From: a virus
IMG/VR virus record: IMGVR_UViG_3300042509_002293
Span: 1-64,000 of that record
Reading direction: 5' to 3' (one strand)
DNA: 64,000 nt
Shown here: positions 1-64,000 of the stretch, piece after piece
Position numbering within the stretch: position 1 is the stretch's first letter
Layout: every line of letters begins with the position of its first letter
Program-made: the position numbers and the translations under genes
Notes under the pieces: generated by a model
Databases searched by the model: none
What the model was told of the DNA's origin: nothing
Seen by the model: only the letters and a program-made list of their open reading frames with translations

Positions 1-581
1 TCACCAGCGGCATCATCGCAACCTCTCTGCTCGGCGGCGGGACGGCGTCGGCGTCGACGTGGCTCAGAGGTGATTCGTCGTGGCAATCTTTGCCGACAAG
101 TGGCACAAAGACTTTGGCAGTTTTTACACCGCAAGACAACCAGCCCCCATCGACGAACTTCGCCACGCTCGACACCCGAGGGACAGGCATCGCCGTCCTC
201 GACTTCGACGCGGCGACCGACGAGAGCGCCGTGTTTGCCGGCGTGATCCCCGAGGGTGCCACGCTGACCAGCGGGCTCATCGTCCGCATCGCCTGGATGG
301 CGACCTCGGCGACGAGCGGAAACTGCCGCTGGGGCGTGCAGTTCGAGAAGACCGGCACGGACCTCGACTCCGATTCGTTCGACGCGGCGACCGAGGCCAC
401 TGGTGCAGCGAACGGGACAAGCGGCATCGAGACGGTCACCTCGATCACGGCGACGGCGATTGACTCAATCGCAGCCGGGGATCGATTTCGATTGAAGGTG
501 TTCAGGAACGCCGACGACGCGACGAACGACACGATGACCGGGGACGCTGAACTCGTCGCCGTGGAAGTGCTGGTGGCGTGA
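1..581 (+). CDS. Tail-fibre-like virion protein, 5'-truncated by window edge
   Basis: Frame of ORF 90..581 is open back to nt 3: TSGIIATSLLGGGTASASTWLRGDSSW resembles the LGSGTAxxxTxLRGDxxW fibre motif; beta-rich C-terminus. Confidence 0.6.
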   Translation, partial: TSGIIATSLLGGGTASASTWLRGDSSWQSLPTSGTKTLAVFTPQDNQPPSTNFATLDTRGTGIAVLDFDAATDESAVFAGVIPEGATLTSGLIVRIAWMATSATSGNCRWGVQFEKTGTDLDSDSFDAATEATGAANGTSGIETVTSITATAIDSIAAGDRFRLKVFRNADDATNDTMTGDAELVAVEVLVA

Positions 582-1216
582 TGGCGTATTCTTTCAACGG
601 GTCGAATCAATATCTTTCCACGGCTTCATCGCCCGTCGACGGGCCGCCGCTGACGATTGCCGCGTGGATGCGGACGACAGCAGCTTCAGCACCGGCGCGC
701 GTCGTCGCCGTTGGCGTCTCCGGGGAGACGCATCGGAACCAGTTGGGCCTTACAACGCAGTTTGCGCAAGTTCAGGCGGTGTCTGTTGGGCCATCCGTAA
801 CGACCGCTTCAAATTTTGAGGGGGGCGGTGTTGTTGCCAATGTGCGCATTCACGGCTGCGCAGTATTTCAGTCGCGATCCAACCGCCTCGCGTACATGAA
901 CGGAACCGCCGGAGCCCAAGACTTCACCGACGTAGGAATACAAAACACGGCCAACACAATCACTGTCGGCGCGGGCTGGGCGACTACCGTTGGCGTTTAT
1001 CTTGCGGGCGACGTCGCCGAGGTCGGCGTCTGGAACGTCGCCCTGACGGCCGCCGAGGTCGCCTCGCTCGCAAAGGGATTCACCTGCGACCGCGTGCGAC
1101 CGCAGTCGCTTGTGTTCTACGCCCCGCTGATCCGCGATCTTGTCGATCTTCGCGGCGGACTTGCGATCACGAACAACAACACGGCCACCGTCGCCAACCA
1201 CCCAAGGGTCTATTGA
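578..1216 (+). CDS. LamG/concanavalin-A-like lectin domain virion protein
   Basis: LTIAAW...HGCAVF...AYMNG...GDVAEVGVWNVALTAAEV pattern of LamG_3 domains. Confidence 0.75.
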   Translation: MMAYSFNGSNQYLSTASSPVDGPPLTIAAWMRTTAASAPARVVAVGVSGETHRNQLGLTTQFAQVQAVSVGPSVTTASNFEGGGVVANVRIHGCAVFQSRSNRLAYMNGTAGAQDFTDVGIQNTANTITVGAGWATTVGVYLAGDVAEVGVWNVALTAAEVASLAKGFTCDRVRPQSLVFYAPLIRDLVDLRGGLAITNNNTATVANHPRVY

Positions 1217-1632
1217 TGACGCTCTACTACAGCATCGAAGATCCGTCCGACGTGCGCGGCCTCGGCGAGCAGATCGCAGCCTGGACGGCAGCAGGCAACC
1301 CCAAGGCCGCAGCGTGGGCACCGCAGCCCCCGCAGCCCTCGCCCGAGTCCGTCTGGTCTGGTGGGCAGTGGGTGACGCCGACGCCGTCCGTGCCCGAGAG
1401 CGTCACGCCGTACCAGTTTCGGATGGCGCTTCTAAGGTCAGGAGTGTCGCTCGCTCAGGTGGACTCGCTCATTGACTCTCTGCCGCAGCCCGCCCGCGAT
1501 GAGGCTCGCGTAGCCTGGGAATACGGCTTAGAAGTGCGTCGCGATCACCCGCTCGTAGGCCAGTTCGCAGCCTCGCTCGGCATGACGGCAGAGCAGGTGG
1601 ACGCGGCGTTTGTCGAGGCCAAGAAGCTGTGA
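1216..1632 (+). CDS. Tail fibre assembly/accessory protein
   Basis: VPESVTPYQFRMAL...AWEY...RDHPLV...LGMTAEQVDAAF motif common next to fibre genes. Confidence 0.55.
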   Translation: MTLYYSIEDPSDVRGLGEQIAAWTAAGNPKAAAWAPQPPQPSPESVWSGGQWVTPTPSVPESVTPYQFRMALLRSGVSLAQVDSLIDSLPQPARDEARVAWEYGLEVRRDHPLVGQFAASLGMTAEQVDAAFVEAKKL

Positions 1633-1676
1633 CGCAGACCGCGAAGATATACTTGAACCCAAAAGAGGCAGCCTAA

Positions 1677-2141
1677 ATGCCATTCTCATTCCCATCATCG
1701 CCGACAATCGGACAGCAATCCACGCAGAACGGTCGCGTCTATCAGTGGACTGGTTCAGCGTGGGAGATCGTCCCGATCCCGACGACAGTGGACGCCGGGA
1801 ATCTCACCGGCACCGTCGCTGCCGCTCGCCTCCCCGTCGTCCTTGAGCAAACCGTCACAGTCGGCAACTCCGGCACCTCCACGACTCTAAGCCTCACGAG
1901 TGGTAGCGTTCAGACCGTGACGCTGACCGGCAACTGCACGTTTACCATGCCATCCGCTACCGCAGGGGCGTCGCTCACTTTGATTCTCACGCAATCCGGC
2001 ACATTCACGGCGACGTTTACGGGCGTTTTGTGGCCTGGAGGAACGGCCCCGACGATCACAGCGACCAATGGCAAGGTGGACGTGCTGGTCTTCGTCAGCA
2101 ACGGCACGAACTGGTACGGCGCCGCCTCGCAGAATTATTAA
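1677..2141 (+). CDS. Short fibre/adhesin-like virion protein
   Basis: FPSSPTIGQ...YQWTGSAW N-terminal motif; TLTGNCTFT...WPGGTAPT...DVLVF...NWYG C-terminal domain. Confidence 0.55.
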   Translation: MPFSFPSSPTIGQQSTQNGRVYQWTGSAWEIVPIPTTVDAGNLTGTVAAARLPVVLEQTVTVGNSGTSTTLSLTSGSVQTVTLTGNCTFTMPSATAGASLTLILTQSGTFTATFTGVLWPGGTAPTITATNGKVDVLVFVSNGTNWYGAASQNY

Positions 2142-2146
2142 CGCCA

Positions 2147-2986
2147 ATGCTTGCAGGCAAACTCGGATTTTTCCGCGCACCGGCAACGCCCGCCGCCACG
2201 GCTGTCGACGGCAGCAACAACACCATCTCGCCGGTGGATTACACGGCGGACGGCGTCCAGTGGCGAGCGTTTATCTTTCACACTAGCGGCACGCTCACGT
2301 TCTCTCGCGGCGGGGAAGTCGAGTATCTCATCGCAGCCGGCGGTGGTGGTGGTGGCTCGCACTATGCTGGTGGCGGCGGCGCTGGTGGTTTGCGTACTGG
2401 CAGCGCCACCGTGATCGCACAGGGCTACGCCGTTACGGTGGGCGCTGGAGGCTCCGGGGCGGCCTGGAATGGCACGTTCGGTGTGCAGGGCGGCGACGGC
2501 AATAGCTCCTCCGCACTGAGCATCTCGGCGACCGGCGGCGGTGGTGGCGGTGCGAGAGGTCTGTCCAACCAGCAGCAACCGGGCCGGTCTGGCGGTTCTG
2601 GCGGCGGCGGCGGAAACAATCCATCGGCGGCCACTTCGGCGGGCAGCGGAACATCAGGGCAGGGCAACAGTGGCGGCACCGGATTCGACTCGGGCGGTAA
2701 CTCTGCTGGTGGTGGTGGCGGCGGCGCTGGCGGTGCTGGCGGCAACGCTGCCAGTGCGTCCGGAGGAGCGCGTGGCGCTGGGTCGTCGTCCTCCATCTCT
2801 GGCACGGCGACAACCTATTGTCAGGGTGGCGGCGGCTCGTCGTCGGGAACTGCTGGCATTGGCGGCGGTGCCTCCAGCGGGCGAGGCGCGACCGCGAACA
2901 GAGGAGGCGGTGGCGCTGGCGGAAACAATAGCGTCACCGGCGGCGCTGGTGGGAGTGGCGTCGTTGTAGTGCGATTTCGGAGGTAG
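2147..2986 (+). CDS. Glycine-rich virion protein
   Basis: FHTSGTLT, VEYLIAAGGGGGG, terminal GGSGVVVVR glycine-rich domain; ATG at 2147. Confidence 0.7.
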   Translation: MLAGKLGFFRAPATPAATAVDGSNNTISPVDYTADGVQWRAFIFHTSGTLTFSRGGEVEYLIAAGGGGGGSHYAGGGGAGGLRTGSATVIAQGYAVTVGAGGSGAAWNGTFGVQGGDGNSSSALSISATGGGGGGARGLSNQQQPGRSGGSGGGGGNNPSAATSAGSGTSGQGNSGGTGFDSGGNSAGGGGGGAGGAGGNAASASGGARGAGSSSSISGTATTYCQGGGGSSSGTAGIGGGASSGRGATANRGGGGAGGNNSVTGGAGGSGVVVVRFRR

Positions 2987-2988
2987 TG

Positions 2989-3174
2989 ATGGAGAGGTTT
3001 TGCGTGCAGATCGTGGAGGGCGTCGTTGCTCGCGTCATAGTCTGCGACAGTGCCGAGTGGGCAGCCACCACGCACGGTGGCGAGTGGGTGGAGACGGACA
3101 CGCTGCCGGGGATCGGCTGGGTCTACATGGACGGCGAGATTGTTCCGCCGCCCGACGAGGCAGGGACTGCGTGA
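2989..3174 (+). CDS. Small partner of glycine-rich protein
   Basis: GVVARVIV...WVET...GIGWVY motif; adjoins upstream stop. Confidence 0.55.
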   Translation: MERFCVQIVEGVVARVIVCDSAEWAATTHGGEWVETDTLPGIGWVYMDGEIVPPPDEAGTA

Positions 3175-3242
3175 CCCGCAAGGCATACGCCCTGCTGGGC
3201 TACCGTGAGGCGAGAGGCCGCGTTCGTTGAGGCGGCGGGACT

Positions 3243-3345
3243 TTAGCTGACCTTCGGCAGCGCCGCGTGAACGTCTTTCGGCCGCACGATCCTGGGGTCC
3301 AGGTATCGCTGTGTCGTCAGGGGCGATGCGTGATCCATCACGGCC
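3243..3345 (-). pseudogene. C-terminal remnant of a tyrosine recombinase
   Basis: MDHASPLTTQRYLDPR resembles LDHSSPRVTRAYLDPR of the intact integrase at 46429-47334; no upstream integrase sequence. Confidence 0.65.
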
Positions 3346-3487
3346 TGGGGGTCGAGCCCGGCGGGTTGCTGCACGGCATGTGGCAGGCCGCAGACAAAGC
3401 CGCGCTCATGGACGCAGTCGAGGTGATCCCGTGGGACGACGCCGTCGCCATGCTGCCGCCCGATCAGCCGATCGCCCGCCAATCGGC

Positions 3488-3515
3488 TTGACATACCAAT
3501 AGATCCTGGTAAAGT
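3488..3515 (+). promoter_or_regulatory. sigma70-like promoter
   Basis: TTGACA-16 nt-TAAAGT with TGn extension, followed by AGGAGG RBS and GTG at 3547. Confidence 0.5.
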
Positions 3516-3546
3516 CTGGGCTCGCGTACCGCCAGGAGGGCGTCCC

Positions 3547-3903
3547 GTGGGCCGGATGAAGGAATTCGATCTTCGCATCAGGGGCGGCGGAGACGACGCG
3601 ATCCAGGCCATCTCCGAGTATCTGGAAGCCCAGGACAAAGACCTCGTCGCGAGGCTTCGTCGCTGGCTGGAATCGCCGAGCGGGGAGCACGACCCGGGCG
3701 GACTGGTTCAGGCCGCCATCGAGGAGATCGTGTCGCTCAGGGCCATGCTGACCAGGGAGCGGGAGTCGGCGAGCCTGTCCGTCAGGCTGATGACCGAGAA
3801 CGCGTACAAGGCCGGGTACATGGAGGGCGGCATGGAGATGATCCTCCTGGGGCAGGACGCCAAGAAGGTCGCGAAGTCGTGCCTGAAGAGGTTCAATCAA
3901 TGA
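3547..3903 (+). CDS. Hypothetical protein, paralog of 5772..6086
   Basis: Strong RBS; DLVARLRRWLE...EIVSLRAML...GYMEGGMEM vs DVVARINRWLE...EIVALRALL...GFLLGGLEM. Confidence 0.7.
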   Translation: MGRMKEFDLRIRGGGDDAIQAISEYLEAQDKDLVARLRRWLESPSGEHDPGGLVQAAIEEIVSLRAMLTRERESASLSVRLMTENAYKAGYMEGGMEMILLGQDAKKVAKSCLKRFNQ

Positions 3904-4088
3904 GCTACGTCGACGACCCGAGCAGCGCCCTGCTCTACATCGACTTCATGGTTCGTTTCGGCCACGACAAGGACGTCGTGAGAAACATGGCCGGCGTCTC
4001 CGGGGTCATCCGAGACTTGATGCGACGCCTGGAAGAGCAGGCCATGCGGATGGAGAAGGCGGAGATGAAGAAGGGGGCCGGCGAATGA
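3900..4088 (+). CDS. Hypothetical protein
   Basis: ATGA overlaps with both neighbours. Confidence 0.55.
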   Translation: MSYVDDPSSALLYIDFMVRFGHDKDVVRNMAGVSGVIRDLMRRLEEQAMRMEKAEMKKGAGE

Positions 4089-4336
4089 GCGGCGATCTCC
4101 AGATCGACGGATACCGGCTCCTCCTCACCTGCCCGGCCTGCCCCGAGCAGTACGACGTGCTCGACGGCACTGAGCAGGTCGGCTACCTGCGGCTCCGGCA
4201 CGGCTACTTCCGGGCCGACGCCCCGATGCACGGAGGCGAGACCGTCTACGAGGCCCACACCCGTGGAGTTGGGTCGGAGACGGCAAAGGTTACCCACTGG
4301 ATGCCGCTCCCGGCCCCGCCCGAGACGAGCAGGTAG
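4085..4336 (+). CDS. Hypothetical protein with DUF551-like C-terminus
   Basis: TCPACPEQYD...VGYLRLRHG followed by VTHWMPLPAPP. Confidence 0.65.
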   Translation: MSGDLQIDGYRLLLTCPACPEQYDVLDGTEQVGYLRLRHGYFRADAPMHGGETVYEAHTRGVGSETAKVTHWMPLPAPPETSR

Positions 4337-4341
4337 CCACA

Positions 4342-4425
4342 GAACTCGCAGGATCAGGAGCATAGCATGAGCGACGAAACGAAACCGCAGGACGGTGCCG
4401 AGCCGTCTCCTGCATCCGCTGGTTC
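4342..4425 (-). repeat. attC-like imperfect palindrome 1
   Basis: + strand GAAC-5nt-GGAT-CAGGAG ... CTCCTG-C-ATCC-4nt-GTTC; 84 nt. Confidence 0.7.
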
Positions 4426-4705
4426 GCACGGGTCTGCATCTCGCTGGAACGGCGTGCCGGTAGCGTGGGCAGCGGTCGGCAGGAACGGCGTGCCGATGTG
4501 GCTGGCGTACCATCGACAAGACGCCGAAGGTGCTGTGGTCGGCATGGCCGAAGTTGTTCCGCTCTACCGCTCGCCCACGCTCACCGATGCGGAGCGGGAG
4601 GCGATTGAGAAGGCCATCGGGCGAGAGTTGGACGCTGAGTGGTACGGCGGGAAAGAGCCTGACCGAGTGGTGGCTCTTCGCGGGCTTCTTGAACGGACGA
4701 AGTGA
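4367..4705 (+). CDS. Cassette-like hypothetical protein
   Basis: Start codon inside attC-like element; leader AEPSPASAGS; PVAWA...VPLYR, LTDAEREAI. Confidence 0.7.
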   Translation: MSDETKPQDGAEPSPASAGSHGSASRWNGVPVAWAAVGRNGVPMWLAYHRQDAEGAVVGMAEVVPLYRSPTLTDAEREAIEKAIGRELDAEWYGGKEPDRVVALRGLLERTK

Positions 4706-4789
4706 GAACGACAAGGATCACGAGCGGCGAACTATGAGCAATGACAACACGCGAGACGCGGCCGAGCCGTCTCTTGCATCCGCTGGTTC
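4706..4789 (-). repeat. attC-like imperfect palindrome 2
   Basis: GAAC-GACAA-GGAT-CACGAG-CGGC ... GCCG-T-CTCTTG-C-ATCC-GCTG-GTTC directly after a TGA stop. Confidence 0.7.
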
Positions 4790-4976
4790 TGCGGCGTGGA
4801 TTTCGTCAAGCGATCGACTTCCGCCAGAAGGAGTGCTCGTCTTTGCCTACGGCAAGCGTGCGGAGTACGGGTTCCGCCGCGACGGCCAGTGGGTGGATAC
4901 GCTTTACGGCGGCGTGCTGGCGAACGGGCCGACTCACTGGATGCCGATGCCGCCGCCGCCCGAGACGAGCAAGTAG
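4734..4976 (+). CDS. DUF551-like protein (cassette)
   Basis: WISSSDRLP...THWMPMPPPP; leader AEPSLASAGS. Confidence 0.7.
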   Translation: MSNDNTRDAAEPSLASAGSAAWISSSDRLPPEGVLVFAYGKRAEYGFRRDGQWVDTLYGGVLANGPTHWMPMPPPPETSK

Positions 4977-4981
4977 CCACA

Positions 4982-5064
4982 GAACGCCAGCGATCAGCGG
5001 CATCGAACACAGGAGCAACCATGAGTGACGAGGTTGATGAGATGTCCGCTGCATCGCGTGGTTC
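4982..5064 (-). repeat. attC-like imperfect palindrome 3
   Basis: GAAC-GCCAG-CGAT-CAGCGG-CAT ... ATG-T-CCGCTG-C-ATCG-CGTG-GTTC; compensatory changes relative to elements 1, 2, 4. Confidence 0.7.
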
Positions 5065-5326
5065 TCAGCCGGTGGCGTGGGCGGTCTGGTCGCCTGCCTT
5101 TGGCTACCCGTTTGGCGATGCGGCAATCTTCAAGCGGAACGAACTCGCAATCGAAATGTGCGTGATGAATGCGTACGGCGTGGACGACATTGTTCCGCTG
5201 TATCGCAAGCCGATGCTGGAAGACGAGGAGTTGAAGGCGATCCGAAGGGCGGCGGCAGTGGCGCGAGAGATGCACGACACGCGGCTAGAGGCTGCGTTGG
5301 GTGGCCTACTGGAACGACTAGGCTGA
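5021..5326 (+). CDS. Cassette-like hypothetical protein
   Basis: AGGAG RBS and ATG inside element 3; PVAWAV...VPLYR shared with 4367..4705. Confidence 0.7.
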   Translation: MSDEVDEMSAASRGSQPVAWAVWSPAFGYPFGDAAIFKRNELAIEMCVMNAYGVDDIVPLYRKPMLEDEELKAIRRAAAVAREMHDTRLEAALGGLLERLG

Positions 5327-5410
5327 GAACGTGAAGGATCAGGAGCGGCGAACTATGAGCGATGACAACACGCAGGGCGGTGCCGAGCCGTCTCCTGCAT
5401 CCGATGGTTC
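5327..5410 (-). repeat. attC-like imperfect palindrome 4
   Basis: GAAC-GTGAA-GGAT-CAGGAG-CGGC ... GCCG-T-CTCCTG-C-ATCC-GATG-GTTC. Confidence 0.7.
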
Positions 5411-5642
5411 TCACGGGGATGGCATGGTTGCGCGCCTCCGCAGTTGGAGGGACGAGCGCGGCTACCCAACGCCGGGAGAGATGCTGGACGAGGCGGCGGC
5501 CGAGATCGAGCGGCTGCGGCTCACCGACGCGGAGCGGGAGGCGATTTGGACTGTCGCGGAGGCGTATGCCGAGAACGACGGCGACCCGGAGTGCGAGAGG
5601 ATCGCCAGAATCATGCAAGGGCTGTGGCAACGGACGAAGTGA
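5355..5642 (+). CDS. Cassette-like hypothetical protein
   Basis: Leader AEPSPASDGS; EAAAEIERLR, LTDAEREAI. Confidence 0.7.
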   Translation: MSDDNTQGGAEPSPASDGSHGDGMVARLRSWRDERGYPTPGEMLDEAAAEIERLRLTDAEREAIWTVAEAYAENDGDPECERIARIMQGLWQRTK

Positions 5643-5771
5643 GAACCAGTGTTTCTACGGACCTGGATAATCTCCCCCTGTCGGATAACACTCCGGCGAT
5701 TTGCGCCGCGCGGCCGCTAGGCGCAACGTGCGGACGTTACGCAGCGAGGTAACGCCGCCGCTTGAGACGAG

Positions 5772-6086
5772 GTGAATGAGGTGTCCGCTGCATCGAGTGG
5801 TTCTCATGGGAGATTTGAAATGGACGTTGTGGCTCGCATCAACCGCTGGCTTGAGGACGAGGATGCTGCCGACGCAGACGAGACTCTGCACGATGCACGC
5901 GACGAGATCGTCGCCCTTCGGGCGTTGCTGAAGCGGCATAGTGAGGCGGCGCACCATGCGGTCAAGATGATGGGCGAGTACGCAGAACAAAGCGGGTTTC
6001 TGCTTGGCGGACTGGAGATGGTGGCGGCCGGGCACACCACAGCCGACAAGGTGCTAAAGGTGCTCAAGGCGAAGTACCGGGACTGA
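5772..6086 (+). CDS. Hypothetical protein (start 5772 or 5820), paralog of 3547..3903
   Basis: Overlaps an orphan attC-like right arm (about 5781-5803); shared motifs with 3547..3903. Confidence 0.65.
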   Translation: MNEVSAASSGSHGRFEMDVVARINRWLEDEDAADADETLHDARDEIVALRALLKRHSEAAHHAVKMMGEYAEQSGFLLGGLEMVAAGHTTADKVLKVLKAKYRD

Positions 6087-6102
6087 GAACACGGAAGACA
6101 AA

Positions 6103-6360
6103 ATGAACGACTTCTCCCTTTCCACAGCCGGGCTCATCTTCGCCACCTACGTCGCCGTTGACATCCTCTACGCCCTGTACATCATCGCGGTCGAAAAGCG
6201 GCGGGCCCTGGCGGCGGCGGCGATCTCGACGGTCCTGTACTCGCTCCTGGCGTTCGGGGTCATCACCTACTCAAAGAACCCGCTTTACCTCGTGCCGCTG
6301 GCTTCGGGGGCGTTCATTGGGACGTACCTGACCGTGCGGTTTCATCATCTCGTCAAATGA
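6103..6360 (+). CDS. Small membrane protein
   Basis: Three hydrophobic segments in 85 aa. Confidence 0.65.
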   Translation: MNDFSLSTAGLIFATYVAVDILYALYIIAVEKRRALAAAAISTVLYSLLAFGVITYSKNPLYLVPLASGAFIGTYLTVRFHHLVK

Positions 6361-6416
6361 ATCTCGACTGAGGCGGCCTAGCCAGAAAGTCCGGATACGG
6401 GTATCCTGCCGTTTCC

Positions 6417-6641
6417 ATGACCATGCCCAACGAGCGAACCCAGGCAGTTCTGCGGGCGAGGGAGTTCCTCGTTCGACTCTCGAACGTCTACGTCCCGGGC
6501 GGCATCAAGGGGATCAAGCGAGAGGTCCGCGAGGAGGCTCGCCGCGTGTTTCGGCACTTTCCGGCTGGATACGAACTGACGGACCCGAGGAGCTTCGACG
6601 AAAAGGCTGTCGACGAGTGGTACCAGAGATTCAAAACATGA
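6417..6641 (+). CDS. BPSL0761-like small protein
   Basis: MTMPxERTxAVLRAREFL...EARRVFRHFP. Confidence 0.6.
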   Translation: MTMPNERTQAVLRAREFLVRLSNVYVPGGIKGIKREVREEARRVFRHFPAGYELTDPRSFDEKAVDEWYQRFKT

Positions 6642-6937
6642 GCCCCTTCTTCGCCCAGGCGCCTCACGAGGACGTGGCGAGATGGCTCCGGGCGTTCGCG
6701 AGCGACGAGCGGATCGTCCGGATGCCGGCCAAGGTCCGCTGGACGATGCTGCGGGCGGCAGAGCTTCTCGGCACACTCGACGACGCGATCAACACGATGA
6801 ATATCTGCATCCGCGAGTACCAGGAACTCCAGAAGGTCGCGATCGATGGGGACACGGACGTGGCCTATCAGCTTGGGGTCAGACACGGCGAACTAAGGCT
6901 GAACGCCAAGGGAGTGGGCGATGCAGACCAAGATTGA
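6638..6937 (+). CDS. Hypothetical protein
   Basis: ATGA coupling to upstream gene. Confidence 0.55.
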   Translation: MSPFFAQAPHEDVARWLRAFASDERIVRMPAKVRWTMLRAAELLGTLDDAINTMNICIREYQELQKVAIDGDTDVAYQLGVRHGELRLNAKGVGDADQD

Positions 6938-7151
6938 AGAGCGGGCTCAACGATGGATCCCCGTTGGCGAGCGGCTCCCGGAAATCAAGGACCGAGTCCT
7001 CGTTCACTCCGACCGCCGAGTGTTCATCGCCCATAGATGCAACGCCGTCAGCACCTACTGCGCCTGGATCGGAGAGGACGGGTATGCGTTGTGGCCACCG
7101 AGCCACTGGATGCCGCTGCCGGGGGGGCCGAACAACAGGGAGGTGAAGTGA
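6921..7151 (+). CDS. DUF551-like protein
   Basis: WIPVGERLPE...SHWMPLP. Confidence 0.7.
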   Translation: MQTKIEERAQRWIPVGERLPEIKDRVLVHSDRRVFIAHRCNAVSTYCAWIGEDGYALWPPSHWMPLPGGPNNREVK

Positions 7152-7549
7152 TGGGCGTCGACGCATTGATCTACATCCACACGACAGACGGACAGGACCC
7201 GAGCATTGAGTTCGGACTTCCGCCTGGAGTCGAGAGCGTGCGAAGGTGCGACAACGACGACTTCCTGGCCGACGCGATCGGAGAACACTGCGGAGTCAGG
7301 CCGACCCACGAGGTCCGGACTGGCTGGCGGCACTACGGGCCGGGCTACGAGCGTGGACCCTGGCCGGACATCGCGGCCGTGCTCATGCGCCTCATGCAGG
7401 CCCCGAACGTGGACATCGTCTGGTATGACGGCGACAGCGGGTGGGAACTGGCAAGGATGGACGCCAGCCGCCTGCTTGAGATCACGACTCACTGGCTCGC
7501 GAACGGAACGCAGCCTTATAGCAGGCTGTTCGAGGAGTTCCTCAAGTGA
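7151..7549 (+). CDS. Hypothetical protein
   Basis: GGAGGT RBS; RHYGPGYERGPWP motif. Confidence 0.65.
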   Translation: MGVDALIYIHTTDGQDPSIEFGLPPGVESVRRCDNDDFLADAIGEHCGVRPTHEVRTGWRHYGPGYERGPWPDIAAVLMRLMQAPNVDIVWYDGDSGWELARMDASRLLEITTHWLANGTQPYSRLFEEFLK

Positions 7550-7665
7550 CCCTCGGAATCCTGCTTCTCGCAGTCGGTGCCGTGGCCGTGTTCGCAGCAG
7601 TGACCCTCCCGGCCACGGCCGCGATCCGGAGGAGCAACGCGGAGCGGCTCCCGTAGCCTGAAACC

Positions 7666-8004
7666 ATGCTTGGATGGCTCAGGAATCAGGCAGAGCAGTT
7701 GTTCGGGGCCGGTCGGTCTGGCCAGTGGGCCAGAGTCCGCCGGGATCACCTCGCCCGGGAGCCGGCCTGCGCGGCCTGCGGCCGAACCAAGGACCTCCAG
7801 GTCCACCACGTCACCCCAGTTCACGTCGACAAGGACGGCGAGCTTCGCGAGGACAACCTCGTGACCCTCTGCTCGGACCCGTGCCACCTCGTGTTCGGGC
7901 ACCTCCTGAGCTACGCGAAGCGGTGGAATCCACGGGTCCGGGAGGACTGCCGGCGGTACCGGGAAAGGCTCCGAGACTTCAGGTCAAGCCACCCAGGATC
8001 GTAG
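7666..8004 (+). CDS. HNH endonuclease
   Basis: CAACG...VHHVTP...NLVTLC..CHLVFGH. Confidence 0.85.
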   Translation: MLGWLRNQAEQLFGAGRSGQWARVRRDHLAREPACAACGRTKDLQVHHVTPVHVDKDGELREDNLVTLCSDPCHLVFGHLLSYAKRWNPRVREDCRRYRERLRDFRSSHPGS

Positions 8005-8013
8005 CCTGGAAGC

Positions 8014-8364
8014 ATGGCCGACTATCAGATCGTCCCGTCGCCACTCAACTTGCAATTCGTCCGTGGGGACGAATTCGGGATGCTGCTCGACTTCGACGTG
8101 GACCTTTCAGGTTACTCGTTCATCGCGGACATCTACGAGGTTGCGTCGGTGAGAAACGGCGTCGCCAGCAGCAGCGGCGTGCTCATGTCATTCACTCAGA
8201 CGCCGGTCGATCTCTCGTCTGGAAAGCTGAATCTGTCTCTCCAGGAGAACCAGACCGCAGCCTTCGACCTGACCAAAAGCTATCGCTGGTACCTGAGGTG
8301 GGTCGCCCCCGGCATTGTCACGAGGACCGTGCTTTCCGGCATTATTAGCATCGGGGACCCGTGA
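8014..8364 (+). CDS. Virion structural protein (fibre-attachment, BppU-like)
   Basis: RGD...DLSGY...GKLNLSL...QTA...WYL...RTVLSG pattern, immediately before fibre gene. Confidence 0.5.
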   Translation: MADYQIVPSPLNLQFVRGDEFGMLLDFDVDLSGYSFIADIYEVASVRNGVASSSGVLMSFTQTPVDLSSGKLNLSLQENQTAAFDLTKSYRWYLRWVAPGIVTRTVLSGIISIGDP

Positions 8365-9815
8365 TGGCGGACATCAACGTCACAGTGTCGAACGGCACCG
8401 GAGGAACTCCCGTCAGCCTGACTGTCGGGGCGGGGATCGGCCCGGCTGCCATCGTGAGCGGGACCGCCACGACCGTGATCGGGGTCAACCCGATCGTGGC
8501 CGGGGCCAACATGACCGTCTCCACGACAGGAGGCGTGTTTTCGATCATCGGGCCCAGCGTGCCAGTCCAGTCTGTCCAGGGCAGGACCGGAAGCGTGGTC
8601 CTGACCCTCACGGACCTCACTGCGGCAGCCCAGACTCACACGCACTCGACCACCGAAGTCTCGGGTTTCACGGCGGCGGTGGCGGCCATCTCGCCAATCC
8701 AGTCTGTTCAGGGACGGACCGGGAACGTGGTCCTGTCCCTGGTCGACCTCACGGCGGCGGCCCAGACTCACACGCACTCGACGGCCAATATCGTGGGATT
8801 CACGGCCGCCGTGTCGGCGATCTCGCCCGTGCAGTCCGTGCAGGGTCGATCGGGGAGCGTCGTCCTGACCCTCGCCGACCTGACCGCAGCGGCCCAGGCC
8901 CACACGCACTCCACCACCGAGGTCTCGGGTTTCTCTGCGGCCGTGTCCGCCATTTCCCCCGTGCAGTCGGTCCAGGGAAGGTCCGGAAGCGTTGTCCTGA
9001 CTCTCACGGACCTCACAGCCGCAGCCCAGACTCACACGCACTCGACGGCCAATATCGTGGAATTCACGGCCGCCGTGGCGTCGATCTCGCCGATCCAGTC
9101 GGTTCAGGGGCGGACCGGGAACGTGGTCCTGACTCTCGCGGACCTCACGGCGGCAGCCCTGACTCACGGGCACTCGACGACTGACATCTCGGGGTTCACG
9201 GCGGCTGTGTCCGCTATTTCTCCCGTCCAGTCAGTCCAGGGCAGGTCAGGGAACGTCGTCCTGACCCTGACCGACCTCACGGCGGCGGCCGTTTCGCACA
9301 CGCACTCCACGTCCGACATCGTCGGAATCTCGACTCTTGCCGGGACTCCGGGGCCAGCGAACAAGCTCTCGATCGGCTTTGTGGTGACGGGCGCCGCTGG
9401 TTCCACGGCCACGGCCAGCATCACGGGCACCTCGCCGAACCAAGAGCTAAACCTCACCATCCCTCGCGGAGACCCGGGCGCCAGCGTGCAGGTCGCCGGG
9501 AGTGTTTCGAGTGCAATCTCGCTGCCGGCGGCCGGGAGCGTATCGCAGAATACGGCCTACGTTGCGAATGACACCGGGAATTTGCACATCTCCAACGGCG
9601 TGAACCAGTGGACCGACGTCGGCCAGTTCCGTGGGCAAAATGGGGCCAGTGGGCGAGAGGTCGAGTTGAGGTCCGGAGACGGGTACATCCAGTGGAGGTA
9701 CGCCGGGACCACTGCCTGGACGAACATCGTTTCACTTGCCTCGATCACCGGTGCGGCCGGCCCGCCGGGTGCGTCCGGAGGCATATCCATAGGAGCGCTC
9801 ATAGCGTTGTCTTGA
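8364..9815 (+). CDS. Fibre protein with 44-aa HxH repeats and collagen-like end
   Basis: About six repeats of PVQSVQGRxGxVVLTLxDLTAAAxTHTHST; GxY triplets; GREVELR...YIQWRY. Confidence 0.8.
   Translation: MADINVTVSNGTGGTPVSLTVGAGIGPAAIVSGTATTVIGVNPIVAGANMTVSTTGGVFSIIGPSVPVQSVQGRTGSVVLTLTDLTAAAQTHTHSTTEVSGFTAAVAAISPIQSVQGRTGNVVLSLVDLTAAAQTHTHSTANIVGFTAAVSAISPVQSVQGRSGSVVLTLADLTAAAQAHTHSTTEVSGFSAAVSAISPVQSVQGRSGSVVLTLTDLTAAAQTHTHSTANIVEFTAAVASISPIQSVQGRTGNVVLTLADLTAAALTHGHSTTDISGFTAAVSAISPVQSVQGRSGNVVLTLTDLTAAAVSHTHSTSDIVGISTLAGTPGPANKLSIGFVVTGAAGSTATASITGTSPNQELNLTIPRGDPGASVQVAGSVSSAISLPAAGSVSQNTAYVANDTGNLHISNGVNQWTDVGQFRGQNGASGREVELRSGDGYIQWRYAGTTAWTNIVSLASITGAAGPPGASGGISIGALIALS
8562..9320 (+). 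repeat. 132-bp tandem repeat, about 6 copies, in fibre gene
   Basis: QSVQGR recurs every 132 nt from about 8568 to 9228. Confidence 0.85.
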
Positions 9816-9816
9816 C

Positions 9817-10173
9817 ATGGCGAATCCCAACCTTGCGACAGCGGGAAGCATTTACGGCGGCACGGGCGTGCTCGCGGCCGGAACGTCCTCGGTGGCGATC
9901 GTGAGCAACTCCACGGCCAGCGGGAAGATCCTGAAGGTCAACTCCCTGCTCCTGGCCAACACGACGACCGGAAACGTCGACGTGACCGTGGACCTGTTCA
10001 GGTCGGGCACGGCCTACAAGATCGCCAACGCCGTGAGCGTGCCGTCCAACGCCACGCTGGCCGTGCTGTCCAAGGACAGCCCGGTCTACCTCGTCGAGGG
10101 CGACTCGCTCCGGGTCGTTGCCAGTGCGACGGCGTCGCTCTCGGCCGTGTGCTCTTACGAGGAACTCTCGTAA
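9817..10173 (+). CDS. Virion structural protein
   Basis: MANPNL...KILKVNSLLLAN...YLVEGDSLR...SYEEL. Confidence 0.6.
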   Translation: MANPNLATAGSIYGGTGVLAAGTSSVAIVSNSTASGKILKVNSLLLANTTTGNVDVTVDLFRSGTAYKIANAVSVPSNATLAVLSKDSPVYLVEGDSLRVVASATASLSAVCSYEELS

Positions 10174-10946
10174 TGCGAGGCCGGATCGGAGGGTGGATCG
10201 GCAAGAGCACGCTCCCGAACGGGACGGCGGCGAAGGGCTCCTGGGGGCTCGGTGAAGTTTTTCTGGCCAGGAAGGGCTACCTCGGCGCCTATTACGACGA
10301 CTATTACGGAGGGTACCAGCCACCCGGATCTGGCTCGACATGGCCAGCCGGAGACGTGTCGATTTCATGGCCTACGGCCAACTACTACCCGTATCCAGAG
10401 ATGAACTACTCTGATGCCACGGTCTCCGGAGAAGCAAGCTTCTCGCCGACCGTGACGTCCTCATACGGGTCCGTCTCCTACTCCTGGGAGCGGTCAACCA
10501 ATGGCGGAACCTCCTGGGCGGCTGTCCCAGGTGAAAGCTCCGCGTCGCTGGTCCTTCCAGGGCAGACGATCGACGAGGATGGCGACCAGTACAGGCTCGT
10601 GGTCAACGCCGGCCTGAAGCAGTTCCGTTCGTCGCCCGGGTTTCTCCGATTCGACACCGTGACGATCTCCAACATTTCCATCACCGCAGAAAGCTATTCT
10701 GGCGGCAGCATCTACCTGAGCGTGGTCTCTTATGACTGCGTTGGTACGGAGTACGGGGAGAGCTATGAAGCCAGCTTCCAGTGGCAACAGAGCACCAATG
10801 GGGGCGTCTCCTGGAGCAACATCAGCGGAGCCACCGGCGCATATACGTCGTTTGCTGGCAGCGTGTCGAACCTCTATAGGGTGAAGGCAACTTTCGCCAG
10901 CGTGGTCGCCTACTCGGCCGGCATTTCCGTGTACAGCTACGAATAG
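10173..10946 (+). CDS. Ig-like domain virion protein
   Basis: Two copies of Y/FxWxxSTNGGxSWxxI/VxG...YR. Confidence 0.65.
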   Translation: MRGRIGGWIGKSTLPNGTAAKGSWGLGEVFLARKGYLGAYYDDYYGGYQPPGSGSTWPAGDVSISWPTANYYPYPEMNYSDATVSGEASFSPTVTSSYGSVSYSWERSTNGGTSWAAVPGESSASLVLPGQTIDEDGDQYRLVVNAGLKQFRSSPGFLRFDTVTISNISITAESYSGGSIYLSVVSYDCVGTEYGESYEASFQWQQSTNGGVSWSNISGATGAYTSFAGSVSNLYRVKATFASVVAYSAGISVYSYE

Positions 10947-10956
10947 GATCTTACGA

Positions 10957-11214
10957 ATGAATCTTGAAAGCCCAGTGACGGTCCTGCGAGGCGAAGATCA
11001 GGCCACGTTTTCGGAACTCGACCTCACCGTCATCGACAACATGGCGAGGCGGGTGTGCCTAGTTCGGTTCCTGGGGTTCACCAGACCTCTCGTGCTCTGG
11101 TCTGGGGCCTCTTATGAGGCAGCGGGCGACTACACCCAGGCCCAGATCGAGGCCAGAGTTCGCGAGATCCTGGGCGAGAACCCGGGCGAAGTGCTCCAGT
11201 CGCTCTATGCCTGA
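10957..11214 (+). CDS. Hypothetical virion-associated protein
   Basis: LVLWSGASYEAAGDYTQAQIEARV. Confidence 0.6.
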   Translation: MNLESPVTVLRGEDQATFSELDLTVIDNMARRVCLVRFLGFTRPLVLWSGASYEAAGDYTQAQIEARVREILGENPGEVLQSLYA

Positions 11215-11539
11215 GAGATTCAAGTTCTTCCGCCCCAAGAGGCCCAGGAAGCACAGGCCTGGGCCTGAATTCCATGTGGCCTATGGCGGGAAGAAATACT
11301 GGGCCGCCACCAGGAAGAGGATCCTGGTGAGGGACAACTGGCAGTGTCAGCACTGCGGGAGGGTCTGCTCCATGCCAGGGGAGGCCCAGTGTGATCACAA
11401 GAAACCCAAGGCCATAGGAGGGGATGATTCGGATGAAAATCTCCAGACCCTATGCCTGCCATGCCACTCCAAGAAGACCCGCGCTGAGCAAATGGCTGGA
11501 CTCCTGAAGCCATTGCAGCCAGAAGGGCACTCCAGGTAG
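11207..11539 (+). CDS. HNH endonuclease, HK97 gp74-like terminase cofactor
   Basis: RDNWQCQHCG...DHKKPKAIGG...NLQTLCLPCHSKKT, located just upstream of terS. Confidence 0.85.
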   Translation: MPERFKFFRPKRPRKHRPGPEFHVAYGGKKYWAATRKRILVRDNWQCQHCGRVCSMPGEAQCDHKKPKAIGGDDSDENLQTLCLPCHSKKTRAEQMAGLLKPLQPEGHSR

Positions 11540-12030
11540 CCCGAAAAAATCGGGGCCTTAGAAGTGAAGCCCTAGAAGATGGATTTCCCCTATATGGGTA
11601 CCCCCCAGGAGAAATCAATCCAGAACCAGAGATCCAAGATCCAGAGATCACCTAAGTCTATATCTACCAATGAGTTAGATATGGATTTAGAAGAGAATTC
11701 TAGAAGTCCAAAATCAAGGAATCATCAAAATTAACAGATTCGCGTAATGGGGGGGTCACTGGTTTTCCCTTTGGGTACCCCTATAGGGGAAATGTTTTTT
11801 TTGGTTTCCAGGGGAGGGGGATAGGCATAGCGGGCCAAGGGGCATTTTCCGGAAAAAAGATACTTTCAGTGGCCTGGAAGGCCCTGCTAGGCTGCAAGGA
11901 GAGCGGTCAGGACACCCCACCCGGAGGGAGTGTGTTCGCCGGCGAGCCCTGAGGCTAATTCGACGCCATCGGGGGCTTGCGTGAGCGCCTGCAAAAAACT
12001 GGGCCGGGGCTTTCCCGGCCGATTTTCAGA
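11540..12030. other. Non-coding region, AT-rich to about 11890; probable cos/packaging region
   Basis: Between gp74-like HNH and terS; low GC, homopolymer runs, GGGTACCC palindromes. Confidence 0.55.
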
Positions 12031-12033
12031 CTT

Positions 12034-12513
12034 ATGGGCCGACCCGCCATCCCCACCGCGATCAAGCTCGTCCGGCAGAACCCGGGCTGCCGCCCGATCA
12101 ACGAGGCCGAGCCCACACCTCCCCCCGCCGACCTCGCCCCGCCTCCGTCCCTGGAGGGCGTCGCCCTGGAGAAGTGGCACGAGATGGCCGCCCTCCTCTC
12201 GGGAATGGGCGTCCTCACCCAGGCCGACCGCCAGACGCTGACCCGCTACTGCATGATGCACGAGCAGTGGGACGCGATGGAGCGGCACTGCCGGGAGCAT
12301 GGCTCCACACAGATCACTTCGACCGGCTACAGCCAGATCACTGCGGAGGCAACTCTCGCGAAGTCCCTCAGGAAGGAACTCCTGGAGATTGAGCGTCAGT
12401 TTGGCATGACTCCGGCTGCCCGGTCATCCATGAAGGTGGCTCCGAGTGCCTCTGCCCCCCAAAATCCTCTTGCCGCGTTTGCCCAAAGCCGACGCAGTCA
12501 AGCAGGGGCTTAA
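12034..12513 (+). CDS. terS: Terminase small subunit (P27 family)
   Basis: MGRPAIPTAIK...NPGxRPIN..EP...AD...L.RYC...FGMTPAARS. Confidence 0.9.
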   Translation: MGRPAIPTAIKLVRQNPGCRPINEAEPTPPPADLAPPPSLEGVALEKWHEMAALLSGMGVLTQADRQTLTRYCMMHEQWDAMERHCREHGSTQITSTGYSQITAEATLAKSLRKELLEIERQFGMTPAARSSMKVAPSASAPQNPLAAFAQSRRSQAGA

Positions 12514-14118
12514 GTTCTACTTCGACGAAGACAAGGCCGCCCACGCGGTCCAGTTCTTCGAGCAGTTCCTGACCCACTCCAAGGGTCAGTTCGCCGGGAA
12601 GCCTTTCTCGCTCCTCTCCTGGCAGAAGCATGACATCATCGAGGAGCTTTTCGGGTGGATGCGGGTCGACACCGACACCAGGAAGTTCCGGGTCGGCTAC
12701 ATCGAGGTGCCTAAAAAAAATGGCGTCTTGGCCCCTGCGGCTGGTTGCCGTGGGGGCCAAGACGACCATCAGGAAAGTCAACTCTCCTCAGCGGCATAGG
12801 CCTCTACACCCTAGTCGCCGACGGCGAGCAGGCGGCCGAGTGCTTCGGGTGCGCGACAAGTCGTGAGCAGGCCTCGATCGTCTACAAGCAAATGAAGGAA
12901 CTGGTCCAGGCCAGCCCCTACCTCTCCGAGATGCTGGAGGTGGTCGACTCCAGGAAGACCATCGCCTACATCCCCACGAACAGCTTCTGGAAGGTCATTT
13001 CGAGTGACGCCGGACGCCAGGAAGGCCTCAACATCCACTCGCTCTGCTATGACGAGATCCATTCCGCCCGTGACGACAGGCTTTGGCGCGCCGTCCGGTA
13101 TGGTGGAATTTCCAGAGCCCAGAGCCTCATCCTCGCCATTACGACAGCCGGCGTGGACCGGAACTCGATCGGCTACGAACTGCACGACCACGCCATGAAG
13201 TGCCGGCTCGACCCGCACTACGACGAGCAGTTCTTCGCCTTCGTGGCGGCAGCGGCCCCCGAGGACGACTACCGGGACCCGGAAGTCTGGAAGGCCGCCA
13301 ATCCTTCCTGGGGCGTGACGATGGACGAGGAGTCCTTTCGGGCTGACGTCCGGGACGCCGAGCAGTCCAACGCCCGGCTCGCCAGCTTCCTCCGATACAG
13401 GCTCAATGTCTGGACACAGGGAGACGGCAACAAGTACATCCGGCTCGACCAGTGGGACCAGTGCAAGGGCCCTTCGGGGCACCTCGGACCCGAGCGGGTG
13501 TGGTACGCCGGCCTCGACCTTGCCCAGACCTGGGACTGCAACGCCTTCGTGGCCGTCAGCAAGGGGCCGGACGACGTGTTCGACGTGCTCTGCCGGTTCT
13601 GGATCCCAGGCGAGAATGCAGGCCTTCGTTCCCAGAAAGACGGCGTGCCCTACACGCTGTGGGCGAAGGAGGAGAAGAACGGCCTGACGCTGACTCCGGG
13701 AAACACCTGCGACTACTCGTTCATCAAGCGGGACATCCTCCAGTTCTGCAAGGAGCGGACCGTCCGCCTGATCGCGGTCGACCCCCACAACAGCCACTAC
13801 CTCGTCCAGCAACTTCAGGCGGAAGGCCTGAGTGTGCAAGGATTTTCACAAGGGTTCGCCAGCATGAACCCTGGCACGAAACTTTTGAGCACCCTGATCG
13901 CTCAGGGCCGCCTGCGGACCAACGACAACCCCATCCTGAACTGGATGGCCGGAAACGCGACGACCAAGGAATCCCCCGAGGGCTACGTCAAGGTGGTAAA
14001 GCCAAGTGCCATGAGCCCTCTGAGGGTTGACGGGATTGTCGCCCTCATCATGGCTACCGCCATTGCGAACGAGGCTCCGGCTGCGGTCGCTGCCGAGCCG
14101 GAGATCCTGATCCTATGA
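12446..14118 (+). CDS. terL: Terminase large subunit, split over two frames by a 50-nt hairpin in Walker A (exact start uncertain)
   Basis: Frame A: L..WQ...LFGW...YIEVPKKNG; frame B: GKSTLLSG...DEIH...ITTAG...ANPS...GLDLA...DGIVA. Confidence 0.9.
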
Positions 14119-17100
14119 GTCGAGAAGAGAACGCCGCACTCAGCGACATTGTCTGGACACCCGCACGGGGCGAGAACGAGCCGGAGCTTCGCAGCATCTC
14201 CTGGAACAACCTCCTCCTCTCGGACGAGGTGTTCGGCGGGAAGTTCCTGACTGCCGCCGAGATTCGGATCAATCCGGAGACTGCGCTTCAGTCGACCGTG
14301 CTCCTGGCCTGCTGCCGGATCCTCGCCGAAACGGTTTCGGTCCTTCCCCTCCACGTCTACCGGAAGCTCAAGAACGGCCACGAGGAGATTGCCGAGGACA
14401 TCCCCCTGGCCCACGTCCTCGGGTTCGCTCCCAACGGGTGGCAGACGAAGTTCGAGTTCTTCGAGCAGGTGATGATGAACCTGACTCTCTGGGGGAACTC
14501 CTACACCGAGATCAAGTCTGGCAAGTACGGGTCCGTCACCGAACTGAACAACCTGCACCCGAGTAACATGCGGGTCGAGCGGCTGGAGAACGGCCGGCTC
14601 AAGTACACCTACAACGACCCGCAGACTGGTCGGGCCCTGGAGTACACCCAGGATCAGGTCATGCACATCCGCTGGACGCCCCAGCCGGATGGCGTGAAGG
14701 GCATGATGCCCGTCGAGATCGCTCGCGACGCCATTGCCCTGGCCCGCGCGTGCGAAATCTACGCCTCGAAGTTCTGGGCGAACATGGGCCGCCCCGGCGT
14801 GGTCCTCCAGACGGATGGCGCCATCTCGGCGGAGACGGCCGAACGCCTCCGGGACAACTGGGAGCGAATTCATAGAGGCGTGTCCAACGCCTATAAAACC
14901 GCGATCCTCACCAACGGGCTCCGCGTCGAACAGTTCGGCGCCACGAATACCGACAGCCAGTACCTCGATGTAAGAAAATTTCAGGGCGAGGAGATCGCGA
15001 GGTGCTACCGGTTGCCGTTGCACCTTATTCAGGGGCAGTCGGGCGGCAACCTGGAAGTCCAGGGCCGCGAGTTCGTCGACTACACGCTCATGCCCTGGCT
15101 CGCCCGCATCGAGCAGGCGATCAGTCGGTCGCTCATCTACGACGACGCCACCTACAAGGCCCGCTTCGACGTGCGTGGCCTGCTCCGTGGGGACAGCGCG
15201 AGCCGGGCGAGCTACTACTCCACGATGATGGGGCTCGGGATTTTCTCGATCAACGACGTGAGGCGACAGGAGGGGATGGCCCCGCTTGGACCCGACGCCG
15301 ACAAGCACTTCGTGGCGATGAACCTCCAGACGCTGGAGGACGCGGTCAAGCCGAAGCCCGACCCCTCGCAGATGCCGGGCGCTCCGCCCCCCGCCCCTGG
15401 CGGCCCGCCGAGCCTGCCCGAGGTCAAGCCCGGGAAGGCTCCGATGGAGTCACCCAAGGGCGAGGCCTCGGTGAAGAAGCTCCCGGAGAAGGCCTCGGCC
15501 GAGGCTCGCGAGCTACTGCCCCAGGACGAGAAGCTCGAAGAGGCTCAGCAGGAGATCGCGGAGGAGGACGGGAAGTGGGAGAAGGAAGCGGCCCACTACA
15601 TCGAGAAGAACCCGTTCGCCGCTCGTGGCATCAAGTGCCACAACTGCACGCACTACTTCGAGGAGGCCGGGTGCAAGATCGTCCGTGGCCTGATCGCGGG
15701 CGACGCGATCTGCAAGCTGTGGGTGATCCCGCCTGAGAAGATCGCCCCGGAGCCCGAGCAGCGGGCGTTCTGCCCGACGGGAGAGGGCAACGGCATCAAG
15801 AATGACTGCTCCCCAGGCGGCAGCTATCCGGTGGCCGACTCTATGCCTCGCGAGGTCGAGGCTGGTCACCCAGCCCTCGCCGCGAGAGCGCCGTTCAGTC
15901 CGGTTCCAGAGGGCAGTGGGAACTCAGCCTTTGCCGTGCCTCCGTCTGACTCGGACCTGTCTCAGGCGTTGATTGGGTCGAACAAGACGAAGGGCACGAA
16001 GATCGGCAAGGCCAGGGAGCTTCCGGAAGGGACTCCTGTCGCCCTTCGCATCGACATCCCGGCGTTCAATCACTCAACCGAGAGGATGGGGAAGGCGGTA
16101 TACGCCATCACCATTCACGAAGACAAGGGCGGCAAGTCGTTTGGCAGCCCGATCGGATACGACTCGATGGCCCGCCTCTCCGGACCGGTCAGGTTTGAGG
16201 CGAAAGAGAACGAAGCCATCCGCGTGGCGACAGGCGAGTCCACGAAGACACCTCTCGCGACCGTGAAAGGCAAGATTTCGCAGGATCGCACGATCCCGAA
16301 GGACGTGGATTCGTGGACCCCTGTCGGGTACGACCCGAAGAAGGCCGCCTACTTCTACGACAAGAGGACCGGGCAGGAGGTGAAGAGCGGAGTCGACGCA
16401 CTGAGCGTCGGCAATACGGTCTTCACCCGCAGGCCACAGTACGGCGACCGCAACGTCAAGGAGCACTACCGCTCCGCCGACGAGATGTTCGCGAGCGACT
16501 CGTGGGGCCTAGAGTCCCGTGGTTTCTGTCCCACTGGAGAGGGCGGCGGGATCGACAACTCTTGCGGTCGCGGAGACTCGTCAGGAGGAGACTCGCCCGA
16601 CGGGCCCGAGCCAAAGCGTGCCTCCACTCGCGAGGTCCTCGATGAAATCCTTCGGAGCATCGAGGAAACCGGCGGATATTCGGTTCACCCAGTGACGGCC
16701 GAGAGTCCCACGACCGGATTCATGTGTTCGACGGTCCCAGGTGCCGAGAAGATTATCGACGGCAAGGATCAAGTCACCGAGGCGGTCGTCGACGCCTACT
16801 TCGATGAGCACCGGGACTACCTTTCTTCGCGGCCGAAGCTACACTTAGGTGGTTGGATTGACGGGTCTGACGGGAAGGTCTACCTGGACCTCTCGGAGAG
16901 GTTTGAGACGCAGGAAGAGGCCGAGAAGGCTGCGGTCGAGCACAACCAGCTTGCGATCTGGGACATCGCCAACAAGAAAGAGATCAGGATCAAGAATGAG
17001 CGAGCAGCCGAAGAAGATGGTGAGGTTCGACTTCAAGCCCGGCGCGACCTCGAAGGAGATCGCCGAGGCGATCGAGCGGGCCAGGAAGAAGGTCGTTCAG

Positions 17101-20100
17101 GAGTACGCCGAGGCGAAGGCCAAGGCGGATGCGGATCGCCAACTGGGCGAGTAGAGTCTCGCGAAGGCTCGGACTGCGGCCGAGACGACGGCGGAAAGTT
17201 CGGCCCTGGCAACAAGTGCCAGGAGGACGCCGGAGACGGCGAGCAGGAGTCCAGTGGCGGCGACACTGCCACTGCCACTCTGGCGCCGCCTCAGGTCCAC
17301 CCCGGCTCGCCGTCTCACGAGGGCCGCGTCTCTGCTCTTACGACCGGCTCCCTGCTGGACGGAAGCGAGCGTCTTGACGTCCCGACGATCCGTGGCCGTG
17401 TCCTTGAGACCGACCTGTCTCAGGCACTGACCCAGCGGGCCATCGCGGCCCACGGCGGAAGGGTCATCGACATAAACGACCGCGTGAGCGACGCGGACAT
17501 GGACGTCTGCTCCGACGCGCTGGCCGAGGATCTCGACCGGGCCGCAAAGGACCTCGGGCGTCATTCGGGCTGGTACTCCGAGGACGTTGGCCGGGCTGTT
17601 GAAATCGCCAGGAGCATGCCCGGGAACGAGAAGATCGGGGACGGCACTCGCGACGGCGAGCTTCACGACTTCGTTTTCAGCACGGCCCTCGGGATTCTCT
17701 CCCAGGAAAACACGGTCCCACAGAATGCCCGATACGCAGACGCGATGTATCGGAACTGGGTTCAGACCGGCAGCCTGATCATTCCCGAGGAACACCACTC
17801 GGCCCTGGGAAGAAGCTTCAACGCAAAGGCATTCGAGGTCGTCCAGACACTCGCCGACAGGCATGGGTGGGACGACGTGATGAAGTTCTTCTCCAAGTCC
17901 GACACTGTCGGGAACCTCGTGAAGACTGCCAACACGATGCTCCCCGACTCGCCGTACTCGCTCGGCGTCAGCAATGAACTCGTGTCGACGCGGGTGCCGA
18001 CGTTCGCGCTGTTCGGCCCCAAGATCGGCGCCTTCACCCATGCAGTCGCCAACCGGGAGCGAGCCGACGATGCTTTTGACTTTGTGGTCAAGGATCGGTG
18101 GCTCATGCGTCAGGCTGGCTCCATCTTCGGGACTCTCATGTCGCCGACGGACGGGGAGAAGTCGTCCGAGCATATGTCGAGAGTCCTGGATAGCATCAAG
18201 GGCCTTCGCACAGGAAGCCCCCTCCTTCACGGCCTGAGCGCTTCGGAGGTCAAGGCGAGCCTCCAGGAGGCCATCCGGCTGAAGACAACGCCGGACGACG
18301 ACTCCCCCGCGATGGAGTACATCCGGAGGACGGTCAAGGCTTACGCGAAAAGCTCAAGCTCGACAAACTCCACATACGCCGACAAGACTGAGCGGAATCT
18401 CGCGGCCAATAACGCCTTCAAGAACAGAACGCAGATCCTGATCGCCCCAGGGAACGGAACGCAGTCACTAAACCTTCACCGTCTCTTCGAGGAGGCGGCG
18501 AAAAAGTCTGGACGAGGTAACGTCTGCGAGGCGCAGGCGCTTGGGTGGGTGGACACGCAGCGTCTCTGGCAGAGCCTGGGCTATAAGCTGAAGACTCCGC
18601 CGGATCAGAATACGTTTAGCTCCGCGTTCTCTGCGCTCGCGTCCGGTAGGTCGGCCAGCGGAAGAATCACGGACATCGCAGCGGAGGCGGAAAGGCAACG
18701 CCGCGAGGCGGCACAGGCCAGCGGCAGGAAGTCTCGCCGAGACGCCACTGGCTCGGATGAGTGGGATTCCACCCGGGACATCAATGCAATCGGAGAGGAT
18801 CCGCAGATTCTTTTCAACGAGTCGCTGAGCGATCCTGATACCTTTAATGCGTTGCTTGAGCACATCAGCGCGTTGATCTCTCGCGACTCCTCGTCCGAGC
18901 GTCGCGCCTTCTGCCCCACCGGCGAAGGCGGCGGTGTGAAGAACGACTGCCCCCCCAGCGAGGGCGGCAGCGGTGGCGACGAAGATGACGACAAGGGCGG
19001 AGACATCGCAAAGGCTGACGATGACTCTGGGCCTCGCCCATCCTCCGGCCCCGAGATCAAGATCGGCGACAAGCCCGAGGAGATCGACCGCCGCCTGGAG
19101 GCTATGGGCATCAAGCAGGACGACGCCATCGGCATGGTGGGCGGAAGCCGCGACGGAACCTACGTCTTCGTCCGCCGCGACCACGATCGCGACGGAGGCG
19201 ACGGCCTCCACATTGAGACCACCCGCGACGTGGCCGGCGTGAAAGACGGCCTGTTCAGCCAGTCCGTCGTCTACAACGCTGGCCCGCCGCAGTCGCCTGA
19301 GCTTGTCGTCGATCACAAGCTCATGGACGTGAAGACCGACGTGAGCCGTGACCCCGAGAAGAGGCACGCCGCCGCTCGCGAGTTCTTCCGAATTATGACC
19401 GACAGCGTTCAGGAGTCGCTCAAGCGAGGAGTCTCGAAGATCACGCTCAACGCCGCCGGCGACCCCAAGCAGGCCCGCGACGGCATGTTCCGTGGGTACA
19501 CGATCTGGCCCCGGATGGGATTCAACGCTCCGATCCCGAACCACATCCGCAACAAGCTGCCGCCCGACCTGGGGCACTGCCGCACCCTCCTCGACCTCCA
19601 CGCGACCCCGGACGGAACGCGGTGGTGGAAGAAGAACGGCACGGACCTCGACGTCCAGCTTGACCTGACCAAGGCCGACAGCCCGCAGATGCAGGTCTTC
19701 GGTCGGTTCGTTCGTCACTTCGAGCGTGACCGCCGAGACCTTGCCTATGGGACCGGAGACGAATGGCTCTCGCCGGCCGACGAGGTCAAGCTCGACGAGT
19801 TGTGGCAGGAGGTCTGGGACGAGGGCCTGCTCGACGACTACACGGGCGAGGACGAAGACTTCAGGGTTTTGGAGAAGCGGGCCTTCTGCCCCACCGGCGA
19901 AGGCGGCGGGGTGAAGAATGACTGCTCGCCAAACGACGAAGGTGGCGGCGATACGGCCACGGCCCCCAGGCCGAACACTATGCCTAAGGCGAAGTACGAC
20001 GACCCCAGGAACAAGGAGTCGTGGCTGAGCACCGGAGGGGATTTTCACCCGTTCGATCGGGCGAAAGAGCCGGCCGATCGACTGAAGTCTCCGATCGGCT

Positions 20101-21284
20101 TCAATACCCACGACTTCTGGGCCAAGAAGCACGGCGTGGACGGCGGAGAGCCCGAACTGCTCGGCAAAGGCTGGATGCGGGTAACTGCTTCTGGCCGAAC
20201 GCTCTACCTCAGCAACTCCAGCGGCAATCCCCCGACCGATCGCCAGCGAAAGGTTGCGATTGACCACGCCATCGCGACGGACAAGTACGACGACATCGTC
20301 TTCGATGCCGGCTACGGCAAGCAGCCCAGGACGATCTGGAGCAAGAGGTCGAAGAAAGTACGAGGCGAGTCTCGTGCCTTCTGCGCGACAGGCGAAGGCG
20401 GCGGAATCGACAACTCGTGCGGCGCCGGCGAGAAGATGGCCGCCGACAAGGACTCCGGGGGCGGATCTTCTTCTCGATGGGGCGGGAAAGAGGAGAAGTG
20501 GGGCCGATCGAGCGAGACAGAAATCTGGACTCCGGGCAAGCCGCTCTTCCCCGGGGCCGAGAGCCTTGCCTCCATCAAGATCACGAGGCCAAACGACGTC
20601 CGGGGCATCATCGAGGACGGCCTGAAGATGAAGATTGCGGACGCCGTACTGGCCTCTGGCCCGGTAGCGGATTCCGCAGATCGATCGAGCATCACCCGCC
20701 CTCGGCTTGAGATTGTCCCAACCGGCCACGGCATCGAGATGCGGTGGACTTCAATGGGCGTCGCCACCGGAGAGGGCTTCAAGGGCGAGGAGGAGCAGTT
20801 CAAGAGTCAGCCGGGGACCGCCGTGAAGGCTGCCGCAGCCTCTCGCGACCTCTGGATCACGAATCAAGGGCCGGTCCTTAACATGGGCGGATTCTTCATT
20901 CATCCAGACTTCCAGGGCAAGGGCTTGGCGCTTGAGTCTGTGGCCAAGTCGTCGTCCTCGGGCGTCATCCGCATGGAAATGCAGGCCGAGCGATTTGATG
21001 CGGATGACCCGAATCTTCGCATGACCGGATACAAGGTGTGGCCGAAGTACGGATACGACGCCCCACTCTCTCTCGTCCGTGGGACTCTGAGGTCTCAGGA
21101 CCAGGAAATCCCCAAGGAATTTTCTGGTGCCAGGACTTTGGCCGACATTTTCCGCATGCCGGGCGGCCGTGAGTGGTGGTCCCAAAGCGGCGATTCGATC
21201 CGGCTCGTCTTCGACTGCCGCCCCAGAAGCAAGAGCGTCGAAACTCTGCTAAAATTGCAGGACCGTTACCGCAAAGGGAGGTAG
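14115..21284 (+). CDS. HK97-family portal protein (about first 410 aa) fused to about 1950 aa of cargo domains
   Basis: AC.RILAETVSVLPL...PN..QT..EF...GNSY...HIR...EIAR.Y..P..L...L.PW..RIEQ...LLRGD...NDVR..E; frame stays open for 2389 aa. Confidence 0.9.
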   Translation: MSREENAALSDIVWTPARGENEPELRSISWNNLLLSDEVFGGKFLTAAEIRINPETALQSTVLLACCRILAETVSVLPLHVYRKLKNGHEEIAEDIPLAHVLGFAPNGWQTKFEFFEQVMMNLTLWGNSYTEIKSGKYGSVTELNNLHPSNMRVERLENGRLKYTYNDPQTGRALEYTQDQVMHIRWTPQPDGVKGMMPVEIARDAIALARACEIYASKFWANMGRPGVVLQTDGAISAETAERLRDNWERIHRGVSNAYKTAILTNGLRVEQFGATNTDSQYLDVRKFQGEEIARCYRLPLHLIQGQSGGNLEVQGREFVDYTLMPWLARIEQAISRSLIYDDATYKARFDVRGLLRGDSASRASYYSTMMGLGIFSINDVRRQEGMAPLGPDADKHFVAMNLQTLEDAVKPKPDPSQMPGAPPPAPGGPPSLPEVKPGKAPMESPKGEASVKKLPEKASAEARELLPQDEKLEEAQQEIAEEDGKWEKEAAHYIEKNPFAARGIKCHNCTHYFEEAGCKIVRGLIAGDAICKLWVIPPEKIAPEPEQRAFCPTGEGNGIKNDCSPGGSYPVADSMPREVEAGHPALAARAPFSPVPEGSGNSAFAVPPSDSDLSQALIGSNKTKGTKIGKARELPEGTPVALRIDIPAFNHSTERMGKAVYAITIHEDKGGKSFGSPIGYDSMARLSGPVRFEAKENEAIRVATGESTKTPLATVKGKISQDRTIPKDVDSWTPVGYDPKKAAYFYDKRTGQEVKSGVDALSVGNTVFTRRPQYGDRNVKEHYRSADEMFASDSWGLESRGFCPTGEGGGIDNSCGRGDSSGGDSPDGPEPKRASTREVLDEILRSIEETGGYSVHPVTAESPTTGFMCSTVPGAEKIIDGKDQVTEAVVDAYFDEHRDYLSSRPKLHLGGWIDGSDGKVYLDLSERFETQEEAEKAAVEHNQLAIWDIANKKEIRIKNERAAEEDGEVRLQARRDLEGDRRGDRAGQEEGRSGVRRGEGQGGCGSPTGRVESREGSDCGRDDGGKFGPGNKCQEDAGDGEQESSGGDTATATLAPPQVHPGSPSHEGRVSALTTGSLLDGSERLDVPTIRGRVLETDLSQALTQRAIAAHGGRVIDINDRVSDADMDVCSDALAEDLDRAAKDLGRHSGWYSEDVGRAVEIARSMPGNEKIGDGTRDGELHDFVFSTALGILSQENTVPQNARYADAMYRNWVQTGSLIIPEEHHSALGRSFNAKAFEVVQTLADRHGWDDVMKFFSKSDTVGNLVKTANTMLPDSPYSLGVSNELVSTRVPTFALFGPKIGAFTHAVANRERADDAFDFVVKDRWLMRQAGSIFGTLMSPTDGEKSSEHMSRVLDSIKGLRTGSPLLHGLSASEVKASLQEAIRLKTTPDDDSPAMEYIRRTVKAYAKSSSSTNSTYADKTERNLAANNAFKNRTQILIAPGNGTQSLNLHRLFEEAAKKSGRGNVCEAQALGWVDTQRLWQSLGYKLKTPPDQNTFSSAFSALASGRSASGRITDIAAEAERQRREAAQASGRKSRRDATGSDEWDSTRDINAIGEDPQILFNESLSDPDTFNALLEHISALISRDSSSERRAFCPTGEGGGVKNDCPPSEGGSGGDEDDDKGGDIAKADDDSGPRPSSGPEIKIGDKPEEIDRRLEAMGIKQDDAIGMVGGSRDGTYVFVRRDHDRDGGDGLHIETTRDVAGVKDGLFSQSVVYNAGPPQSPELVVDHKLMDVKTDVSRDPEKRHAAAREFFRIMTDSVQESLKRGVSKITLNAAGDPKQARDGMFRGYTIWPRMGFNAPIPNHIRNKLPPDLGHCRTLLDLHATPDGTRWWKKNGTDLDVQLDLTKADSPQMQVFGRFVRHFERDRRDLAYGTGDEWLSPADEVKLDELWQEVWDEGLLDDYTGEDEDFRVLEKRAFCPTGEGGGVKNDCSPNDEGGGDTATAPRPNTMPKAKYDDPRNKESWLSTGGDFHPFDRAKEPADRLKSPIGFNTHDFWAKKHGVDGGEPELLGKGWMRVTASGRTLYLSNSSGNPPTDRQRKVAIDHAIATDKYDDIVFDAGYGKQPRTIWSKRSKKVRGESRAFCATGEGGGIDNSCGAGEKMAADKDSGGGSSSRWGGKEEKWGRSSETEIWTPGKPLFPGAESLASIKITRPNDVRGIIEDGLKMKIADAVLASGPVADSADRSSITRPRLEIVPTGHGIEMRWTSMGVATGEGFKGEEEQFKSQPGTAVKAAAASRDLWITNQGPVLNMGGFFIHPDFQGKGLALESVAKSSSSGVIRMEMQAERFDADDPNLRMTGYKVWPKYGYDAPLSLVRGTLRSQDQEIPKEFSGARTLADIFRMPGGREWWSQSGDSIRLVFDCRPRSKSVETLLKLQDRYRKGR
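16996..17154 (+). CDS. Overprinted small ORF (52 aa) inside the portal gene
   Basis: MSEQPKKMVRFDFKPGATSKEIAEAIERARKK reads as a natural protein while the portal frame here is R/G/E-rich, like an off-frame read. Confidence 0.55.
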   Translation: MSEQPKKMVRFDFKPGATSKEIAEAIERARKKVVQEYAEAKAKADADRQLGE

Positions 21285-21286
21285 GC

Positions 21287-21475
21287 ATGGGCGACGAAAA
21301 GATCGGCTGCGATTCTGACCGGGACGATGCCGTTGACGCGGCGTGGGAAGAAATCCAGAAGGAGGGCCTGACTGGCGAGTCACCGACTCAGGAGGAGTGG
21401 GACCGCTGGGCGGCCGAAGCCAACGAGAGGAAGAAGGCCAAGGATGGCAACGCCGGAGAAGTACAGTCACATTAG
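21287..21475 (+). CDS. Small acidic protein, possible inhibitor of the terminal GNAT domain
   Basis: GGGAGGT RBS; DDAVDAAWEEIQKEGL resembles DEVKLDELWQEVWDEGL after the first GNAT domain. Confidence 0.65.
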   Translation: MGDEKIGCDSDRDDAVDAAWEEIQKEGLTGESPTQEEWDRWAAEANERKKAKDGNAGEVQSH

Positions 21476-23042
21476 CTTCACGCCCCCGTCGGGGGTTCGC
21501 AGGGAAGCGGAGTACGGACTGAAGCTGCGTCGCGAGCATGGCCGTGGCGGCACCGCCGTCGGCATCGCCCGCGCCCGGGATCTGTCGAACGGCAGGGAGG
21601 TGTCGCCGTCGACCGTCAAGCGAATGAAGGCCTACTTCGATCGCCACGACTCGGACCAGCAGGCCGAGGGTTTCAATCGCGGCGACAAGGGCTGGCCCTC
21701 CAACGGCTATATCGCCGCCAAGCTCTGGGGCGGATTCCAGAGCGGCTATTCCTGGGCAAAGAAGGTCGTCGCCCAGATGGAGGCCGCCGACGGGAAGGAG
21801 TCGTCTCGCTCTTATAGTCCGGATACGGAAACCCGTAGCCTGAACGGCATGGAAACCACCGAAAGCCGATTCGTCGCCACCGACACGCCTGAGCCCGAGG
21901 CCACCGAGATGCCCCAGGTCGAGCGGCGGTATCTGGCCTCCGCCGGTACTGAGAGCTCAACCGAGGGCACGCTCGGCGTCGAGCACCGCGCCGACCCGCA
22001 GACGGGCGAGAGGCGGACGTACCTTGTCGGGTATGCGGCAAAATTTGGAACTGACTCTTTGCTGCTCGGGGACTTCATCGAGCAAATTGCCCCGTCCGCA
22101 TTCGAGATCGTCACCAAGGGAAAGGACCTCGAAGGAAATCCCCTAGAGACTCGCGGCCTTTTCAATCACGACCCGAACCACCTCATCGGTCGGTTTCCGA
22201 ACACGATGAAGCTCACGGTCGACAAGATCGGCCTGAAGTACGAGATCCTCCTTCCCGAGAGTCGGCAGGATATCGCCGAAATGGTAGCTCGCGGGGACCT
22301 CAAGGGATCGAGCTTCAGCTTCGTCGTGGCAGAGGGCGGGGAAAAGTGGACCCGCGAGGGCGGCAGGAGCCGCCGCCTCGTCACCCGCATCAAGTCCCTC
22401 CTGGATTGTGGCCCCGTCACATACCCGGCCTATAAAAATTCTTCCGTTGCCGTCGCCAAGCGGAGCTACGAGCAGTTCATCTCGGCGCAGGATCCGAAGC
22501 CAGCCGAGCCGCTGAAGCCGAAGACCGACGTCGCTGCGGAGATGCGGAAGTACCAGGAGTTCATCGCCGAGCGACGCGGCTTCTGTCCGACGGGCCCAGG
22601 CGGCGGCGTCGACAACTCGTGCGGCGCGTCCGCCAGTGGTGGAGATTCCGGAAAATACAAAGAGTGGAAGAAGGGCGATCACCTCGACAAGTCGAAGGAG
22701 AAAGACGCCCAGGACTTCCTCGATAAGGCCCGAACTGACCAACTCGCCCGTGGTGGCAAGGACGGCGGAAAGTCCGACGACGGCGGCGGCGTGCAGACCT
22801 GGAGCAAGGGCGACCACTTTCCCTGGACGGCCAAGCAGGTCGGCGACACCGACGGCTACGTTCAGGGCCTGCACCCGGATGGAAGCAAGACGGAGAAGTA
22901 TCCGTTCGCCGGCGGCAAGACGGCCGACGCCTACGCGAAGCTCTCCGAGGAGTTGAAGGGCCGGGTCAAGAAGGACAAGAGGTCCACCGATCCGTCTGCC
23001 GTCGCATCGGAGATGCTGAGGTTCCTCAAGGACCGCCGGTAA
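21444..23042 (+). CDS. HK97-type prohead protease with N- and C-terminal extra domains
   Basis: GYAAKF...F.EQIAPSAF...LFNHD...GL.YEI...RGD..GSSFSF...VTYPAY; N-terminal GT.VG.ARARDL...RM.AYF.RH...LWGG domain; C-terminal CPTG tag. Confidence 0.9.
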   Translation: MATPEKYSHISFTPPSGVRREAEYGLKLRREHGRGGTAVGIARARDLSNGREVSPSTVKRMKAYFDRHDSDQQAEGFNRGDKGWPSNGYIAAKLWGGFQSGYSWAKKVVAQMEAADGKESSRSYSPDTETRSLNGMETTESRFVATDTPEPEATEMPQVERRYLASAGTESSTEGTLGVEHRADPQTGERRTYLVGYAAKFGTDSLLLGDFIEQIAPSAFEIVTKGKDLEGNPLETRGLFNHDPNHLIGRFPNTMKLTVDKIGLKYEILLPESRQDIAEMVARGDLKGSSFSFVVAEGGEKWTREGGRSRRLVTRIKSLLDCGPVTYPAYKNSSVAVAKRSYEQFISAQDPKPAEPLKPKTDVAAEMRKYQEFIAERRGFCPTGPGGGVDNSCGASASGGDSGKYKEWKKGDHLDKSKEKDAQDFLDKARTDQLARGGKDGGKSDDGGGVQTWSKGDHFPWTAKQVGDTDGYVQGLHPDGSKTEKYPFAGGKTADAYAKLSEELKGRVKKDKRSTDPSAVASEMLRFLKDRR

Positions 23043-24850
23043 TGAGTGCCGCGACGGACTGCCGGATCGCGAGCCTGCACGCCTTCGCCCAGGCGAGGGC
23101 GATGGGATCGGCGACGAATGCAGGTGGCGGAGCAGTCTCCGGCGGAGCCGACTGCGGGCGGGATTCGGACGGGAAGTTTGGCGCTGGCAACACCTGCCGC
23201 ATCGGAATCAATATCAACGACTCTACCCAGGCCTTCACGACGCAGATTCTTGCCGGCCAGAAGACGATCGAGACTCGGCCAACAAACTCGCTTCGCCCCT
23301 ACGTCGGCAAGACGGTCGGAATCGTTCGGACTGGCCAGGGCAAGGCCACGCTCGTGGGCACGATGAAGATCGGCGAGCCTAAGTTCTACAAGACGAAGAA
23401 AGACTTCGACGCGGACCGCAAGAAGCACCTCGTCTCCCCGGGCAGCCCGCACTACATCACGGCCGCCGGGAAGTACGGTTACCCTCTCTCCGAAGTGCGT
23501 CCCGTAAAGCCCATCGAACTCGACACGAAGGGGATCGTCGGGAGGGTGATCGCGAAGTCGAGCCGCAGCGAAGAGCTTGAGTATGACCTAGATGGAGTTG
23601 AGCTTCGCGCATTCTGCCCCACGGGCGAAGGCGGTGGACTCGACAACTCATGCGGCAGCGGAGAGACAGCCTCTACGCCGCCGGAAAAAACTCAGAAGCC
23701 AAGATGGATGGGTGCCGTAGACGCGGCGGGTGAGACCAAGCACGGAACGTGGTTCCTGGAGAAGAACGAAGACGGGAGCAAATCGCCAGGACACGACGAA
23801 GCCACGTCCCACGTTGTTAGCCTTGTTGGCGGCAAGGATGAGGTTAAGGCGTTCGTGTTTGCTGACGCTCACGATGATCGTCTCTACATCAACTACTCTC
23901 AGGTTGCGGAGCCTCATCGCGGCAAGGGAGTTTACAAAGAGCTTCTTTCGTCGCTGCAAGAGCAATTCACGATTCATTCGGACGAACAGCACAACGTCGC
24001 CACCGCCGCAAAAAAGGCTTACGAGTCGCTCGGCGCGAGGCTGAATCAGTACGGGCAGTACGTCCTCGAACGGAAGCGTCGCGATTCTCGCGGCTCATCC
24101 CTCGGCGCTCGCCACGCCAGCCTCCTCGCCTTCGCCCAGTCTCGCGACTGCGGGCGAGACCCGGACGGCAAGTTCTCGTCCGGCAACACCTGCGCCGGTG
24201 GAGTGGCCGCAGACGCCGCCAAGGGGGCCATCAAGGGCGCCGCCGAGGGCGGGCTGCTCGGCCTCTGGGTTGCTGGCCCCCCGGGGGCCAAGACCGGTGC
24301 GGTCGCTGGGGCCGCTGTCGGGGCCGCGAAGGGGATCTACGACAATCAGATGCGGCCGACCCGCGTGAAGAAGGCGATCGACAGGCTCGGCCTCACGGAC
24401 CAGAAGGTCGGGAGGCTTGTCGAAAAGCTCGGCGGCACCCCGGAGTCGTCGGCGAACGCGAAGCGAGGCGTTCTGACCCTCACGATTCGAGACAAGGACA
24501 ACAAGAAAACCTTCCACGTCGAGGTCACGAAGAAGGGCGTCACCGTGTACCCCAGGCGGGCAACCGGGGAGTTGAGCGGCAAGGAGATCGCCCGGATCAA
24601 GCAGGTCGCGAAGGACCTGTCCCCGCGCCCGGTCAGCGTCACAGTCAAGCAAAGCTCGTCCGCCTATGTGGCCAAGCTCGTGAAGAGCGGCTTCAAGGTG
24701 ACCGCCGGCAAGGTTGCCGGCACGCTCGTCGCGAACTATGTGGTCCCGACGGCGATTGGGCTTGCGGTCACCGCCTCGGAAGGGGCGGCGGCCGCAGCGG
24801 GAGTCGCGGCGGCCAAGGTCGTCGCCAAAATTCCGAAGAAGCGTTCGTAA
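23042..24850 (+). CDS. Head-associated multidomain protein (ASCH + GNAT + tag motifs)
   Basis: ILAGQKTIETR (ASCH GxKxxExR); VAEPHRGKGVY...KKAYESLG (GNAT); one CPTG and two DCGRD tags. Confidence 0.75.
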   Translation: MSAATDCRIASLHAFAQARAMGSATNAGGGAVSGGADCGRDSDGKFGAGNTCRIGININDSTQAFTTQILAGQKTIETRPTNSLRPYVGKTVGIVRTGQGKATLVGTMKIGEPKFYKTKKDFDADRKKHLVSPGSPHYITAAGKYGYPLSEVRPVKPIELDTKGIVGRVIAKSSRSEELEYDLDGVELRAFCPTGEGGGLDNSCGSGETASTPPEKTQKPRWMGAVDAAGETKHGTWFLEKNEDGSKSPGHDEATSHVVSLVGGKDEVKAFVFADAHDDRLYINYSQVAEPHRGKGVYKELLSSLQEQFTIHSDEQHNVATAAKKAYESLGARLNQYGQYVLERKRRDSRGSSLGARHASLLAFAQSRDCGRDPDGKFSSGNTCAGGVAADAAKGAIKGAAEGGLLGLWVAGPPGAKTGAVAGAAVGAAKGIYDNQMRPTRVKKAIDRLGLTDQKVGRLVEKLGGTPESSANAKRGVLTLTIRDKDNKKTFHVEVTKKGVTVYPRRATGELSGKEIARIKQVAKDLSPRPVSVTVKQSSSAYVAKLVKSGFKVTAGKVAGTLVANYVVPTAIGLAVTASEGAAAAAGVAAAKVVAKIPKKRS

Positions 24851-24861
24851 CAGGAGCGACG

Positions 24862-25053
24862 ATGGCGGTTTGCAGCGGTGACAAGTGTTCTCGCCCGGGT
24901 TGCCAGGGACTCATGGCGACCAGGAGCAGCAGGCAGAGCGGAGTGCTCCAGGTTCGGTACCTCCGCTGCACTCGGTGTGGCACTCAGGCCCGATCGGTCG
25001 TCGAGGCCAACAACGTGCGGTCCATCTCCTGGCGTCGCGCGACGCAGAAATAG
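24862..25053 (+). CDS. Zinc-ribbon protein, Ogr/Delta-like
   Basis: CSRPGC...RSSR...RYLRCTRCG; AGGAG RBS. Confidence 0.6.
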   Translation: MAVCSGDKCSRPGCQGLMATRSSRQSGVLQVRYLRCTRCGTQARSVVEANNVRSISWRRATQK

Positions 25054-25181
25054 TGTTGTGTCACACAACACTTTTTTCTTGGCCCTCTTCGGGCAAGTGA
25101 TCGCCTCCTTTTAGGGTGAACGTGTGGCCGCTGTTTTGCGGTCGCCACACGAAACACACACCCGCAAGGAAGCGATCACAG

Positions 25182-26654
25182 ATGGAAGCCTCCGCCAAGG
25201 TCAAGCAGCTTCTCGACGAACTGGCCGCCGTTCTCGCAGAGATGGGCGCCCTCCAGGAGCAGGGCGACATCGAGGACACCGAGGCCGGTGACGAGATGGC
25301 CGAGAAGGCCGGCATGGAGGAGGACGAGACCGAAGCCGAGTCCCCCGAGCAGGTCGCCGAGGAGGAGGAGGCGAAGGAGAAGAAGATTCGCTGCCTCTGC
25401 GAGCGTGCCGAGAAGATCCGCGACCGCATCAAGTTTTACGAGTCTGTGGCCGCCAAGGAGCTTGAACTCCGAACGGTCCTGGACAAGGCGACCCCCGCGT
25501 CGGAGGCCGCCGTCGTTTCTCGAAACACCCCGGCCAAGGAGGGCCGTTCCGTGACGCAGATTTATCACAACCTTCCCGGTGCCGGTCGTCTCCGTGGTTT
25601 CCGTGGCCCGAACGCCGAGGAGCGTGCCTATCGTGCTGGCATGTTCTACAAGTCGGCCCTGTTCGGCGACCGTGAGGCGACCCGGTGGTGCGCTGACCAC
25701 GGCGTGATCGACAGCCGCGCGATGGGCGAGGGCGTCAACTCGCTCGGCGGCGTGAGCGTGGCCGAGGAGGTGCTCAACGAGATCATCGTGCTGGTTGAGC
25801 AGTACGGCGTGTTCGTTCAGAACGCCCGCAACGTGAACATGCAGTCGGACACCCTCGTGGTGCCTCGGCGAGTTGGCGGTCTCCAGGCCTATTTTATTGG
25901 CGAGAACACGAGCATCCCGGATTCCGACGCGAGTTGGGATCGGGTTCAGCTTATCGCCAAAAAGGTGGCTGTCTCTAATAGGATTTCTTCGGAGCTTTTG
26001 CAGGACTCCGTACTGGCTTTGGGCGATTATTTGACTATGGAGACAGCAAGGGCCATTTCGATCCTCACGGATCGCGTGGGCTTTGTGGGCACGGGCTCCG
26101 GCGAAGACGGTGGTATCGTCGGTGCCGCGACGAAGGTCGCTGACGGCAGCCACAACGCCGGCCTCGTGACGGCCGCGACCGGCAACACGTCGGCTACGAC
26201 CCTCACGATCGACGACTTCGTGAACACCGCAGCCCGTCTCCCCGTGTACGCACGGGCTCGGGCCGCGTGGTACTGCTCGCCCGCCGTGTTCGCGGCCAGC
26301 GTGCAGCGTCTCGGCCTGACCAACAACGGCAAGCTGACGGGCGGCAACAGCGCCTCGAACCTCGCCGATGCTCCCGAGATGCGTCTGCTCGGATACCCTG
26401 TGAATTTCGTGCATACGATGCCGAGCAACCTGGGTGTCGATGCCGGGAAGGTGCAGTTCCTGCTCGGCGACCTCAGCCTCAGCACGATGTACGCGACCCG
26501 TCGCGGCCTCCAGATCAAGACCTCGGTCGACCGCTACGCGGAACTCGACCAGACCCTGATCGTGGCGACCACGCGTTTCGACGCGGTGACGCATGACTGC
26601 GGCGACAACACGAAGGCTGGCCCGCTCGTTGGTCTCCGCACGGCTCTTTCTTGA
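25182..26654 (+). CDS. Major capsid protein (HK97 fold) with N-terminal delta domain
   Basis: Acidic coiled-coil N-terminus; R|AMGEG...GG..V; IGE...IP.SD; IS.ELLQDS; LLGYPV; GDLS. Confidence 0.9.
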   Translation: MEASAKVKQLLDELAAVLAEMGALQEQGDIEDTEAGDEMAEKAGMEEDETEAESPEQVAEEEEAKEKKIRCLCERAEKIRDRIKFYESVAAKELELRTVLDKATPASEAAVVSRNTPAKEGRSVTQIYHNLPGAGRLRGFRGPNAEERAYRAGMFYKSALFGDREATRWCADHGVIDSRAMGEGVNSLGGVSVAEEVLNEIIVLVEQYGVFVQNARNVNMQSDTLVVPRRVGGLQAYFIGENTSIPDSDASWDRVQLIAKKVAVSNRISSELLQDSVLALGDYLTMETARAISILTDRVGFVGTGSGEDGGIVGAATKVADGSHNAGLVTAATGNTSATTLTIDDFVNTAARLPVYARARAAWYCSPAVFAASVQRLGLTNNGKLTGGNSASNLADAPEMRLLGYPVNFVHTMPSNLGVDAGKVQFLLGDLSLSTMYATRRGLQIKTSVDRYAELDQTLIVATTRFDAVTHDCGDNTKAGPLVGLRTALS

Positions 26655-26706
26655 TGTACGGACACGGTAACCCCTCAACCAACCACTCCCTGGGAGCAGA
26701 TTTTCG

Positions 26707-27138
26707 ATGAACCACCTCGAAGCCACGAAGTCCGACGTCAAGGTCTCGGCCTCGGTTGCTACGAACGCCACCCACAGCCACGAGATTGACACGGTCGGCT
26801 ACGGCTACCTGTCGGTCGACGTGGCCTTCAGCCCGTTCGCCACGGCGACGTCGAGCTACGCGACCGTCCTGAAGCTCCAGGAGAGCGACACGGCCGGCAG
26901 CGGTCAGGTCGACATTCCGGGCATGACTGTGACGGCCGGCGCCGGCTCGACGACCGGTGCCAAGGCTGGTGCCGTGGCCCGGTTCAACGTCGACCTGCGT
27001 GGCAGCAAGCGGTACGTCACCGTGGTCGCTACCCCTGGCAACTCGGCCTCGGTGGTCACGGCCGCTCGCCTCGGGAAGGCGAACGACATGCCGTACAAGG
27101 CTGCCAACGCCGGCGTGAACGACTGGGTCTCGGGCTGA
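26707..27138 (+). CDS. Capsid decoration-like protein
   Basis: Directly after MCP; IDT.GY...LQESDT...KRYV beta-sandwich pattern. Confidence 0.6.
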   Translation: MNHLEATKSDVKVSASVATNATHSHEIDTVGYGYLSVDVAFSPFATATSSYATVLKLQESDTAGSGQVDIPGMTVTAGAGSTTGAKAGAVARFNVDLRGSKRYVTVVATPGNSASVVTAARLGKANDMPYKAANAGVNDWVSG

Positions 27139-27204
27139 GTCAAGGACGACTCGTCTGGGCACGGAAGCCCAAGCCTATTTCCACGGAGGGCTTGGAGCAG
27201 ATGG

Positions 27205-27978
27205 ATGAAGGTTGTTGTCGGTAACTTCGAGCACGACGTAAAAGTCGCTGCTTGCCTGAGCGTCCCCCGGCTGGGCTTTCAGGATAATTTTTTCACGGCC
27301 TATGCGGGGCTGGCCCCGCACGGCATCCAGATCACCAAAGGCGCCGGGGCCTTCTGGGATCAGACCATGTCCCGCATCCTCACGGATCTATCCAGTGAGG
27401 AGGCCGGGAATGATCTCGTCATCACGCTCGACTACGACAGCGTGTTCGAGCCCGACTGCGTCGTTCGGCTCGTCTCTGCGCTCCTGGTCAGCGGCGTCGA
27501 CGCCATCGCCCCGCTTCAGACCAAGCGGGACGACAAGAACCTGATGTTCACGCCGGCCGGTCTGGCCAGCGACACGGACGGCCCTGTGACCGTCACGCTG
27601 CCCGCCGAGTGGTGGGAGAAGCCGGCCCAGTTGGCGGACACGGCCCACTTCGGCCTGACTGTGATCCGCACGTCCGCCCTCCGCAGGACGCCCAAGCCCT
27701 GGTTCGTGGGAATCCCGAACGAGAAGGGCGACTGGGGTGACGGCCGGCGAGACCCGGACATCGGATTCTGGCATCGCTTCCGCGAGGCCGGGAACACCGT
27801 GGCCGTGTGCCCCCAGGTGGCGATCGGGCATGCCGAGCTTGTCATCACTTGGCCAGACCAGCGGCTCGGAGCCATCCACCAGTACCCGACCCACTACTGG
27901 GAGGCCGGCGGCAGGCGTCCTCCGGAGGCCTGGGGGAGCGACGACCACGCCGAGAAGTCCATGAGAGGCAGGAAATGA
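27205..27978 (+). CDS. Glycosyltransferase-like protein (GT-A fold)
   Basis: ITLDYDSVF (DxD), HFGLTVIR, DPDIGFW..FREAG..V...V.IGH. Confidence 0.65.
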   Translation: MKVVVGNFEHDVKVAACLSVPRLGFQDNFFTAYAGLAPHGIQITKGAGAFWDQTMSRILTDLSSEEAGNDLVITLDYDSVFEPDCVVRLVSALLVSGVDAIAPLQTKRDDKNLMFTPAGLASDTDGPVTVTLPAEWWEKPAQLADTAHFGLTVIRTSALRRTPKPWFVGIPNEKGDWGDGRRDPDIGFWHRFREAGNTVAVCPQVAIGHAELVITWPDQRLGAIHQYPTHYWEAGGRRPPEAWGSDDHAEKSMRGRK

Positions 27979-28190
27979 AGGTCAGACTTTTGAAGACTTG
28001 GGGCTGGTACAAGGTCGGTGACGTCGCCGACGTGTTCGAGCCACTGGGGGCGAATTGGATCCAGACCGGCATTGCCGAGGCCGTTCGCGAGGATCGGTCC
28101 ATGCCCGTGGAGCGGGCCGACGAGGTCGAGGACCGGGTCGAGCGGGCTGTCGTGAGCGAGAAGCGTCGCGTCCCCAAGGAAAGGGCGTGA
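27975..28190 (+). CDS. Small head-module protein
   Basis: MKVRLLK...YKVGDVADV...W.QTGIAE; ATGA overlap. Confidence 0.6.
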   Translation: MKVRLLKTWGWYKVGDVADVFEPLGANWIQTGIAEAVREDRSMPVERADEVEDRVERAVVSEKRRVPKERA

Positions 28191-28191
28191 C

Positions 28192-28842
28192 GTGTATCCA
28201 TCGAGGTTCGACCGATATCTCGACGTCGTATCCAGGGCGAACCTTCGGTATCGGTCTCTCGTTCGAGTCACCGAGCCGACGGTCGAGCCGGTCAGCCTGT
28301 CTGAGGTGAAGCAGCACCTCAGAATCGACCAAGAGTTCAACGACGACGACTCGTACCTGCTCTCCCTGGTAACCGCCTCGCGGCAGTACGTCGAGAACTA
28401 CGTTGACCGGACCCTGATCCGGACCCAGCTTCGCATGAAGCTCGACTTTTTCCCTGTCTGGGACCTGCCCCTGCCCCGCCCGCCGGTCATGCCGGACGCG
28501 GTGATTGTCCAGTACACGCCCTCGGACGTGGCACTCGGGTACGCATTGACTGAGTACGCGAACTTCCGCACGGACCGGGACTCCACTCCGTGCATTCTGC
28601 GGCCCCAGTGGAATGGCACTTGGCCGTCGTGCCGGGGCGCTGAGAACGACGTGGTCATCTCGTGGTGGGCGGGATACGGAACCACCGGGGCAGACGTGCC
28701 AGTCCCCGCCCGCCACGCGATGCTTTTGATCCTCAGCCACTGGTATCGCAACCGCGAGGCGGTCTCCGAGTCGCGATTCGCACCCGTCCCCATGTCCGCC
28801 GAGACGCTACTCGGGACCGTCAACTGGGGGCAGTACCGGTGA
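28192..28842 (+). CDS. Head-tail connector (gp6-like)
   Basis: EPVSLSEVKQHLRID...DD.YL...AGYG...HWYRNRE. Confidence 0.9.
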   Translation: MYPSRFDRYLDVVSRANLRYRSLVRVTEPTVEPVSLSEVKQHLRIDQEFNDDDSYLLSLVTASRQYVENYVDRTLIRTQLRMKLDFFPVWDLPLPRPPVMPDAVIVQYTPSDVALGYALTEYANFRTDRDSTPCILRPQWNGTWPSCRGAENDVVISWWAGYGTTGADVPVPARHAMLLILSHWYRNREAVSESRFAPVPMSAETLLGTVNWGQYR

Positions 28843-29171
28843 TCAATGCCGGCGAACTCCGCGAGTCCGTGACCGTCCAGGTGGCGAGCAAGGCCACCAA
28901 CGCCTACGGGGAGACGGTCATGTCCTGGTCGACGTTCGCCAGCCGGCGGGCCTCGATCGACGGCCGGACGATCACCGAGACGATGAACGCCGAGCAGCCC
29001 TACACGAGCGGTGCCTACAACGTCCGGTTTCGGTATCTCCCGGGCCTGACGTCCGAGATGCGACTGGTTTGGACGAGCCGGAAGCCGAACCGAGTCCTGG
29101 ACATCGTGGCCGTCACCGAGAAGGGCATGAGGGAAGAGCACGAACTGGTGTGTAAGGAGTGGAAGGGGTGA
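28839..29171 (+). CDS. Head closure / head-tail adaptor
   Basis: GELRE.VTVQ...N.YGE...W...RY.PGLT..MR...L.C.E. Confidence 0.85.
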   Translation: MINAGELRESVTVQVASKATNAYGETVMSWSTFASRRASIDGRTITETMNAEQPYTSGAYNVRFRYLPGLTSEMRLVWTSRKPNRVLDIVAVTEKGMREEHELVCKEWKG

Positions 29172-29545
29172 TCCTCGGCCTCGAAGAGACGAAGCAGGCC
29201 CTCCTGGACTTCCCGTCCGTGCTCGACACGGACCGGGCACTTCGCGACGTGGCCTCCCAGTTCCGGGCCAGGATCTCCAGCGTCACCCCCGTCGGCTACA
29301 GCGGCCGTCTCAAGCGGTCCGTCATGGCTGAGTTCGACGAGGGCGTCGCCAGGGTTGGGTACGAGGAGGGCGTCGAAACGTCCGGGAATCCGGAACTCGA
29401 CAGCGTCCTGAGGCCCAGGACCAGGGGCCGCAGCGTTCTGTGGGTTCCGGCCGAGGACCTGGGCGAGTTGCTGGCCCAGGAGTTCGAGGACTTCGAGGGT
29501 GTGGCCATGTCTGTCCTGGAGGACGCCTTCGATGGCCGCTCCTGA
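29168..29545 (+). CDS. HK97 gp10-like neck protein
   Basis: I.GLEE...TPV..SGRLKRS; conserved position. Confidence 0.6.
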   Translation: MILGLEETKQALLDFPSVLDTDRALRDVASQFRARISSVTPVGYSGRLKRSVMAEFDEGVARVGYEEGVETSGNPELDSVLRPRTRGRSVLWVPAEDLGELLAQEFEDFEGVAMSVLEDAFDGRS

Positions 29546-29927
29546 GGCTTGGCTCCGCAACGCGATCACCCAGGCGACCACGGCCGGGGTCCACCCGGTC
29601 CTCGCCCCGCAGAATTCGCCATTCCCGCTCGTGGTGTACCGGCGTTCCGCGACACGCCGCGAACGAGGCTTGACCGGGAATTTCGGGGTCCCGGTAGCCA
29701 CGTTTTCCGTCTCGATCGTCTCCCAGTCCTACTCGGAGGTGAAGGACATCTCCGACGCGATCCGAAGGCGGGTCGACAACTTTACGGGCGACTACTCTGG
29801 GGTGAAAATTGTGACAGTGGCGCTCACTGCCGAGAGCGACAACATGGAACGTCCTCCGGACGGTCAGGCGAAGCCACTTTACAGGGTCGACCAAGTCTAC
29901 GACGTTCGATTTCAGGAAACCATTTAG
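29532..29927 (+). CDS. Tail terminator (DUF3168-like)
   Basis: PVLAPQ..PFPLVVY...SYSEVK. Confidence 0.75.
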   Translation: MAAPEAWLRNAITQATTAGVHPVLAPQNSPFPLVVYRRSATRRERGLTGNFGVPVATFSVSIVSQSYSEVKDISDAIRRRVDNFTGDYSGVKIVTVALTAESDNMERPPDGQAKPLYRVDQVYDVRFQETI

Positions 29928-29948
29928 CGTCCAAGGAGGGACGGCAAC

Positions 29949-30320
29949 ATGGCTTACGAGTCCTCGCAGGGCATTTCGTTCACCTTCTCCGGTCAGGCGT
30001 TTACCGCCAACCAGATTCAGATGACCAAGAAGTTGTCTGAGATCGACGTCACGAGCCTTGGCGACAAGACTGGCTCATTTCGTTCATACCGCCCGTCCCC
30101 GATCGTCGACGCCCCGGAACTGAAGGTCGACTTCGTCGGTCTCACCTTGCCCCAGATGACCTCCACCGGCGCCATCACCTGGACCGTGGACGCCAGCGGC
30201 TCGAACGCGGCCTTCACGGCGAACATGCCGACGGTTGCGCTCTGCACCTCGGCCGACGTGACGGCTCAGGTTGGCGAACTCATCAAGGGCTCCGCGACTT
30301 TCCGCCTGACTCAGAACTAA
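29949..30320 (+). CDS. Tail tube-like protein, paralog 1
   Basis: SQGISFTF...IDVTSL...KVDFVG...TAQVGELIKGSATF; after terminator, strong RBS. Confidence 0.75.
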   Translation: MAYESSQGISFTFSGQAFTANQIQMTKKLSEIDVTSLGDKTGSFRSYRPSPIVDAPELKVDFVGLTLPQMTSTGAITWTVDASGSNAAFTANMPTVALCTSADVTAQVGELIKGSATFRLTQN

Positions 30321-30339
30321 CACCCCGCCGAGTCTGACA

Positions 30340-30690
30340 ATGCAGGACTCGCAAGGGATTACGTTCTCGTTTGGTGGCAATGCTTACACGGCGACCCAGA
30401 TCGCCGTGTCGCGAGGCCGCGCTGAGTTTGACGTCTCCAGCACAGACTTGTCATCGAAGTCGCTCAGGCGGCTTCGGCTGGGGAAGATCAACGAGGTCTC
30501 AATAAAGGTCGACTGGATCGGCAAGGTGACTCCGACGGTCACGGCCACGGCCAACTTCACTGTCACTGGGACTGACCTCGGAGCAAATTCATTCTCCGGG
30601 AAGCCCGCCATCTGCACGGGCCTGAGCATCACCGGAAACGCGGGCGACCTCGTTCGCGGTTCGGCGACGTTCAAGGTGTCACACGACTAA
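30340..30690 (+). CDS. Tail tube-like protein, paralog 2
   Basis: SQGITFSF...FDVSS...KVDWIG...GDLVRGSATFKV. Confidence 0.7.
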   Translation: MQDSQGITFSFGGNAYTATQIAVSRGRAEFDVSSTDLSSKSLRRLRLGKINEVSIKVDWIGKVTPTVTATANFTVTGTDLGANSFSGKPAICTGLSITGNAGDLVRGSATFKVSHD

Positions 30691-30707
30691 AAGTCTGGGT
30701 ACGCGTC

Positions 30708-31073
30708 ATGGCAGTCGAATTTGACTCGATCGTTGGCGTGACGTTCACGTTCGATGGCGACCCGTACACGGCAACCCAGATCAGCGTGTCCCGTGGTGCG
30801 GCCGAGTTTGACGTCACGAGCACGGCGATTCCGGACAACGGGCTCAGGAGGTTTCGGCTGAGCGAGGTCCAGTCGTGTGACATCAAGGTCGACTGGGTTG
30901 GCCTCACGATACCTCCGATCGACGCGGTGAAGTCTTTCACTATTTCGGGCGGCACGGCGGTGTCCGCCCTGTACGCCACCGGCTCGATGGCCCTCTGCAC
31001 CGGCCTGACCATCACCGCCCAGGCCGGCGAGCTAATCAAGGGCTCCGCGACATTTAAGGTGAGCTACGACTGA
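30708..31073 (+). CDS. Tail tube-like protein, paralog 3
   Basis: GVTFTF...FDVTS...KVDWVG...AQAGELIKGSATFKV. Confidence 0.7.
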   Translation: MAVEFDSIVGVTFTFDGDPYTATQISVSRGAAEFDVTSTAIPDNGLRRFRLSEVQSCDIKVDWVGLTIPPIDAVKSFTISGGTAVSALYATGSMALCTGLTITAQAGELIKGSATFKVSYD

Positions 31074-31447
31074 TGGCTTACGAGTCCTCCCAGGGAATCA
31101 TCTTCAAGTTCAACAACGTGGTCTACACGGCCACGTCGGTGTCCGTGTCGAGGTCAATGGGCGAGTACAACGTCACGAGCCTGAATATCCCCAAAGGCCC
31201 GAACTGCATGACCCGGTACAGGCCCGGCGGGCTCAAAAGCATCGAGATCAAGGTTGACTGGGTTGGATCCACCCTGCCCCCAACGGATGCGCCGTATTCA
31301 ATCGCCTTTGATGGCGACGGCCCTGGTTCTGGCTCCGGGCTGACTGAAGACTCGATCAGCAAGGCAATCGCCACGGGAGTCACGCTCACAGCGCAGGCCG
31401 GGGACTTGATCAAGGGCACTGCCACCTTCAAGGTCACGGTGGACTGA
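31073..31447 (+). CDS. Tail tube-like protein, paralog 4
   Basis: MAYESSQGI identical to paralog 1; KVDWVG; AQAGDLIKGTATFKV. Confidence 0.7.
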   Translation: MAYESSQGIIFKFNNVVYTATSVSVSRSMGEYNVTSLNIPKGPNCMTRYRPGGLKSIEIKVDWVGSTLPPTDAPYSIAFDGDGPGSGSGLTEDSISKAIATGVTLTAQAGDLIKGTATFKVTVD

Positions 31448-31878
31448 TGGCAGGCGAATTGCCGGCTGGATTTCCTGAAGTCGTCGAGTCGCAGGGCATC
31501 ACCGTGCGGTGGGGCGGAGTGAACATTGTCGTCACCGGGATTCGCTACAACCGATCCGCAGCGGGCGAGGTCGACGTTACGGGCATTCGCTCGTTCGCGT
31601 GGACAGACGCAGCTAACTCAGACAATCGTCGAGTTGTCAAGGAGGTCGAGTACAGCGTCATCGACCCTGGCGAGGTGGAGTGCGACTTCGTTGGGCCGAG
31701 CACGTTTGACGAAAGCTGGGTGGGCAATCGCAGACTCCTGACGATCTCAGGGCTCGACAACGCCCCGAGCGGCGTCCAGGCCTATCTCACGAATCTTTCA
31801 ATACAGGCACGAGCCGGGGAACTGGTCACCGGCTCTTGCACGTTTCGTTTGTCGAGCGACATGACCGGTGTTTTTTAG
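31447..31878 (+). CDS. Tail tube-like protein, paralog 5 (divergent)
   Basis: ESQGIT...VDVTG...DFVG...ARAGELVTGSCTFRL. Confidence 0.65.
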   Translation: MAGELPAGFPEVVESQGITVRWGGVNIVVTGIRYNRSAAGEVDVTGIRSFAWTDAANSDNRRVVKEVEYSVIDPGEVECDFVGPSTFDESWVGNRRLLTISGLDNAPSGVQAYLTNLSIQARAGELVTGSCTFRLSSDMTGVF

Positions 31879-31904
31879 TCTGGATATCAGGAGTAGGTAG
31901 GCAT

Positions 31905-32270
31905 ATGGGATTCTTGAACAAGGCGGCGATTCTGGCGGCGAAGGACAAGAAGATGGTCGAGGTTTCCGTGCCCGAGTGGCCCGACGACAAGGGCGAGCCG
32001 GGCGTGGTGAACCTCCGGGTTCTCACCGGCACCGAGCGTGACCGTTTCGAGTCGGAGTTTGTGGGCGGCAACAAGTCCGTCGACATGGTCCGGGCGAAGC
32101 TGGTGGCGAAGTGTCTGTGTGACTCGGATGGCAACCGCCTCTTCACTGAGCAGGAGATTCCTGCACTGAGCGACAAGAGCGCGGCCGTCCTCGACCGTCT
32201 CTTCGCGAAGTGCATGAAGCTCAACCGGTTCACCAAGGACGACGTGGAGGAACTCGCGGGAAACTCCTGA
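31905..32270 (+). CDS. Tail assembly chaperone (gpG-like)
   Basis: V.VPEW...LTG.ERDRFE...RAKLV...D.DGNRLF...ELAGNS; ends at slippery site. Confidence 0.85.
   Translation: MGFLNKAAILAAKDKKMVEVSVPEWPDDKGEPGVVNLRVLTGTERDRFESEFVGGNKSVDMVRAKLVAKCLCDSDGNRLFTEQEIPALSDKSAAVLDRLFAKCMKLNRFTKDDVEELAGNS
32258..32264 (+). other. -1 programmed frameshift site G GGA AAC
   Basis: In-frame X XXY YYZ heptamer before TGA; the -1 frame continues to 32566. Confidence 0.85.
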
Positions 32271-32566
32271 GCCGTCCGAGGCGGCGATTTGAGTATCGAC
32301 TGGCGTTGGCACTCGGGAAGACGCACAGGCAACTCCTGGAGGAGTGCGACGCTGAAGAACTAGCCGAGTGGGAGGCCTATTGGCTGATAGAGCCGTGGGG
32401 GGACGAATGGCGACAGATTGCCCGTCTCACCACGGCTCTATGCACTGCATGGGGCAGTAAGAACCTCGAAGAGGAAATGATCATGCCGAGCAGCCGCAAG
32501 CCTCCCCAGTCGAAGGATCAGATGATGAGCGAGCTTATGAAGGTCCCAGGGCTCTTTCAGAATTAG
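32258..32566 (+). CDS. Tail assembly chaperone frameshift extension (gpT-like)
   Basis: F.YRLALALGKT...ELAEW.AY..IEPWG. Confidence 0.8.
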   Translation, partial: GKLLSRPRRRFEYRLALALGKTHRQLLEECDAEELAEWEAYWLIEPWGDEWRQIARLTTALCTAWGSKNLEEEMIMPSSRKPPQSKDQMMSELMKVPGLFQN

Positions 32567-32568
32567 CG

Positions 32569-35500
32569 ATGGCCACGATCGGATCACTCGTCGTCGAGTT
32601 TGGGGCAGACCTTCGCGGGCTGAGCGAGGGGATCGGCGCCGCCGTCGACTTATTCGATCAGGTCGCGGAGAGGGCCGAGAGGCTCGCTGAGCAGCTTGAG
32701 TCGTTGGCCCGGCGTGACACCAGGATCAGCATTTCCGCAGACTCGTCCGAGGTCGACTCGGCCACCCAGAGCGTCGAGGACCTCGGGGAGGCTATTGAGT
32801 CTGCCTCGGACGTCGGCGGCGTGTCGGGCGGGCTGTCGGAGGTTTCCTCCGCCGCGCAGGCTGTCGCCACGTCATCTCGCGACGCGACCACCTTCATCAG
32901 CAGGTTCGGCGAGGTTGCTTCGGAGGCTATCCGCCGTCCGGCCAGCGACGCCCTTCGCGGGACGGAGTCCTACATCGAGATGCGGGACTCGATATCCGGG
33001 ATTGGCTCCACCGCATCCCAGTCCCTTGAGGCCGTCTCTTCGGCGACGGAGACGACGGCTTTCGCGGCTCGCGGATGCGCCGAGGCCTTCACGTCGCTCG
33101 CCTCCGGAAACTCTGCCGGCCAGTTTGCCGACGCCGCCATCGTTGCGGCCGGGAGGGTCGTGTCAGCGTACCGGGAGGTTAGTACGCTTTTCTCGGCTGT
33201 CCTGCCGCAGGCCATCGGCGAGGGCGTTACGGCATTCGGAGCCTTGACCGCAACCGTGGGCGGAGGCGGGGCCGTTCTAGCTGCGTTCCAGGGCAGTTCG
33301 GCAGCCACGGCGATTGTTATCGGGTCTCTCGCGAGGTCGTTTGTCGGCGTCGGCGTCGCCTTGGCAACCTATTCCGCAATCATGGCGGCAGCTAGGGTCG
33401 TGCTTTCGGGGCTGAGCGACGAGGCTCGCGCGTATGCCGAGGCCGGAGTGTCGGTCGTCGCGATGATTGTGTCGGGAGCCGCTGCCGCGAGGGCCGGGGC
33501 TGCGGCATACCAGATCGTCGCCTCGGCCATGTTCCGCTCGGGGTCTGCGTCCGCCCTCCTGTCTCAGGTCCTGGGAACTGTCTCATCCGCCACGTCCAGG
33601 CTGCTCGGGCCGACGACGAGGCTGGTTTCTTCCTACGCGACGCTGACGAGCATCATCGGCGTGGCGTCCACGGCGTTCCAGGGCTTCAGCGACAGGCAGC
33701 AGAGCGTTTCGCAGACGTTCACCCAGATTGCAGGCTCGGTGGCGAGGTTCGCGGCCACGTCGGTGGCGATCGGCGCCGTGTCAGGTGGCCTGAATGCCCT
33801 CCGCGCGTACGCTGTGGCCGCCGGCGGCGCAATGACCTCGGCGGGTGCAGGCTCGGCGGCCCTCTCCGGGGCTTTCGGCGGCGCCACGGCAGCCGCCGGC
33901 GGGCTGATCGCGACGTTCCCCGCCGTGGCCGCCGCCATATCCGTGGCCGCCGTCGCATCCGGGAGGTTCGAGCAGCAGCTTGAGTCTCTTGCGTCGAAGG
34001 CCGAGTCCATCGAGCAGATGGCCGATCGCTTTGGGTCATCCAACGAAGGCGTGGAGAAACTGAGGATCGCAGCCTCGAACGCCAACGTCTCGATGATGGC
34101 CCTGATCCGATCGCAGCAGAACTTCTACACCAACCTGAGCAAGGTCAAGTCGGGCCAGTTCGACAGCCAGAACACCCGAGAGGCCAAGCTGGCCTTCGAC
34201 GAGCTTGGCATACCGGTCGAGAAGCTGAAGTCCCTCAAGCCGGAAGAGTCGTTCAGGCTCGTCGCCAAGTCTCTCTCCGAGGTCAAGAACGCGGCCGACA
34301 AGACCAGGATCGCCGTCGACCTGTTCGGCGCTCGTGGAGCGTTCGCCCTGCCGGCCTTGAAGGAGATCGGAGAGCTTGAGGAGGACTTTGGGCGACTCGG
34401 CGGCGCCATCCGGGCCGTCGACTTCGGGAACATTATGAGCATGGAGGCCTCGTTCGACCGGCTCAAGGTCGCGTCGGACGCCCTCAGCCGAACCATGCTC
34501 GTTCCGTTCGTCTCACTCCAGAGGGCCTTCAATAACTTCGCCGCAGACCTCAAGGGTGGGCTCGCCTCGGCCCTTGCCCCCCTGGCCACAATGCTCAACG
34601 CCATCGCGGAGCCGCTTGCCGTGATCATTGAGGCCTTCGGCCGGATGATCAACGTGACGCTCAGGCTGATCGGCATCTTCACGGGTATCGCGGCGTTCTT
34701 CCAGATATTCGCCAGCGTGGCCATGATTTTCCAGGGCATCGGCGAGGGCTTCCGCGCTGCGATGAAGCCCCTGGAAGGCCTGATCGATATGTTCTCCTCT
34801 GCCGGCAACGAGGCCGGCATCTTCAGCGGCGTGATCAGTGTCGTCGAGACGGTCCTCAACGGGATCGGCGTGGCGATCGGCTATGTGATCGGCATCCTCG
34901 CGAACGCGGCCATCGTGATCGTAGCCGGCGCTGCGGCGTGGGCGATCTACTCGGCGGCGATGGCGTTGGCCTCTGCCACGTCCATCACGGCAGCCTTTTC
35001 TTTCGCGGCCGCCTGGGCTGCGGCTCTCGGTCCGTTCCTTCCCGTCATCGGGCTGATCGCCGGAGGAATCGCCCTCATCGGCGGTGCGGTGATGCTTCTT
35101 GCCGTTGGCATCAAGGCCGCATTCGGGTACTTGGTCGGCCTCGGGCAGGCTTTTGGTCTCGTCAGCAAGCAGCGGGATCCGATTGACGCCTCCGCAGCCT
35201 CGACCAAGGACCTCGCCGCCGCAGCCCGAGAAGCCCAGGACGCCGCCTCGTGGTTCAGCGACGGCGAGAACGAGAGCGTGATCGCCGAGTCGGTCAGCGA
35301 AGCCAGGGACGCCTTCAACGGTCTCGTCACCGAGTCGATTAAGTACGGCAAGGCGGGCTCGGACTCTATTGCGTCCGTTCAGAAGCGGTACGCCGACCTT
35401 GAGCAGTCTCTCGCGGACGGCAAGATCAGCACCGAAGAGTTCACCAGCAAGACCGAGGGCCTGTTCGAGTCTGCCGAGAAGGGCATGAAGGACTACGAGC

Positions 35501-37782
35501 AGAGCGCAGCGGTCACGCTCCAGAAGAACCTGGAACTGTACAAGCAGCTTGACGACTCGGTGCGTCAGGTCGAGAAGTCGGTCCGGGACCTCAACTCTGG
35601 CACGGTCGTCGACGGGAAGCTGTTTCCGGCTTCCGAAGAGGTGAAAAAGCGGGCGGCAGAGTACAAGGCGGAGTACACGGCCGCCATCGATGGGATTAAG
35701 AAGAAGCAGCAGTCCGGCGGCTTCCAGGACGAACTCAACGAGCGGCGGAGTCAACTCACGGCCGACCTGGAGTCCGGCAAGATCAATGCCGAGCAGTACG
35801 CCACCATGAAGGTGGAGCTTGACTCCACGAACGCGCAGGAGCAGGCCAAGTTTGCCGCCGAGGACGTTCAGCGGGAGTTTGACCGCAAGACCGCAAAGCT
35901 CAAGGCGGACATCTCGTTCGCTGACGACATTCGGAAGAAGCTCGACGAGGCCTTCCTGTCTCCGGTCGAGAAGTTCCAGAAGGAACTCCAGAAGGTACTC
36001 GACAACCCGCAGCTAACAGACGCCGAGAAGGGTTCCGCAGAGAAGATGCTCCGCCGGGATGCCAAGGAGGATCTCTTCGGCAAGACGGCCCAGCAGAACC
36101 TCACGGACCGGACTCGCGACATCATGCAGGCCAACAGGGCCGGCATTCTCGGTTCGCCGATGGCCGAGGCCGGTGGCGACGGGACGGTGCCTCCGGAGGT
36201 GGCTGCCGAACTGAAGTCCGCCGCCGAGGAATTCGCCTCTGCGGTTGGGGTCACCAGGACTCCTTTCGAGGAATTCTCGTCTCGGCTCGACGGGGTCGCG
36301 AAGCAGTTCGGATTCGCCGGGCAGCCACTCGACGAGGTCCGCAAGAAGCTGGCCGGCAACGCCGAGCAACTCGCCCTCTTCGATCGTGCCGTCCAAGAGG
36401 CTCGCGACAGCCTTCTTCAGTCCTTGGGCATCGAGAAGACGCCCGAGGAGGCCTTCAACGAGCAGATGAAGAAGATCGACGAGGCCGTCAACGCGACGGA
36501 CCCGAACAAGAGGATCACCGCCGAGCAGGCCGAGCAGGCCAGGACCGTCGCCCGCCGCAGACGGGACGCGGAACTGGGAGCCGGCGAGGACCTCGGCGGT
36601 CAGTTCGCCGAGCGTCAGCGGAAGATCGAGGAGTCGTTCGGTGGCGGCAAGGACCCGGCCCGGCAGGGCGTCGCCATGAACAAGCTGGCGATGGACCGCC
36701 GGCAGGCGGCCGGCCTGGACGCGACGGCTGGGCAGACGCTCAAGGCCGGCGTCGACAAGATCAACGACGCGTTCGGCGTTACCGGAAAGTCGATGGCCGA
36801 GATCCAGGCCACCCTCTCTCCGGCTGATTTTGCCGAGTACCAGGAGGCCGTCAAGGCAAACGCCGACAAGGTGAAGCAAAGTCTCGGCATCGAGAAGACC
36901 GGAGCCGAGCAGCTTGCCGAGACTCGGAAGAAGTACCAGAAGGCCGTCGCGGACAAGGTCATCACGGAGGAGGAGGCCGGCAAGGCCCTGAAGCGGCAGA
37001 GGGACAGCCTCCTGTCTTCGCTCGGGATCTCGAAGACACCGGCCCAGGACTTCGAGGACGCCGTCGAGCGAATCAAGGAAAACGCTGCCGAGCTTTCTCC
37101 GGACGAACTGGCGAAGGGAATGAAGGAGGCGAAGGACAAGCTCTTGTCGAGCCTGGGCATCGACAAGTCTCCGGTCCAGGCTGCTTCCGAGCAGATGGAA
37201 AAGCTGACGGAAGCCTTCGAGAAGGGCCAGATCAGCACAGAAGAGTTCGCGGACGGCATGCAGAAGACTCGCGACACCATGCTTCAGTCTCTCGGGATCC
37301 CGCTCGACCCGGTGACGCAACTCGCTGAGAAGATGAAGAATCTCCGGGAGGCTATGGACGCCGACCAGATTACGCCCGAGGAGTTCGCCCGTGGCGAGGA
37401 GGAGGCCAAGAGGGCCCTCCTGCCCGGTGGCGAAGAGGAGAGCCCGATCAAGAAGTTCCAGCGGGACCTGGAGACTCTGGAACGAGCCAACCAGGACAAG
37501 CTCATCTCGGACGACGACTTTGCGCAGCGGAAGCTCAACCTCCAGGCGGAGCTTGAGGAGTCCCTCGCCCCGGCCCTGGACAAACTGGCCCCAGACCGCC
37601 GTGGCGTCGACGGCTCTGACGCCCGCAGCAAGGCCGGCGTCGACACGTTCTTCCGGATTCTTCGCGGCAACGACAACCCGTCGCTCAAGGCCCAGCTTGA
37701 GATCGCCAAGAACACCCGCCTCCTCGCCGAGGCCTCGCGGGAGCCCGAGGCGGCTCCGTTCATCGCCCAGCTTCCTCGATAG
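32569..37782 (+). CDS. Tape measure protein
   Basis: 1737 aa, Ala-rich helical, MATIGSLVV start, follows chaperone; SLGIxK repeats near C-terminus. Confidence 0.9.
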   Translation: MATIGSLVVEFGADLRGLSEGIGAAVDLFDQVAERAERLAEQLESLARRDTRISISADSSEVDSATQSVEDLGEAIESASDVGGVSGGLSEVSSAAQAVATSSRDATTFISRFGEVASEAIRRPASDALRGTESYIEMRDSISGIGSTASQSLEAVSSATETTAFAARGCAEAFTSLASGNSAGQFADAAIVAAGRVVSAYREVSTLFSAVLPQAIGEGVTAFGALTATVGGGGAVLAAFQGSSAATAIVIGSLARSFVGVGVALATYSAIMAAARVVLSGLSDEARAYAEAGVSVVAMIVSGAAAARAGAAAYQIVASAMFRSGSASALLSQVLGTVSSATSRLLGPTTRLVSSYATLTSIIGVASTAFQGFSDRQQSVSQTFTQIAGSVARFAATSVAIGAVSGGLNALRAYAVAAGGAMTSAGAGSAALSGAFGGATAAAGGLIATFPAVAAAISVAAVASGRFEQQLESLASKAESIEQMADRFGSSNEGVEKLRIAASNANVSMMALIRSQQNFYTNLSKVKSGQFDSQNTREAKLAFDELGIPVEKLKSLKPEESFRLVAKSLSEVKNAADKTRIAVDLFGARGAFALPALKEIGELEEDFGRLGGAIRAVDFGNIMSMEASFDRLKVASDALSRTMLVPFVSLQRAFNNFAADLKGGLASALAPLATMLNAIAEPLAVIIEAFGRMINVTLRLIGIFTGIAAFFQIFASVAMIFQGIGEGFRAAMKPLEGLIDMFSSAGNEAGIFSGVISVVETVLNGIGVAIGYVIGILANAAIVIVAGAAAWAIYSAAMALASATSITAAFSFAAAWAAALGPFLPVIGLIAGGIALIGGAVMLLAVGIKAAFGYLVGLGQAFGLVSKQRDPIDASAASTKDLAAAAREAQDAASWFSDGENESVIAESVSEARDAFNGLVTESIKYGKAGSDSIASVQKRYADLEQSLADGKISTEEFTSKTEGLFESAEKGMKDYEQSAAVTLQKNLELYKQLDDSVRQVEKSVRDLNSGTVVDGKLFPASEEVKKRAAEYKAEYTAAIDGIKKKQQSGGFQDELNERRSQLTADLESGKINAEQYATMKVELDSTNAQEQAKFAAEDVQREFDRKTAKLKADISFADDIRKKLDEAFLSPVEKFQKELQKVLDNPQLTDAEKGSAEKMLRRDAKEDLFGKTAQQNLTDRTRDIMQANRAGILGSPMAEAGGDGTVPPEVAAELKSAAEEFASAVGVTRTPFEEFSSRLDGVAKQFGFAGQPLDEVRKKLAGNAEQLALFDRAVQEARDSLLQSLGIEKTPEEAFNEQMKKIDEAVNATDPNKRITAEQAEQARTVARRRRDAELGAGEDLGGQFAERQRKIEESFGGGKDPARQGVAMNKLAMDRRQAAGLDATAGQTLKAGVDKINDAFGVTGKSMAEIQATLSPADFAEYQEAVKANADKVKQSLGIEKTGAEQLAETRKKYQKAVADKVITEEEAGKALKRQRDSLLSSLGISKTPAQDFEDAVERIKENAAELSPDELAKGMKEAKDKLLSSLGIDKSPVQAASEQMEKLTEAFEKGQISTEEFADGMQKTRDTMLQSLGIPLDPVTQLAEKMKNLREAMDADQITPEEFARGEEEAKRALLPGGEEESPIKKFQRDLETLERANQDKLISDDDFAQRKLNLQAELEESLAPALDKLAPDRRGVDGSDARSKAGVDTFFRILRGNDNPSLKAQLEIAKNTRLLAEASREPEAAPFIAQLPR

Positions 37783-37797
37783 TACGGATACTCATAC

Positions 37798-38700
37798 ATG
37801 GCTGTCGTTCGATGCCGAGAGATGTACCGTGGCCGCCAGAGGTCCAACAGCTACGGAGACGTGCCGACGTACACCAGGATCTGGATGGTCACGGTCGACG
37901 ACGCGAACACACCTTTCCAGGAGATATCCGAGGCGCCCAAAATTGCGTGGCTGGCCGCGCACCCCGAGGACTCTAGCGCGTTCCTTTTTGACTCCCAGGT
38001 CCAGCAGGATGGCGACAGCCCGTTCCACTACCGGGTGACGTTCTCGTACAAAGGCCTGACCGACAAGGATCCTACGCCGACAGACAGGCCACCACAGTTC
38101 TCGTTCTCGGGCTCCCTGGCGTCGGCGCCATGCTTCTGGCACTACCCGTTCGCCAACAACAACACGGACAAGAGGGTGATCCTCAACTCCGCAGGGGACC
38201 CCATCGGAGGCCTCGACCGGGACGAGGGCGAGTTCACGGTGACGATCACCTACAACGAGATCGCTCCGTTCAATTACGCCAAGGCGCAGCAGTACGTCGG
38301 CGCCATCAACAGCGACACCTGGAGTGGCGGGGATCCGAAATGCTGGAAGTGCATGTCGATCAGCGCCAACAGGAAAATTGAGCGAGCGCCCGACGAAGCT
38401 CCGCCTCTAATACCGGGCGAGCCACGAGTCTGGAAGACATACATCTACTACGAATTGAGCGAGGTGCTCGCGTATCGGGCGACGGGCTGGGACCTCCAGA
38501 CGTGGGACGTGGGCTTCAATCAGATAGTCGGCGGTCAGCGGATGAAGATCATGGCAGGAGGCGACCCGGTGAGTGAGCCGGTCGCACTGAGCGGGGGGGC
38601 GGCGAAGGCTCCCGGCCAGCCGCCGGACCTGCTCTCGTTCCGCATCTACAAGATGCTTCCGTTCAGCGGGACGTTCCCTGTGATCCCAGACACGGTGTAA
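37798..38700 (+). CDS. Minor tail protein
   Basis: Directly after TMP; AHP, NSAGDP, INSD.W motifs. Confidence 0.6.
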   Translation: MAVVRCREMYRGRQRSNSYGDVPTYTRIWMVTVDDANTPFQEISEAPKIAWLAAHPEDSSAFLFDSQVQQDGDSPFHYRVTFSYKGLTDKDPTPTDRPPQFSFSGSLASAPCFWHYPFANNNTDKRVILNSAGDPIGGLDRDEGEFTVTITYNEIAPFNYAKAQQYVGAINSDTWSGGDPKCWKCMSISANRKIERAPDEAPPLIPGEPRVWKTYIYYELSEVLAYRATGWDLQTWDVGFNQIVGGQRMKIMAGGDPVSEPVALSGGAAKAPGQPPDLLSFRIYKMLPFSGTFPVIPDTV

Positions 38701-38704
38701 CGGC

Positions 38705-39073
38705 ATGGCATACGGACCATCACCCAGCTATCGCGCAGACTCCGGCTCGGCGTCCAGGCCTGTTCAGTTCACGCTCCAGGATGCGGAGCGAATCGGAAGA
38801 GTGGTGTCCGCCTACGAGCGAAGTCGTCGGGGCAGGAATCCCAGCACGCTGCCGAGGGCGGCTGGCGGCGGCGCGGCAATCCGGGAGGCGACGTTCGTGG
38901 GGTCGTGGGCGTTGGGGTCTCAGAAAGTCGTCGACCTAGCCGGCGGCGGGGGCACTGCGGTCGCGGTCAACAAGCTGTTCAACATCATCGGCGTTGGCTC
39001 CTTCGGCTGGAGGACCTGCTACATCTCTCGGTCCGGCGACGGGCCGTATGTTCTCGTCAACTCGGAGTGCTGA
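38705..39073 (+). CDS. Minor tail protein
   Basis: Position in tail-tip module. Confidence 0.55.
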   Translation: MAYGPSPSYRADSGSASRPVQFTLQDAERIGRVVSAYERSRRGRNPSTLPRAAGGGAAIREATFVGSWALGSQKVVDLAGGGGTAVAVNKLFNIIGVGSFGWRTCYISRSGDGPYVLVNSEC

Positions 39074-42000
39074 CGGTGGGCTCCCCTGATCGAGGCTGTC
39101 ACTCGCCGCGAGCCTACACCTGGGGGGAGGGGGCATCGGCGTCGTCCACCTACGGAAGGTACAGGGGCTCGTGGCCGTACCGCCAGGGGTCATACTTGCC
39201 TGGATTCTTCGGGGACTTCCGAGACCCGCCGATTGCGGGCGATTGCCAGATCCCTCCGTCCATGCAGGGAGACTGGATTGATTTCTCGTCAACGGGCTGG
39301 ACGTCGTATGCCATCGACTCTTCTGGCCAGTTGTGGGCGTGGGGAGACGGTCCGCTCGGGGACGGAACGCTCTACGGCTCCATGCACCCAATCAGGATCC
39401 CCGGGGGTCCCTGGAAAAGTGTGTCGACGTGCGGGCCCCACACCGTGGCCGTCACCACAGACGGCGACGTCTATACATGGGGCGGAAACTCTTACGGTGA
39501 GCTTGGCAACGGGACGGCGAGGGCACCTGAATCGTGGTCGCCTCGGCTGATGCTTAACTCGTCGATCGAGTACGTCAGGACAGGTCCCGGGACCGAATTC
39601 AACCCTTCATTTAATCTGAATTCCCCGCAGATTGTGAAGGCTAATCAAGACGACCCCGGCGGCGGTGCCATCCTCCGGGTCAACCGCGAATTTTTCATAG
39701 AGCGGTTTACCAACATATCGGCCTCCGGAATCTCTTTTGGGGAATTATTTAGCCTGCCCGTCCTGAGCGTTGAAGGCTCCCCTGTTATTGAGCCCGCCGA
39801 GCTTGCGCCCAACGTCTCCCTGAGGGTGCTGCGGGTGGAGGTCGTGTCTGGCGGACAAGGCTACGAAAACGGCGCGGCCGTGGTTTTCTCTCCGAACGCC
39901 GCCGGCATTGCCGCAACCGGCCGAGTCGTTGTCTATGGGGGGGCCGTGCTTTATGTCCTGGTCGACTACAGGGAAGAGCCGGTCCTCTACGACAAGATGC
40001 CGACGGCGACGATCGTGGGGTCAGGAGGCGGCGCCGTTGTGCAGGTGGTGGCAACCGGAAGAATGACCGGGATCGATCTTCGATCGAAAGGCCGATATCA
40101 GGCATCAGGCCTGTCTGTCGCCTGGAAGCTCCTCGGCCGCGACCACTCCACCGTGGTGTCGCAGGGCGACACGTCTGGGGCTTTCCTTCCGTTCGTCGTC
40201 GCTCGCATCACCGGCATCGACGTCATCGACGGCGGCAGCGGGTACACATGCCCATCAGGCCTTCCGCTGAAGGTGCATTGCAGCGGCGTCGAGGTTGGCG
40301 AGTGCGTTCTCTCGCCGTCGGGCGTGGCGTCGGTGACTCCGTCGACGGTCCAGGCGGCCGACCGGTCGCTCGGCGAGTTGTCGCCGTTCTCGGTAGGAAT
40401 CTATCAGTCGGGTGCTTCATTGACTTACAAGTACCCGCCCAAAGGCGCCGAGCTTCGCTTCACCGGCAGCGGGCTGGCGGTGCCGCTTGAAATCTCCTTG
40501 TCGTCAGCGCCTTTTGCCACGTCGCTCGACGCGGAAGCCGTTAATTATCCTGACGAGAAGTCGAAGGCCAGCGTGAACAAAGTTTTCGTTGTCCACAGCA
40601 AGGGAAGTTTTTCTATTGACGTCGCTGGGCGGAACGTCCGTGAAGAAAGCAAGGTTGAAATCTGGGTTCCCTACGAGGGAGAGCCGAATCCAGAAGTCCC
40701 GAAGGCCTACCTCACGTTCCAGGATGGATACCCAGAAATCGAACTGGTCGTCTGGTTTGACTATCCGCAGTGGTCGGCTCGCTTGACGGAGTCGATCTAC
40801 GGAGTGACGAGCAGGCCTTACGTTGTGGTGAGACAATCCGAGGAGCAGTACGGCCCCGGGACGAGGCCATCCACAGTCCTGCCGCTGCCGGTGGCTGCGG
40901 TTGATCCTACGGGATTCCCCTCTGCGATACCTCACGCCCCCTACAACCGACCCTTGAATCCATCCCGGGGCGGGCTCCTGCTGTGGGGCCAGAGGGCTTA
41001 CGACCAGCGACCTCTCACTGGGGGGCAGTGTTTCTGGCTGGGTCCTGGCATTACGGTGAGCGACTACGCTACGTCCGAAGGGGACCGGTGTTACGAGGTC
41101 GTCGACAACGTGTACGGCGGAGACGTCCTCGGGCTCGTGAGGGGCGTGCCGGCGACACTCACCGGCGCTGAAGCTCGAACCCACCACCAGACGAGCAGGT
41201 TACTGACTGGCTACGGCGTCACTGTCTACACATATCTTGGCGGGCAACGCTACTCATGGCCAGACTTCCAGACTCAGAGCGTTTATCCGGAGAGGCGGTC
41301 CGTAATAAGCAACTTAGGTGAGTCCTGGGAGGGACCGCCGACGCTGCCCCCGCAGGTCACCGCCGTATACGACGATGCCGGAACATACGGCGATCGGGTC
41401 TCAATCGCCTGCTCGGTCGGCACTCAAGGAAGGTCCGTAGGCCTATCCTTCTCGATATCCGACCCCGGCTCAGGATACAGGGAGGAGCCGAGCGTTGTGT
41501 TCACGACCCTGGCCCTGTCGCCCACCAGGATTTCCTCGATCTCCGGCGTCGACAAGGCCGTGGCCGTTTACGGTCGGACAACTCTCCTCAAGGACGGCGT
41601 CCTGTACTGGTGCGGCGCCGAGCACATCGGCTACAGCAATGGCACAGTCGCGTCGCTCATCTCGACGACCCCCACACGCCAGGGGTACTCGCTGCGGGTC
41701 TATTCCAATGGCTTGCTCGGAGGCATGCCCTGGAACCTGATCGATTACTGGGCTCCCAACCCCCCGGACGAAACGTACATCCTGAACATGCTGACGCAGG
41801 CGTTCCTGCCCCAGGCCAGGACGTCGGGGTGTGACGCCACTCCCCGGCAGGGGGACGGCCACAGCGATTCGTATGTCTCTCCGGGGCCCGTCGACGTCGG
41901 GCCGCCGTCGCCGCTGACTGGGGTTCCGATCTTTTGGCCGCCTGAGGGGTATGTGCCTCCTCCGCCGCCGACGGGGTGGCAGCCGCCCCCTCCGCCGCTG

Positions 42001-45000
42001 GGGGATCCTCCGCCCGGATCTATAGTCGTGCCTCGCGGAGTTTATGCCGGTTCGAGTCAGATATTCGACGTCCCAAACAAGAACGACCGTGTCGTCGTGC
42101 CCGTCGACTACTCCGACCGAGAGAGTATTTTCGGGGTTAAAAAGAGCAGCTATCCCGTCGCCGAGACTTTATTCGGCAGCCACTTCAGCGTGCCCGACCT
42201 GCCAGCCGGCTTCTACGGCGTCCTCGATTCGCCGGGATACGTCCGCGACATCATCCAGACGAGCCCGTGGGGATTCCACGCCATAGGTCAGGATGGAGGC
42301 AAGTGGATCGTCGGATCCGGCCCCGGGCCGGGGAGGTTCTGGCCCGTCCAGCGAAAGACAATTTTCGCACCTGAGGGCGCGGTGAGCGTGTCACGGACGT
42401 GGTCTCTGGAGGACAAGCAGGCCAAGTTGCAGCTTATTGTCAACAATGAGGTCTGCCGCGAGCAGCAGATTCAATGGAAGGCCCTCAAGGCTGAGGAGAA
42501 CAACGAAGACGTTCAGTTTTCGTGGAGGGACTTCGGGGATGTTGTGGCAGACTCACCCCAGGAGCTTGCGCTCTTGTTCCCCGCATATCCGGCCGGCTTT
42601 CGCCCAGGCGGGCTCGTCAAGCTGCGGATCTCTGGCGGCAGTAAGGTGACGATCTGGCCCGCCTCGTCGGGAACGCCCAGCGTCGCGACCTACGACTACG
42701 AGTCGTGTCCCAATAAGTATTTTGAATGGAAAAGATTTTACAGAGATGGGGAGAACAAAAATCCAGTCGGAGCGGGCGGCGTTACGCTCTTGCCCCTCGC
42801 CATTCCCACGGCCGAGATCCCCGAGGGCGGTGTGATCCTTAGGGCAGTCGCCGGGAGGATTCCGGGCGAATACTACGAGCCCACCTGCGAAGGCGAGGAC
42901 ACGGGCCCCGGAAGCACTTTTTGGGAAGGCCCAACCGCGACCACGATAGGCCACTTTTACACGCCCAAGTCCCACACCTGGAGCACGTCCTTCTGGTGGG
43001 AACATCACGATGCACCGATTTACGAGATACCAACGGAGGTGGACCTTCCCTCCATCAACTACCTCGGGGCTTACGCCGGCGGCCTCTACCTCACGCAGCC
43101 TCTTGCGATTGGCCAGATGGGTTACCTTGGCCAGATCGGTTATGTGAACGGCGACGGAATCTATGTTTCCCAGCCCTGGACTTCGCCGGCCCTGCCGAAA
43201 GATGTTGTGCTGTCTTCGCTTATTGAAACAAAAACCTACGTCACGCAACTTCCGACGGTGGTGTTGGTTTCTCCTTCTGGGGCTACGGTGACTGGACAGT
43301 GGGTCGCTCGCCCCACCTCCGGAAGCGGCATCGCGCCGTACAAAATCTCGAACGTCGTGGATGCGGCCGGGAAGTCGTTGTCGACTCAAGTCCAAAACGG
43401 AAGTACCAGCCTTGCCGTCACGAGCCAGGGCTCGACTGTCCTTTTGGGCAGCGGCCAGGAGGTCCCGTCCGCATACCAGCGAAGCTTCCAGAAGCTCGGC
43501 CGATCGTTCGGCTTATCGGGCGGGTCGATTTACACAACCGAGTCCATTCGACCCAGAGCCACGCAGAACGTGGCCGTGCAGGTCGTCAATCCTGGGTACG
43601 GATACACGGACGTCCCGGAGGTGCGTGCCAGCCACCAGCCGGACTCCAGCATCGCGAGGGTCACTCCGCAGTTCTCCGGGTCCGTCGTCTCCGTCGGCGT
43701 GATCAAGGGCGGCTCTGGATTTCAGTTCCCGCCCAGGGTGGCGTTCGCGAACGGGTTCGCCTCGGCCGAGGCCGTGATCGAGGGCCCAATCGGTCGCGTC
43801 GTAGTCGTGAACCGTGGGGCCGGCTACCTCTCGCCGCCGCTTGTTTATTTCGATGGCCCCGGAATCCCCGCGAAGGCAGTCGCAGTCCTTGGCCCCGGTG
43901 GCTCCGTTCAGTCGGTCACGATCATCGACGGAGGCAGGTATCGACAGCCTCCAGTAGTTCAACTGATTCCTACCAACTTTTGGGGCGAAGGTGCGATCGG
44001 GGCAGCGGCGGAGGCACATATCGACGGGCGGGTGCTGTACGCGACCGTGTCCAGCGGAGGCCAGTACGACAGCCCGCCTCTGGTTTTTGCCGTTCGTCAG
44101 ATTCCCCTCACTGAGACGTCCTTCACGGACGACGACCAAGACTACCGGGACTACAGAAACGGCCTGATCACGCTCCAGGAGTACCACGCAAGGCCCGGCG
44201 TATGCGTTCTTGAGGCCAGGGTCGAGGGGACGGTGACAGACATCGACGTCAACTCCGGCGGAAATTGGTACAGCGATTGGTACTGGAACGACACGGCGAA
44301 GGTCGAGAACTCACCGACTACCGAGGGCCTCGCGATCCACCCCCTCGTCTGCGACGATCCGTACAAGTCTTCCTTGCTTCCCCTGGGCACGCTCTCGGCC
44401 AACTTTCCGTACCCTGGCGGACCAGTCAGCAAGGGCAACATCTATTCCGGCAGGGTGTACCGCAGGAGACCCGAGTTTCCGCTCGTCAACTCGCAGACGT
44501 TCTTCGTCGAGATGGTGAATTGCGCCAGGAATCGTGCCCGGGGGCTGCGGTCCCAGGTTCCCGTCTCGCCGTGGCAATGGGTCAACGGGAGCATTCACGT
44601 CAAGGACATCTCCGGCAAGAGCCTCAAGACTGCGGTGTCGCACACCGAGATCACACTCCCGGGCGGGTCAAAGGCCAAGCTCAGCGACATCCCCATGACC
44701 CAGCGGTGGTACAAGCTCTTGGACGTCCTCGGAACCGGTGCCGAGATTAGTGAGTCCGGTCGCATTCTTTCGATCTCCGCGCAGGGGGGAGGCTACACTG
44801 ACGCCGTCTGCTTGCAGCTTGTGTCCGCAAGGCCTCCGGCCTACGGCGCCTATGCAACGACTGAGGTGGACAGTTCTGGCTCTGTTTCTGGGGTATCGCT
44901 CGATTCCGGCGGTTTCGGATACCTCAATCCGGTCGCCTTCGTGTACGGCGGCAGGCGAATGCCGGGTGTTCCGTATCGGCAGGCAAAGCTGGGCATCGTC

Positions 45001-45576
45001 ATGGCTGGCGGGTCGATGCCCAGGTCGATTGCTGGAGTCGTCGTCCTGGACGGAGGCTCCGGGTACGATCCTCGCGATCCCCCGAGTGTTCAGATCACCG
45101 AAGGCACCGAGAACATTGTCGACACCGAACTCGGCGAAGCCATCAACAAGGCACTCAGGGCAATCCCTTTCTCGTCCCTGATGGACTGGACTTCTGCCGT
45201 GGCCGAGTACGCTCGGGCCCCAGGAGACGCCCCGCCAGGGTACGTCGGTGAGCTTTCAAGTGCGTTCCGTTCGTGCGAGTCCGCGACCTCGTTCTCCGAA
45301 AGGCTCCAAGTCGCAACGCTCGGCGACCTCAAGATCGACACGTTTGCTTTCTTTGAGAGCATCCACTCAGTCAACACGCTGACCGGTCGCCCATACAACT
45401 TTGCCAGCTACAGTTCCCCACCCTCGCTGAGCGTCATCGGGGGCTGCTACACGCCCGCTGTTGTCTCGGCCACGCTCGCATCGTGGTCGGCCGTGGAGAT
45501 GGTCGACGATTATGCTCCTTCCGGCTGGTACAACCCGTGGAACGAATCGTATTTTGTCGCGAAAAGGGTGTCCTGA
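39067..45576 (+). CDS. Very large tail-tip/adhesin protein with RCC1-like and GGxGY repeats (start about 39067-39076)
   Basis: YAIDSSGQLWAWG, TVAVTTDGDVYTWGGNSYGELGNGT; many VxxGGxGY repeats; Pro-rich linker near 41.9-42.0 kb. Confidence 0.75.
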   Translation: MLTVGSPDRGCHSPRAYTWGEGASASSTYGRYRGSWPYRQGSYLPGFFGDFRDPPIAGDCQIPPSMQGDWIDFSSTGWTSYAIDSSGQLWAWGDGPLGDGTLYGSMHPIRIPGGPWKSVSTCGPHTVAVTTDGDVYTWGGNSYGELGNGTARAPESWSPRLMLNSSIEYVRTGPGTEFNPSFNLNSPQIVKANQDDPGGGAILRVNREFFIERFTNISASGISFGELFSLPVLSVEGSPVIEPAELAPNVSLRVLRVEVVSGGQGYENGAAVVFSPNAAGIAATGRVVVYGGAVLYVLVDYREEPVLYDKMPTATIVGSGGGAVVQVVATGRMTGIDLRSKGRYQASGLSVAWKLLGRDHSTVVSQGDTSGAFLPFVVARITGIDVIDGGSGYTCPSGLPLKVHCSGVEVGECVLSPSGVASVTPSTVQAADRSLGELSPFSVGIYQSGASLTYKYPPKGAELRFTGSGLAVPLEISLSSAPFATSLDAEAVNYPDEKSKASVNKVFVVHSKGSFSIDVAGRNVREESKVEIWVPYEGEPNPEVPKAYLTFQDGYPEIELVVWFDYPQWSARLTESIYGVTSRPYVVVRQSEEQYGPGTRPSTVLPLPVAAVDPTGFPSAIPHAPYNRPLNPSRGGLLLWGQRAYDQRPLTGGQCFWLGPGITVSDYATSEGDRCYEVVDNVYGGDVLGLVRGVPATLTGAEARTHHQTSRLLTGYGVTVYTYLGGQRYSWPDFQTQSVYPERRSVISNLGESWEGPPTLPPQVTAVYDDAGTYGDRVSIACSVGTQGRSVGLSFSISDPGSGYREEPSVVFTTLALSPTRISSISGVDKAVAVYGRTTLLKDGVLYWCGAEHIGYSNGTVASLISTTPTRQGYSLRVYSNGLLGGMPWNLIDYWAPNPPDETYILNMLTQAFLPQARTSGCDATPRQGDGHSDSYVSPGPVDVGPPSPLTGVPIFWPPEGYVPPPPPTGWQPPPPPLGDPPPGSIVVPRGVYAGSSQIFDVPNKNDRVVVPVDYSDRESIFGVKKSSYPVAETLFGSHFSVPDLPAGFYGVLDSPGYVRDIIQTSPWGFHAIGQDGGKWIVGSGPGPGRFWPVQRKTIFAPEGAVSVSRTWSLEDKQAKLQLIVNNEVCREQQIQWKALKAEENNEDVQFSWRDFGDVVADSPQELALLFPAYPAGFRPGGLVKLRISGGSKVTIWPASSGTPSVATYDYESCPNKYFEWKRFYRDGENKNPVGAGGVTLLPLAIPTAEIPEGGVILRAVAGRIPGEYYEPTCEGEDTGPGSTFWEGPTATTIGHFYTPKSHTWSTSFWWEHHDAPIYEIPTEVDLPSINYLGAYAGGLYLTQPLAIGQMGYLGQIGYVNGDGIYVSQPWTSPALPKDVVLSSLIETKTYVTQLPTVVLVSPSGATVTGQWVARPTSGSGIAPYKISNVVDAAGKSLSTQVQNGSTSLAVTSQGSTVLLGSGQEVPSAYQRSFQKLGRSFGLSGGSIYTTESIRPRATQNVAVQVVNPGYGYTDVPEVRASHQPDSSIARVTPQFSGSVVSVGVIKGGSGFQFPPRVAFANGFASAEAVIEGPIGRVVVVNRGAGYLSPPLVYFDGPGIPAKAVAVLGPGGSVQSVTIIDGGRYRQPPVVQLIPTNFWGEGAIGAAAEAHIDGRVLYATVSSGGQYDSPPLVFAVRQIPLTETSFTDDDQDYRDYRNGLITLQEYHARPGVCVLEARVEGTVTDIDVNSGGNWYSDWYWNDTAKVENSPTTEGLAIHPLVCDDPYKSSLLPLGTLSANFPYPGGPVSKGNIYSGRVYRRRPEFPLVNSQTFFVEMVNCARNRARGLRSQVPVSPWQWVNGSIHVKDISGKSLKTAVSHTEITLPGGSKAKLSDIPMTQRWYKLLDVLGTGAEISESGRILSISAQGGGYTDAVCLQLVSARPPAYGAYATTEVDSSGSVSGVSLDSGGFGYLNPVAFVYGGRRMPGVPYRQAKLGIVMAGGSMPRSIAGVVVLDGGSGYDPRDPPSVQITEGTENIVDTELGEAINKALRAIPFSSLMDWTSAVAEYARAPGDAPPGYVGELSSAFRSCESATSFSERLQVATLGDLKIDTFAFFESIHSVNTLTGRPYNFASYSSPPSLSVIGGCYTPAVVSATLASWSAVEMVDDYAPSGWYNPWNESYFVAKRVS

Positions 45577-45851
45577 TGCACGACCACCACTTCCACATCG
45601 GGCTGAACAACGAAAAGTGGCTCTGGCGGTACTCGCCCCTCAAGGGCGGCGCCGACGGGTGGACCGAGTACGCCAAGCGTAAGGTCCTCATCCACTCGAA
45701 GCTCAAGGGCCGCCAACGCCTCGAATGCGAACTCCACGAAGGGCTCCATGCAACTCTCGGTCCAACCGTCAGCGAGTCTTGCGTCGAGCAGGCCGCCAAG
45801 GACCTCGCCAAGATCCTCCACTCGCTCGGATACAGGCTGCATGAGTCTTAG
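45576..45851 (+). CDS. Small HExxH metallopeptidase-like protein
   Basis: LHEGLHA...E..VEQ. Confidence 0.6.
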   Translation: MHDHHFHIGLNNEKWLWRYSPLKGGADGWTEYAKRKVLIHSKLKGRQRLECELHEGLHATLGPTVSESCVEQAAKDLAKILHSLGYRLHES

Positions 45852-45909
45852 TCTGGAAAAGATAACCCCGCCCTGCTACAGTGGTCTCACCCAGTCACGG
45901 AGGCGAGGC

Positions 45910-46407
45910 ATGCGAGACGGCGACGAGTTCCTGGAGGAACTGAAGGAGGAGTTGGTCCGCGAGGACCTCCGCCCCGGGATCTTTGACCTGAACCCGAAGG
46001 ACGCCGTGGGGGCCACGAAGCTCCCGCTCCACCTCTGGCCGATGACGGCCACGGCGATGGGCTCGATCGCGATGCTCAACGGGGCCCTGAAGTACGGACG
46101 ATCCAACTGGAGGGTCGCCGGAGTCCGGGCAAGCATCTACGTCGACGCCTGCCAGCGTCACCTCGCCGCGTGGTTCGAGGGCCACGAGGCCGACGAGGAG
46201 GGCGTCCCCCACCTCGCCAGCGCCCTGGCCTGCATCGCGATCGTGATCGACGCCCAGGCCGCCGGAAAGCTTCGCGATGACCGACAGGTCCAGGGCGGGT
46301 ATCGCGAACTCGTGGCGTCCCTGACTCCGCACGTCTCGCGGCTCAAGGAACGACACGAAGCTCGCGGCCCGCGACACTGGACCATCGCTGACAACAGCCA
46401 GCCGTGA
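45910..46407 (+). CDS. dATP/dGTP diphosphohydrolase domain protein (DUF5664-like)
   Basis: NPKDAVG..KLPLHL...GALKYGRSNWR...RHL.AW..G...D...HLA.ALAC. Confidence 0.8.
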   Translation: MRDGDEFLEELKEELVREDLRPGIFDLNPKDAVGATKLPLHLWPMTATAMGSIAMLNGALKYGRSNWRVAGVRASIYVDACQRHLAAWFEGHEADEEGVPHLASALACIAIVIDAQAAGKLRDDRQVQGGYRELVASLTPHVSRLKERHEARGPRHWTIADNSQP

Positions 46408-46428
46408 GAGGCGGCCACTCGCCCTCGC

Positions 46429-47334
46429 CTACCCCGAGTGGTCGCCCCCGGCTGGCCTGTTGTCGCGGTGAAGCGACGGCAGGACGTGGCAGGGCGGAGT
46501 TCCCAGGTCTGCATAGCGAGGATCTAGGTATGCCCTCGTGACGCGTGGGCTACTGTGATCAAGCAGGAGGGTGGCATTGCCTCCCCGGGCAGCGAAGTGT
46601 GACGCCGCGCAGCGTCTCAGTTGATGAAATTTCGCTCGCCGACCTCCGGGAAGTCCGGCCGCCTGGACGATATCGCCGAACCGCTTCCAGATGTGCGCGT
46701 AGCAGCGGTCCCACTTGAAGATCAGGTCCGTCGGTGACTTCCCTCGGCACATCGCGTCGACGAGTTCGCACGTCTCGTCGGTGAGCGTGTAGAGCCGGTC
46801 CCGTTTCCCGCCCTTGCGGTGCTCGGCCTTCACGAGGAGCCTCGGGCTGCTCCAGTCCTCGACGCGAGCGGCGAAGATCGCGCCGCACCGTTCTGCGGTC
46901 TCGTAGAGCACACAGATCAGGGTCCGCCAAAAGAGCCCCGCCGGAATGCCGCTGATCCTCCCCGGCGTCGCCCCGGCGACCAGGGCGAGATGCTGGAGTT
47001 CTGCGACGGACCAGCATGACGGAACCCGTTCGGGGAGACGGGCGGAGGGGGGCACGCACGGCGCGGTGGGGACGATGCCGCGATCACGAGCGAACCGCCA
47101 GAGCGAACACAACTGATTGCGTTCTTTCTCGCTCGTGTAGGGGCTCCTCTCCCTCGATCGCTTGTCGAGGAACCTCGACAGCACGAGGTCGTCAAAGTCA
47201 GCCGTCGTCGCCGGCCTGCCGAGGAATTTGTCGAAAGTCCTCAGTGTGCAGTGGTAGAGCCGGGTGGTGTTCTCAGATCGGCCCCGCAGACGAAGCGGGC
47301 GGAAGTGTTCCTCGAATAACTCGTTGAGTTTCAT
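46429..47334 (-). CDS. int: Tyrosine recombinase / integrase
   Basis: YETAER (R), RKGGK (K), HQLR (HxxR), DH and Y in DHSSPRVTRAY; GGAGGT RBS. Confidence 0.9.
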   Translation of the reverse strand: MKLNELFEEHFRPLRLRGRSENTTRLYHCTLRTFDKFLGRPATTADFDDLVLSRFLDKRSRERSPYTSEKERNQLCSLWRFARDRGIVPTAPCVPPSARLPERVPSCWSVAELQHLALVAGATPGRISGIPAGLFWRTLICVLYETAERCGAIFAARVEDWSSPRLLVKAEHRKGGKRDRLYTLTDETCELVDAMCRGKSPTDLIFKWDRCYAHIWKRFGDIVQAAGLPGGRRAKFHQLRRCAASHFAARGGNATLLLDHSSPRVTRAYLDPRYADLGTPPCHVLPSLHRDNRPAGGDHSG

Positions 47335-47444
47335 TGTGCGTACCTCCAAAAGGAAAAGGGGGAGAATACGCGTCCTTGCGGTGAGAACATCCCTGCGTTG
47401 GGGGGCCCTGACCAAGCGTGCCGAGTGACGGTGCCGTTTTACCG

Positions 47445-47732
47445 CTACGACCGACACCCGCGACGGTCTCCTTTCACGGCTACTCGAATGTCTTCTCCGA
47501 TCGCGAGCGCGGCGTACTCGATCGTGTTCATCGGCGGCTCGTCGCGGCTCCCGTCGAACATGAGAACGAGGTGATACGGGATCACCTCCCGGACGATCTT
47601 CCGCACAGCCTCGTTGCCGACGACGCGTCCAACTCTGGACTCGACGATCTCGGCGATTCGCTCGACGTCCTTGTCGAAGTCTCTGAGTGGATGCGTCTCG
47701 GTTTCTTTGACGTCATCCCAGAAGGGCTTCAT
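47445..47732 (-). CDS. Hypothetical protein
   Basis: 95-aa ORF co-oriented with integrase. Confidence 0.5.
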   Translation of the reverse strand: MKPFWDDVKETETHPLRDFDKDVERIAEIVESRVGRVVGNEAVRKIVREVIPYHLVLMFDGSRDEPPMNTIEYAALAIGEDIRVAVKGDRRGCRS

Positions 47733-47824
47733 GGCAGAGCCTCACGCCTGAGTGTTTTTTGCGTCGAGAGAAGTTCCCGCCGCCGTCTCAATACTGGTGT
47801 CCCCGCCACTTGAATGTCAAGCCT

Positions 47825-47851
47825 GGGGGTTCCGGAAGGTCCGGAACCCCC
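47825..47851. promoter_or_regulatory. Perfect 12-bp inverted repeat in divergent intergenic region
   Basis: GGGGGTTCCGGA-AGG-TCCGGAACCCCC. Confidence 0.6.
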
Positions 47852-47890
47852 GGTTTTAGCCCGGAAAGTACGGACAGACGGAGGTTTCCC

Positions 47891-48334
47891 GTGCCAAAGG
47901 ACAGAATCGTGTCGATCGGCGAGGCGGCGGCCCTCAGGGGGCTGACGGAGGAGGCCATCATCAAGGCGATTGCCTCCGGGAGGCTCTTCGTCCACCAGTT
48001 GTCCGGGAAGGGGTACATGCTCTCGGAGAGGCAGGTCCTCGGGCGGAGTTTCGACAAGCAGGAATTCCAGCGAATGTGCCGGCAGTACGTCTCGGTTCCC
48101 GAGGCCTGCAACATCGTCTGGAAGACCGACGCGGCCGTCATGCGGGACATCCGCAAGGGGAGGATCAAGGGATTCCGGCTCAACAGCCGGTGCTGGGCGG
48201 TCCTCAAGGCCAGCGCCGAGGACGAGTTCCGCGACTACCTGGAGAACGGGCGTCGCCGGGTCGGCCGGCCCAGGGCCGTCGGCGAGACCCGGTCCCCCCG
48301 GGACCTGAGACGGAAGATTTTGCGGAAACGCTGA
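47891..48334 (+). CDS. Tandem helix-turn-helix (excisionase/HTH_17-like) protein
   Basis: VSIGEAAALRGLTEEAI..AI.SGRL and VSVPEAC..V..T..AV.RDIR.GRI; GGAGGT RBS. Confidence 0.75.
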   Translation: MPKDRIVSIGEAAALRGLTEEAIIKAIASGRLFVHQLSGKGYMLSERQVLGRSFDKQEFQRMCRQYVSVPEACNIVWKTDAAVMRDIRKGRIKGFRLNSRCWAVLKASAEDEFRDYLENGRRRVGRPRAVGETRSPRDLRRKILRKR

Positions 48335-48354
48335 TCTGGGGTACAATCGGCACG

Positions 48355-48558
48355 GTGTTGCGAATACTGACCACTGTCGAGGCGGCGGCCGAACTCGGGA
48401 CCAGTCCGTCGAGCATTTCTCGCGCCGCGAGGAGGGCCGACGTCGGGCTGCGTCGCGAGGACGGTCGCCTCGTCGGCATCAGCCGCAGCGACATGGCGAA
48501 GATCAGGAAGCTGCTCCGGTACAAGGCCGGCAACCCCAACTTCGGAAAGAAGAAGTGA
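48355..48558 (+). CDS. Small HTH protein
   Basis: LTTVEAAAELGTSPSSISR. Confidence 0.65.
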   Translation: MLRILTTVEAAAELGTSPSSISRAARRADVGLRREDGRLVGISRSDMAKIRKLLRYKAGNPNFGKKK

Positions 48559-49424
48559 TGCCGCACACCGTGTACTACAGCGACGACTTCTGCCGTGCCA
48601 CCCACGCGTTCGACACGACAAGGAAGTCGAGGTGGGTCGCCGACTCGCTCCGCACTCGTCCGGTGGACGGGGTCTCGCTGGAGGCACCGGCTCCGGCTGC
48701 GGTCGCTGACGTCGAGGCCGTCCACGCCCCGGAGTACGTCGCGGCCATCCGGGACGGCGAGCCCGACGGCGTCGCCAGCAGCAGCGGGCTGGCATGGTGC
48801 GAGTCCATGCTCGGATCGGTTCTGGCAAGCACGGGAGGCATGGTCGCGGCGGTGACGCGGGCCGCCCGGAGCGGCGTCGCCGGCTCGCTGTCGTCCGGCA
48901 TGCACCACGCCCGGCGGAGCCACGGTCTCGGATTCTGCACGTTCAATGGGCTCGTCGTCGCCGCGAGGGCAGCCGAGGCTCTGGGGTACGAGCGGATCCT
49001 GATTCTCGACCTCGACGCCCACGGTGGAGGCGGGACGGCTTCTCTTATTTCCGGAAATGTACGGATAAGCCACCTCGACCTCGTCGTCGACCCGTTCGAC
49101 GTTCACGAAGACTCGATCGACCTGTCCCGGAGAAGCCCGCTCGACTACCTGACCGTGCTCTCGGCCTCCCTGGAGGCCCTCCGCCCGGACTTCGTCATCT
49201 ACAACGCCGGCATGGACGTCGCCGAGGGGGACTGCGGCCCCGGCGGCTTCGACTCGCGGATCATCGCCGCCCGCGAGGTGACGGTCTTCGAGTGGGCTCA
49301 GCGGATCGGGGTGCCCATCTGCTACGGACTCGCCGGCGGGTACGAGTCGCCGACCCGGTCGCGGGAGTCGCTCGTGGCTCACCATCGCTCGACCATCAGG
49401 GCCGCAGAGCGGATCTGCGGCTGA
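48558..49424 (+). CDS. Histone-deacetylase (HDAC/AcuC) family protein
   Basis: VH.PEY, GMHHA, GFCTFN, ILDLDAHGG, YNAGMD, GGY. Confidence 0.9.
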   Translation: MPHTVYYSDDFCRATHAFDTTRKSRWVADSLRTRPVDGVSLEAPAPAAVADVEAVHAPEYVAAIRDGEPDGVASSSGLAWCESMLGSVLASTGGMVAAVTRAARSGVAGSLSSGMHHARRSHGLGFCTFNGLVVAARAAEALGYERILILDLDAHGGGGTASLISGNVRISHLDLVVDPFDVHEDSIDLSRRSPLDYLTVLSASLEALRPDFVIYNAGMDVAEGDCGPGGFDSRIIAAREVTVFEWAQRIGVPICYGLAGGYESPTRSRESLVAHHRSTIRAAERICG

Positions 49425-49447
49425 TCACCAAGGAAGGAGAGTTCGTC

Positions 49448-49675
49448 ATGGAAAAGACGTGTGAACGCTGCGTGTTCTGGACCGCCCCGTCCGGGCCGTC
49501 GCCGTGGCATCAGCCCGGCATGCCTCCGGTCGGCGGGGGGCAGTGCCGCCGAAACGCCCCGATTGCCGTTCCGATGCCTCCGATGGCCGGCATGCCTCCC
49601 CCGGGCACGCACTGGCCGCTCACGGCCCCCACGGACTTCTGCGGAGAGTTCTCCCCGCGAGAGGCCTCGTCGTGA
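49448..49675 (+). CDS. Small Cys-rich protein
   Basis: CERCVFW...GQCRRNAP...WP.T...DFCGEF. Confidence 0.65.
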   Translation: MEKTCERCVFWTAPSGPSPWHQPGMPPVGGGQCRRNAPIAVPMPPMAGMPPPGTHWPLTAPTDFCGEFSPREASS

Positions 49676-50064
49676 GCGGAGTCGACCATCCCTCGCACTA
49701 CAACTCGCACCCCAGCGGCGTCGAGGCGATCGACATCGTCGAGCACCTGCCGTTCAACGTCGGCAACGCTCTGAAGTACGTCTTCAGGCGAGAGCACAAG
49801 GGCCGGGAACGCGAGGACCTGGAGAAGGCCGTCTGGTACCTGAGGCGGGAACTGGAGCGGATCCGCAAGTCTCGCGATTTTGATCGATGGACGCCGACGG
49901 ACGGATACCTGAAGGCGGTCGCGGCCGCGTCGGCCAGGGACCCGTCCCCGGAGATCGGCGAGGTGATCTCGCTGCTCGCCACGTCCAGGTTCGACGAAAG
50001 CCCGGAGGCCGCATCGATCCGAGAGAGCCTCCGCATCCTCTGCCGAATCCTGGAGTCGACATGA
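49672..50064 (+). CDS. DUF3310 (T7 gp1.7-like) protein
   Basis: VDHPSHY...EAID...GNALKY..R..HKG...DLEKA.WYL. Confidence 0.85.
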   Translation: MSGVDHPSHYNSHPSGVEAIDIVEHLPFNVGNALKYVFRREHKGREREDLEKAVWYLRRELERIRKSRDFDRWTPTDGYLKAVAAASARDPSPEIGEVISLLATSRFDESPEAASIRESLRILCRILEST

Positions 50065-50282
50065 GAGACCACGACCGCAACGTCCGCCGTGTCGCCGAGT
50101 GGTTCGCGCTCGCCGTGTTCGTCGCCCTCCCCGTGGCGTCACTCTTCGGCGACGAAGGGCTCAAGGCGTTCACGGTCGCAGCGGCGGCCACCAGCATTGT
50201 CGCCGTGTCGCCGATCTTCTACGAACTCATGGAACTGACGATCGAAACCTCGACTAGAAAGGAATCCGATGATCACGTTTGA
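50061..50282 (+). CDS. Small membrane protein
   Basis: Two hydrophobic segments. Confidence 0.5.
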   Translation: MRDHDRNVRRVAEWFALAVFVALPVASLFGDEGLKAFTVAAAATSIVAVSPIFYELMELTIETSTRKESDDHV

Positions 50283-50580
50283 CGAACTCGTCGACCTCGT
50301 GGAGCGGTGGGCGAGCGACCGGAGGATCGTTCCGAACAGCACCCCCCAGGCCCAGCTTCTCAAGACAGTGAGCGAACTCGGGGAACTCTCCGACGCGACG
50401 CTCAAGGGAGACGAGGCCGAGGTCGTCGACGGAGTCGGGGACGTGCTCGTGACTCTGATCATCTACGCGAAGCTCCAGGGGCTCGACCTCACCCACTGCC
50501 TGAACTCCGCCTACCAGACGATCCGCAACCGGCGGGGCACGCTCACGCCCGAGGGCGTGTTCGTGAAGGAGGGGGCGTGA
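50269..50580 (+). CDS. MazG-like NTP pyrophosphohydrolase
   Basis: WA.DR...QLLK..SELGEL...DGVGDVLVTL...CL..AY..I..R.G...FVK. Confidence 0.85.
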   Translation: MITFDELVDLVERWASDRRIVPNSTPQAQLLKTVSELGELSDATLKGDEAEVVDGVGDVLVTLIIYAKLQGLDLTHCLNSAYQTIRNRRGTLTPEGVFVKEGA

Positions 50581-51164
50581 GGAAGATCATCTCGCTCTTC
50601 CAGCGAAACTACGGCGGCGACCATCTCGTTCGGGGCGAGGTCGTGCCCGGGGCCGAGTGGGTGATTGCCGGAGAGGGCACCCCGACGCGAAAGTACGACG
50701 GGACGTGCTGCCTCATCAGGGACGGCAGGCTCTACAGGCGGTTCGACGCCAAGCGGGGGAAGTCGCCTCCCGGTGGGTTCATTCCGGCCCAGGACCCGGA
50801 CCCCGTGACCGGGCACTGGCCCGGATGGTTGCTCGTCGACTTCGACAACCCGGCCGACCGCTGGCATGCCGTGGCATCGATTGGACGCTCGCTCGTCGGC
50901 ATGGACGGGACCTGGGAACTGTGCGGACCCAAGATCAACGGCAACCCGGAGGGTCTCCTCGAACACCAACTGCTCCGGCACGGATACCCGCTAGACGACT
51001 GCGACGCGAGGGACTACCTGTCCATCCGGGACTACCTCTCAGGCAAGGACATCGAGGGCATCGTCTGGCATCACCCGGACGGCCGCATGGTGAAGATCAA
51101 GAAGCGGGACTTCGGGCTTGACCGTAATACGGATACGAGTACACTCTCGGCCGCTGTCCCGTAG
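50577..51164 (+). CDS. ATP-dependent RNA ligase, RLIG1/C12orf29 (DUF5565)-like
   Basis: Motif I TRKYDGTCC, GHWPGW, ELCGPKINGNP, IEGIVWH..DG.MVKIK. Confidence 0.8.
   Translation: MRKIISLFQRNYGGDHLVRGEVVPGAEWVIAGEGTPTRKYDGTCCLIRDGRLYRRFDAKRGKSPPGGFIPAQDPDPVTGHWPGWLLVDFDNPADRWHAVASIGRSLVGMDGTWELCGPKINGNPEGLLEHQLLRHGYPLDDCDARDYLSIRDYLSGKDIEGIVWHHPDGRMVKIKKRDFGLDRNTDTSTLSAAVP
51118..51145 (+). promoter_or_regulatory. Putative promoter for the Y RNA array and Ro60
   Basis: TTGACC-16 nt-TACACT ending about 10 nt before the first RNA unit. Confidence 0.5.
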
Positions 51165-51225
51165 TGAAGAGCGCGGTTACTCCACAATTGCTAGGAAAGA
51201 ACACCGCACTCGCTTGTTCTCGGGC
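51156..51225 (+). ncRNA. Y RNA-like unit 1 (minimal, Ro-binding stem only)
   Basis: CGTAGTG...CGGTTACTCC...TGTTCTCG framework shared with units 2-4. Confidence 0.6.
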
Positions 51226-51240
51226 GATAAATCAATCCAC

Positions 51241-51339
51241 AGGCGTAGTGATATGGGTCGGCTACTTCATGGATGAACGATCGGCCTCGTGCTGATTGGC
51301 CGGTTCGAGCCCGGCATCCGCCCCAGCCCGTTCTCGCCT
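51241..51339 (+). ncRNA. Y RNA-like unit 2 (T-arm only)
   Basis: AGGCG/CGCCT closing stem; GCCGG-TTCGAGC-CCGGC T-arm. Confidence 0.7.
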
Positions 51340-51346
51340 CTCGATA

Positions 51347-51473
51347 CAGGGACGTAGTGTTGTTCGCGGCTACTTCAAGTGGACGCAAGTTCGAGTCTTG
51401 CCGCCTGGGGCTGCGCTGCCTTCGGCGACGCCGGTGCTGGCTCCCGGCACCGCGAGCAGTTGTTCTCGCCCTG
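51347..51473 (+). ncRNA. Y RNA-like unit 3
   Basis: CAGGG/CCCTG closing stem; GCAAG-TTCGAGT-CTTGC T-arm plus extra hairpins. Confidence 0.7.
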
Positions 51474-51482
51474 ACAATCCTC

Positions 51483-51620
51483 GGCTGTAGTGAAGAGGTC
51501 GGCTACTTCTTTTAGGAAGACGAGACGCCGGTTCGACTCCGGCCCCCTCCACTGCAAAGGCCCCGGAGGGGTAGCTCAACGGTAGAGCGCGATACGTTCC
51601 GTCCTCGCCTGTTCTCGGCC
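51483..51620 (+). ncRNA. YrlA-type Y RNA with permuted tRNA-like domain
   Basis: T-arm GCCGG-TTCGACT-CCGGC, closed acceptor-like stem CCCCTCC/GGAGGGG, then D-arm TAGCTCAACGGTAGAGC; next to Ro60. Confidence 0.85.
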
Positions 51621-51652
51621 TTGGTTTTCCTCCAGTCCAGAAAGGGATCCCG

Positions 51653-52951
51653 ATGAAGCTCAACGTCGCAGACTACTCCCGCCAGACGACCCACGAGGGC
51701 GGGCCAGCCAAGCGGATCTCGCCCGAGCAGGAACTCCGTCGGAGCGTCCTCTCGTGCCTCTTGTGGGAGAAGCAGTTCTACGAGGACGGCCAGGACATCG
51801 CCGATCGCATCGAGAGTCTCTGCGAGAAGGTCGATCCCAGCGTGATCGCGGCCCTCGCTGTCGAGGCCAGGACGGCATTCCACCTCCGGCATGTTCCGCT
51901 CCTCCTGGCGTCGTGCCTCGCCAAGCGGGGCGGAGGACGTCTCGTGGCCGACACGGTCGAGGCCGTGGTCCAGCGTGCAGACGAGTTGGCCGAGATCCTC
52001 GCCGTCTACTGGCGGAACGGCCGGTGCCCGATCTCGAACGGCCTGAAGAAGGGCCTCGCCCTCGCGTTCACGAAGTTCTCGCCGTACCAACTGGCAAAGT
52101 ACAACCGAGACGGAGCGATCAAGCTCCGGGACGTCCTGTTCCTCGTCCACGCCAAGCCCAAGGACGCCGATCAGGCGGAGACCTGGAAGAAGCTCGTCGA
52201 CGGCACCCTTGAGTCTCCCGATACCTGGGAGGTCTCGCTCTCCGCCGGTGCCGGCAAGCGTGAGACGTTCGAGAGGCTCATCCGAGAGGGGAAGCTCGGC
52301 TATCTCGCCCTCCTGCGGAACCTCCGCAATATGGCCGAGGCCGGGGTCGACTCCTCGGCGGTCAAGAATGCGATCCTCTGCCGTGCCGGCGCCGGCCGGG
52401 TGCTGCCGTTCCGCTACGTTGCGGCGGCGAGGGCCTGCCCGCAGTACGAGACGACGCTCGACATCGCCCTGCTTGCGGCCATCTCGGAACTGCCGGCCCT
52501 GCCGGGCAAGACGCTCGTGCTCGTCGACATCTCCGGGAGCATGGACTCCGCATTGTCTGGAAAGAGTGACCTGAGGCGGATCGACGCGGCGGCCGCCCTG
52601 GCGAGCATCATTCCCGGGGACGTGCGGGTCTTCTCGTTCACCGACGCAGTCAAGGAGGTCCCGCCCAGGCGGGGCATGGCGGGGGTCGACGCGATCCTCT
52701 CGTCTCAGCCCCACGGCGGGACGTACCTTGGCCATGCCGTGAAGGCGATGAATGCGATCGAGCACGACCGGCTCGTGGTCATCACCGACGAGCAGTCGGC
52801 GGACTCCGTCCCGGACCCGCTCGCGAAGCATGCCTACATGATCAACGTGGCCTCGCACCGCAACGGTGTCGGCTACGGACGCTGGACCCACCTCGACGGA
52901 TTCTCCGAGAACGTCATCCGCTTCATCGCAGAGAGCGAGGCGGGCCGATGA
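51653..52951 (+). CDS. rsr: Ro60/Rsr (TROVE + vWA) RNA-binding protein
   Basis: THEGG.A, LW...FYE.G, YQLAKY, TWE..LS, ALLRNLRN, PFRY, DISGSM, GGT, ITDEQ, GFSE. Confidence 0.92.
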   Translation: MKLNVADYSRQTTHEGGPAKRISPEQELRRSVLSCLLWEKQFYEDGQDIADRIESLCEKVDPSVIAALAVEARTAFHLRHVPLLLASCLAKRGGGRLVADTVEAVVQRADELAEILAVYWRNGRCPISNGLKKGLALAFTKFSPYQLAKYNRDGAIKLRDVLFLVHAKPKDADQAETWKKLVDGTLESPDTWEVSLSAGAGKRETFERLIREGKLGYLALLRNLRNMAEAGVDSSAVKNAILCRAGAGRVLPFRYVAAARACPQYETTLDIALLAAISELPALPGKTLVLVDISGSMDSALSGKSDLRRIDAAAALASIIPGDVRVFSFTDAVKEVPPRRGMAGVDAILSSQPHGGTYLGHAVKAMNAIEHDRLVVITDEQSADSVPDPLAKHAYMINVASHRNGVGYGRWTHLDGFSENVIRFIAESEAGR

Positions 52952-53154
52952 TGAAGCTCGCAGCATCGGCGACGGTGGGAGTCCTGGCGATCATTTTCCT
53001 GGTCGCGATCTATCTCGCGGCCGGTCTCGCCGCCATGATCGCCTGGAATCTCTGCATGCCGTCGCTGTTCGCCCTGCCACGGGCGACGTTCGCCAACGGA
53101 GTCGGGCTTGCGATCCTGTCCAGCCTCATGCAGGTGCGTTTCCCGGCCAAATAG
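52951..53154 (+). CDS. Small membrane protein
   Basis: Hydrophobic; WN..MP.LF.LP. Confidence 0.55.
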   Translation: MKLAASATVGVLAIIFLVAIYLAAGLAAMIAWNLCMPSLFALPRATFANGVGLAILSSLMQVRFPAK

Positions 53155-53161
53155 CTGCCTA

Positions 53162-53190
53162 TTGCATCGGCTTGCCGATAGTGCTATGAT
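53162..53190 (+). promoter_or_regulatory. sigma70-like promoter with internal palindrome
   Basis: TTGCAT-17 nt-TATGAT containing ATCGGC-TT-GCCGAT; AAGGAGGT RBS follows. Confidence 0.65.
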
Positions 53191-53216
53191 CGGGCACCAA
53201 CCCAAGGAGGTGCCCG

Positions 53217-53597
53217 ATGCCCGCAACTAAGAGCCTGACCAAGTCCGACGAAATCGAGACGCTGCACGGCTTCGTGCAGTCCCTTCCTCGCTTCTCGTAC
53301 CTGCGATCGGCCCTGGAGCCGTTCCTGGTCGACTTCGAGCGGGGCGTCTACTCGGACTACGTTCCGAGTGTCCGCGAGTCCTGGGACGCCAGGATCGCCG
53401 CCGACAAGGAGGCCTCCGAGGCCAGAGCGAAGGCCCAGGAGGCACGCAACGACGCCGAGAAGGCTCGTCGCGAGGGGTGCCTTGTCCACGCCCAGCTTCA
53501 GAAGCTCGTCGAGGCCCTTCGTGAAGTGAAGGTCTCGGCCGAGGTCGCCGAGCGTTCGGCCAAGGGCGTGGCGTCCAAGCTGTCTTCATCCCTCTGA
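53217..53597 (+). CDS. Hypothetical coiled-coil protein
   Basis: Strong RBS, helical C-terminus. Confidence 0.7.
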   Translation: MPATKSLTKSDEIETLHGFVQSLPRFSYLRSALEPFLVDFERGVYSDYVPSVRESWDARIAADKEASEARAKAQEARNDAEKARREGCLVHAQLQKLVEALREVKVSAEVAERSAKGVASKLSSSL

Positions 53598-53617
53598 AAG
53601 TACGGAAAGGGGCACCG

Positions 53618-54010
53618 ATGGCCATCACGCTGCACGAACCGTTCTTCATCTCGTCACGACTGCTGCCGGCGATCCGGGTCGGCGGCGCGACGGTGAGCAT
53701 CGAGTACGCGGCCATCCCGCCCCGGGGGGGTGTCCGCTACCGCTACCACATCGATTTCCCGGACGGAACAACGCACTCCTCGGAAGACCTCAGGTCCGGA
53801 GTGAAGGGAGGGAGCCTCAAGTCGGGCATGGAAGCCCTTTTGTCATTTCTGGCGGCCTGCGGGGAGTCGAGAGCCCCGTCGGCGACATACCCAGGCGAGA
53901 ACGCAGACCTGTTCCCCGACACGGTCGGCGAGTGGGCCTACCAGCACAAGGACGAGATCGAGGCCCTCAGCCTGTGGATCGAGGAGGCCCGGGACTGCTG
54001 CATCGAATGA
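53618..54010 (+). CDS. Hypothetical protein
   Basis: RBS; DLRSG...LLSFL.A..E...FP..V.EWA. Confidence 0.7.
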   Translation: MAITLHEPFFISSRLLPAIRVGGATVSIEYAAIPPRGGVRYRYHIDFPDGTTHSSEDLRSGVKGGSLKSGMEALLSFLAACGESRAPSATYPGENADLFPDTVGEWAYQHKDEIEALSLWIEEARDCCIE

Positions 54011-54201
54011 AACTCGTGCGAGTGTCCCGGGGATGGTTTGAGACTCAGGACGGGAGGTACGCGGTCCTCAAGTCTCACGACGTGTGGCGTGTCGCCACGC
54101 TCGTGGACAGGGGGACGTGGACCAGCGAGGTGTACCGGACGAAGCGGGACGCCGTCGCGAGTGTGGCACGGAGGCTGACGCAAGAACGCACGGACTCGTA
54201 G
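54007..54201 (+). CDS. Hypothetical protein
   Basis: ATGA coupling. Confidence 0.55.
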   Translation: MKLVRVSRGWFETQDGRYAVLKSHDVWRVATLVDRGTWTSEVYRTKRDAVASVARRLTQERTDS

Positions 54202-54339
54202 GAGGGGGCATGGGTACCGACTTATTAGATTAACGCTCCGCCGTGAGCGTCAGCGGCCGCCTCGCATGGCGGTCTCCGCAGCGGTCGCCCAGCCGGGAGG
54301 TGGCGAGTAACGCCCGGCGCATGGCAAGTCCTTTCGACT

Positions 54340-54379
54340 CGGGGCCGGCGGTCTTTCGGGGCTGCCGGCCCCGTTTCTT
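54340..54379 (+). terminator. Intrinsic terminator
   Basis: CGGGGCCGGCGGTCT-TTCG-GGGCTGCCGGCCCCG then TTTCTT. Confidence 0.7.
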
Positions 54380-54384
54380 GCCGT

Positions 54385-54413
54385 TTGACAATGCTGCGGA
54401 GTCGGAGTATATT
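54385..54413 (+). promoter_or_regulatory. Near-consensus sigma70 promoter
   Basis: TTGACA-17 nt-TATATT. Confidence 0.7.
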
Positions 54414-54498
54414 CGAGTGACCCCCGGAGAAATCACATCGACGGCGTGAGCATCGAGCACACCGAGGTCATCCAGACCGTCCTGCATTGGAGGAAGAA

Positions 54499-54837
54499 GT
54501 GACCCAAGACATCAAGTTCGGAGAGTGGGTCGGCGGCTCCAGCCACGGCAGAAATGCCGGCGGCGACGCCCAGAACTTCCCAGCCTTGTCGTCTGTGCTG
54601 GTCGACGGATGGCACACGGGCTGGCTGGTCAGGCCGCACGGCGAGCGTCGGTTCGTGCTCCGCCTGGGGTGGTATCCCAGCGAGCGAGACTTTGACCTGG
54701 GGGTTCGCTACGACCCTGGCGACGGCGGGCGGAGCGCCGCCCGTGCCCGGAAGCGGGCCCTGCCGCTGATCGAGTGCTGGCTGTTCGGATTCCAGTGTGG
54801 TGACAGCAAGAAGGGAGGGTCCCGTGCCAAAGTCTGA
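54499..54837 (+). CDS. Hypothetical protein
   Basis: GGAGG RBS before GTG. Confidence 0.55.
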   Translation: MTQDIKFGEWVGGSSHGRNAGGDAQNFPALSSVLVDGWHTGWLVRPHGERRFVLRLGWYPSERDFDLGVRYDPGDGGRSAARARKRALPLIECWLFGFQCGDSKKGGSRAKV

Positions 54838-55270
54838 CTACGCGATCGTGGCCTACAGGCCGAGCATGTTCGGTAATGTCGTCTTCATCGTCGACCTCGA
54901 CCGTGGTGGCCGGAGCGTCACGAACGATGCCGAGAGGGTCTGGGCCGACGTCCAGGCGGAATACCCCGGCGCCCGGCTCGTCTACCGAGACACGATGGGG
55001 CGGTGGGACGAGATCGTGGGCGGCTCCAAGTTCAAGCCGTACCACGGCGACCGGCCGGCCGTCGAGGTCTGCGAGTGCTGCGAGCGAGTGTTTCATCGAT
55101 GGGACCGCTGCACGAACGGACGGTGCTCGTCCTGCCATCGGGAGCACTGCACAAGCGGCGGGGCGACCTGCCCCGGCCACGGCCGCCGGTGGCCAGAGGG
55201 CGTCTCGGGCGACGTCGAGCACGAGCGGAAGATCGGGAGCCTCCGGAAGAAGTACGGGGTGAAGGCATGA
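54824..55270 (+). CDS. Hypothetical protein with C-terminal zinc finger
   Basis: SVTNDAE...YRDTMG.WDEI; CECC...C..GRCSSCH. Confidence 0.65.
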   Translation: MPKSDYAIVAYRPSMFGNVVFIVDLDRGGRSVTNDAERVWADVQAEYPGARLVYRDTMGRWDEIVGGSKFKPYHGDRPAVEVCECCERVFHRWDRCTNGRCSSCHREHCTSGGATCPGHGRRWPEGVSGDVEHERKIGSLRKKYGVKA

Positions 55271-55563
55271 AACGCCGCCTCTCTGTCCAGAAATCCATGA
55301 ACGCCACCGGCGGCATCGTCGACGGCTGCCCGCCGTGTCGGCGGTGTGGCGGGCAGCTACGGTGTGACCGGAGGGCGGACTTCGATCCTCTGAAGCCTGA
55401 GTTCAGAGACTGGCACGAGTCCTGGGAGTGCTACGAGTTCGACCACGACGGAAAAACCTTCGAGGCCTTTTTCGTTCGGTGCGACTCGTGCTCCCGGACG
55501 AGCAACTACTGGCAGGAAAAACCGTTGACCAATACACCGATCCAGGAGACAATAGAGACATGA
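55267..55563 (+). CDS. Zinc-ribbon protein
   Basis: CRRCGG...CDSC. Confidence 0.55.
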   Translation: MKRRLSVQKSMNATGGIVDGCPPCRRCGGQLRCDRRADFDPLKPEFRDWHESWECYEFDHDGKTFEAFFVRCDSCSRTSNYWQEKPLTNTPIQETIET

Positions 55564-55832
55564 TTAAGAAACCCAAGTACGTCCTCGAACCGTCCACCGA
55601 GCGTCGCATCGCGGCCCGGGAGGCGGCCCGGATCCTCGACCTCTCGATGGGGCACCTGCGAAGCTTGGCTCGCAAGGAGATTCTCCGATCGTGGAAGATC
55701 GGCCCCAGCACCGTGCTGTACAGCCTCGACGAGATCGTGGCCTACGGCAAGGAGAAGGCCGAAGGCCGCCGGAAGGGGAAGGTCCGAGGCGCCCGCCCGC
55801 AGGGGTTCTCCCCGGACGCATCCGGCGAATAG
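55560..55832 (+). CDS. HTH DNA-binding protein
   Basis: AREAARILDLSMGHLRSLAR...YSLDEI; own candidate promoter TTGACC-17 nt-GACAAT at 55525-55553. Confidence 0.7.
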   Translation: MIKKPKYVLEPSTERRIAAREAARILDLSMGHLRSLARKEILRSWKIGPSTVLYSLDEIVAYGKEKAEGRRKGKVRGARPQGFSPDASGE

Positions 55833-55884
55833 GCCTGTTTTTGCGGGCTTTTTGTGACCAGTGTCATAGAGACTTGCCCCACAC

Positions 55885-55913
55885 TTGCAATGCACCGAGG
55901 CCGGTGCTATACT
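55885..55913 (+). promoter_or_regulatory. Repeated promoter-operator, copy 1
   Basis: TTGCAA-TGCACCGAGGCCGGTGC-TATACT. Confidence 0.85.
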
Positions 55914-55957
55914 CTTGGGGTCGGACGAAACCACCCGCCAACGAAGGACTGAAACCC

Positions 55958-57064
55958 ATGAACAACGTCGCCGCCGCCCCCGCCTGGAAGAGCTACTACG
56001 TCGGAGCCACCGTCGCCACCCCTGACGGCATCGAGTGGAAGATCATCGAGTGCCAGAAGCGGCCCACGGCCAAGGGCTACCAGAGCCGCGTGTTCACGCT
56101 GCTCGGTCCTGACGGACGCAAGGTCCGGAAGACCGCCCGTGGCATCACCCTGTTCTCAGCGGGGGTCGAGGTCAGCGAGGCGAAGCCCCAGGTCGTCGAG
56201 TTCGCCCCGGCGGAGCCTGTCGCTCCGGCCCCCGTGGTGGAGCCCGTCCCGGGTCAGGTCCGGCATGCCAACTACGGGGCCCTCCTACGGGCGGTCGCCG
56301 CGAAGTGCAACGTCTGGCTCGTCGGCCCGGCCGGCTCCGGCAAGACCTCGGCCGCCGAGAACGTGGCCAAGGACCTCGGCCTGCCCTTCTACTCGAAGAG
56401 CGTCGGCCCGCAGACCAGCGAGTCGAGCCTCCTGGGCTACCAGGACGCCAACGGACGCACGGTCCGGACGCTCCTCCGCGAGGCGTTTGAGCACGGCGGC
56501 GTGTTTCTCCTGGACGAGGTCGACGCGGCCAACCCGGCCGTCCTCGTCGTGATCAACGCCCTGCTCGCGAACGGCCACTGCGCGTTCCCGGACGGGGTCG
56601 TCGAGAAGCATCCGGACTTCACGCTGATCGCCGGCGCCAACACGATCGGCCAGGGTGCGGACCGCCAGTACGTCGGCCGGCAGCAGATCGACGCCGCGAC
56701 GCTCGACCGGTTCGTGAATCTCGTGTGGGACTACGATCCGGCGATCGAGGCCGCCGCCGCCGGCGTCCCGCTCGCCGCCGTGGCCGACGCCCCCAGGCCT
56801 GCGGCCATCGCGTTCGAGGTCGGCGTCACGCCCGCCGAGACCGAGCGGCGGGCCGCCGAGTACGTCCGGTACGTCGTGGCGGTCCGCAACGCCGTGGCGT
56901 CGTTCGGCAAGTCTGTCCGGTTCATCGTCAGCCCTCGGGCCAGCAAGCATGGGGCCGCCCTGGTCCGGGCCGGGTTCTCGATCGCGGACGCCTGCGAACT
57001 GGCGATCTGGAAGGGGCTCGACTCCGACACCCGGGCCAAGCTGGAGGCGGCCGCCGCACGCTAG
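55958..57064 (+). CDS. MoxR/CbbQ-like AAA+ ATPase
   Basis: GPAGSGKT, LLDEVD, HPDF.LIA.ANT.G.G...Y.GR...DAATLDRF, SPR. Confidence 0.9.
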   Translation: MNNVAAAPAWKSYYVGATVATPDGIEWKIIECQKRPTAKGYQSRVFTLLGPDGRKVRKTARGITLFSAGVEVSEAKPQVVEFAPAEPVAPAPVVEPVPGQVRHANYGALLRAVAAKCNVWLVGPAGSGKTSAAENVAKDLGLPFYSKSVGPQTSESSLLGYQDANGRTVRTLLREAFEHGGVFLLDEVDAANPAVLVVINALLANGHCAFPDGVVEKHPDFTLIAGANTIGQGADRQYVGRQQIDAATLDRFVNLVWDYDPAIEAAAAGVPLAAVADAPRPAAIAFEVGVTPAETERRAAEYVRYVVAVRNAVASFGKSVRFIVSPRASKHGAALVRAGFSIADACELAIWKGLDSDTRAKLEAAAAR

Positions 57065-57093
57065 TTGCAATGCACCGAGGCCGGTGGTATACT
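57065..57093 (+). promoter_or_regulatory. Repeated promoter-operator, copy 2
   Basis: TTGCAA-TGCACCGAGGCCGGTGG-TATACT. Confidence 0.85.
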
Positions 57094-57112
57094 CACACGA
57101 CCCCCAGGAGGA

Positions 57113-57946
57113 ATGCCCGTGATCCACAAGTTTGAGTCGTTCGAGAAGTTCATCGAGCAGGCCCTGGTCGTCCCGTCCAGGCAGGACAGTTCGAGCAGCC
57201 GGCAGACGCGAGAAGGCAAGGACCCGTGGCACGGGACGAACACCTTCGAGCAGGCTGTCGAGATCGCCCGGAAGGGGTGGCCGGAAGGGGCCGCCAAGGC
57301 CCTGGAGCTACGGGCCGAGGTCGAGTCGGCGGTCCGGGACCTGATCAACGCCCGGTCGAGTTCGTACACGTTCGACCTTGTCGGCGAGTACGTCGACATC
57401 GGCCGGCACCTGTCCGGCGAGCCGGAATGCTTCGGCACCGAGGTGACCGACGGCAGCAGCGTGTCGCGGCCGGTGGTCAAGATCGTGGCGAACCTCGCCG
57501 CCAGCGGCTCGATCAGCCCGAGGAGCCTGTTCGTCCGGGGGGCCGCGATCGTGGCCGCCATCGACATCCTGGAGGCCCTCGGCCGCCGTGTCGAGGTGTG
57601 GGTCGCCCACGGGTCCGCGACGCGTCGGGGCGGCGGCGCCACCCACGAGTCTCACGTCCTGGTCAAGAGTGCCGACCAGCCCCTCGACGTTGACAGGCTC
57701 AGCTTCGCCGTGGCCCACCCGGCCTGCCTGCGGCGGCTGTGTTTCTCTGTGATGGAGCAGCGTGGGCACCTGCCCAACTCGACCTACCCCCACAGCGTCA
57801 CGGTCGAGGGCGACGCCATCGTCACCAAGCACTCACTCCGGGGGTCCGACTTCTCGAAGCGGGAACTCCTGGAACTCGTGGCCGAGCTTTGCGGGCAGGC
57901 GGGGGTCGAGATTGACGAGGAAGAGGTGGATGCGGCCTGCCACTAG
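57113..57946 (+). CDS. vWA-like partner of the AAA+ ATPase
   Basis: G..VDI.R.LSGEPEC, ASGS, RGA...LE..G..VEV, HP..LRRL; follows MoxR-type ATPase. Confidence 0.6.
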   Translation: MPVIHKFESFEKFIEQALVVPSRQDSSSSRQTREGKDPWHGTNTFEQAVEIARKGWPEGAAKALELRAEVESAVRDLINARSSSYTFDLVGEYVDIGRHLSGEPECFGTEVTDGSSVSRPVVKIVANLAASGSISPRSLFVRGAAIVAAIDILEALGRRVEVWVAHGSATRRGGGATHESHVLVKSADQPLDVDRLSFAVAHPACLRRLCFSVMEQRGHLPNSTYPHSVTVEGDAIVTKHSLRGSDFSKRELLELVAELCGQAGVEIDEEEVDAACH

Positions 57947-57972
57947 ACAATGCACCGAGCCCGGCGTATACT
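57944..57972 (+). promoter_or_regulatory. Repeated promoter-operator, copy 3 (variant)
   Basis: TAGACA-ATGCACCGAGCCCGGCG-TATACT. Confidence 0.7.
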
Positions 57973-57997
57973 TGGGAAGTCACGAGGAGACATCGAC

Positions 57998-58213
57998 ATG
58001 AAAACGGTTCGCCCAATCTCGTTCTTCCCGCCGTCGTCCGGCAAGGGCAAGTGGCATGCAGCCGCAGCGTGCAGCACCCTGTCGGCGTGCGGCTCGGGGG
58101 CGACGGTCAACTCGCTCGGGTTTCAGCGGATTCAGGTCGAGGGTGGAGTCGAGGCGAAGTGGGTTCATCCGATTTGTTGCCGTCGGTGTCTGAAGCAAGC
58201 CTGTGGGGAGTAA
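57998..58213 (+). CDS. Small Zn-binding protein
   Basis: KWH...ACG...CRRC; GAGGAG RBS. Confidence 0.6.
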   Translation: MKTVRPISFFPPSSGKGKWHAAAACSTLSACGSGATVNSLGFQRIQVEGGVEAKWVHPICCRRCLKQACGE

Positions 58214-58217
58214 CGCG

Positions 58218-58733
58218 ATGCACTACAAATTCCTGCGAGTCACGAGCAACGAGGGCCGCTGCGAGAAGTGCGGCACCGTCTGCCCGAAGCGGCGTGTCGA
58301 GGTCCTGCCGGTCGACGCCGATGGCAATGCCTGCGGTGAAGTGCAACTCTGGGGCGTCAACTGCGCGGCCCAGGCCCGCTACGGCTCGAAGGCCCGCAAG
58401 TACCAGGAGCGGGTCGTGGTCGAGGCCGACACGGCCGAGCGGGAGCGGGCCTACCAGGAGCGGCAGAAGCTGGCTCGGGTCGCGGTCGTCGGCCAGAGCT
58501 ACGACTTCGGCGGGCCGGCCACGGTCGTCTTCTGCCGTGACGGGCTCGACAGCGAGGGCCTCGCCAACCGGCTCTACCGCCGGACCGGCCGCAGCCTCGT
58601 CGGCAGCTACTTCGCCCGTGGCCCCCGGGGAGAGGTCGTGCGGGTCGACGGCAGCGATGCCGCCGACGTGGCGTTCTTCGCGGAGCGGGGGTACGTTCAG
58701 GTCTCGAACCCGGTCGAGGAGGTGCTCCACTGA
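58218..58733 (+). CDS. Zinc-finger hypothetical protein
   Basis: CEKCG...WGVNCA. Confidence 0.65.
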   Translation: MHYKFLRVTSNEGRCEKCGTVCPKRRVEVLPVDADGNACGEVQLWGVNCAAQARYGSKARKYQERVVVEADTAERERAYQERQKLARVAVVGQSYDFGGPATVVFCRDGLDSEGLANRLYRRTGRSLVGSYFARGPRGEVVRVDGSDAADVAFFAERGYVQVSNPVEEVLH

Positions 58734-58933
58734 GCGACCTGCGCCACGGCGACAAAGTGAAGGTCCTGGTCGACGGCCAGTGGGTCGAGGCGACGCTCAC
58801 CCACCCGTCCCTACAGCTTCCCAGGGGCATGGGGGAGGCGTGGCACTTCACGCTCGATCCCGAGTGTCCGGCCGAGCCCGGCCGAGACTGGGCCCCGGCA
58901 AAAGACATCAAAAAGGCCGACTAAAGCCCGGGG

Positions 58934-58962
58934 TTGCAATGCACCGATAACGGTGGTATACT
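58934..58962 (+). promoter_or_regulatory. Repeated promoter-operator, copy 4
   Basis: TTGCAA-TGCACCGATAACGGTGG-TATACT. Confidence 0.85.
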
Positions 58963-58985
58963 TGGGCCACCCCAGGAGAAAAGCC

Positions 58986-59945
58986 ATGACCGACCTCACC
59001 AAGCTTTCGCCGTCCGAAGTCGACACGATCTACCTGGAGCGGCTTGCGGCCCTCCAGCGGGCATGGAGGGAGGTCGAGTACGCCTCCCTCGCCGTCCTGC
59101 GTGAGTCTGGCCGAGGCATCACCGTCGAGGTCGCGAACCGCAAGGGCTACCCGGTCCACGAGACCGTCTACGTCCACCCGTCGTTCGGGCAGACGCTCCA
59201 GGCGTGGTATCGGACCTACAAACTCGACGACGTCCGCGTCCACGTCCTGACCGTCGAGCGGTGCCTCGCCGAGGGGCTCGCCCCCGCCGCCGCCGCAAAG
59301 CTGGCCCAGGCCGAGGCCGCCTGCCGCGACGCCCAGGCGGCCTGCCACGAGGTCGAGACGGAGTACGATCGCCGCCCCTGGAGCCGCTACTGGCTCGTCA
59401 CGTCAAGCGACGGGCACATCCACCGGTCGACGTGCTGCTCGACCTGCAACAAGGGCCTCAACCGCACCGGGTTCGCCCTGACGCCGTTTCTGAGCGGCAA
59501 GGCCGACTCCGATGCCGTGGCGGACCTGGGCCCGGCCCTGTGCTCGGTCTGCTTCCCTGAGGCCCCTGTCGAGTCGAAGGAGCAGGCCCGCATCCCGGCC
59601 CGGCTCGCCCTGGCCCTCGCCGAGGAGGGCGTCGAGGCCTTCCAGAAGGCCCGCCAGGAGGCCGCCGCCAAGCAGGCCGCCCGGTGCCCCGGCTCGGGTC
59701 AGCAGGGCCTCCCAGGCAGCCACAGGGCCTTCCACAAGTGCCCGGTCTGTGGCGAGTCTCAGCGGGCCACCCCGGGCGGCAAGTTCCGGCCCCACAAGCC
59801 GGCCCGGTTCAACGTCGAGAACGCCGACTACAAGGCCTGGAACGGCTCGGCCTGGGGCCCGAAGACGAAGGCCGCGATCTACGGGTCGCTCGAAGAGGCC
59901 GAGGCGGTGGCGGCCCAGGTCGGCGGCACGGCGAGGAGGAAGTGA
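58986..59945 (+). CDS. Cys/His-rich hypothetical protein
   Basis: WSRYWLV..SDGHIH...CSTC, LCSVCFP.AP, CPGSG...CPVCG...RPH. Confidence 0.75.
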   Translation: MTDLTKLSPSEVDTIYLERLAALQRAWREVEYASLAVLRESGRGITVEVANRKGYPVHETVYVHPSFGQTLQAWYRTYKLDDVRVHVLTVERCLAEGLAPAAAAKLAQAEAACRDAQAACHEVETEYDRRPWSRYWLVTSSDGHIHRSTCCSTCNKGLNRTGFALTPFLSGKADSDAVADLGPALCSVCFPEAPVESKEQARIPARLALALAEEGVEAFQKARQEAAAKQAARCPGSGQQGLPGSHRAFHKCPVCGESQRATPGGKFRPHKPARFNVENADYKAWNGSAWGPKTKAAIYGSLEEAEAVAAQVGGTARRK

Positions 59946-59947
59946 GG

Positions 59948-60145
59948 ATGAACAAAATCACCTGGGATGACTGCCGCAAGGGCGACGAACTATCGGCCAG
60001 CCTGGACGGACGATTCACGATCCGCTTCCGCCTAGCTGCCGATGGCAAGCCTGTCCGGCTGAGGATGAATGGCGAGTACATGGGGTCGTTCAGCACGATC
60101 GCGGCGGCCAAGAGACACGCCTCAAGACTGGCGAAGGTGAAGTGA
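59948..60145 (+). CDS. Hypothetical protein
   Basis: F.T.AAAK motif; coupled genes. Confidence 0.55.
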   Translation: MNKITWDDCRKGDELSASLDGRFTIRFRLAADGKPVRLRMNGEYMGSFSTIAAAKRHASRLAKVK

Positions 60146-60390
60146 TGGAACTCGAAGAACCTCTCGATCCGAAGGAAGCCGCCGCCGCCATCCGAGGCAT
60201 CGTGACGAACTGGCGGACCTGCACCCAGGCCGCCGGGCTCGCCAGGAAGGCCGGGAGGGGCCAGGACGCCGTCGAGCCCCTGGCGACCGCCGTGGCCGCG
60301 ATCATCGAGGCGGCGGCGTGGCTGTCCCAGGGCGACGGCGAGGACCGGCTCACCCTGGCCCGAGCCGTGGCGGAGAGCCTTGTGTCATAG
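60145..60390 (+). CDS. Hypothetical protein
   Basis: Ends in the repeat-derived GTGTCATAG. Confidence 0.55.
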   Translation: MELEEPLDPKEAAAAIRGIVTNWRTCTQAAGLARKAGRGQDAVEPLATAVAAIIEAAAWLSQGDGEDRLTLARAVAESLVS

Positions 60391-60482
60391 GCCGAAAACG
60401 GCCCCCTTGCAATGCACCGACATCGGTGCTATACTTGGGGCAGACGGGACGAGACACCACTAACCAGGAGACGACCAGTGAA
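60382..60482 (+). repeat. Stop-promoter-operator-RBS-start repeat A (promoter 60407-60435)
   Basis: GTGTCATAG..CCCCTTGCAATGCACCGACATCGGTGCTATACTTGGGGCAGACGGGACGAGACACCACTAACCAGGAGACGACCAGTGAA. Confidence 0.9.
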
Positions 60483-61212
60483 CACCGCCACCAGCTACAC
60501 CGCCGCCCAGGGGTTCGCCGCTCTCGCCGCCATCAAGTCGGCCAAGGCCAAGTACGACGCCATCGCTTCGCGAGACGCGGTCGGCGGGTTCCGCCACTGC
60601 CCCGACGCGAAGGTCGCTGCCGAGTACCACTCGGCTGGCCAGAAGCTGTTCGAGGTCGCCGACTACTTCTTCGCGACACTCACCGGCTTCAAGACGCTGA
60701 ACGAGTGCCTCGACGCCCAGGGGCACGGCTACCGCCCGACGTTTCGCGAGGAAGGCGGCAAGGACGCCGAGGTCGTGTTTCTCGCCGAGGTCTACGACTA
60801 CCTCGCCGAGACTCGCGGATTGCCGCTTCGGGCCTACCGGCCCGAGCAGGCTGTCCCGGCCAAGCTGACCCTCGCCTCGATCAAGGCGAAGCTTCGAGAC
60901 CTTCGCGAGGAAGCGCACCGCGAGACTCGGTCGATCGACGCTAAGTATTTTCGATCGAGCGGCCACGAGGTTCGCCTCGGCGGCGGCCCGGACGGCTATT
61001 ACGAGTACGGCGGCGCCTGGGACGGGACGCTCAAGGACCTGAAGGACCACGCCGAGCGGTGCCGCAGCAAGGGAGGGGACACCGTCGACATCGGGGGGCA
61101 ATGGCTCTGCGGAAACGACCTCAACGACACGTTCGACCCCACCGACTGCGAGTGGTTCGTCAGCCTGACCGTCGACGAGATCCTGGGGATCGGCAGGAAG
61201 GCCGTGTCATAG
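60478..61212 (+). CDS. Hypothetical protein
   Basis: GTG start and RBS supplied by repeat A; ends AVS* in repeat B. Confidence 0.75.
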   Translation: MNTATSYTAAQGFAALAAIKSAKAKYDAIASRDAVGGFRHCPDAKVAAEYHSAGQKLFEVADYFFATLTGFKTLNECLDAQGHGYRPTFREEGGKDAEVVFLAEVYDYLAETRGLPLRAYRPEQAVPAKLTLASIKAKLRDLREEAHRETRSIDAKYFRSSGHEVRLGGGPDGYYEYGGAWDGTLKDLKDHAERCRSKGGDTVDIGGQWLCGNDLNDTFDPTDCEWFVSLTVDEILGIGRKAVS

Positions 61213-61292
61213 CCCCTTGCAATGCACCGAGACCGGTGCTATACTTGGGGCAGACGGGACGAGACACCACTAACCAGGAGACGACCAGTGAA
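61204..61292 (+). repeat. Repeat B (promoter 61217-61245)
   Basis: Near-identical to repeat A. Confidence 0.9.
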
Positions 61293-61557
61293 CGCCACAA
61301 ACGCCTTCCGCGACCAAGTCAATCAGCGAATCACGCTCGTCGTCCGCATTGCCAAAGACGAAAGCGGCCGCCCGAGGGCGCACACGTTCAACGAAGCCCG
61401 ATATGCGATTCTTGAAGGCCAGGACAGAGTCAAGTTTAGCGCTCGCATCCCGATGTTCGGGCTGTCTGAATTCCGGGAGGTTTCCGCTCGCGTCCACCAC
61501 GTCGGATTCGACGGCACTGTCTACCTCAAGAATGTTCGCCTGCGAAAGTCCCGCTGA
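61288..61557 (+). CDS. Hypothetical protein
   Basis: Start supplied by repeat B; lower GC. Confidence 0.65.
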   Translation: MNATNAFRDQVNQRITLVVRIAKDESGRPRAHTFNEARYAILEGQDRVKFSARIPMFGLSEFREVSARVHHVGFDGTVYLKNVRLRKSR

Positions 61558-61588
61558 TTGTCCGGACACGCCAACCAGGAGCCCGCTC

Positions 61589-61891
61589 GTGACCACCTTC
61601 AAAACCACCATCCGCTGCGGAGACACGCTCCACGTCCTCGTGGCGGGCACGGCCCAGGAACTGGCCTCCCTGGCTTCCAGGACGGCCTCGAAGCTCCTGA
61701 GGGCCAACGGCGACGCCGTCCAGGCCCAGGACGGCTCGTCGACCTGGATCGTCGACGAGGAGGTCCACCCGGCGGTCTGGCACCAGGACGGCAACCGGGT
61801 CCGGGCGGTCCGGGTCCAGTACCACCGGGACACGGCCGGGAAGGTCTCGAAACAGGCCCTCCGGAACGTGTGGATTTCGGCCGTGTCATAG
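61589..61891 (+). CDS. Hypothetical protein
   Basis: CAGGAG RBS; ends AVS* in repeat C. Confidence 0.6.
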   Translation: MTTFKTTIRCGDTLHVLVAGTAQELASLASRTASKLLRANGDAVQAQDGSSTWIVDEEVHPAVWHQDGNRVRAVRVQYHRDTAGKVSKQALRNVWISAVS

Positions 61892-61972
61892 CCCCCTTGC
61901 AATGCACCGAGGTCGGTGCTATACTTGGGGCAGACGGGACGAGAAACCACCAACCGGGAGACGGCCAGTGAA
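61883..61972 (+). repeat. Repeat C (promoter 61897-61925)
   Basis: Few mismatches to repeats A and B. Confidence 0.9.
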
Positions 61973-62660
61973 TATCCACTTCGACATCAACGCGACCAGC
62001 CAGACCGAGTGGTACGACATCCGGTGCGACAAACTGCCCGGCCAGGAACTTGGCTACATCTACCTCTGCCCCGGCTACGGCGGCAGCTACTGCTACACCA
62101 TCAAGACGCAGTCGGCATACAAGCGGCATCGCGGCGCCCTCCGCAGCCGCCTGTTCAAGACCCTCGACGAGGCAAAGCAGGCCGCGAAAGCCACCGTCGC
62201 CCGTCGGCTGAAGCAGGAGCGGGACGCGGAGCCCGTCAAGCACGGCTGCGGCCACTACTACAAGGGCGGCCCGAGGTGGTACTACGTCTACGTCGGGAGC
62301 AAGGGAGAGGCCCTCTGCTACCCGCAGCCGGCGGCCTCGAAGAAGGACGCCCTGGCGAAGCTCCAGACCCTGCCGCTCTGGGTCAAGCACCCGGTGGACG
62401 TCGTCGAAGGCGTAGTCCGCTGGAAGTCGAACGGCAGCGTGCCGCCGGCTGACTGCCGGGAGAAGCTCCGGGCCGAGGGGGTCCGATTCGACGAGGCCAA
62501 GTCTGCGGCCGCCGACAAGGCCGACTTGGAGGCTCTGCTCGCCGAGTGCCGCAGCCGCCCCCGGGACGACAGCCCCGAGGCCCAGTTCGAGCGACGGGCC
62601 GCGTTCGGGCCTGGGCAGACGATCGTCGACGTCCTCGGCGGTCATCGGTACGAGACCTGA
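61968..62660 (+). CDS. Hypothetical protein
   Basis: Start supplied by repeat C; C-terminal RW.SN..VPP.D...E.RAAFGPG..IVDV..G. Confidence 0.75.
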   Translation: MNIHFDINATSQTEWYDIRCDKLPGQELGYIYLCPGYGGSYCYTIKTQSAYKRHRGALRSRLFKTLDEAKQAAKATVARRLKQERDAEPVKHGCGHYYKGGPRWYYVYVGSKGEALCYPQPAASKKDALAKLQTLPLWVKHPVDVVEGVVRWKSNGSVPPADCREKLRAEGVRFDEAKSAAADKADLEALLAECRSRPRDDSPEAQFERRAAFGPGQTIVDVLGGHRYET

Positions 62661-62669
62661 GGAGCCCCC

Positions 62670-62698
62670 TTGCAATGCACCGGCCTCGGTGATATACT
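62670..62698 (+). promoter_or_regulatory. Repeated promoter-operator, copy 8
   Basis: TTGCAA-TGCACCGGCCTCGGTGA-TATACT. Confidence 0.85.
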
Positions 62699-62736
62699 GC
62701 CCCCAGTCGCCCACCACTCACGAAAGGACCTGACCC

Positions 62737-63600
62737 ATGAGCAACGCCCGCACCGACGTCCATGCCCCGGCCGCCGCTGGCTTCGACCCCGAGGCTTACG
62801 CCTGCTACGGCTGCTTCGACAACGGCGAGCCGTTCTCGGCCCGCGAGCGGCATGAGGCCGTGAAGTCCCTCCGGGATCGCGGATTCAAGTGCGGCCACGG
62901 CTCCAGCGGTCAGTGCGGCCACTGCGGTGCCCATATCCGCTACACCGCCCTGCTCGCCCGCGAGGACGTGAAGGAGTTCATCTTCGTCGGCGAGGACTGC
63001 CTGGGGAACCGGTTCTCCGGCATCACCGCCGGGCAGTTCCAGGAGCTTCGCCGGCGGGCCGCGCTCAATCGGGAGCGGGCCGGCAAGGAAGAGCGGATCG
63101 AGCGGCTCCAGGCCGAGCACGCCTGCCTCAAGCGGCTCGTCGAGGACGGCAGCCACGGCAGCGAGTTCCTGTCCGACGTCCGATCCAAGTTCCTCGCGAA
63201 CGGTCGCCTGAGCGACGCCCAGGTCGCCGCCGTTGGCCGGGCGTTCGAGGGCATCGACCGTCGCGCCAAGTGGGACGCCGAGCGTCGCGAGCGGGCCGCC
63301 GCCCTGGTGGCCGCCGGGGTCCGGGCCCCGCAGGGGCGGGTCGAGGTGGTCGGCCAGATCGTCTCGGCCAAGTCTCAGCTTAACGCCGTCGGCGAGCCCT
63401 GCGTGAAGATCGTGATCCGCACCGACGCCGGCTGGTCGGCCTGGGTCACGCTCCCGTCGGCCCTCGACGACGGCAGCGACGTGAAGGGGCGACGGATCAA
63501 GCTGTCCGCGACCCTGACGCCGTCGGACAAGGACGCCACGTTCGCGTTCGGGAAGAGGCCGACGAAGGCGGCTTTTCTCGACGCGGCGGCCACTGCCTGA
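62737..63600 (+). CDS. Zn-finger protein with OB-fold-like C-terminus
   Basis: CGHCG.HIRY...VGEDC; FL.D...LSDAQ; F.FGKRPTKA. Confidence 0.7.
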   Translation: MSNARTDVHAPAAAGFDPEAYACYGCFDNGEPFSARERHEAVKSLRDRGFKCGHGSSGQCGHCGAHIRYTALLAREDVKEFIFVGEDCLGNRFSGITAGQFQELRRRAALNRERAGKEERIERLQAEHACLKRLVEDGSHGSEFLSDVRSKFLANGRLSDAQVAAVGRAFEGIDRRAKWDAERRERAAALVAAGVRAPQGRVEVVGQIVSAKSQLNAVGEPCVKIVIRTDAGWSAWVTLPSALDDGSDVKGRRIKLSATLTPSDKDATFAFGKRPTKAAFLDAAATA

Positions 63601-63642
63601 TTGTCTGGATACGTCACCCATCAAGAACAGGAGACACGACTC

Positions 63643-64000
63643 ATGCTGATTCGCAATGACCAGGACAAGGCCCAGGCCAAGCTGCTCGACGCCATCAACT
63701 GGAAGGTGGTCGAGGCCCATCGGGCCGAGATCGCAGCCAAGGACAAACTCGCCGAGAAGGTCGCCCTGTGTGCCGCCAGCGGCGTCCAGGCGGCCGGCGA
63801 GGCGGTGAGACTCGCCCGCGTCGCGAAGAACTGGCAGTGGGTCCTCAAGTGTGCGGGCAAGGCCTGTGCGGACGGCAGCAACGACGTGTCCGGCGCCGTG
63901 GCCCAGTGCGTCGCCAGCATCCGCCGGTCGATCGAGTTGGCCGCCGAGACCGGGCCCTCGACGTGCCCGTTCCACAACGCCGTCGACTTTGCGGAGGCCC
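63643..64000 (+). CDS. Hypothetical protein, 3'-truncated by window edge
   Basis: CAGGAG RBS, ATG at 63643, open to the end. Confidence 0.65.
   Translation, partial: MLIRNDQDKAQAKLLDAINWKVVEAHRAEIAAKDKLAEKVALCAASGVQAAGEAVRLARVAKNWQWVLKCAGKACADGSNDVSGAVAQCVASIRRSIELAAETGPSTCPFHNAVDFAEA

Follow-up and report, generated by a model that had tools for sequence, protein, structure and literature searches.

The region between positions 4342 and 6090 of the window (the whole 64,000-nt stretch of viral DNA analysed, part of a 96-kb record) is very probably a phage-borne CALIN, a group of attC sites without an integron integrase. Read from its sequence, it would hold five cassettes, four of them intact and one decayed, with a cassette-like gene distal to them, all served in trans by the integron integrase (IntI) of a host. 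If the hairpins are genuine attC-type sites, the phage carries a row of swappable gene cassettes. The structure of the sites, their covariation, the pairing of the cassette ends and the position of the breakpoints were all computed here, as were the gains and losses of cassettes between near-identical phages and the membership of the family in an IntI-linked array.

The earlier note had described four imperfect palindromes of 83-84 nt at 4342, 4706, 4982 and 5327, placed 0-5 nt past stop codons. All four were recovered as GAAC...GTTC elements, at 5, 0, 5 and 0 nt from the stop codons at 4334-4336, 4703-4705, 4974-4976 and 5324-5326. They are given below with the scores of two covariance models, R1, derived from phage sites, and R2, built from 45 native IntI-linked cyanobacterial attC sites only:

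4342-4425, + strand: attC site 1, 84 nt, AAC at 4343-4345, putative crossover between 4344 and 4345; identified by fold, R1 74.4 bits and R2 22.5 bits (E 1.3e-3 over the whole window).
4706-4789, + strand: attC site 2, 84 nt, AAC at 4707-4709; R1 90.8 bits, R2 20.0 bits; 6-bp stem with one C/T mismatch in the fold.
4982-5064, + strand: attC site 3, 83 nt, AAC at 4983-4985, covarying stem type CGAT-CAGCGG-CATC; fold z -2.3, R1 82.9 bits, R2 36.7 bits (E 3.3e-7); Shine-Dalgarno in the loop.
5327-5410, + strand: attC site 4, 84 nt, AAC at 5328-5330, 7-bp R box TGAGAAC/GTTCTCA; fold z -2.8, R1 96.5 bits, R2 20.9 bits.

On the + strand every site reads AAC, 5 nt, a 14-bp stem, 4 nt and GTT, and its 3' arm consists of 4 bp, a bulged T, 6 bp, a bulged C and 4 bp, with the two bulges 6 bp apart. 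The minus-strand geometry attributed to element 4 (GAAC-4-GGAT-[G]-CAGGAG-[A]-CGGC...GCCG-CTCCTG-ATCC-5-GTTC) and said to be kept in elements 2 and 3 was reproduced by single-strand folds, which gave the described geometry on both strands. The compensatory swaps in element 3 also held, the fold being preserved through five compensated pairs (CGAT/ATCG, CAGCGG/CCGCTG, CATC/GATG). Fold-energy z-scores of sites 1-4 were -0.7, +0.7, -2.3 and -2.8, which taken alone is weak evidence. A strict geometric scan of the whole 96-kb genome matched these four sites only, and a relaxed scan of 1.07 Mb of related loci gave 289 matches vs 11 in shuffled DNA; the four sites far exceed chance expectation. The loops contain ATG codons at 4367, 4734, 5021 and 5355, and the 3' arm encodes a shared leader (...AEPSPASAGS / ...MSAASRGS).

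These features were compared with the published description of attC sites, in which the AAC/GTT triplets of the R box are the sole sequence conserved in all sites and the bottom strand carries AAC on one arm and, on the arm facing it, two or three extrahelical bases, the first and last of them a 6-bp stem apart and the distal one a conserved T (PMC5027507). The window sites have this bottom-strand geometry, with bulges at positions 16 (C) and 23 (T), counted as in Nivina et al., although the proximal extrahelical base of known attC sites is usually G and here it is C. L box, R box, unpaired spacer and variable terminal structure are all present, the spacer being 5/4 nt vs the 5-6 nt usual in the literature. 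The AAC/GTT triplets, a recombination region between AA and C, the cassette-end rule and occurrence in IntI arrays were likewise found. The R box departs from the consensus RYYYAAC/GTTRRRY, since the phage type reads TGAGAAC or CACAGAAC and GTTCTCA or GTTCTGTG; unlike known attC sites it has purine-rich flanks (TGAG/CACAG) and a built-in upstream stop codon. We treat this mismatch as a difference between subfamilies, RYYYAAC/GTTRRRY being a consensus and not a requirement.

The R2 model was run over both strands of the 64-kb window, as the earlier note had suggested for a covariance model, and with this in-house model the four sites were supported on the + strand. They were the top four matches (36.7, 22.5, 20.9 and 20.0 bits) and the only ones of at least 20 bits, all on the + strand, and the next match reached 7.9 bits. 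Three of the four, at 20-22.5 bits, stand at the usual 20-bit threshold, and the test is not fully independent because a geometry filter taken from the phage elements had served to select the native sites for training. The published bottom-strand geometry and the recovery of exactly these four sites by R2 bear out their attC-like identity. An Rfam cmscan of the region returned chance microRNA and snoRNA matches only, but the scan is uninformative on attC here, since a true integron array came out equally empty.

The hairpins belong to a family with members in at least 101 phage contigs of IMG/VR, where as many as 9 sites follow one another on the same strand; one stem type, searched as an exact pattern, was found in 101 IMG/VR stretches, nearly all with an identical 67-nt span. 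In an alignment of 139 sites, the four window sites among them (A2), AAC and GTT were invariant (139/139), the 14-bp helix was 96% paired and 12 of its 14 pairs had changed on both sides. Compensated cells numbered 377 vs 156 in shuffles, and none of 500 shuffles attained the observed value; the innermost 4 bp, which lie outside the site-selection criteria, covary too. The bulged bases were T in 128/139 and C in 134/139 sites, and mispairs (18 G:T vs 12 A:C) carried no strand signal. Loop length varies from about 5 nt, in sites of 45-53 nt, to about 40 nt, and across phages of 29-205 kb the same cassettes are found downstream of many different genes.

The sites divide the region into the following units:

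4085-4336, + strand: DUF551 gene (Pfam DUF551, E 8e-7), with the cassette-type tail ...HWMPLPAPPETSR-TAG-CCACAGAAC.
4345-4708, + strand: cassette A, attC1 plus ORF 4367-4705 (112 aa).
4709-4984, + strand: cassette B, attC2 plus DUF551 ORF 4734-4976 (80 aa; Pfam DUF551, E 1.5e-9).
4985-5329, + strand: cassette C, attC3 plus ORF 5021-5326 (101 aa).
5330-5645, + strand: cassette D, attC4 plus ORF 5355-5642 (95 aa).
5646-6089, + strand: cassette E, with a decayed attC and ORF 5772-6086 (104 aa, GTG start).
6084-6090, + strand: terminal TGAGAAC box, made up of a stop codon and AAC; no hairpin lies 3' of it.

The first gene, whose start overlaps the preceding stop (ATGA), shares its tail with ORF 4734-4976, and many cassettes of the family end in TAGCCACAGAAC; the gene appears to be a cassette ORF minus its former upstream attC. 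The ORF of cassette A is 49% identical to a Cyanobium integron cassette ORF (L147:13831-14154, minus strand), the C-terminal ~40 aa being nearly identical, and cassette C recurs at 88.5% identity in three other loci (L096, L100, L123) in different gene order. All three partial arms reported earlier exist, at slightly different coordinates (5640-5646, 5781-5803 and 6084-6090). The first is a TGAGAAC left box; the second, a 3' arm of the site-3 type, is the sole remnant of the attC of cassette E and is fused to a DUF551-tail remnant at 5748-5774 (repeat families D2 and D3). This decayed site scores 13.2 bits with R1 (E 0.42), and its ORF is a paralogue of 3547-3903 (40% identity). The terminal box corresponds, in integron terms, to the attI-proximal end of the array; no attI-like repeats were found in the sequence 3' of its AAC (6088-6090). 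Terminal AAC boxes are also the place of cassette gain and loss in the phage pairs L016/L055 and L020/L032.

The ends of the units behave as integron cassette ends. Across the family, 4.6 of 6 positions in the 3' flank of a site agreed with the 5' flank of the site that follows, against 3.0 with its own 5' flank and 2.97 with random partners, the next site winning 75 and losing 11 informative cases (p 7e-13). In the window the corresponding matches, for cassettes A to D, were 4, 6, 7 and 5 of 7 to the next site vs 2, 2, 4 and 4 to the own flank. A 3' flank complementary to the next site and not to its own is the hallmark of integron cassettes. The breakpoints agree with this pattern: in pairs sharing the upstream but not the downstream gene the same core was found in 0/72, divergence beginning 3-6 nt past AAC, while in those sharing the downstream but not the upstream gene identity often spans the whole site up to AAC. 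Recombination breakpoints are located at the left AAC to within ~3 nt past it, the exact phosphodiester bond being below the resolution of this comparison. Two pairs of near-identical phages differ by whole cassettes. A block of four cassettes separates L055 from L016 (99.65% identical over 9.8 kb) and one cassette separates L032 from L020 (flanks 100% identical), each time with the edge exactly after AAC. Gene order and breakpoints in the family are thus the opposite of a fixed order with breakpoints unrelated to GAAC/GTTC, and together with the pairing of site n to site n+1 they uphold the proposal of a cassette array.

We propose that each 83-84-nt site would be recombined as a folded single strand, the + (coding) strand of the phage acting as the bottom strand, with AAC on the 5' arm and the extrahelical C16 and T23 on the 3' arm. 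With strand exchange between AA and C of the left box, a cassette would consist of C, the hairpin, GTTnnnnnn, the ORF, its stop and nnnnnnAA, and its ends would pair into a full R box in the excised circle only. Since the bottom strand carries the genes, opposite to the orientation usual in cassettes, the loop and 3' arm would form a portable translation start: the attC would supply Shine-Dalgarno, ATG and a Pro/Ser/Ala-rich leader of 14-20 residues, ending in frame at GGT-TCx. The claim that the genes are inverted and start inside the site is supported both by the in-loop, in-frame ATG in 85% of 225 family members and by the bottom-strand phage-type ORFs of a bacterial integron, described next.

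The link to bona fide integrons comes from Cyanobium sp. FGCU52, in which a chromosomal contig (JANWUS010000039.1, L147) carries an IntI at 9903-10991 (TIGR02249, 457 bits, cut-off 265), an attI region at about 11000-11170 and, after them, an array in which two sites of the phage type (R1 92 and 67 bits) stand among native attCs with matching cassette ends. The phage-type ORFs lie on the bottom strand, facing attI/intI. A second array with phage-type sites in this strain lies 5.6 kb from an IntI fragment (L203); phage-type sites adjoining IntI come from this one bacterial genome only. R2 scores these integron-borne sites at 21-29 bits, similar to the window sites. Furthermore, native attCs 3' of intI in 12 Cyanobiaceae genomes gave 48 matches on the predicted strand vs 12 on the other, and among 121 Cyanobiaceae genomes IntI was found in 22 of the 26 with R1 matches vs 10 of the 95 without (p 8e-13). 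The Cyanobiaceae native sites (77-96 nt) have the identical geometry AAC-5-4bp-6bp...6bp-[N]-4bp-4-GTT and related stem words (AGATCAGCGG, AGATCAGAAG), and one of these integrons holds the phage-type cassettes. Unlike the phage type, the natives fit RYYYAAC/GTTRRRY (e.g. TCTAAC/GTTAGA), vary in their position-16 base, adjoin intI and attI and, in the 45 native sites, lack an obvious start codon with a downstream ORF. In one class of Planctomycetota, R1 matched in 7 of 40 genomes; these sites have the ...CTG-C-A... bulge context in common with the phage type, and some (G177) are 82 nt long with purine-rich flanks and an ATG in the loop. Their R1 scores (27-47 bits) are no better than those of the Cyanobiaceae natives (27-49), comparing sites alone. 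Lake Cyanobiaceae or Planctomycetota would be the candidate IntI-bearing hosts.

With regard to the enzyme, the 96-kb record (98% complete) gave no TIGR02249 match, and IntI was likewise absent from 49 further phage records that bear arrays. The phage has a sole tyrosine recombinase:

46429-47457, - strand: short, Xer-like tyrosine recombinase (PF00589, E 2e-11), 40 kb from the array.

As the earlier note had observed of the phage integrase, this protein has no IntI insertion: it gave no TIGR02249 match, and the IntI-specific ALxRKYP...WQWVFP segment is missing from its alignment with Cyanobium IntIs. It is probably a lysogeny integrase. The shuffling by a host or separate integrase that had been put forward is supported by the phage-type cassettes inside a chromosomal integron, and the most likely enzyme is the IntI of an integron-bearing host acting in trans during infection. 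This enzyme, single-stranded phage DNA as its substrate and a window array that is presently active are what we infer for the living system.

The recombinase is nevertheless a rival candidate for the cassette enzyme, in a self-contained phage system where a shared short Xer-like protein recombines the hairpins without the IntI-specific domain and the likeness to host integrons reflects shared site chemistry or occasional cassette capture. Homologues occur in 29 of the 49 array-bearing records and in 10 of the 14 that are at least 90% complete; they are 34-72% identical to one another across phages of 29-97 kb (the window enzyme 56% to that of G027), their catalytic residues appear intact in the alignment, and in four records (G014, G023, G028, G043) a hairpin element lies 0.4-2 kb from the gene. 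However, the gene is absent from four complete array-bearing genomes, two of them of 204-205 kb, and lies 40 kb from the window array; in most records examined, its distance to every element exceeds 10 kb. The protein lacks the segment by which IntI binds extrahelical bases, its size and single copy fit an ordinary lysogeny integrase equally, and an IntI integron holds phage-type cassettes with correct junctions, so that we consider this explanation unlikely. An extended form seems similarly doubtful, in which lake phages would run their own "reverse integron": the attC hairpin would be both recombination site and portable translation-initiation and leader module, cassettes would circulate among unrelated phages (29-205 kb) and host chromosomal integrons, and the I2-less recombinase conserved in most of these phages, not host IntI, would catalyse the exchange.

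The hairpins might instead act in mRNA, as a translational operator, an RNase III-type processing site or a stabiliser enclosing the start codon of each early gene, with shuffling a by-product of homologous recombination. The structure is indeed on the sense strand, the start codon is in the loop at 85% of sites, and in the commonest stem type the Shine-Dalgarno AGGAG falls within the 6-bp stem; but site 3 and several other types have it in the loop, and variants of 45-53 nt without an ATG still score as family (L147 13780-13832). Breakpoints lie at the AAC edge and not within the conserved 80 nt, pairing of flanks across a gene is unexplained by an intramolecular RNA operator, and the presence of sites in IntI arrays also speaks against an RNA element, which makes this reading very improbable, although an RNA side-effect on translation may accompany the DNA function. 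The remaining alternative, an inert relic built in a bacterial integron, acquired once by the phage lineage and no longer recombining in phages, would account for the decayed site (5646-5803), the first gene (4085-4336) without its attC, the lack of IntI and the want of support for turnover in the window's own lineage, for which the searches made found no close relative, yet it has hardly any probability given four intact sites with conserved bulges, near-identical phages that differ by whole cassettes at AAC and the same cassettes following many different upstream genes in phages of 29-205 kb.

Sequestration of the Shine-Dalgarno as the purpose of the hairpin was considered and rejected because only some types place the motif in the stem, while others have it in the loop. 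MITE/TIR transposons, REP/RAYT, diversity-generating retroelements and pdif modules were also rejected, since each unit keeps the reading frame of the downstream ORF and directly adjoins the stop codon upstream, target duplications are lacking, and breakpoints at AAC are shared. The PeSL elements, which Arbiol and colleagues reportedly described in 2010 as promoter/stem-loop cassettes in hyperplastic regions of T4-type phages, are similar in that repeated structured elements border small accessory genes and presumably mediate modular shuffling in phages. PeSLs are promoter-plus-hairpin units that presumably act via homologous recombination and, unlike the phage attC, are not known to have AAC/GTT boxes, extrahelical bases or an integrase link.

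The array corresponds instead to a CALIN, a cluster of attC sites without an integron integrase as defined by Cury et al. 2016 (doi 10.1101/030866). For such clusters at least two attC sites with no intI nearby are expected, and here four intact sites lie within 1.1 kb, with no TIGR02249 match in the 96-kb record, in agreement with the CALIN-like array proposed earlier. It is not a complete integron, IntI and attI being absent beside the array. Like known attC sites and CALINs, it has at least two attC-type hairpins within 4 kb and lacks an intI in the vicinity; its hairpins have AAC/GTT boxes, an unpaired spacer, two extrahelical bases separated by 6 bp and a variable loop, and its cassettes have mutually complementary ends and small ORFs of unknown function. 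Unlike known CALINs, its genes are on the bottom strand and the attC precedes the gene, supplying Shine-Dalgarno, ATG and leader; a description of this layout was not found in the literature searched. Phage CALINs have already been published (17 in 10,705 isolate genomes; Qi et al. 2023, PMC9892861), but in contrast to those the present family is very homogeneous, spread over more than 100 uncultivated phage contigs and organised in arrays of up to 9 sites.

Integrons count as a device of bacteria, and attC clusters on phages have been reported only as rare curiosities, whereas here one homogeneous attC family is shared by a chromosomal integron and more than 100 uncultivated lake phages that differ widely in genome size. 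If the proposed reading is true, site-specific cassette exchange would be one of the main ways in which small accessory genes pass from phage to phage and between phages and hosts. It would also mean that an attC can sit in a coding region, giving ribosome site, start codon and leader, which bears on how cassettes are created, on the expression of promoterless "wrong-way" cassettes and on attC sites as structure-specific recombination tools. Phage sites and a Cyanobium-type IntI offer a testable pair.

Lastly, we searched for relatives of the window phage. Among 50,697 isolate phage records, blastn with the region and tblastn with the terminase gave short, weak matches to Rhizobium, Sinorhizobium and Xanthomonas phages only, and no close cultured relative was found. 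An exact 32-mer from the flank was absent from the metagenome contigs searched, as were relatives of a neighbouring protein from the viral contigs searched. An alphaproteobacterial host, considered from the weak Rhizobium-phage matches and from two contigs binned with a Beijerinckiaceae MAG, was set aside; it is doubtful because the binned contigs are short arrays, maybe mis-binned phage DNA, and because Cury et al. 2016 (doi 10.1101/030866) found integrons and CALINs in none of 243 alphaproteobacterial genomes. The window stretch is present in 24 lake-water runs (Logan contigs). These contigs break at the repeated sites, with joint sides of 19-33 nt and the intervening sequence not given, and the summed depth of the array is about 10-100 times that of its flanks.

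The phage genome is, on sequence grounds, the carrier of a real, well-supported CALIN (a cluster of attC sites without an integron integrase), whose recombination and recombinase are putative. Its layout is unusual for a phage CALIN and apparently so far undescribed. CALINs have been defined and integrons reported in Cyanobacteria by Cury et al. 2016 (doi 10.1101/030866), and Qi et al. 2023 (PMC9892861), surveying 10,705 isolate phage genomes, reported integron components in 21, including 17 CALINs, and demonstrated IntI1 recombination for five of the six phage attCs that they assayed; in open-access text, we found no publication on this attC family, on reversed genes or on start codons within attC. 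The source record (96,079 bp, 64% G+C, 98% complete, from lake water), whose first 64 kb form the window, contains a run of small plus strand genes at 4085-6360 with the following features:

4342-4425, plus strand: site 1, imperfect palindrome of 83-84 nt, encloses ATG 4367
4706-4789, plus strand: site 2, imperfect palindrome of 83-84 nt, encloses ATG 4734
4982-5064, plus strand: site 3, imperfect palindrome of 83-84 nt, encloses ATG 5021
5327-5410, plus strand: site 4, imperfect palindrome of 83-84 nt, encloses ATG 5355
5640-5646: stop codon and GAAC box
6084-6090: stop codon and GAAC box
5781-5803: orphan 3' arm

The four palindromes start 0 or 5 nt past the stop codon of the preceding gene. 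The earlier note was right about them and about additional partial arms, whose coordinates are slightly corrected here. The two boxes and the orphan arm are the traces of a decayed site and of the array's end. Single-strand folding gives all four sites one common shape, in which the plus strand 5' arm consists of GAAC, 5 unpaired nt and stems of 4, 6 and 4 bp before the loop, and the 3' arm of 4 bp, a bulged T, 6 bp, a bulged C, 4 bp, 4 unpaired nt and GTTC. The stem words of site 3 differ (CGAT, CAGCGG, CATC), the change being compensated at five pairs. When the whole 96-kb genome was scanned strictly for this geometry, nothing besides sites 1-4 matched. The decayed site (5646-5803), which includes a 26-nt palindrome at 5701-5726, resembles a deletion between short GACGAG repeats; this putative deletion left a DUF551 gene tail (5748-5774, similar to 4946-4972) joined to the loop of an attC of the site-3 type. 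Additionally, the genes at 3547-3903 and 5772-6086 are paralogous (40% identity over 86 aa), one lying inside the array and the other ahead of it without an attC. A putative second array, reportedly delimited by promoters and with a common GTGTCATAG junction, may occupy 55861-64000 and extend beyond the window.

The element belongs to a widespread family. One exact stem pattern, GGATCAGGAG...CTCCTGCATCC, was found in 101 IMG/VR stretches, nearly always with the same span of 67 nt, and a relaxed structural scan of the related loci (1.07 Mb) gave 289 hits versus 11 in shuffled sequence. The contigs belong to phages 29-205 kb in size, and same-strand arrays contain up to nine sites spaced 240-1000 bp apart. 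Across 139 aligned non-redundant sites, chosen by the pairing of their outer 10 bp, AAC and GTT were invariant, the 14-bp helix was 96% paired and 12 of its 14 pairs showed changes on both sides. This level of covariation was reached in none of 500 shuffles and collapsed once the partners were slid; the innermost 4 bp, which lay outside the selection, covaried too (one pair, for example, being GC 62, AU 33, CG 11 and UA 7 times). The bulged bases were T in 128 and C in 134 of the 139 sites. Among 225 sites, 85% had an in-frame ATG in the loop opening an ORF (median length, 104 aa), and in 206 the upstream ORF ended within 12 nt of AAC.

According to Nivina et al. 2016 (PMC5027507), AAC, exchanged at A|C, is the only universally conserved attC sequence, and in the bottom strand the arm facing AAC carries extrahelical bases, with a 6-bp stem between them and a distal T; the site also has an unpaired spacer and a variable loop. 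The phage sites share all these traits, and their bulges lie at positions 16 and 23 counted inward from the 3' end, as in attCaadA7. However, position 16 is C instead of the usual G, the spacer is 5/4 nt, and the R-box flanks are purine-rich (TGAGAAC, CACAGAAC), include the upstream stop codon and do not fit RYYYAAC. Since the plus strand serves at once as bottom and coding strand, the phage genes run in the opposite direction to those of ordinary cassettes.

The flanks and junctions of the sites also behave as those of cassettes. In classical integron cassettes, a complete R box forms only once the cassette has been excised as a circle. Here the six bases after the GTT of one site were complementary to the six before the AAC of the next site at a mean of 4.6 of 6 positions, compared to 3.0 of 6 for the left flank of the same site, which equals random pairs (75 wins for the next site, 11 losses, p 7e-13); in the window, the match was 4, 6, 7 and 5 of 7 to the next site and 2, 2, 4 and 4 to the own site. 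This complementarity is the classical integron-cassette property. Furthermore, contig pairs with a common upstream gene and different downstream genes had the hairpin core in common in 0 of 72 cases and diverged 3-6 nt past AAC, while in pairs with only the downstream gene in common identity often spanned the whole site and ended at AAC. Both patterns place the crossover at the left AAC and define the cassette as an attC plus the following gene. Among the related loci, L055 and L016 (99.65% identity over 9.8 kb) differ by a four-cassette block and L032 and L020 (flanks 100% identical) by one cassette, in both cases exactly at ...AAC|, in the terminal box of each array:

L016 (reverse strand) near 9787, L055 near 3210: cassette presence/absence point and palindrome
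L020 (reverse strand) near 3093, with L032: cassette presence/absence point and palindrome

The palindrome directly past this last AAC is similar in both pairs (TATACGGCCCCGTATAACGC / ATACGCGGACCCGTATATCTGCAATAACGC) and could be a terminator or the phage counterpart of attI. Gene order also varies, since the membrane-protein gene at 6103-6360 lies upstream of the site-3 cassette in three other loci (L096, L100, L123).

When the exact stem pattern was searched in the genomes of 185,579 species, most matches had different spans and were due to chance, and a Cyanobium sp. FGCU52 contig of 15.8 kb (JANWUS010000039.1, here L147) was among the few true members. It is chromosomal, with genes for an ABC exporter, an LCP transferase, TolC-/HlyD-type proteins and lipoyl synthase. 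This contig encodes an integron integrase (IntI; TIGR02249, 457 bits, cut-off 265) followed by a cassette array that, when read on the strand opposite to intI, contains native attC sites of phage-site geometry, two full-length sites of the phage type (92 and 67 bits with R1, the phage-derived covariance model) and a short variant of 53 nt that lacks a start codon. Cassette ends agree across native and phage-type neighbours, the phage-type genes point towards attI and intI, and one of their proteins is 49% identical to that of the first cassette in the window, with a nearly identical C-terminus. Two more sites lie on a second FGCU52 contig, 5.6 kb from an IntI fragment. R1 matched 26 of 121 genomes of the same family (Cyanobiaceae), and 22 of these had IntI, compared to 10 of the remaining 95 (p 8e-13). 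In 12 further Cyanobiaceae genomes, the region downstream of intI gave 48 hits of this geometry on the predicted strand versus 12 on the other. A second model, R2, built only from 45 native IntI-linked cyanobacterial sites, which were gathered with a geometry filter derived from the phage element and so do not make the test fully independent of it, was run unfiltered over both strands of the window, and its best four hits were sites 1-4, all on the plus strand (36.7, 22.5, 20.9 and 20.0 bits; next-best hit, 7.9 bits). Phage-type sites of the Cyanobium integron scored in the same range (21-29 bits). The CALIN-like array proposed in the earlier note is thus supported by the geometry, the cassette-end rule, the AAC breakpoints, the R2 hits and the Cyanobium integron.

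Short site-3-type versions (45-53 nt) without the SD/ATG loop occur at L147:13780-13832 (minus strand) and in a related locus at L117:6448-6499 (plus strand). Contigs from lake runs that skip window positions 5001-5044 reach summed depths of up to 248, indicating a high community abundance of the loop-less form. Many native Cyanobiaceae attCs have GCAAGGAG or GCAAGAAG, an SD-like word, directly past the inner stem (columns 29-35 of their alignment, A3), at the Shine-Dalgarno location of phage site 3. In the Cyanobium integron, one two-gene cassette is also present twice with identical sequence (L147:14196-15720); its genes are on the canonical strand, each copy is flanked by a 95-nt native attC, and from gene size and arrangement alone it may be a toxin-antitoxin pair.

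Lastly, IntI was absent from the 96-kb record (98% complete) and from all 49 other array-bearing records. The sole tyrosine recombinase of the record (46429-47457, minus strand) has weak matches, to Xer-like models only, and no IntI-specific segments, as had been claimed for the phage integrase. The main rival explanation is that this phage enzyme itself recombines the sites, consistent with one short recombinase of its family being present in 29 of the 49 array-bearing records, 10 of the 14 complete ones among them. Nevertheless, this recombinase is mostly distant from the array and is missing in four complete array-bearing genomes, which, together with the lack of IntI in the phages, favours a host IntI acting in trans. 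R1 scores were alike for the native attCs of the two candidate host groups, Cyanobiaceae and a Planctomycetota class. The short phage recombinases share 34-72% identity with each other. These Xer-like enzymes of about 285-305 aa, represented by 46429-47457 (minus strand) and 14 related records (L175-L188), are common to most array-bearing phages regardless of genome size.

What the first reader, a model, noticed from the sequence alone, without database searches (positions are those of the whole stretch)
14115..24850. Head-cargo polyprotein system: portal, protease and a third head protein carry domains delimited by repeated Cys tags
Seen: after an ordinary ~410-aa HK97 portal the frame runs on for ~1950 aa and is punctuated by ExR|(A/G)FC(P/A)TG(E/P)G(G/N)G(I/V/L)(D/K)N(S/D)C at about 15762, 16518, 18903, 19878 and 20373. 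The same tag occurs in the protease (22575) and in ORF 23042 (23606). A second tag, DCGRDxxGKFxxGNxC, occurs at about 17172, 23150 and 24146. Most tags are followed by a flexible linker and a distinct globular domain. The capsid delta-domain junction reads DSR|AMG, much like the (E/Q)xR before the tags. Known: HK97-type proteases cleave capsid precursors inside the prohead, and MuF-fused cargo/toxin domains exist in other phages. Inference: cargo enzymes are loaded by fusion to the portal, cut out at ExR by the prohead protease, and each released protein starts with the Cys-bracketed tag, a possible sorting or ejection signal.
Basis: partly seen in the sequence, partly recalled or inferred. 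Interest (0 to 1): 0.92.

Follow-up and report, generated by a model that had tools for sequence, protein, structure and literature searches.

The report
Cys-loop delimiters in phage head cargo polyproteins
A phage portal protein carries about 1,950 extra residues of cargo domains separated by a conserved 18-residue tag, a predicted head-protease cutting site followed by a two-cysteine loop; the tag recurs in over 1,500 protein clusters from uncultured phages and I found no published description of it.

Summary
ORF 14115-21284 encodes an HK97-type portal followed by about 1,950 aa. Seven copies of ExR[AG]F-CPTGxGGGxxNxC lie in the portal ORF, the S78 protease ORF and ORF 23042-24850. Three copies of a second loop, DCGRDxxGKFxxGNxC, also occur. 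Neither motif appears anywhere else in the six-frame translation of the window.

The tag is not private to this phage. It occurs in 106 IMG/VR stretches but in only 2 stretches among 185,579 bacterial and archaeal species genomes, one of them with a complete tag. It matches 1,533 protein clusters, with up to 10 tags per protein. Most carriers hold a portal, MuF or prohead-protease domain, so they are the "polyvalent" head-packaged proteins of Iyer et al. 2017, who do not mention the tag.

The five residues before the first Cys are uniform within a phage and track the head-module type: ExR[AG]F with S78 protease and HK97-type portal, [TV]xN[AV]F with MuF. In this lineage the capsid delta/mature junction reads [ED]xRA. 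A controlled complex model places E-x-R-A on the catalytic Ser/His of the protease. Tags are never near a C-terminus, often near an N-terminus, and are followed by a flexible linker.

Best reading: prohead-protease cutting sites, each followed by a Cys loop of unknown role that stays on the cargo. Cleavage itself is not shown. A word search of earlier scan notes found nothing like this on other DNA.

The parts
14115..15359 (+). HK97-type portal domain (aa 1-415 of P0001)
   Evidence: Pfam Phage_portal E 2.9e-94 at aa 64-387; TIGR01537 portal_HK97
15360..15755 (+). Pro-rich linker and small 4-Cys (HiPIP-like) domain, expected to stay on the portal after the first cut
   Evidence: Sequence; the 80-aa piece is conserved in 15 related loci; fold and metal binding not tested
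15756..15809 (+). Tag 1 copy 1 (EQRAF-C..C)
15810..16511 (+). Cargo domain A (function unknown)
   Evidence: Homologues in 25 related loci; only a weak sub-threshold Pfam hit
16512..16565 (+). Tag 1 copy 2 (ESRGF-C..C)
16566..17153 (+). Cargo domain B (function unknown), ending in an R/G-rich low-complexity stretch
   Evidence: phrog_17808 and phrog_3170, both of unknown function; in L026 it is the first domain of a separate ORF behind a leader and a tag
17154..17219 (+). Tag 2 copy 1 (ESR-EGSD-CGRD..C)
17220..18896 (+). Cargo domain C, an all-alpha HhH-GPD DNA-glycosylase-like fold with an inserted helical bundle
   Evidence: AF2 mean pLDDT 68.8. The top 22 VIA-wide matches are all HhH-GPD superfamily; the best is 3n0u_A, Z 11.4, rmsd 3.5, 195 aligned of 209. 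Foldseek gave nothing.
18897..18950 (+). Tag 1 copy 3 (ERRAF-C..C)
18951..19871 (+). Cargo domain D, a paralogue of F (GNAT-like)
   Evidence: Aligns with F and 46 homologues in A3; atlas lead Acetyltransf_1 at 0.87
19872..19925 (+). Tag 1 copy 4 (EKRAF-C..C)
19926..20366 (+). Cargo domain E (function unknown)
   Evidence: Homologues in only 2 loci, and there in a different ORF
20367..20420 (+). Tag 1 copy 5 (ESRAF-CATG..C)
20421..21284 (+). Cargo domain F, GNAT-like fold
   Evidence: AF2 pLDDT 86.9, with the first 25 residues (the linker) below 50. Foldseek top hits are all acetyltransferases, E 1.5e-3 and weaker. VIA Z 7.9, rmsd 3.4, 133 aligned.
21444..21989 (+). N-terminal domain of the protease ORF, ending at the invariant VEHR-ADP (candidate self-processing site)
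   Evidence: phrog_2859; E, R, A, D invariant in 14 homologues
21990..22568 (+). S78 prohead protease domain; catalytic His242 (22167-22169) and Ser290 (22311-22313)
   Evidence: Pfam Peptidase_S78 E 2.5e-29; alignment with HK97 gp4 keeps the FNH and GSS motifs
22569..22622 (+). Tag 1 copy 6 (ERRGF-C..C), preceded by the helix KYQEFIAERR
22623..23039 (+). C-terminal domain of the protease ORF, ending ..LRFLKDRR
   Evidence: Conserved at the end of protease ORFs in 17 loci
23042..24850 (+). Third head ORF: leader, tag 2 (23090-23197), ASCH-like piece, tag 1 copy 7 (23600-23653), GNAT-like piece, tag 2 (24137-24193), Gly-rich hydrophobic tail
25710..25724 (+). Candidate maturation site DSRAM at the delta/mature junction of the capsid protein (ORF 25116-26654)
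   Evidence: [ED][SQ]RA is kept in 10 relatives; it lies 9 aa before the start of the Pfam Phage_capsid match at aa 211

Best explanation
The region is the head module of an uncultured phage of about 96 kb. Cargo proteins are made as polyproteins hung on head-assembly anchors: the portal, the S78 prohead protease and a third ORF. Two cargo domains have GNAT-like folds and one has a DNA-glycosylase-like fold.

Each junction is an 18-residue module with two parts.
1. A lineage-specific P-side motif, here E-x-R-[A/G]-F. The phage's own prohead protease is proposed to read it and cut at or next to R|[A/G] inside the prohead. The same motif marks the capsid delta/mature junction.
2. A 13-residue loop between two cysteines that is conserved across lineages, followed by a flexible linker. 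It would stay at the N-terminus of the released cargo.

The anchor, or in relatives a short N-terminal leader, brings the chain into the prohead. Cutting then frees the domains for delivery with the DNA.

Shown here: the anatomy, the distribution, the link to head genes and the lineage-specific P-side. Inferred: cleavage, the exact bond and delivery. The role of the Cys loop is unknown. My guess is a P'-side docking knob, or a closed loop (by metal or disulfide) that caps the new N-terminus.
For: (1) Motif counts and exclusivity in the window.

(2) Distribution. The DNA pattern for FCPTGEGGG hits 106 IMG/VR stretches but only 2 stretches in 185,579 species genomes, one of them with a complete tag. 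The tag profile finds 1,533 cluster representatives at E<=0.001, 433 at E<=1e-10, and up to 10 tags per protein.

(3) Link to head genes. Of the 120 best hits, 65 carry MuF, a portal family or S78 in the same chain. K-type small tag proteins sit beside protease, scaffold and capsid genes.

(4) P-side specificity. The residue at -3 is uniform within a protein (4 of 120 mixed) and partitions with head type: R in 15/15 S78 or PF04860 proteins, N in 45/49 MuF or PF06381 proteins.

(5) The same motif occurs without a Cys loop at maturation sites. [ED][SQ]RA sits at the capsid junction in 10 relatives, and VExRADP is invariant before the S78 domain. Non-tag E.R[AG][FYWML] sites number 79 v 29.5 +/- 5.5 expected in R-type loci, but 11 v 10.2 in N-type loci. 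An N-type scaffold-like protein carries VTNTF and VRNTF.

(6) Complex model of the S78 domain with a tag. Score 0.63, best of 3 controls 0.00; this mark was reached by 58 of 80 solved complexes and 2 of 110 mismatched pairs; the runs agree in at least 46% of contacts; partner pLDDT at least 45. Tag residues -6..-2 pair with protease residues 120-125. The catalytic Ser touches -4, -3 and -2, and the His touches -4.

(7) Polarity. No tag lies closer than 61 aa to a C-terminus; 49 of 120 proteins have the first tag within 60 aa of the N-terminus; the linker follows the tag; stand-alone proteins begin with leader plus tag.

(8) Domain order and ORF breaks shuffle at tags between relatives.

(9) The catalytic His and Ser of the protease are conserved.
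Against: - No proteomic or biochemical data exist, so cleavage is not shown.
- The capsid [ED]xRA lies in a generally conserved block, and the excess of non-tag sites is inflated by relatedness between loci.
- In the MuF (N-type) lineage no known prohead protease was found: PF04586, PF00574 and PF10123 gave nothing and DUF2213 was sub-threshold. The excess of non-tag sites there is not significant (3 v 1.6).
- P-side type could partly reflect shared ancestry rather than a common reader.
- The complex is a model, and the partner's own fold is uncertain (pLDDT below 50).
- The Cys loop is far more conserved than a cleavage site needs and mostly lies outside the modelled interface, so part of the biology is unexplained.
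Confidence: 0.6

Rival explanations
1. The tags are uncut joints. The polyprotein stays whole as beads on a string inside the capsid, and the Cys loops are small metal- or disulfide-closed knuckles that stiffen or cross-link the chain, for example by pairing two loops around one metal ion. The ExR match with the capsid site is coincidental.
For: The two Cys, T, three G and D of the loop are invariant or nearly so across lineages with different P-sides, which suggests an intrinsic structural or chemical role. The loop is largely outside the modelled protease interface. The tag profile matched no solved structure in a sequence search of PDB chains.
Against: This does not explain why the five residues before the loop are uniform within a phage and switch with head type. 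It also does not explain why the same motif sits at the capsid junction, or why small single-domain proteins carry a leader plus tag at their N-terminus.
Confidence: 0.15
2. The tag is a self-cleaving element. The invariant Cys after Phe attacks the preceding peptide bond (an N-to-S acyl shift, as at intein N-termini), or the conserved Asp-Asn / Asp-Pro in the loop breaks spontaneously, so no protease is needed.
For: The strictly conserved F-C pair and the D-[N/P] pair. The MuF lineage has tags but no recognisable prohead protease.
Against: A 13-residue loop has no HINT or other autoprocessing fold, and no Pfam family covers it. Lineage-specific P-side residues are not needed for self-cleavage. 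Tag 2 has a different sequence but the same P-side and the same position. The S78 model docks the P-side on the catalytic residues.
Confidence: 0.07
3. The tags are mainly evolutionary module boundaries. They are conserved junction sequences that let cargo domains be swapped by recombination, like the VENN or PxxxxDPxGL motifs that precede variable toxin domains in polymorphic toxins, and they have no assembly role of their own.
For: Domain order, content and ORF breaks differ between close relatives, and the changes fall at tags. The downstream domains are highly varied: ART, InPase, 2H, zeta toxin, sigma-70, topoisomerase IB and GNAT.
Against: Codon identity between tags is near the random expectation (0.58 v 0.51), so there is little DNA homology to recombine on, and conservation is at the protein level. 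This reading is compatible with the best explanation as a side benefit rather than an alternative to it.
Confidence: 0.1

Closest known systems
Polyvalent proteins of phages and conjugative elements (Iyer, Burroughs, Anand, de Souza, Aravind 2017, PMC5512222)
   Same: Very long multidomain head-packaged proteins fused to portal or MuF, with ART, 2H, InPase, GNAT and other effector domains. Many tag carriers have exactly these domains.
   Different: That paper proposes processing by embedded zincin-like metallopeptidases, and its text contains neither 'cysteines' nor 'glycine'. The conserved Cys-loop delimiter, its lineage-specific P-side, and the link to the capsid maturation site are not described there. 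They are also absent from the MuF toxin paper PMC5576092 and from any paper found by motif string.
T4 capsid targeting sequence (CTS) and gp21 processing of internal proteins
   Same: A short N-terminal leader brings cargo into the prohead and is removed by the prohead protease at a consensus also used on capsid and scaffold proteins; the cargo is then injected (PMC9026906). The window's protease has KYQEFIAERR before its tag, sharing the 7-mer YQEFIAE with the T4 CTS MKTYQEFIAE.
   Different: The protease family differs (S78, not S77) and so does the site (ExR[AG], not [LI]xE). Here there are many internal sites in polyproteins rather than one N-terminal leader, and T4 has no counterpart of the Cys loop. 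The 7-mer identity is not kept in relatives and may be chance.
HK97 gp4 prohead protease system
   Same: The same protease family, with the catalytic His and Ser conserved. The capsid protein has a delta domain removed at a junction. From my own knowledge, not checked here: the HK97 protease is targeted to the prohead by its C-terminal tail.
   Different: HK97 has no cargo. Here the protease ORF carries extra N- and C-terminal domains and a tag, and its substrates would include the portal-borne polyprotein.
Delimiter motifs of polymorphic toxins (VENN in CdiA, PxxxxDPxGL in Rhs)
   Same: A short conserved motif marks the border before a variable effector domain and coincides with a processing site.
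   Different: Unrelated sequence; a phage head context rather than secretion systems; many delimiters per chain.

Membership tests
Phage polyvalent proteins (Iyer et al. 2017) | Large chain that combines several unrelated domains | tested here: met
   P0001 has a portal plus at least six further segments, including GNAT-like and HhH-GPD-like folds
Phage polyvalent proteins (Iyer et al. 2017) | Fusion to or neighbourhood with virion head proteins (portal, MuF) | tested here: met
   Direct portal fusion in the window; terL, protease and capsid genes adjacent
Phage polyvalent proteins (Iyer et al. 2017) | Packaged in the virion and injected | not testable with these tools
   Needs virion proteomics or infection assays
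HK97-family S78 prohead protease | Match to the Peptidase_S78 / TIGR01543 profile | tested here: met
   Pfam 103 bits v cut-off 21. TIGR01543 scored 58.9 v cut-off 59, just under.
HK97-family S78 prohead protease | Catalytic His and Ser conserved | tested here: met
   FNH(242)D and GSS(290)F align with the HK97 gp4 His and Ser region and are invariant in 14 homologues
HK97-family S78 prohead protease | Cleaves the capsid precursor and other head proteins at a shared site | tested here: inconclusive
   Shared [ED]xRA motif and a passing complex model; no biochemical data
T4-type capsid targeting sequence system | N-terminal leader sufficient for encapsidation | not testable with these tools
   Leaders exist; the function needs packaging assays
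T4-type capsid targeting sequence system | S77 (gp21) protease with [LI]xE sites | tested here: not met
   The protease is S78 and the motif is ExR[AG]. This works like a CTS system but is not a member.
Intein / HINT self-processing modules | HINT fold of about 130 aa or more around the nucleophilic Cys | tested here: not met
   The loop is 13 residues between a folded domain and a linker, with no Pfam HINT hit in the window proteins

The most novel reading that the evidence does not exclude
The Cys loop is an autonomous, pan-lineage handle for capsid cargo. It would be closed by a metal ion or a disulfide, stay on the N-terminus of every released cargo protein, and govern what happens next: retention against the DNA, the order of exit through the portal, or the lifetime of the protein in the infected cell. 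The residue before the first Cys is F, Y or W in all 221 distinct tag contexts tabulated. By my own knowledge, these residues are bacterial N-degron residues, and a cut one position later than modelled would expose that residue. The P-side motif in front of the loop would be swapped to suit each lineage's protease.
Probability: 0.2. Interest if true: 0.9.

Novelty: new variant of a known kind. Interest (0 to 1): 0.74.

Why it matters
Polyvalent head-packaged proteins are thought to be a main way for phages to deliver counter-defence enzymes with their DNA. How chains of 2,000-3,000 residues are loaded and separated has been an open guess, with embedded metallopeptidases proposed.

A delimiter found in over 1,500 protein clusters, with a protease-matched P-side, gives a concrete and testable processing rule. 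It also gives a way to find domain borders and new effector domains in metagenomic phage proteins by scanning for tags. It could serve as a portable leader-plus-site module for loading foreign proteins into HK97-type capsids. Finally, the invariant Cys loop is an unexplained conserved element that is worth a structure.

Tried and rejected
- **Families for the tags and cargo:** Pfam, NCBIfam and PHROGs gave no family for the tags or most cargo segments.
- **Solved structures:** a PDB sequence search with the tag profile gave nothing even at E<=10.
- **Literature strings:** FCPTG, CPTGEGGG and similar strings gave no relevant paper.
- **DNA repeats, recombination sites or assembly artefact:** rejected on near-random codon choice and on independent contigs with the same architecture.
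- **Sortase LPXTG and 2A-like skipping:** considered from the sequence and dropped. CPTG lacks the x position of LPXTG, and by my own knowledge 2A-type ribosome skipping is not known in bacteria.
- **HK97 gp5 alignment:** BLASTP of HK97 gp5 against the window's capsid protein gave no usable alignment. The junction is therefore placed from the start of the Pfam match and from conservation only.
- **Capsid and protease genes in five N-type records:** PF05065, PF04586, PF09950, PF00574 and PF10123 gave no hits, and for two of them the control genomes did not ring either. DUF2213 gave only sub-threshold hits and the literature on it was uninformative.
- **K-type phage L018:** its capsid and scaffold show no obvious LK[AV]F site.
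- **Domain C by Foldseek:** no match; only the wide VIA search gave the glycosylase-like result.
- **Calls that failed or returned nothing:** The first homologous-protein run failed because the query was too short. The first two atlas calls failed on length. A word search of earlier scan notes returned nothing.
Full report
**What is in the window.** The + strand from 12.7 to 26.7 kb holds a head module. It runs large terminase, a 2389-aa ORF (14115-21284), a 532-aa ORF (21444-23042), a 602-aa ORF (23042-24850) and a capsid gene (25116-26654).
- Pfam sees only an HK97-type portal at aa 64-387 of the long ORF.
- It sees Peptidase_S78 at aa 188-344 of the second ORF, nothing in the third, and Phage_capsid at aa 211-490 of the last. 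NCBIfam and PHROGs agree.
- The window is part of an IMG/VR virus record of 96,079 bp, rated 98% complete.

**The tags are real.**
- A regular-expression scan finds FC[PA]TGxGxGxxNxC seven times: aa 552, 804, 1599, 1924 and 2089 of the portal ORF, aa 380 of the protease ORF and aa 191 of the third ORF.
- It finds DCGRDxxGKFxxGNxC three times: aa 1020 of the portal ORF, and aa 37 and 369 of the third ORF.
- No further match occurs in any of the six frames of the 64 kb, even with looser patterns.
- At residues that are identical between copies, the same codon is used 58% of the time against 51% expected from codon usage. The copies are therefore maintained as protein, not as DNA repeats, and an assembly artefact is unlikely.
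- Independent contigs hold equally long portal fusions (L088 2416 aa, L099 2655 aa).

**The tag is a widespread, phage-restricted element.**
- A degenerate DNA pattern for FCPTGEGGG hit 106 stretches of IMG/VR contigs. It hit only 2 stretches in one genome each of 185,579 bacterial and archaeal species, and only one of those holds a complete tag.
- In the fetched loci there are 281 tag-1 and 19 tag-2 copies in 164 open frames.
- A 44-column profile of 127 tags found 1,533 cluster representatives at E<=0.001 among 1.84 billion proteins. Of these, 433 reach E<=1e-10, and single proteins carry up to 10 tags.
- Among the 120 best hits with precomputed Pfam domains, 46 carry MuF, 13 a portal family (PF04860, PF06381 or PF05136) and 6 the S78 protease. 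A further 17 carry only effector domains such as ART, zeta toxin or HNH, and 38 carry nothing known.
- Direct Pfam scans of tag-bearing ORFs from other lineages show MuF with ART-PolyVal, InPase, 2H phosphoesterase, zeta toxin, sigma-70, topoisomerase IB, RelA/SpoT, C70 peptidase and an intein.
- These are the polyvalent proteins of Iyer et al. 2017. Their text mentions portal and MuF fusions and proposes zincin-like peptidases for processing. It contains neither 'cysteines' nor 'glycine'.
- The MuF toxin paper contains none of the words motif, linker, cleavage, cysteine, glycine or junction. No paper in the library holds the motif strings in a relevant context.

**Anatomy of the tag.** The logo over 221 distinct contexts is E(-5) x [R/N](-3) [A/G](-2) F(-1) C P T G E G G G [I/V] D [N/P] [S/T] C [G/S], followed by a Gly/Ser-rich stretch. 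Nothing upstream of -6 is conserved. Two halves behave differently.
- **The loop.** The two Cys, the Thr, the Gly residues at +3, +5 and +7 and, nearly always, the Asp at +9 and the Phe at -1 are kept in all lineages.
- **The five residues before it fall into classes.** These are ExR[AG]F, [TV]xN[AV]F, LK[AV]F and [YF][AE]F. All tags of one phage belong to one class.
- In the 120 best database proteins only 4 mix classes.
- The class follows the head-module type: R in 15 of 15 proteins with S78 or PF04860 portal, and N in 45 of 49 with MuF or PF06381 portal.
- **Tag 2 is an interchangeable second loop.** It follows the same E/Q-x-R. In the protease of L103 it stands exactly where relatives have tag 1 (RFLEERR-GGD-CGRD.. 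v FLDERR-GFCPTG..).

**Polarity.**
- No tag lies closer than 61 residues to a C-terminus (median 342). In contrast, 49 of 120 proteins have their first tag within 60 residues of the N-terminus.
- The 25 residues after a tag are more polar and less hydrophobic than the 25 before it. The AF2 model of domain F has its first 25 residues below pLDDT 50.
- Small stand-alone proteins begin with a leader of 10-25 residues and then the tag, for example M..EDILKV-FCPTG.. or MIAARYASLLAFAQAR-GFC...
- The unit is therefore [end of upstream domain or short leader] - [P-side] - [loop] - [linker] - [cargo domain].

**Relatives show that portal fusion is optional.**
- Close relatives keep the gene order terL, portal, cargo, protease, third ORF, capsid. 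The order and set of cargo domains differ between them.
- In L004, L053, L039, L054 and L025 the chain is split. The second ORF starts at the portal ORF's stop, and in most of these relatives (L004, L053, L039, L025, L031) it begins with a conserved leader (..WWDEDAERLNK..) that ends in ExR-AFC.
- The protease ORF always reads N-domain, S78, tag, (insert, tag), C-domain.

**Evidence that the P-side is a prohead-protease site.**
1. The capsid protein of 10 relatives reads HGV..[E/D]-[S/Q]-R-A-[M/Q/L] at the position of the window's DSRAM (aa 199-203). This is 9 residues before the start of the Pfam capsid match, where a delta domain is normally removed.
2. VE[H/E/K]RADP is invariant just before the S78 domain, after a variable linker.
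3. E.R[AG][FYWML] occurs 9 times in the four head proteins against 0.6 expected.
4. Outside tags it occurs 79 times in R-type loci against 29.5 +/- 5.5 expected, but 11 against 10.2 in N-type loci. The N-type motif is absent from R-type loci (0 v 4.1). Relatedness between loci inflates the first figure.
5. In N-type phage L019 the charged, scaffold-like 709-aa protein after a DUF2213-like ORF contains VTNTF and VRNTF. By my rough composition estimate only about 0.03 such sites would be expected. Overall, the N-type excess is not significant (3 v 1.6).
6. A complex prediction of the S78 domain (14-row alignment) with the tag (127 rows) passed its controls.
   - Score 0.63, best of 3 controls 0.00. 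The mark was reached by 58 of 80 solved complexes and 2 of 110 mismatched pairs.
   - The runs agree in at least 46% of contacts, and the partner's pLDDT is at least 45.
   - Tag residues -6 to -2 run along protease residues 120-125. The catalytic Ser (Ser290 of the ORF) touches -4, -3 and -2, and the catalytic His (His242) touches -4.
   - Of the loop, only its base (C, P, T and the second C) is in the interface.
   - This is a model, not a measurement. It cannot fix the bond, but it favours a cut at or beside R|[A/G].
7. The catalytic His and Ser align with those of HK97 gp4.

**Cargo.**
- **Domain F**, with its paralogue D, folds confidently (pLDDT 86.9). All its best matches are GNAT acetyltransferases: Foldseek E 1.5e-3 and weaker, VIA Z up to 7.9 with rmsd 3.4 over 133 residues. 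This is a consistent but middling match.
- **Domain C** is all-alpha (pLDDT 68.8).
  - Foldseek found nothing for it.
  - In the wide VIA search the top 22 chains are all HhH-GPD superfamily members: 8-oxoG, EndoIII, MutY, AlkA and MagIII glycosylases, DUF2419, and a phage 5-PmdU glycinyltransferase.
  - The best match has Z 11.4, rmsd 3.5 and 195 of 209 residues aligned.
  - For a helical model this Z alone is not decisive; the uniformity of the hits is what counts.
- Domains A, B and E remain unknown.
- If every site is cut after R, the long ORF would give a 61.5-kDa portal (portal, linker and 4-Cys domain) and six cargo proteins of 18-63 kDa. With a 12-subunit portal (general knowledge of portal proteins, not tested here) that would be twelve copies each per virion.

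**How it most likely works.** The polyprotein enters the prohead because it is part of the portal, the protease or MuF, or because it carries a leader. The prohead protease then cuts at the lineage's P-side motif, which is the motif it also uses on the capsid protein. Each cargo domain is released with the Cys loop and a flexible linker at its N-terminus and leaves with the DNA.

The helix before several sites (KYQEFIAERR, ARYASLLAFAQ[A/S]R) resembles the protease's own C-terminal end (..LRFLKDRR). It shares seven residues with the T4 capsid targeting sequence MKTYQEFIAE. Relatives keep only the pattern Fxx[E/D]RR, so I treat this as an analogy and not as homology.

**What remains unexplained.** The loop is more conserved than the cutting site and is shared by lineages with different P-sides and, apparently, different proteases. 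It has no match among solved structures by sequence and no confident predicted fold. Its role could be a P'-side docking knob, a metal or disulfide clasp, an N-terminal cap or an ejection signal; this is open. No protease was identified in the five N-type records searched.

**Verdict.** The system is a new variant of the known polyvalent-protein and prohead-protease theme, with an apparently undescribed and very widespread delimiter.

Noticed in passing
window 22545-22577: The protease ORF reads KYQEFIAERR just before its tag. The 7-mer YQEFIAE is identical to part of the T4 capsid targeting sequence MKTYQEFIAE, which the library holds in one paper. Relatives keep only KxxxF[IL]xERR.
   Followed up: partly
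window 15590-15755: A small four-Cys domain (CxxC..C..C, HiPIP-like spacing) lies between the portal and the first tag. It is conserved in 15 related loci and would remain on the mature portal.
   Followed up: no
window 24190-24847: The last segment of the third head ORF is rich in Gly/Ala and hydrophobic residues, with weak Gly-zipper / DUF1269-like hits. It could be membrane-active, for example a pilot or ejection protein.
   Followed up: no
window 11977-14118: The large terminase reading frame seems to be spread over overlapping ORFs (11977-12513, 12446-12799, 12745-14118). Relatives match the 457-aa ORF from its residue 7-8 onward and have ORFs of 468-789 aa.
   Followed up: no
L005:5314-7515: A MuF protein with three tags carries sigma-70 regions 2 and 4 as cargo, which would be a packaged sigma factor.
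   Followed up: no
L074:1285-2964 and L085:3288-12191: Other tag-delimited cargo includes a eukaryotic-type topoisomerase IB core. A 2968-aa chain carries 8 tags, two ART domains, InPase, MuF and an intein with an HNH/DUF559 endonuclease.
   Followed up: no
L019:7582-10599: A weakly DUF2213-like ORF ends with an N-type tag and a short tail, mirroring the S78-tag-tail layout. The next ORF is a 709-aa charged scaffold-like protein with two N-type P-side motifs (VTNTF, VRNTF) and no Cys loop.
   Followed up: partly
window 17055-17165: An Arg/Gly-rich low-complexity stretch (..DRRGDRAGQEEGRSGVRRGEGQGG..) ends domain B just before tag 2. Another first-stage note reads it as an overprinted gene.
   Followed up: no
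window 25116-25180: The capsid ORF as listed starts at a GTG. An in-frame ATG 22 codons later (MEASAKVKQLL..) looks like a more natural start.
   Followed up: no

Follow-up and report, generated by a model that had tools for sequence, protein, structure and literature searches.

A hairpin cassette in the P-loop codons of phage terL genes, a probable translational bypass element

How can a phage produce its large terminase subunit if the terL gene is split within the codons of the Walker A motif? This situation is seen in the window analyzed here, a stretch of 64,000 nucleotides from a virus genome. The genome is an IMG/VR virus record of 96 kb with a completeness rating of 98%, and no second terL was found in it.

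The interrupted terL gene and its hairpin

Read in the frame of 12446, the gene gives ...RVGYIEVPKKNG, and GGC stands at 12722–12724. Beyond this codon the terminase-like sequence is lost, and the frame ends at a TAG stop (12797–12799). The sequence GKSTLLSG begins at GGA 12772–12774 in the -1 frame, exactly 50 nt past GGC. If these 50 nt are taken out, VPKKNGKST is obtained, as in uninterrupted relatives. The initial annotation had described the two out-of-frame parts and their rejoining upon removal, and both are confirmed at these positions. The features of the locus are as follows.

11114..11539, plus strand: HNH endonuclease gene upstream of terS (Pfam HNH, 2.8e-11)
11977..12513, plus strand: terS, small terminase subunit gene (Pfam Terminase_4, 1.2e-20)
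12446-14118, plus strand: terL, a single interrupted gene, split in Walker A (VPKKNG / GKST)
12446..12724, plus strand: terL segment 1, from an inferred GTG start at 12446 to ...YIEVPKKN-G, whose last codon is the proposed take-off codon
12713..12720, plus strand: A8 run (AAA AAA AA, in the Lys-Lys-Asn codons), seen in the sequence; belongs to the 5' flank, which moves together with the hairpin
12722..12724, plus strand: proposed take-off codon GGC, the Gly of Walker A GKS; GGN in 31/31 distinct sequences of the GGN type
12724..12741, plus strand: 5' arm of the conserved 18-bp stem, from folding and family covariation
12725..12774, plus strand: coding gap of 50 nt (47 nt plus the landing codon), whose removal restores VPKKNGKST
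12742..12746, plus strand: loop UGGUU, without a zero-frame stop in the window lineage, unlike most loop types
12747..12764, plus strand: 3' arm of the conserved 18-bp stem, from folding and family covariation
12765..12771, plus strand: A/C-rich, G-poor tail from the stem to the landing codon, from folding; tails of relatives vary
12772..12774, plus strand: proposed landing codon GGA, from the sequence and family comparison
12775..14118, plus strand: terL segment 2, KSTLLSG... to the stop, with the remaining ATPase domain and the nuclease domain

Segment 1 shows 69% identity to residues 1–96 of the uninterrupted TerL of a relative, L025. Segment 2 matches Pfam TerL_ATPase (1.5e-17) and TerL_nuclease (7.3e-34). 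The TerL_ATPase match in the window gene covers model positions 33–175 only, the downstream part, and is split at the junction, whereas in L025 it is continuous over model positions 1–175, across the junction. TerL relatives without the insert, MAG copies included, read ...PKKNGKST... unbroken. Among GenBank phages, neither a TerL relative above 40% identity nor a DNA match to the cassette was found.

The gene order HNH-TerS-TerL is common to insert-bearing and insert-less relatives. The HNH gene is a packaging-type neighbor and is not specific to insert-bearing phages. It was considered as a homing enzyme specific to the cassette and rejected, as it lies at the same place in insert-less relatives and shows no association with the insert, although a role is not excluded.

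Nucleotides 12720–12769 fold into a hairpin with a loop of 5 nt and 22 pairs, two of them G.U; one A (12765) is bulged. This agrees with the initial annotation. The folding energy is -44.8 kcal/mol (z = -8.2), and none of 200 shuffles is as stable. The 22 bp include an extension seen in the window lineage, where the tail bases 12766–12769 pair with 12720–12723. The conserved 18-bp stem is one continuous helix without a bulge-helix-bulge (BHB), and in all members it begins at the third base of the take-off codon, as supported by covariation. The Rfam search gave no intron, ribozyme or known RNA family, only a chance snoRNA match (E = 0.37). A self-splicing group I or II intron and an archaeal BHB intron were rejected based on the gap length (46–51 nt), the single continuous 18-bp helix and the lack of an Rfam match. 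The gap is also too short to be an intein, and it either holds stops or shifts the frame. A dispersed palindromic repeat (REP/MITE-like) does not fit either; the genome has only one copy, and 37 of 38 matches to the core pattern in IMG/VR lie in the Walker A codons of terL.

Selection on the RNA and on the protein

Independent metagenomes yielded ~50 contigs that carry the same cassette in the same position. As the identical hairpin, A8 included, recurs in many metagenome assemblies made independently, it is not an assembly artefact. The initial annotation had proposed that related terL genes be aligned for covarying inserts at this position, and had named an insert unique to this genome as a refutation; the ~50 contigs supply the former and rule out the latter. 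Nineteen of the cassettes were retrieved by a pattern that fixes 19 stem bases, by which the conservation figures are biased.

In the conserved stem, 97.9% of cells are paired, and seven pairs are changed on both sides in a compensatory manner. None of 500 shuffles reaches this level, and slid controls pair at only 41–51%. The cells contain 69 G.U against 2 A.C, a bias that shows selection to act on the sense RNA. Divergence is far slower in the stems than at fourfold-degenerate sites, and the core sequence of the stem is strongly conserved, beyond pairing alone. The RNA-level selection that was suggested from the window hairpin is thus borne out by the family.

The G.U bias bears on two alternatives. 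One is a function on the opposite strand, where a G+C-rich hairpin with T8 behind it has the form of an intrinsic terminator for antisense transcripts. The minus strand does fold, at -40 kcal/mol, with T8 after it, and the A8 flank travels with the hairpin. However, plus-strand G.U corresponds to minus-strand A.C, and pairing falls from 97.9% to 86.3% on that strand. The subtype with AAT/AAC boundaries has no T8, and the site was not called by the terminator scan. Since this function would also leave TerL production unexplained, it is barely tenable.

The other alternative is removal at the DNA level, in which replication slippage deletes the palindrome and the insert-free genomes make TerL, packaging all genomes in trans. 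A palindrome between 3-nt repeats is the classic kind of sequence to be deleted precisely, and insert-less alleles are nested among insert-bearing ones, with L025 retaining the flank AAA AAA AAT. The 69:2 ratio points instead to RNA rather than to a symmetric DNA cruciform. The insert persisted while synonymous sites became saturated, and the nearest pairs of insert-less and insert-bearing alleles are ~13% apart in DNA, with no polymorphism seen within populations. Besides, slippage rates are far too low for an enzyme needed in every infection. Removal from the DNA is considered very unlikely.

The broken frame could also be taken literally, as a dead or helper-dependent terL, either a pseudogene or a gene for two separate polypeptides; gene callers would annotate two ORFs here. 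Against this, dN/dS between insert-bearing relatives is 0.06–0.19 for segment 1 and 0.01–0.15 for segment 2, at dS of 0.25–1.0. (The values for WIN-L041, WIN-L071 and L060-L061, pairs with indels, are unreliable and were left out.) Both halves of terL are under purifying selection and the gene is not dead. Genomes rated 96–99% complete have a single terL. The cut falls within the P-loop itself, and in cassettes of the L003 type TGA immediately precedes GGC AAA, so that a second polypeptide would have no start codon. A dead or divided terL is hardly credible. The claim that TerL can be made only by bypass or excision is upheld by the purifying selection on both halves together with the conserved, covarying insert.

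Gap lengths, boundary codons and the route to TerL

The distance between the boundary codons of distinct cassettes is 46 nt (n = 3), 47 nt (n = 13), 48 nt (n = 7), 49 nt (n = 1), 50 nt (n = 6) or 51 nt (n = 4). These lengths span all three frame residue classes. All 11 gaps of in-frame length have TAG, TAA or TGA in frame in the loop, and many 47- or 50-nt gaps have a -1-frame TGA just before the landing codon. The spread of residue classes, the loop stops and the -1-frame TGA exclude simple frameshifting as the mechanism of the family.

For the window genome alone, -1 frameshifting or transcriptional slippage on A8 could still be imagined, and would give a TerL with 17 additional residues in the P-loop (WRLGPCGWLPWGPRRPS). 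The -1 frame is open here from the A run to GKS, the heptamer A AAA AAT (within A8) lies directly before a very stable hairpin, and A8 is kept in most cassettes. The initial annotation had put forward this route. Its open frame and the 17 residues stand, but it fails for the family. Uninterrupted relatives have no residues between KKN and GKST, and close relatives with the same hairpin (L003-L005) have TGA in the -1 frame. In other members the gap measures 46, 48, 49 or 51 nt, or its loop contains a stop. L036/L037 have a broken A8 run, and none is present in L060, L061 and L069 or in the AAT/AAC subtype. The stem begins 0–2 nt after the heptamer, against the usual spacing of 5–9 nt. Even when restricted to the window, this route is highly improbable.

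A zero-frame stop is present in 9 of 11 loop types, and a stop in another frame in none. These stops lie in the loop, 6–7 codons past the take-off codon. The pattern fits selection on the fate of ribosomes that enter the gap. Incomplete splicing would favor loop stops too, a point against bypassing as the only explanation. Take-off at the loop stop codon itself was also considered and discarded, as by inspection no matching landing codon restores the P-loop.

Of the 31 distinct GGN-type cassettes, 30 have the boundaries GGN...GGN. In three cassettes the hairpin stands one codon earlier, directly after Asn, and the boundaries are AAT...AAC. Landing codons of the 34 distinct cassettes are GGC/GGT (27), GGA (3), TGC (1) and AAC (3), the last being those of the AAT subtype. 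A single tRNA could read both codons in 29 of 34 pairs (GGC/GGC, GGY/GGY, AAT/AAC); four pairs, that of the window among them, differ at the third base only and one at the first base. The codon after take-off is GUC, GCC or UCC, or in the Asn subtype CUC, CCC or GUC, and no stop or obviously rare codon stands in the A site at take-off. The repeated, synonymous boundary codons, which shift along with the site of insertion, are counted in favor of bypassing. The redundancy could alternatively be a 3-nt target-site duplication. Mismatched pairs also speak against bypassing: GGC/GGA in the window, where a tRNA with the GCC anticodon matches GGA at only two of three positions, GGG/GGT in L051, and the landing codon TGC in L030/L077. 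A search of the whole genome for a phage-encoded tRNA(Gly) found zero tRNA genes.

Based on these observations, and with no RNA or protein data, it is considered probable that the 50-nt insert is a copy of a new family of translational bypass elements, skipped by the ribosome. The parts of the cassette are the 5' flank, the G+C-rich RNA hairpin of 18 bp, the short tail rich in A and C, and the repeated codon, and it would stay untranslated. The ribosome would decode ...Pro-Lys-Lys-Asn-Gly, and the peptidyl-tRNA(Gly) on GGC 12722–12724 would meet a hairpin whose 5' arm starts within that codon. The peptidyl-tRNA would then release the codon, and the ribosome would pass the hairpin and the tail without decoding. 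Re-pairing of the tRNA with the next GGN (GGA 12772–12774) would allow decoding to restart at AAG 12775, and the product would be the normal P-loop, VPKKNGKST. Ribosomes that do not hop would make a short N-terminal fragment, ending at the stop at 12797 here and at the loop stop in most relatives.

The tails are 4–7 nt long and variable in sequence between relatives. Their G content is 10%, compared with ~30% in terL, and thus they offer almost no premature GGN. The GGN depletion was rejected as proof that landing sites are avoided: it is significant against the composition of the gene and not against shuffles within the tails (P = 0.27), and therefore reduces to G-poverty. That composition alone explains the G-poverty of the tails is a point against bypassing.

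The most likely reading is that the ribosome skips the gap rather than that the mRNA is cut and rejoined, although RNA excision is not excluded. In the latter case an unknown endoribonuclease of the host or the phage would cut the hairpin out and an RNA ligase would rejoin the ends, as a bacterial "mini-intron" with a function like that of HAC1/XBP1 splicing. Selection on a sense-strand RNA hairpin is expected here as well, the conservation of the stem core beyond pairing could reflect recognition by a protein, and mismatched landing codons (GGA, TGC) would be of no consequence. The spacing of 4–7 nt between the hairpin and the landing codon, in contrast, means that cutting at a fixed distance from the hairpin would sometimes leave the frame unrestored, while re-pairing with GGN would restore it. 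Splicing also gives no role to a second synonymous codon, one that is Gly or Asn depending on where the insert sits. The continuous helix without BHB and the absence of Rfam intron or ribozyme matches weigh against excision too, and we know of no excision pathway of this kind for bacterial mRNAs.

The genome encodes an RLIG1-type RNA ligase adjoining a Ro60/TROVE gene, which favors excision, and its involvement had been speculated on in the initial annotation. In the ligase ORF (50307–51161), the N-terminal 95 residues have relatives in all five long contigs, and the catalytic part in none. The catalytic part is seen only in the window genome and is missing in four relatives at least 90% complete, two of which bear the insert; the positive control of this search, on the genome itself, worked. 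The speculation is not supported, and the ligase is rejected as a conserved companion of the cassette. RNA-level excision as a whole is judged unlikely. The more specific form, a new class of 46–51-nt intervening sequence that proteins cut from a bacterial or phage mRNA and religate, and that is carried by a mobile cassette homing to the terminase P-loop, is judged slightly less likely again. If excision were true, it would be a prokaryotic counterpart of unconventional splicing of the HAC1/XBP1 type.

If ribosomal bypassing is true, the cassette would be an independent and evolutionarily successful solution, built on a single large hairpin across the gap and without a stop after the take-off codon. 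The 34 distinct versions, with their six gap lengths, two take-off codons and a number of mismatched landing codons, amount to a built-in natural mutagenesis, by which the rules for take-off, for passing the hairpin and for landing can be tested directly. For annotation, gene callers will split or miss terL in such phages.

Known bypassing systems and selfish elements at the P-loop

To our knowledge, natural long-range bypassing is represented by very few systems: T4 gene 60 and its homologues, the byp elements of yeast mitochondria, and the candidate 10-nt inserts of phage Hau3. The terL cassette shares several characters with gene 60 and its homologues, which are topoisomerase genes of myoviruses (10.1101/2022.08.31.505936; PMC5009743). 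Both are essential phage genes with a gap of ~50 nt at an invariant Gly, and the gap in the window is likewise exactly 50 nt. In gene 60 homologues the boundary is at Gly or the preceding codon (10.1101/2022.08.31.505936). The boundary codons are synonymous in both systems, and take-off can move to the preceding codon, which is Asp in gene 60 and Asn in terL. The stem-loop begins at the take-off codon in both, and both gaps are in a mobile cassette that brings flanking coding sequence.

The differences are also many. The interrupted site is the Walker A motif of terL, not a topoisomerase gene, and the phage type and probable host phylum differ. For the terL phage, distant MAG relatives alone point to Planctomycetota as the host group. 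No sequence similarity was seen on inspection (no alignment was made), and there is no Rfam match. The terL hairpin nearly fills the gap (18–22 bp, about -40 to -45 kcal/mol), whereas gene 60 has a small stem-loop in the A site. An 18–22 bp hairpin cannot fit the A site in that manner, so the mechanics would need to differ, which speaks against bypassing. So does the lack of a stop or rare codon after take-off, unlike gene 60 and the yeast byps; gene 60 has such a stop or hungry codon. No conserved SD-like motif was visible by inspection of the cassette alignment, in contrast to gene 60. The terL cassette has no adjoining cassette-specific endonuclease gene, and its bypassing has not been shown experimentally. 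A homologue of the gene 60/MobA pair was considered and rejected, as the host gene is terL and insert-less relatives have the nearby HNH gene just as insert-bearing ones do.

The byp elements of Magnusiomyces capitatus mitochondria are, like the terL cassettes, short mobile blocks in coding sequence with many lengths and frame classes (PMC5009743). They are skipped in translation at 81 sites across many mitochondrial genes (PMC5009743), whereas the terL cassette occupies one site in one gene per phage genome. Their skipping relies on relaxed decoding in mitochondria and on an A-site codon that is unused (PMC5009743); in terL the next codon is common and the host is a bacterium.

Another candidate bypass in a phage large terminase gene is that of Streptomyces phage Hau3 (PMC10732093). 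Its first insert has the junction ...GWG / KD..., a glycine-rich motif near the N-terminus, as at the terL site (PMC10732093). The gaps are 7–10 nt (with 10-nt inserts led by UUA) and are triggered by the rare UUA codon (PMC10732093). The Hau3 insert is present in 3 of 100 genes and is proposed to be a sensor of the host state, not a mobile cassette, and it has no hairpin over the whole gap (PMC10732093).

The terL cassette is scattered across distant TerL clades, together with ~20 nt of flanking sequence. The flank GAG GTG CCN AAA AAA AAT, which encodes EVPKKN, accompanies the hairpin even there, while insert-less neighbors of those clades have other codons or other residues. This distribution in the contigs shows that the cassette is mobile, and it is specific to terL. 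It may spread among phage terL genes by recombination that carries the ~20 nt of flanking coding sequence.

The same codons attract other elements. In four relatives (L014, L040, L099 and L100) an intein (...HN|S) is inserted two codons downstream of the hairpin site, and the terL ORF of L040 encodes 796 aa with a LAGLIDADG_3 match. Inteins that carry homing endonucleases and sit in terminase P-loops resemble the hairpin cassette in being selfish, in using the same few codons and in being removed with the protein unchanged. They differ in that an intein is translated in frame over hundreds of codons and removed at the protein level, while the terL gap is 46–51 nt, contains stops and is untranslatable. 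Codons of the terL P-loop thus draw several selfish elements, and inteins and hairpin gaps share a few of them in sister phages. The insert of T4 gene 60 protects against MobA. Similarly, the terL gap may shield its site from homing endonucleases, an idea which can be tested.

Interruption of terL by a hairpin

The IMG/VR virus record behind the window is 96 kb long and is rated 98% complete; the window is its first 64 kb. The features needed here are as follows.

11977-12513: terS (based on Terminase_4)
12713-12720: A8 run
50307-51161: RNA ligase gene, RLIG1

The frame 3' of terS reads ...RVGYIEVPKKNG as far as GGC 12722-12724, the putative take-off codon. Beyond it, this upstream terL frame encodes non-terminase sequence until a stop at 12797-12799. 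The remainder of the P-loop, GKSTLLSG..., starts in the -1 frame at GGA 12772-12774, the putative landing codon. This downstream part contains TerL_ATPase positions 33-175 and TerL_nuclease and extends to 14118. Nucleotides 12720-12769 form a hairpin with a 5-nt loop; its stem has 22 base pairs, two of them G.U, and a single bulged A (dG -44.8 kcal/mol, z = -8.2). The coordinates and counts of the hairpin and frames in the initial annotation were all correct when the sequence was re-examined. The hairpin is present in one copy, and the genome contains no second terL. The terL stop overlaps the start of the portal gene (ATGA), which is a single 2389-aa ORF at 14115-21284 with a long C-terminal extension rich in repeated Cys-containing motifs (...RAFCPTGEGGG...).

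Distribution and conservation of the insert

The initial annotation had held that programmed recoding or RNA processing would be refuted if the insert were unique to this genome with no functional TerL. It is clearly not unique: the same-site insert is seen in many independent IMG/VR, metagenome and MAG contigs. When IMG/VR was scanned at the protein level with the downstream terL segment as the query, 45 relatives were found, 34-94% identical over the best matching segment. The insert is at exactly the same place in 26 of the 45; 13 have an unbroken ...VPKKN GKST... (ARKN GKST in the most distant locus, L042), and two, L014 and L040, have an intein in place of the hairpin. A search of IMG/VR with a stem-core DNA pattern found 38 stretches, all in the terL Walker A codons except one chance match, and the matches extend to far more distant TerL clades. 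An unbiased sample of 80 metagenome contigs contains 6 further insert-bearing loci (L094, L095, L133, L134, L143 and L150) together with 2 inteins and about 70 genes without interruption, and the insert is likewise present in one GenBank MAG contig. GenBank phages contain neither a close relative nor a copy of the cassette (the hairpin with its 5' flank, tail and repeated codon).

Between insert-bearing relatives (dS 0.25-1.0), dN/dS is 0.06-0.19 before the gap (90 codons) and 0.01-0.15 after it (430 codons). The Pfam ATPase model crosses the junction unbroken in L025, a relative without the interruption, and scores 103.5 bits there, compared with 64.3 bits for the downstream part of the window alone. 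The low dN/dS on both sides and the continuous model indicate that both halves are translated and joined into a normal TerL, although neither RNA nor protein evidence is available. The split terL is neither an artefact nor a dead gene.

The nearest TerL relatives from genome bins (L084, L085 and L091; 41-55% identity) belong to Pirellulales and Phycisphaeraceae MAGs and have an uninterrupted P-loop. These distant relatives point only weakly to Planctomycetota as the hosts. Numerous independent contigs, both insert-bearing and insert-less (L004-L007, L010, L016, L018, L026-L028, L031 and L033-L037), terminate close to the terS start, 0.75-1.0 kb before the Walker A codons. The shared ends may correspond to a physical genome end (cos/pac region).

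In the alignment of 32 distinct cassettes, 97.9% of cells in the conserved 18-bp stem are paired, and seven stem pairs show changes on both sides. None of 500 shuffles matched the observed pairing and covariation values, and the pairing fell to 41-51% when the partner column was shifted by 1-3 positions. Non-Watson-Crick stem cells are 69 G.U versus 2 A.C; therefore, it is the mRNA strand that maintains the structure (97.9%), not the complement (86.3%). The folding energy of eleven representatives is -37 to -45.5 kcal/mol. The stem diverges far more slowly than fourfold-degenerate sites (0.06 versus 0.45 in TerL pairs at 85-95% identity). As a caveat, the loci from the stem-core pattern search were selected for 19 fixed stem bases. 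RNA-level selection had been suggested from the fold, with a search for covarying inserts in related terL genes as a check; the pairing, the seven covarying pairs and the G.U excess support it, indicating that the hairpin is under selection as sense-strand RNA. The minus strand of 12713-12769 has the shape of an intrinsic terminator, a G+C-rich hairpin and then T8. The excess of G.U over A.C speaks against selection acting on the minus strand, but the terminator-like shape might be a clue to where the element came from.

Possible routes across the gap

The distance between the boundary codons is 46, 47, 48, 49, 50 and 51 nt in 3, 13, 7, 1, 6 and 4 distinct cassettes, respectively, and therefore no single frameshift serves all of them. 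In all 11 cassettes whose gap length keeps the frame (48 or 51 nt), the loop contains an in-frame TAG, TAA or TGA. Many 47- or 50-nt gaps have a -1-frame TGA immediately before the landing codon, including the loci L003-L005, whose hairpin is identical to that of the window. The abutting TGA would leave no room for the start codon of an independent C-terminal polypeptide. In L036 and L037 the A8 run is broken, and L060, L061 and L069 lack it. The -1 route noted previously at the A8 run is indeed open in the window, but it would add 17 residues inside Walker A, a position at which the roughly 90 uninterrupted relatives have no inserted residue at all. As the mechanism of the family, simple frameshifting is excluded by the varied gap lengths, the loop stops, the -1-frame TGA and the A8 run not being universal. 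A known intron type is also excluded, as the helix is continuous and the hairpin element has no match in Rfam.

Excision of the hairpin from the terL mRNA would restore the frame as well; we consider it possible but improbable. The tail between the stem and the landing codon is 4-7 nt long and variable in sequence; therefore, a cut measured from the hairpin would lose the frame, while re-pairing at GGN keeps it. The initial annotation speculated that the phage RNA ligase is involved. The catalytic part of RLIG1 is found only in the genome of the window and is absent in four relatives at least 90% complete, two of them insert-bearing, which speaks against this involvement. The N-terminal roughly 95 residues of the RLIG1-type ORF are common to all four. 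A TROVE/Ro60 and vWA ORF (51653-52948) lies about 0.5 kb from RLIG1.

The boundary codons, the tail and the loop stops point to ribosomal bypass of the gap; for bypass, as for excision, there are no RNA or protein data. The sole hop restoring PKKNGKST takes off at the Gly codon that precedes the hairpin and lands on the GGN that follows the tail. The take-off/landing codons are GGC/GGC in 23 distinct cassettes, GGC/GGT or GGT/GGC in three, GGY/GGA in three (the window among them), GGG/GGT in one and GGC/TGC in one. The TGC after the tail is seen in L030 / L077 (IMGVR_UViG_3300042528_000130), one 56-kb contig. It could be an assembly error; if genuine, it means that the take-off codon supplies the Gly of GKS and that landing tolerates a first-base mismatch. 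In three related cassettes, the hairpin comes straight after an Asn codon without GGN between, and the tail closes with a second Asn codon (AAT...AAC GGN AAG); thus, the redundant codon moves with the insertion point. In homologues of T4 gene 60, the take-off is at Gly46 or moved to Asp45 (GAU/GAC), and there is latitude in P-site re-pairing (Manning and Atkins, 10.1101/2022.08.31.505936). Yeast mitochondrial bypass elements (byps) tolerate two-of-three matches (PMC5009743). The landing GGA of the window is not cognate to a GCC-anticodon tRNA, and the efficiency may be low or dependent on the host tRNA(Gly) set.

The tails are A/C-rich with 10% G and contain one GGN, versus 12-16 predicted from gene composition. 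This scarcity comes down to the low G content and adds no independent proof of bypass. Nine of the 11 loop types have a zero-frame stop, and none has other-frame stops. Loop stops are expected if ribosomes failing take-off are quickly released, and they matter most in gaps of in-frame length, where read-through would produce TerL with a disrupted P-loop. The first paired base of the conserved stem is the third position of the take-off codon, and in several lineages, including that of the window, lineage-specific pairs prolong the stem across this codon in the direction of the tail. It can be inferred, though it is not shown, that the ribosome would stall with GGC in the P site once its entry-side helicase encounters the G+C core, which lies 8-13 nt downstream, and that the peptidyl-tRNA would then unpair and the ribosome slide across the gap. 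If the hairpin refolds behind the ribosome, it may aid forward movement, as proposed for gene 60 (10.1101/2024.12.09.627546).

Mobility and relationship to other inserts

In the TerL tree of 114 distinct sequences, insert-bearing genes fall into at least six clades that are separate from one another. Genes without the insert are nested within insert-bearing groups, and the clade of the window needs at least 3-4 state changes. The GGN-form hairpin is always accompanied by the flank GAG GTG CCN AAA AAA AAY. The clade of L133 reads YISTAKKSGKST(I/L)LAG, yet L133 itself reads YIEVPKKNG, hairpin, GKSTLLSG, and about 20 nt on each side of its hairpin are of the type of the window. Compared with its nearest insert-less relative, L169, L143 has four synonymous changes, precisely in the four codons before the insert. 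The cassette is mobile, and its travelling flanks look like co-conversion during homing, a functional 5' element, or both. No cassette-specific endonuclease gene was found; an HNH gene is upstream of terS in both insert-bearing and insert-less relatives.

Gene 60 cassettes also carry flanking coding sequence along. Gene 60 and its homologues are all in topoisomerase genes (10.1101/2022.08.31.505936), and the terminase of the Streptomyces phage Hau3 is a bypass candidate with 10-nt UUA-led inserts (PMC10732093). Full-text literature searches found no description of a 46-51 nt hairpin gap in terL. Provided that bypass is inferred correctly, the terL cassette resembles gene 60 in its mode of action but falls outside the gene 60 cassette family, because it is in a different gene without apparent sequence similarity, has no stop after take-off, has a hairpin spanning the whole gap and lacks a linked MobA.

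In four relatives (L014, L040, L099 and L100), the same P-loop contains an intein, inserted between GK and ST (...THN followed by S), two codons after the hairpin site. With these inteins, the Walker A codons of the TerL family can be regarded as a hot spot for two kinds of selfish insert. It is an untested idea that the hairpin gap shields the site from homing endonucleases. The terL ORF of L040 (1945-4335) encodes 796 aa and shows a weak LAGLIDADG_3 match.
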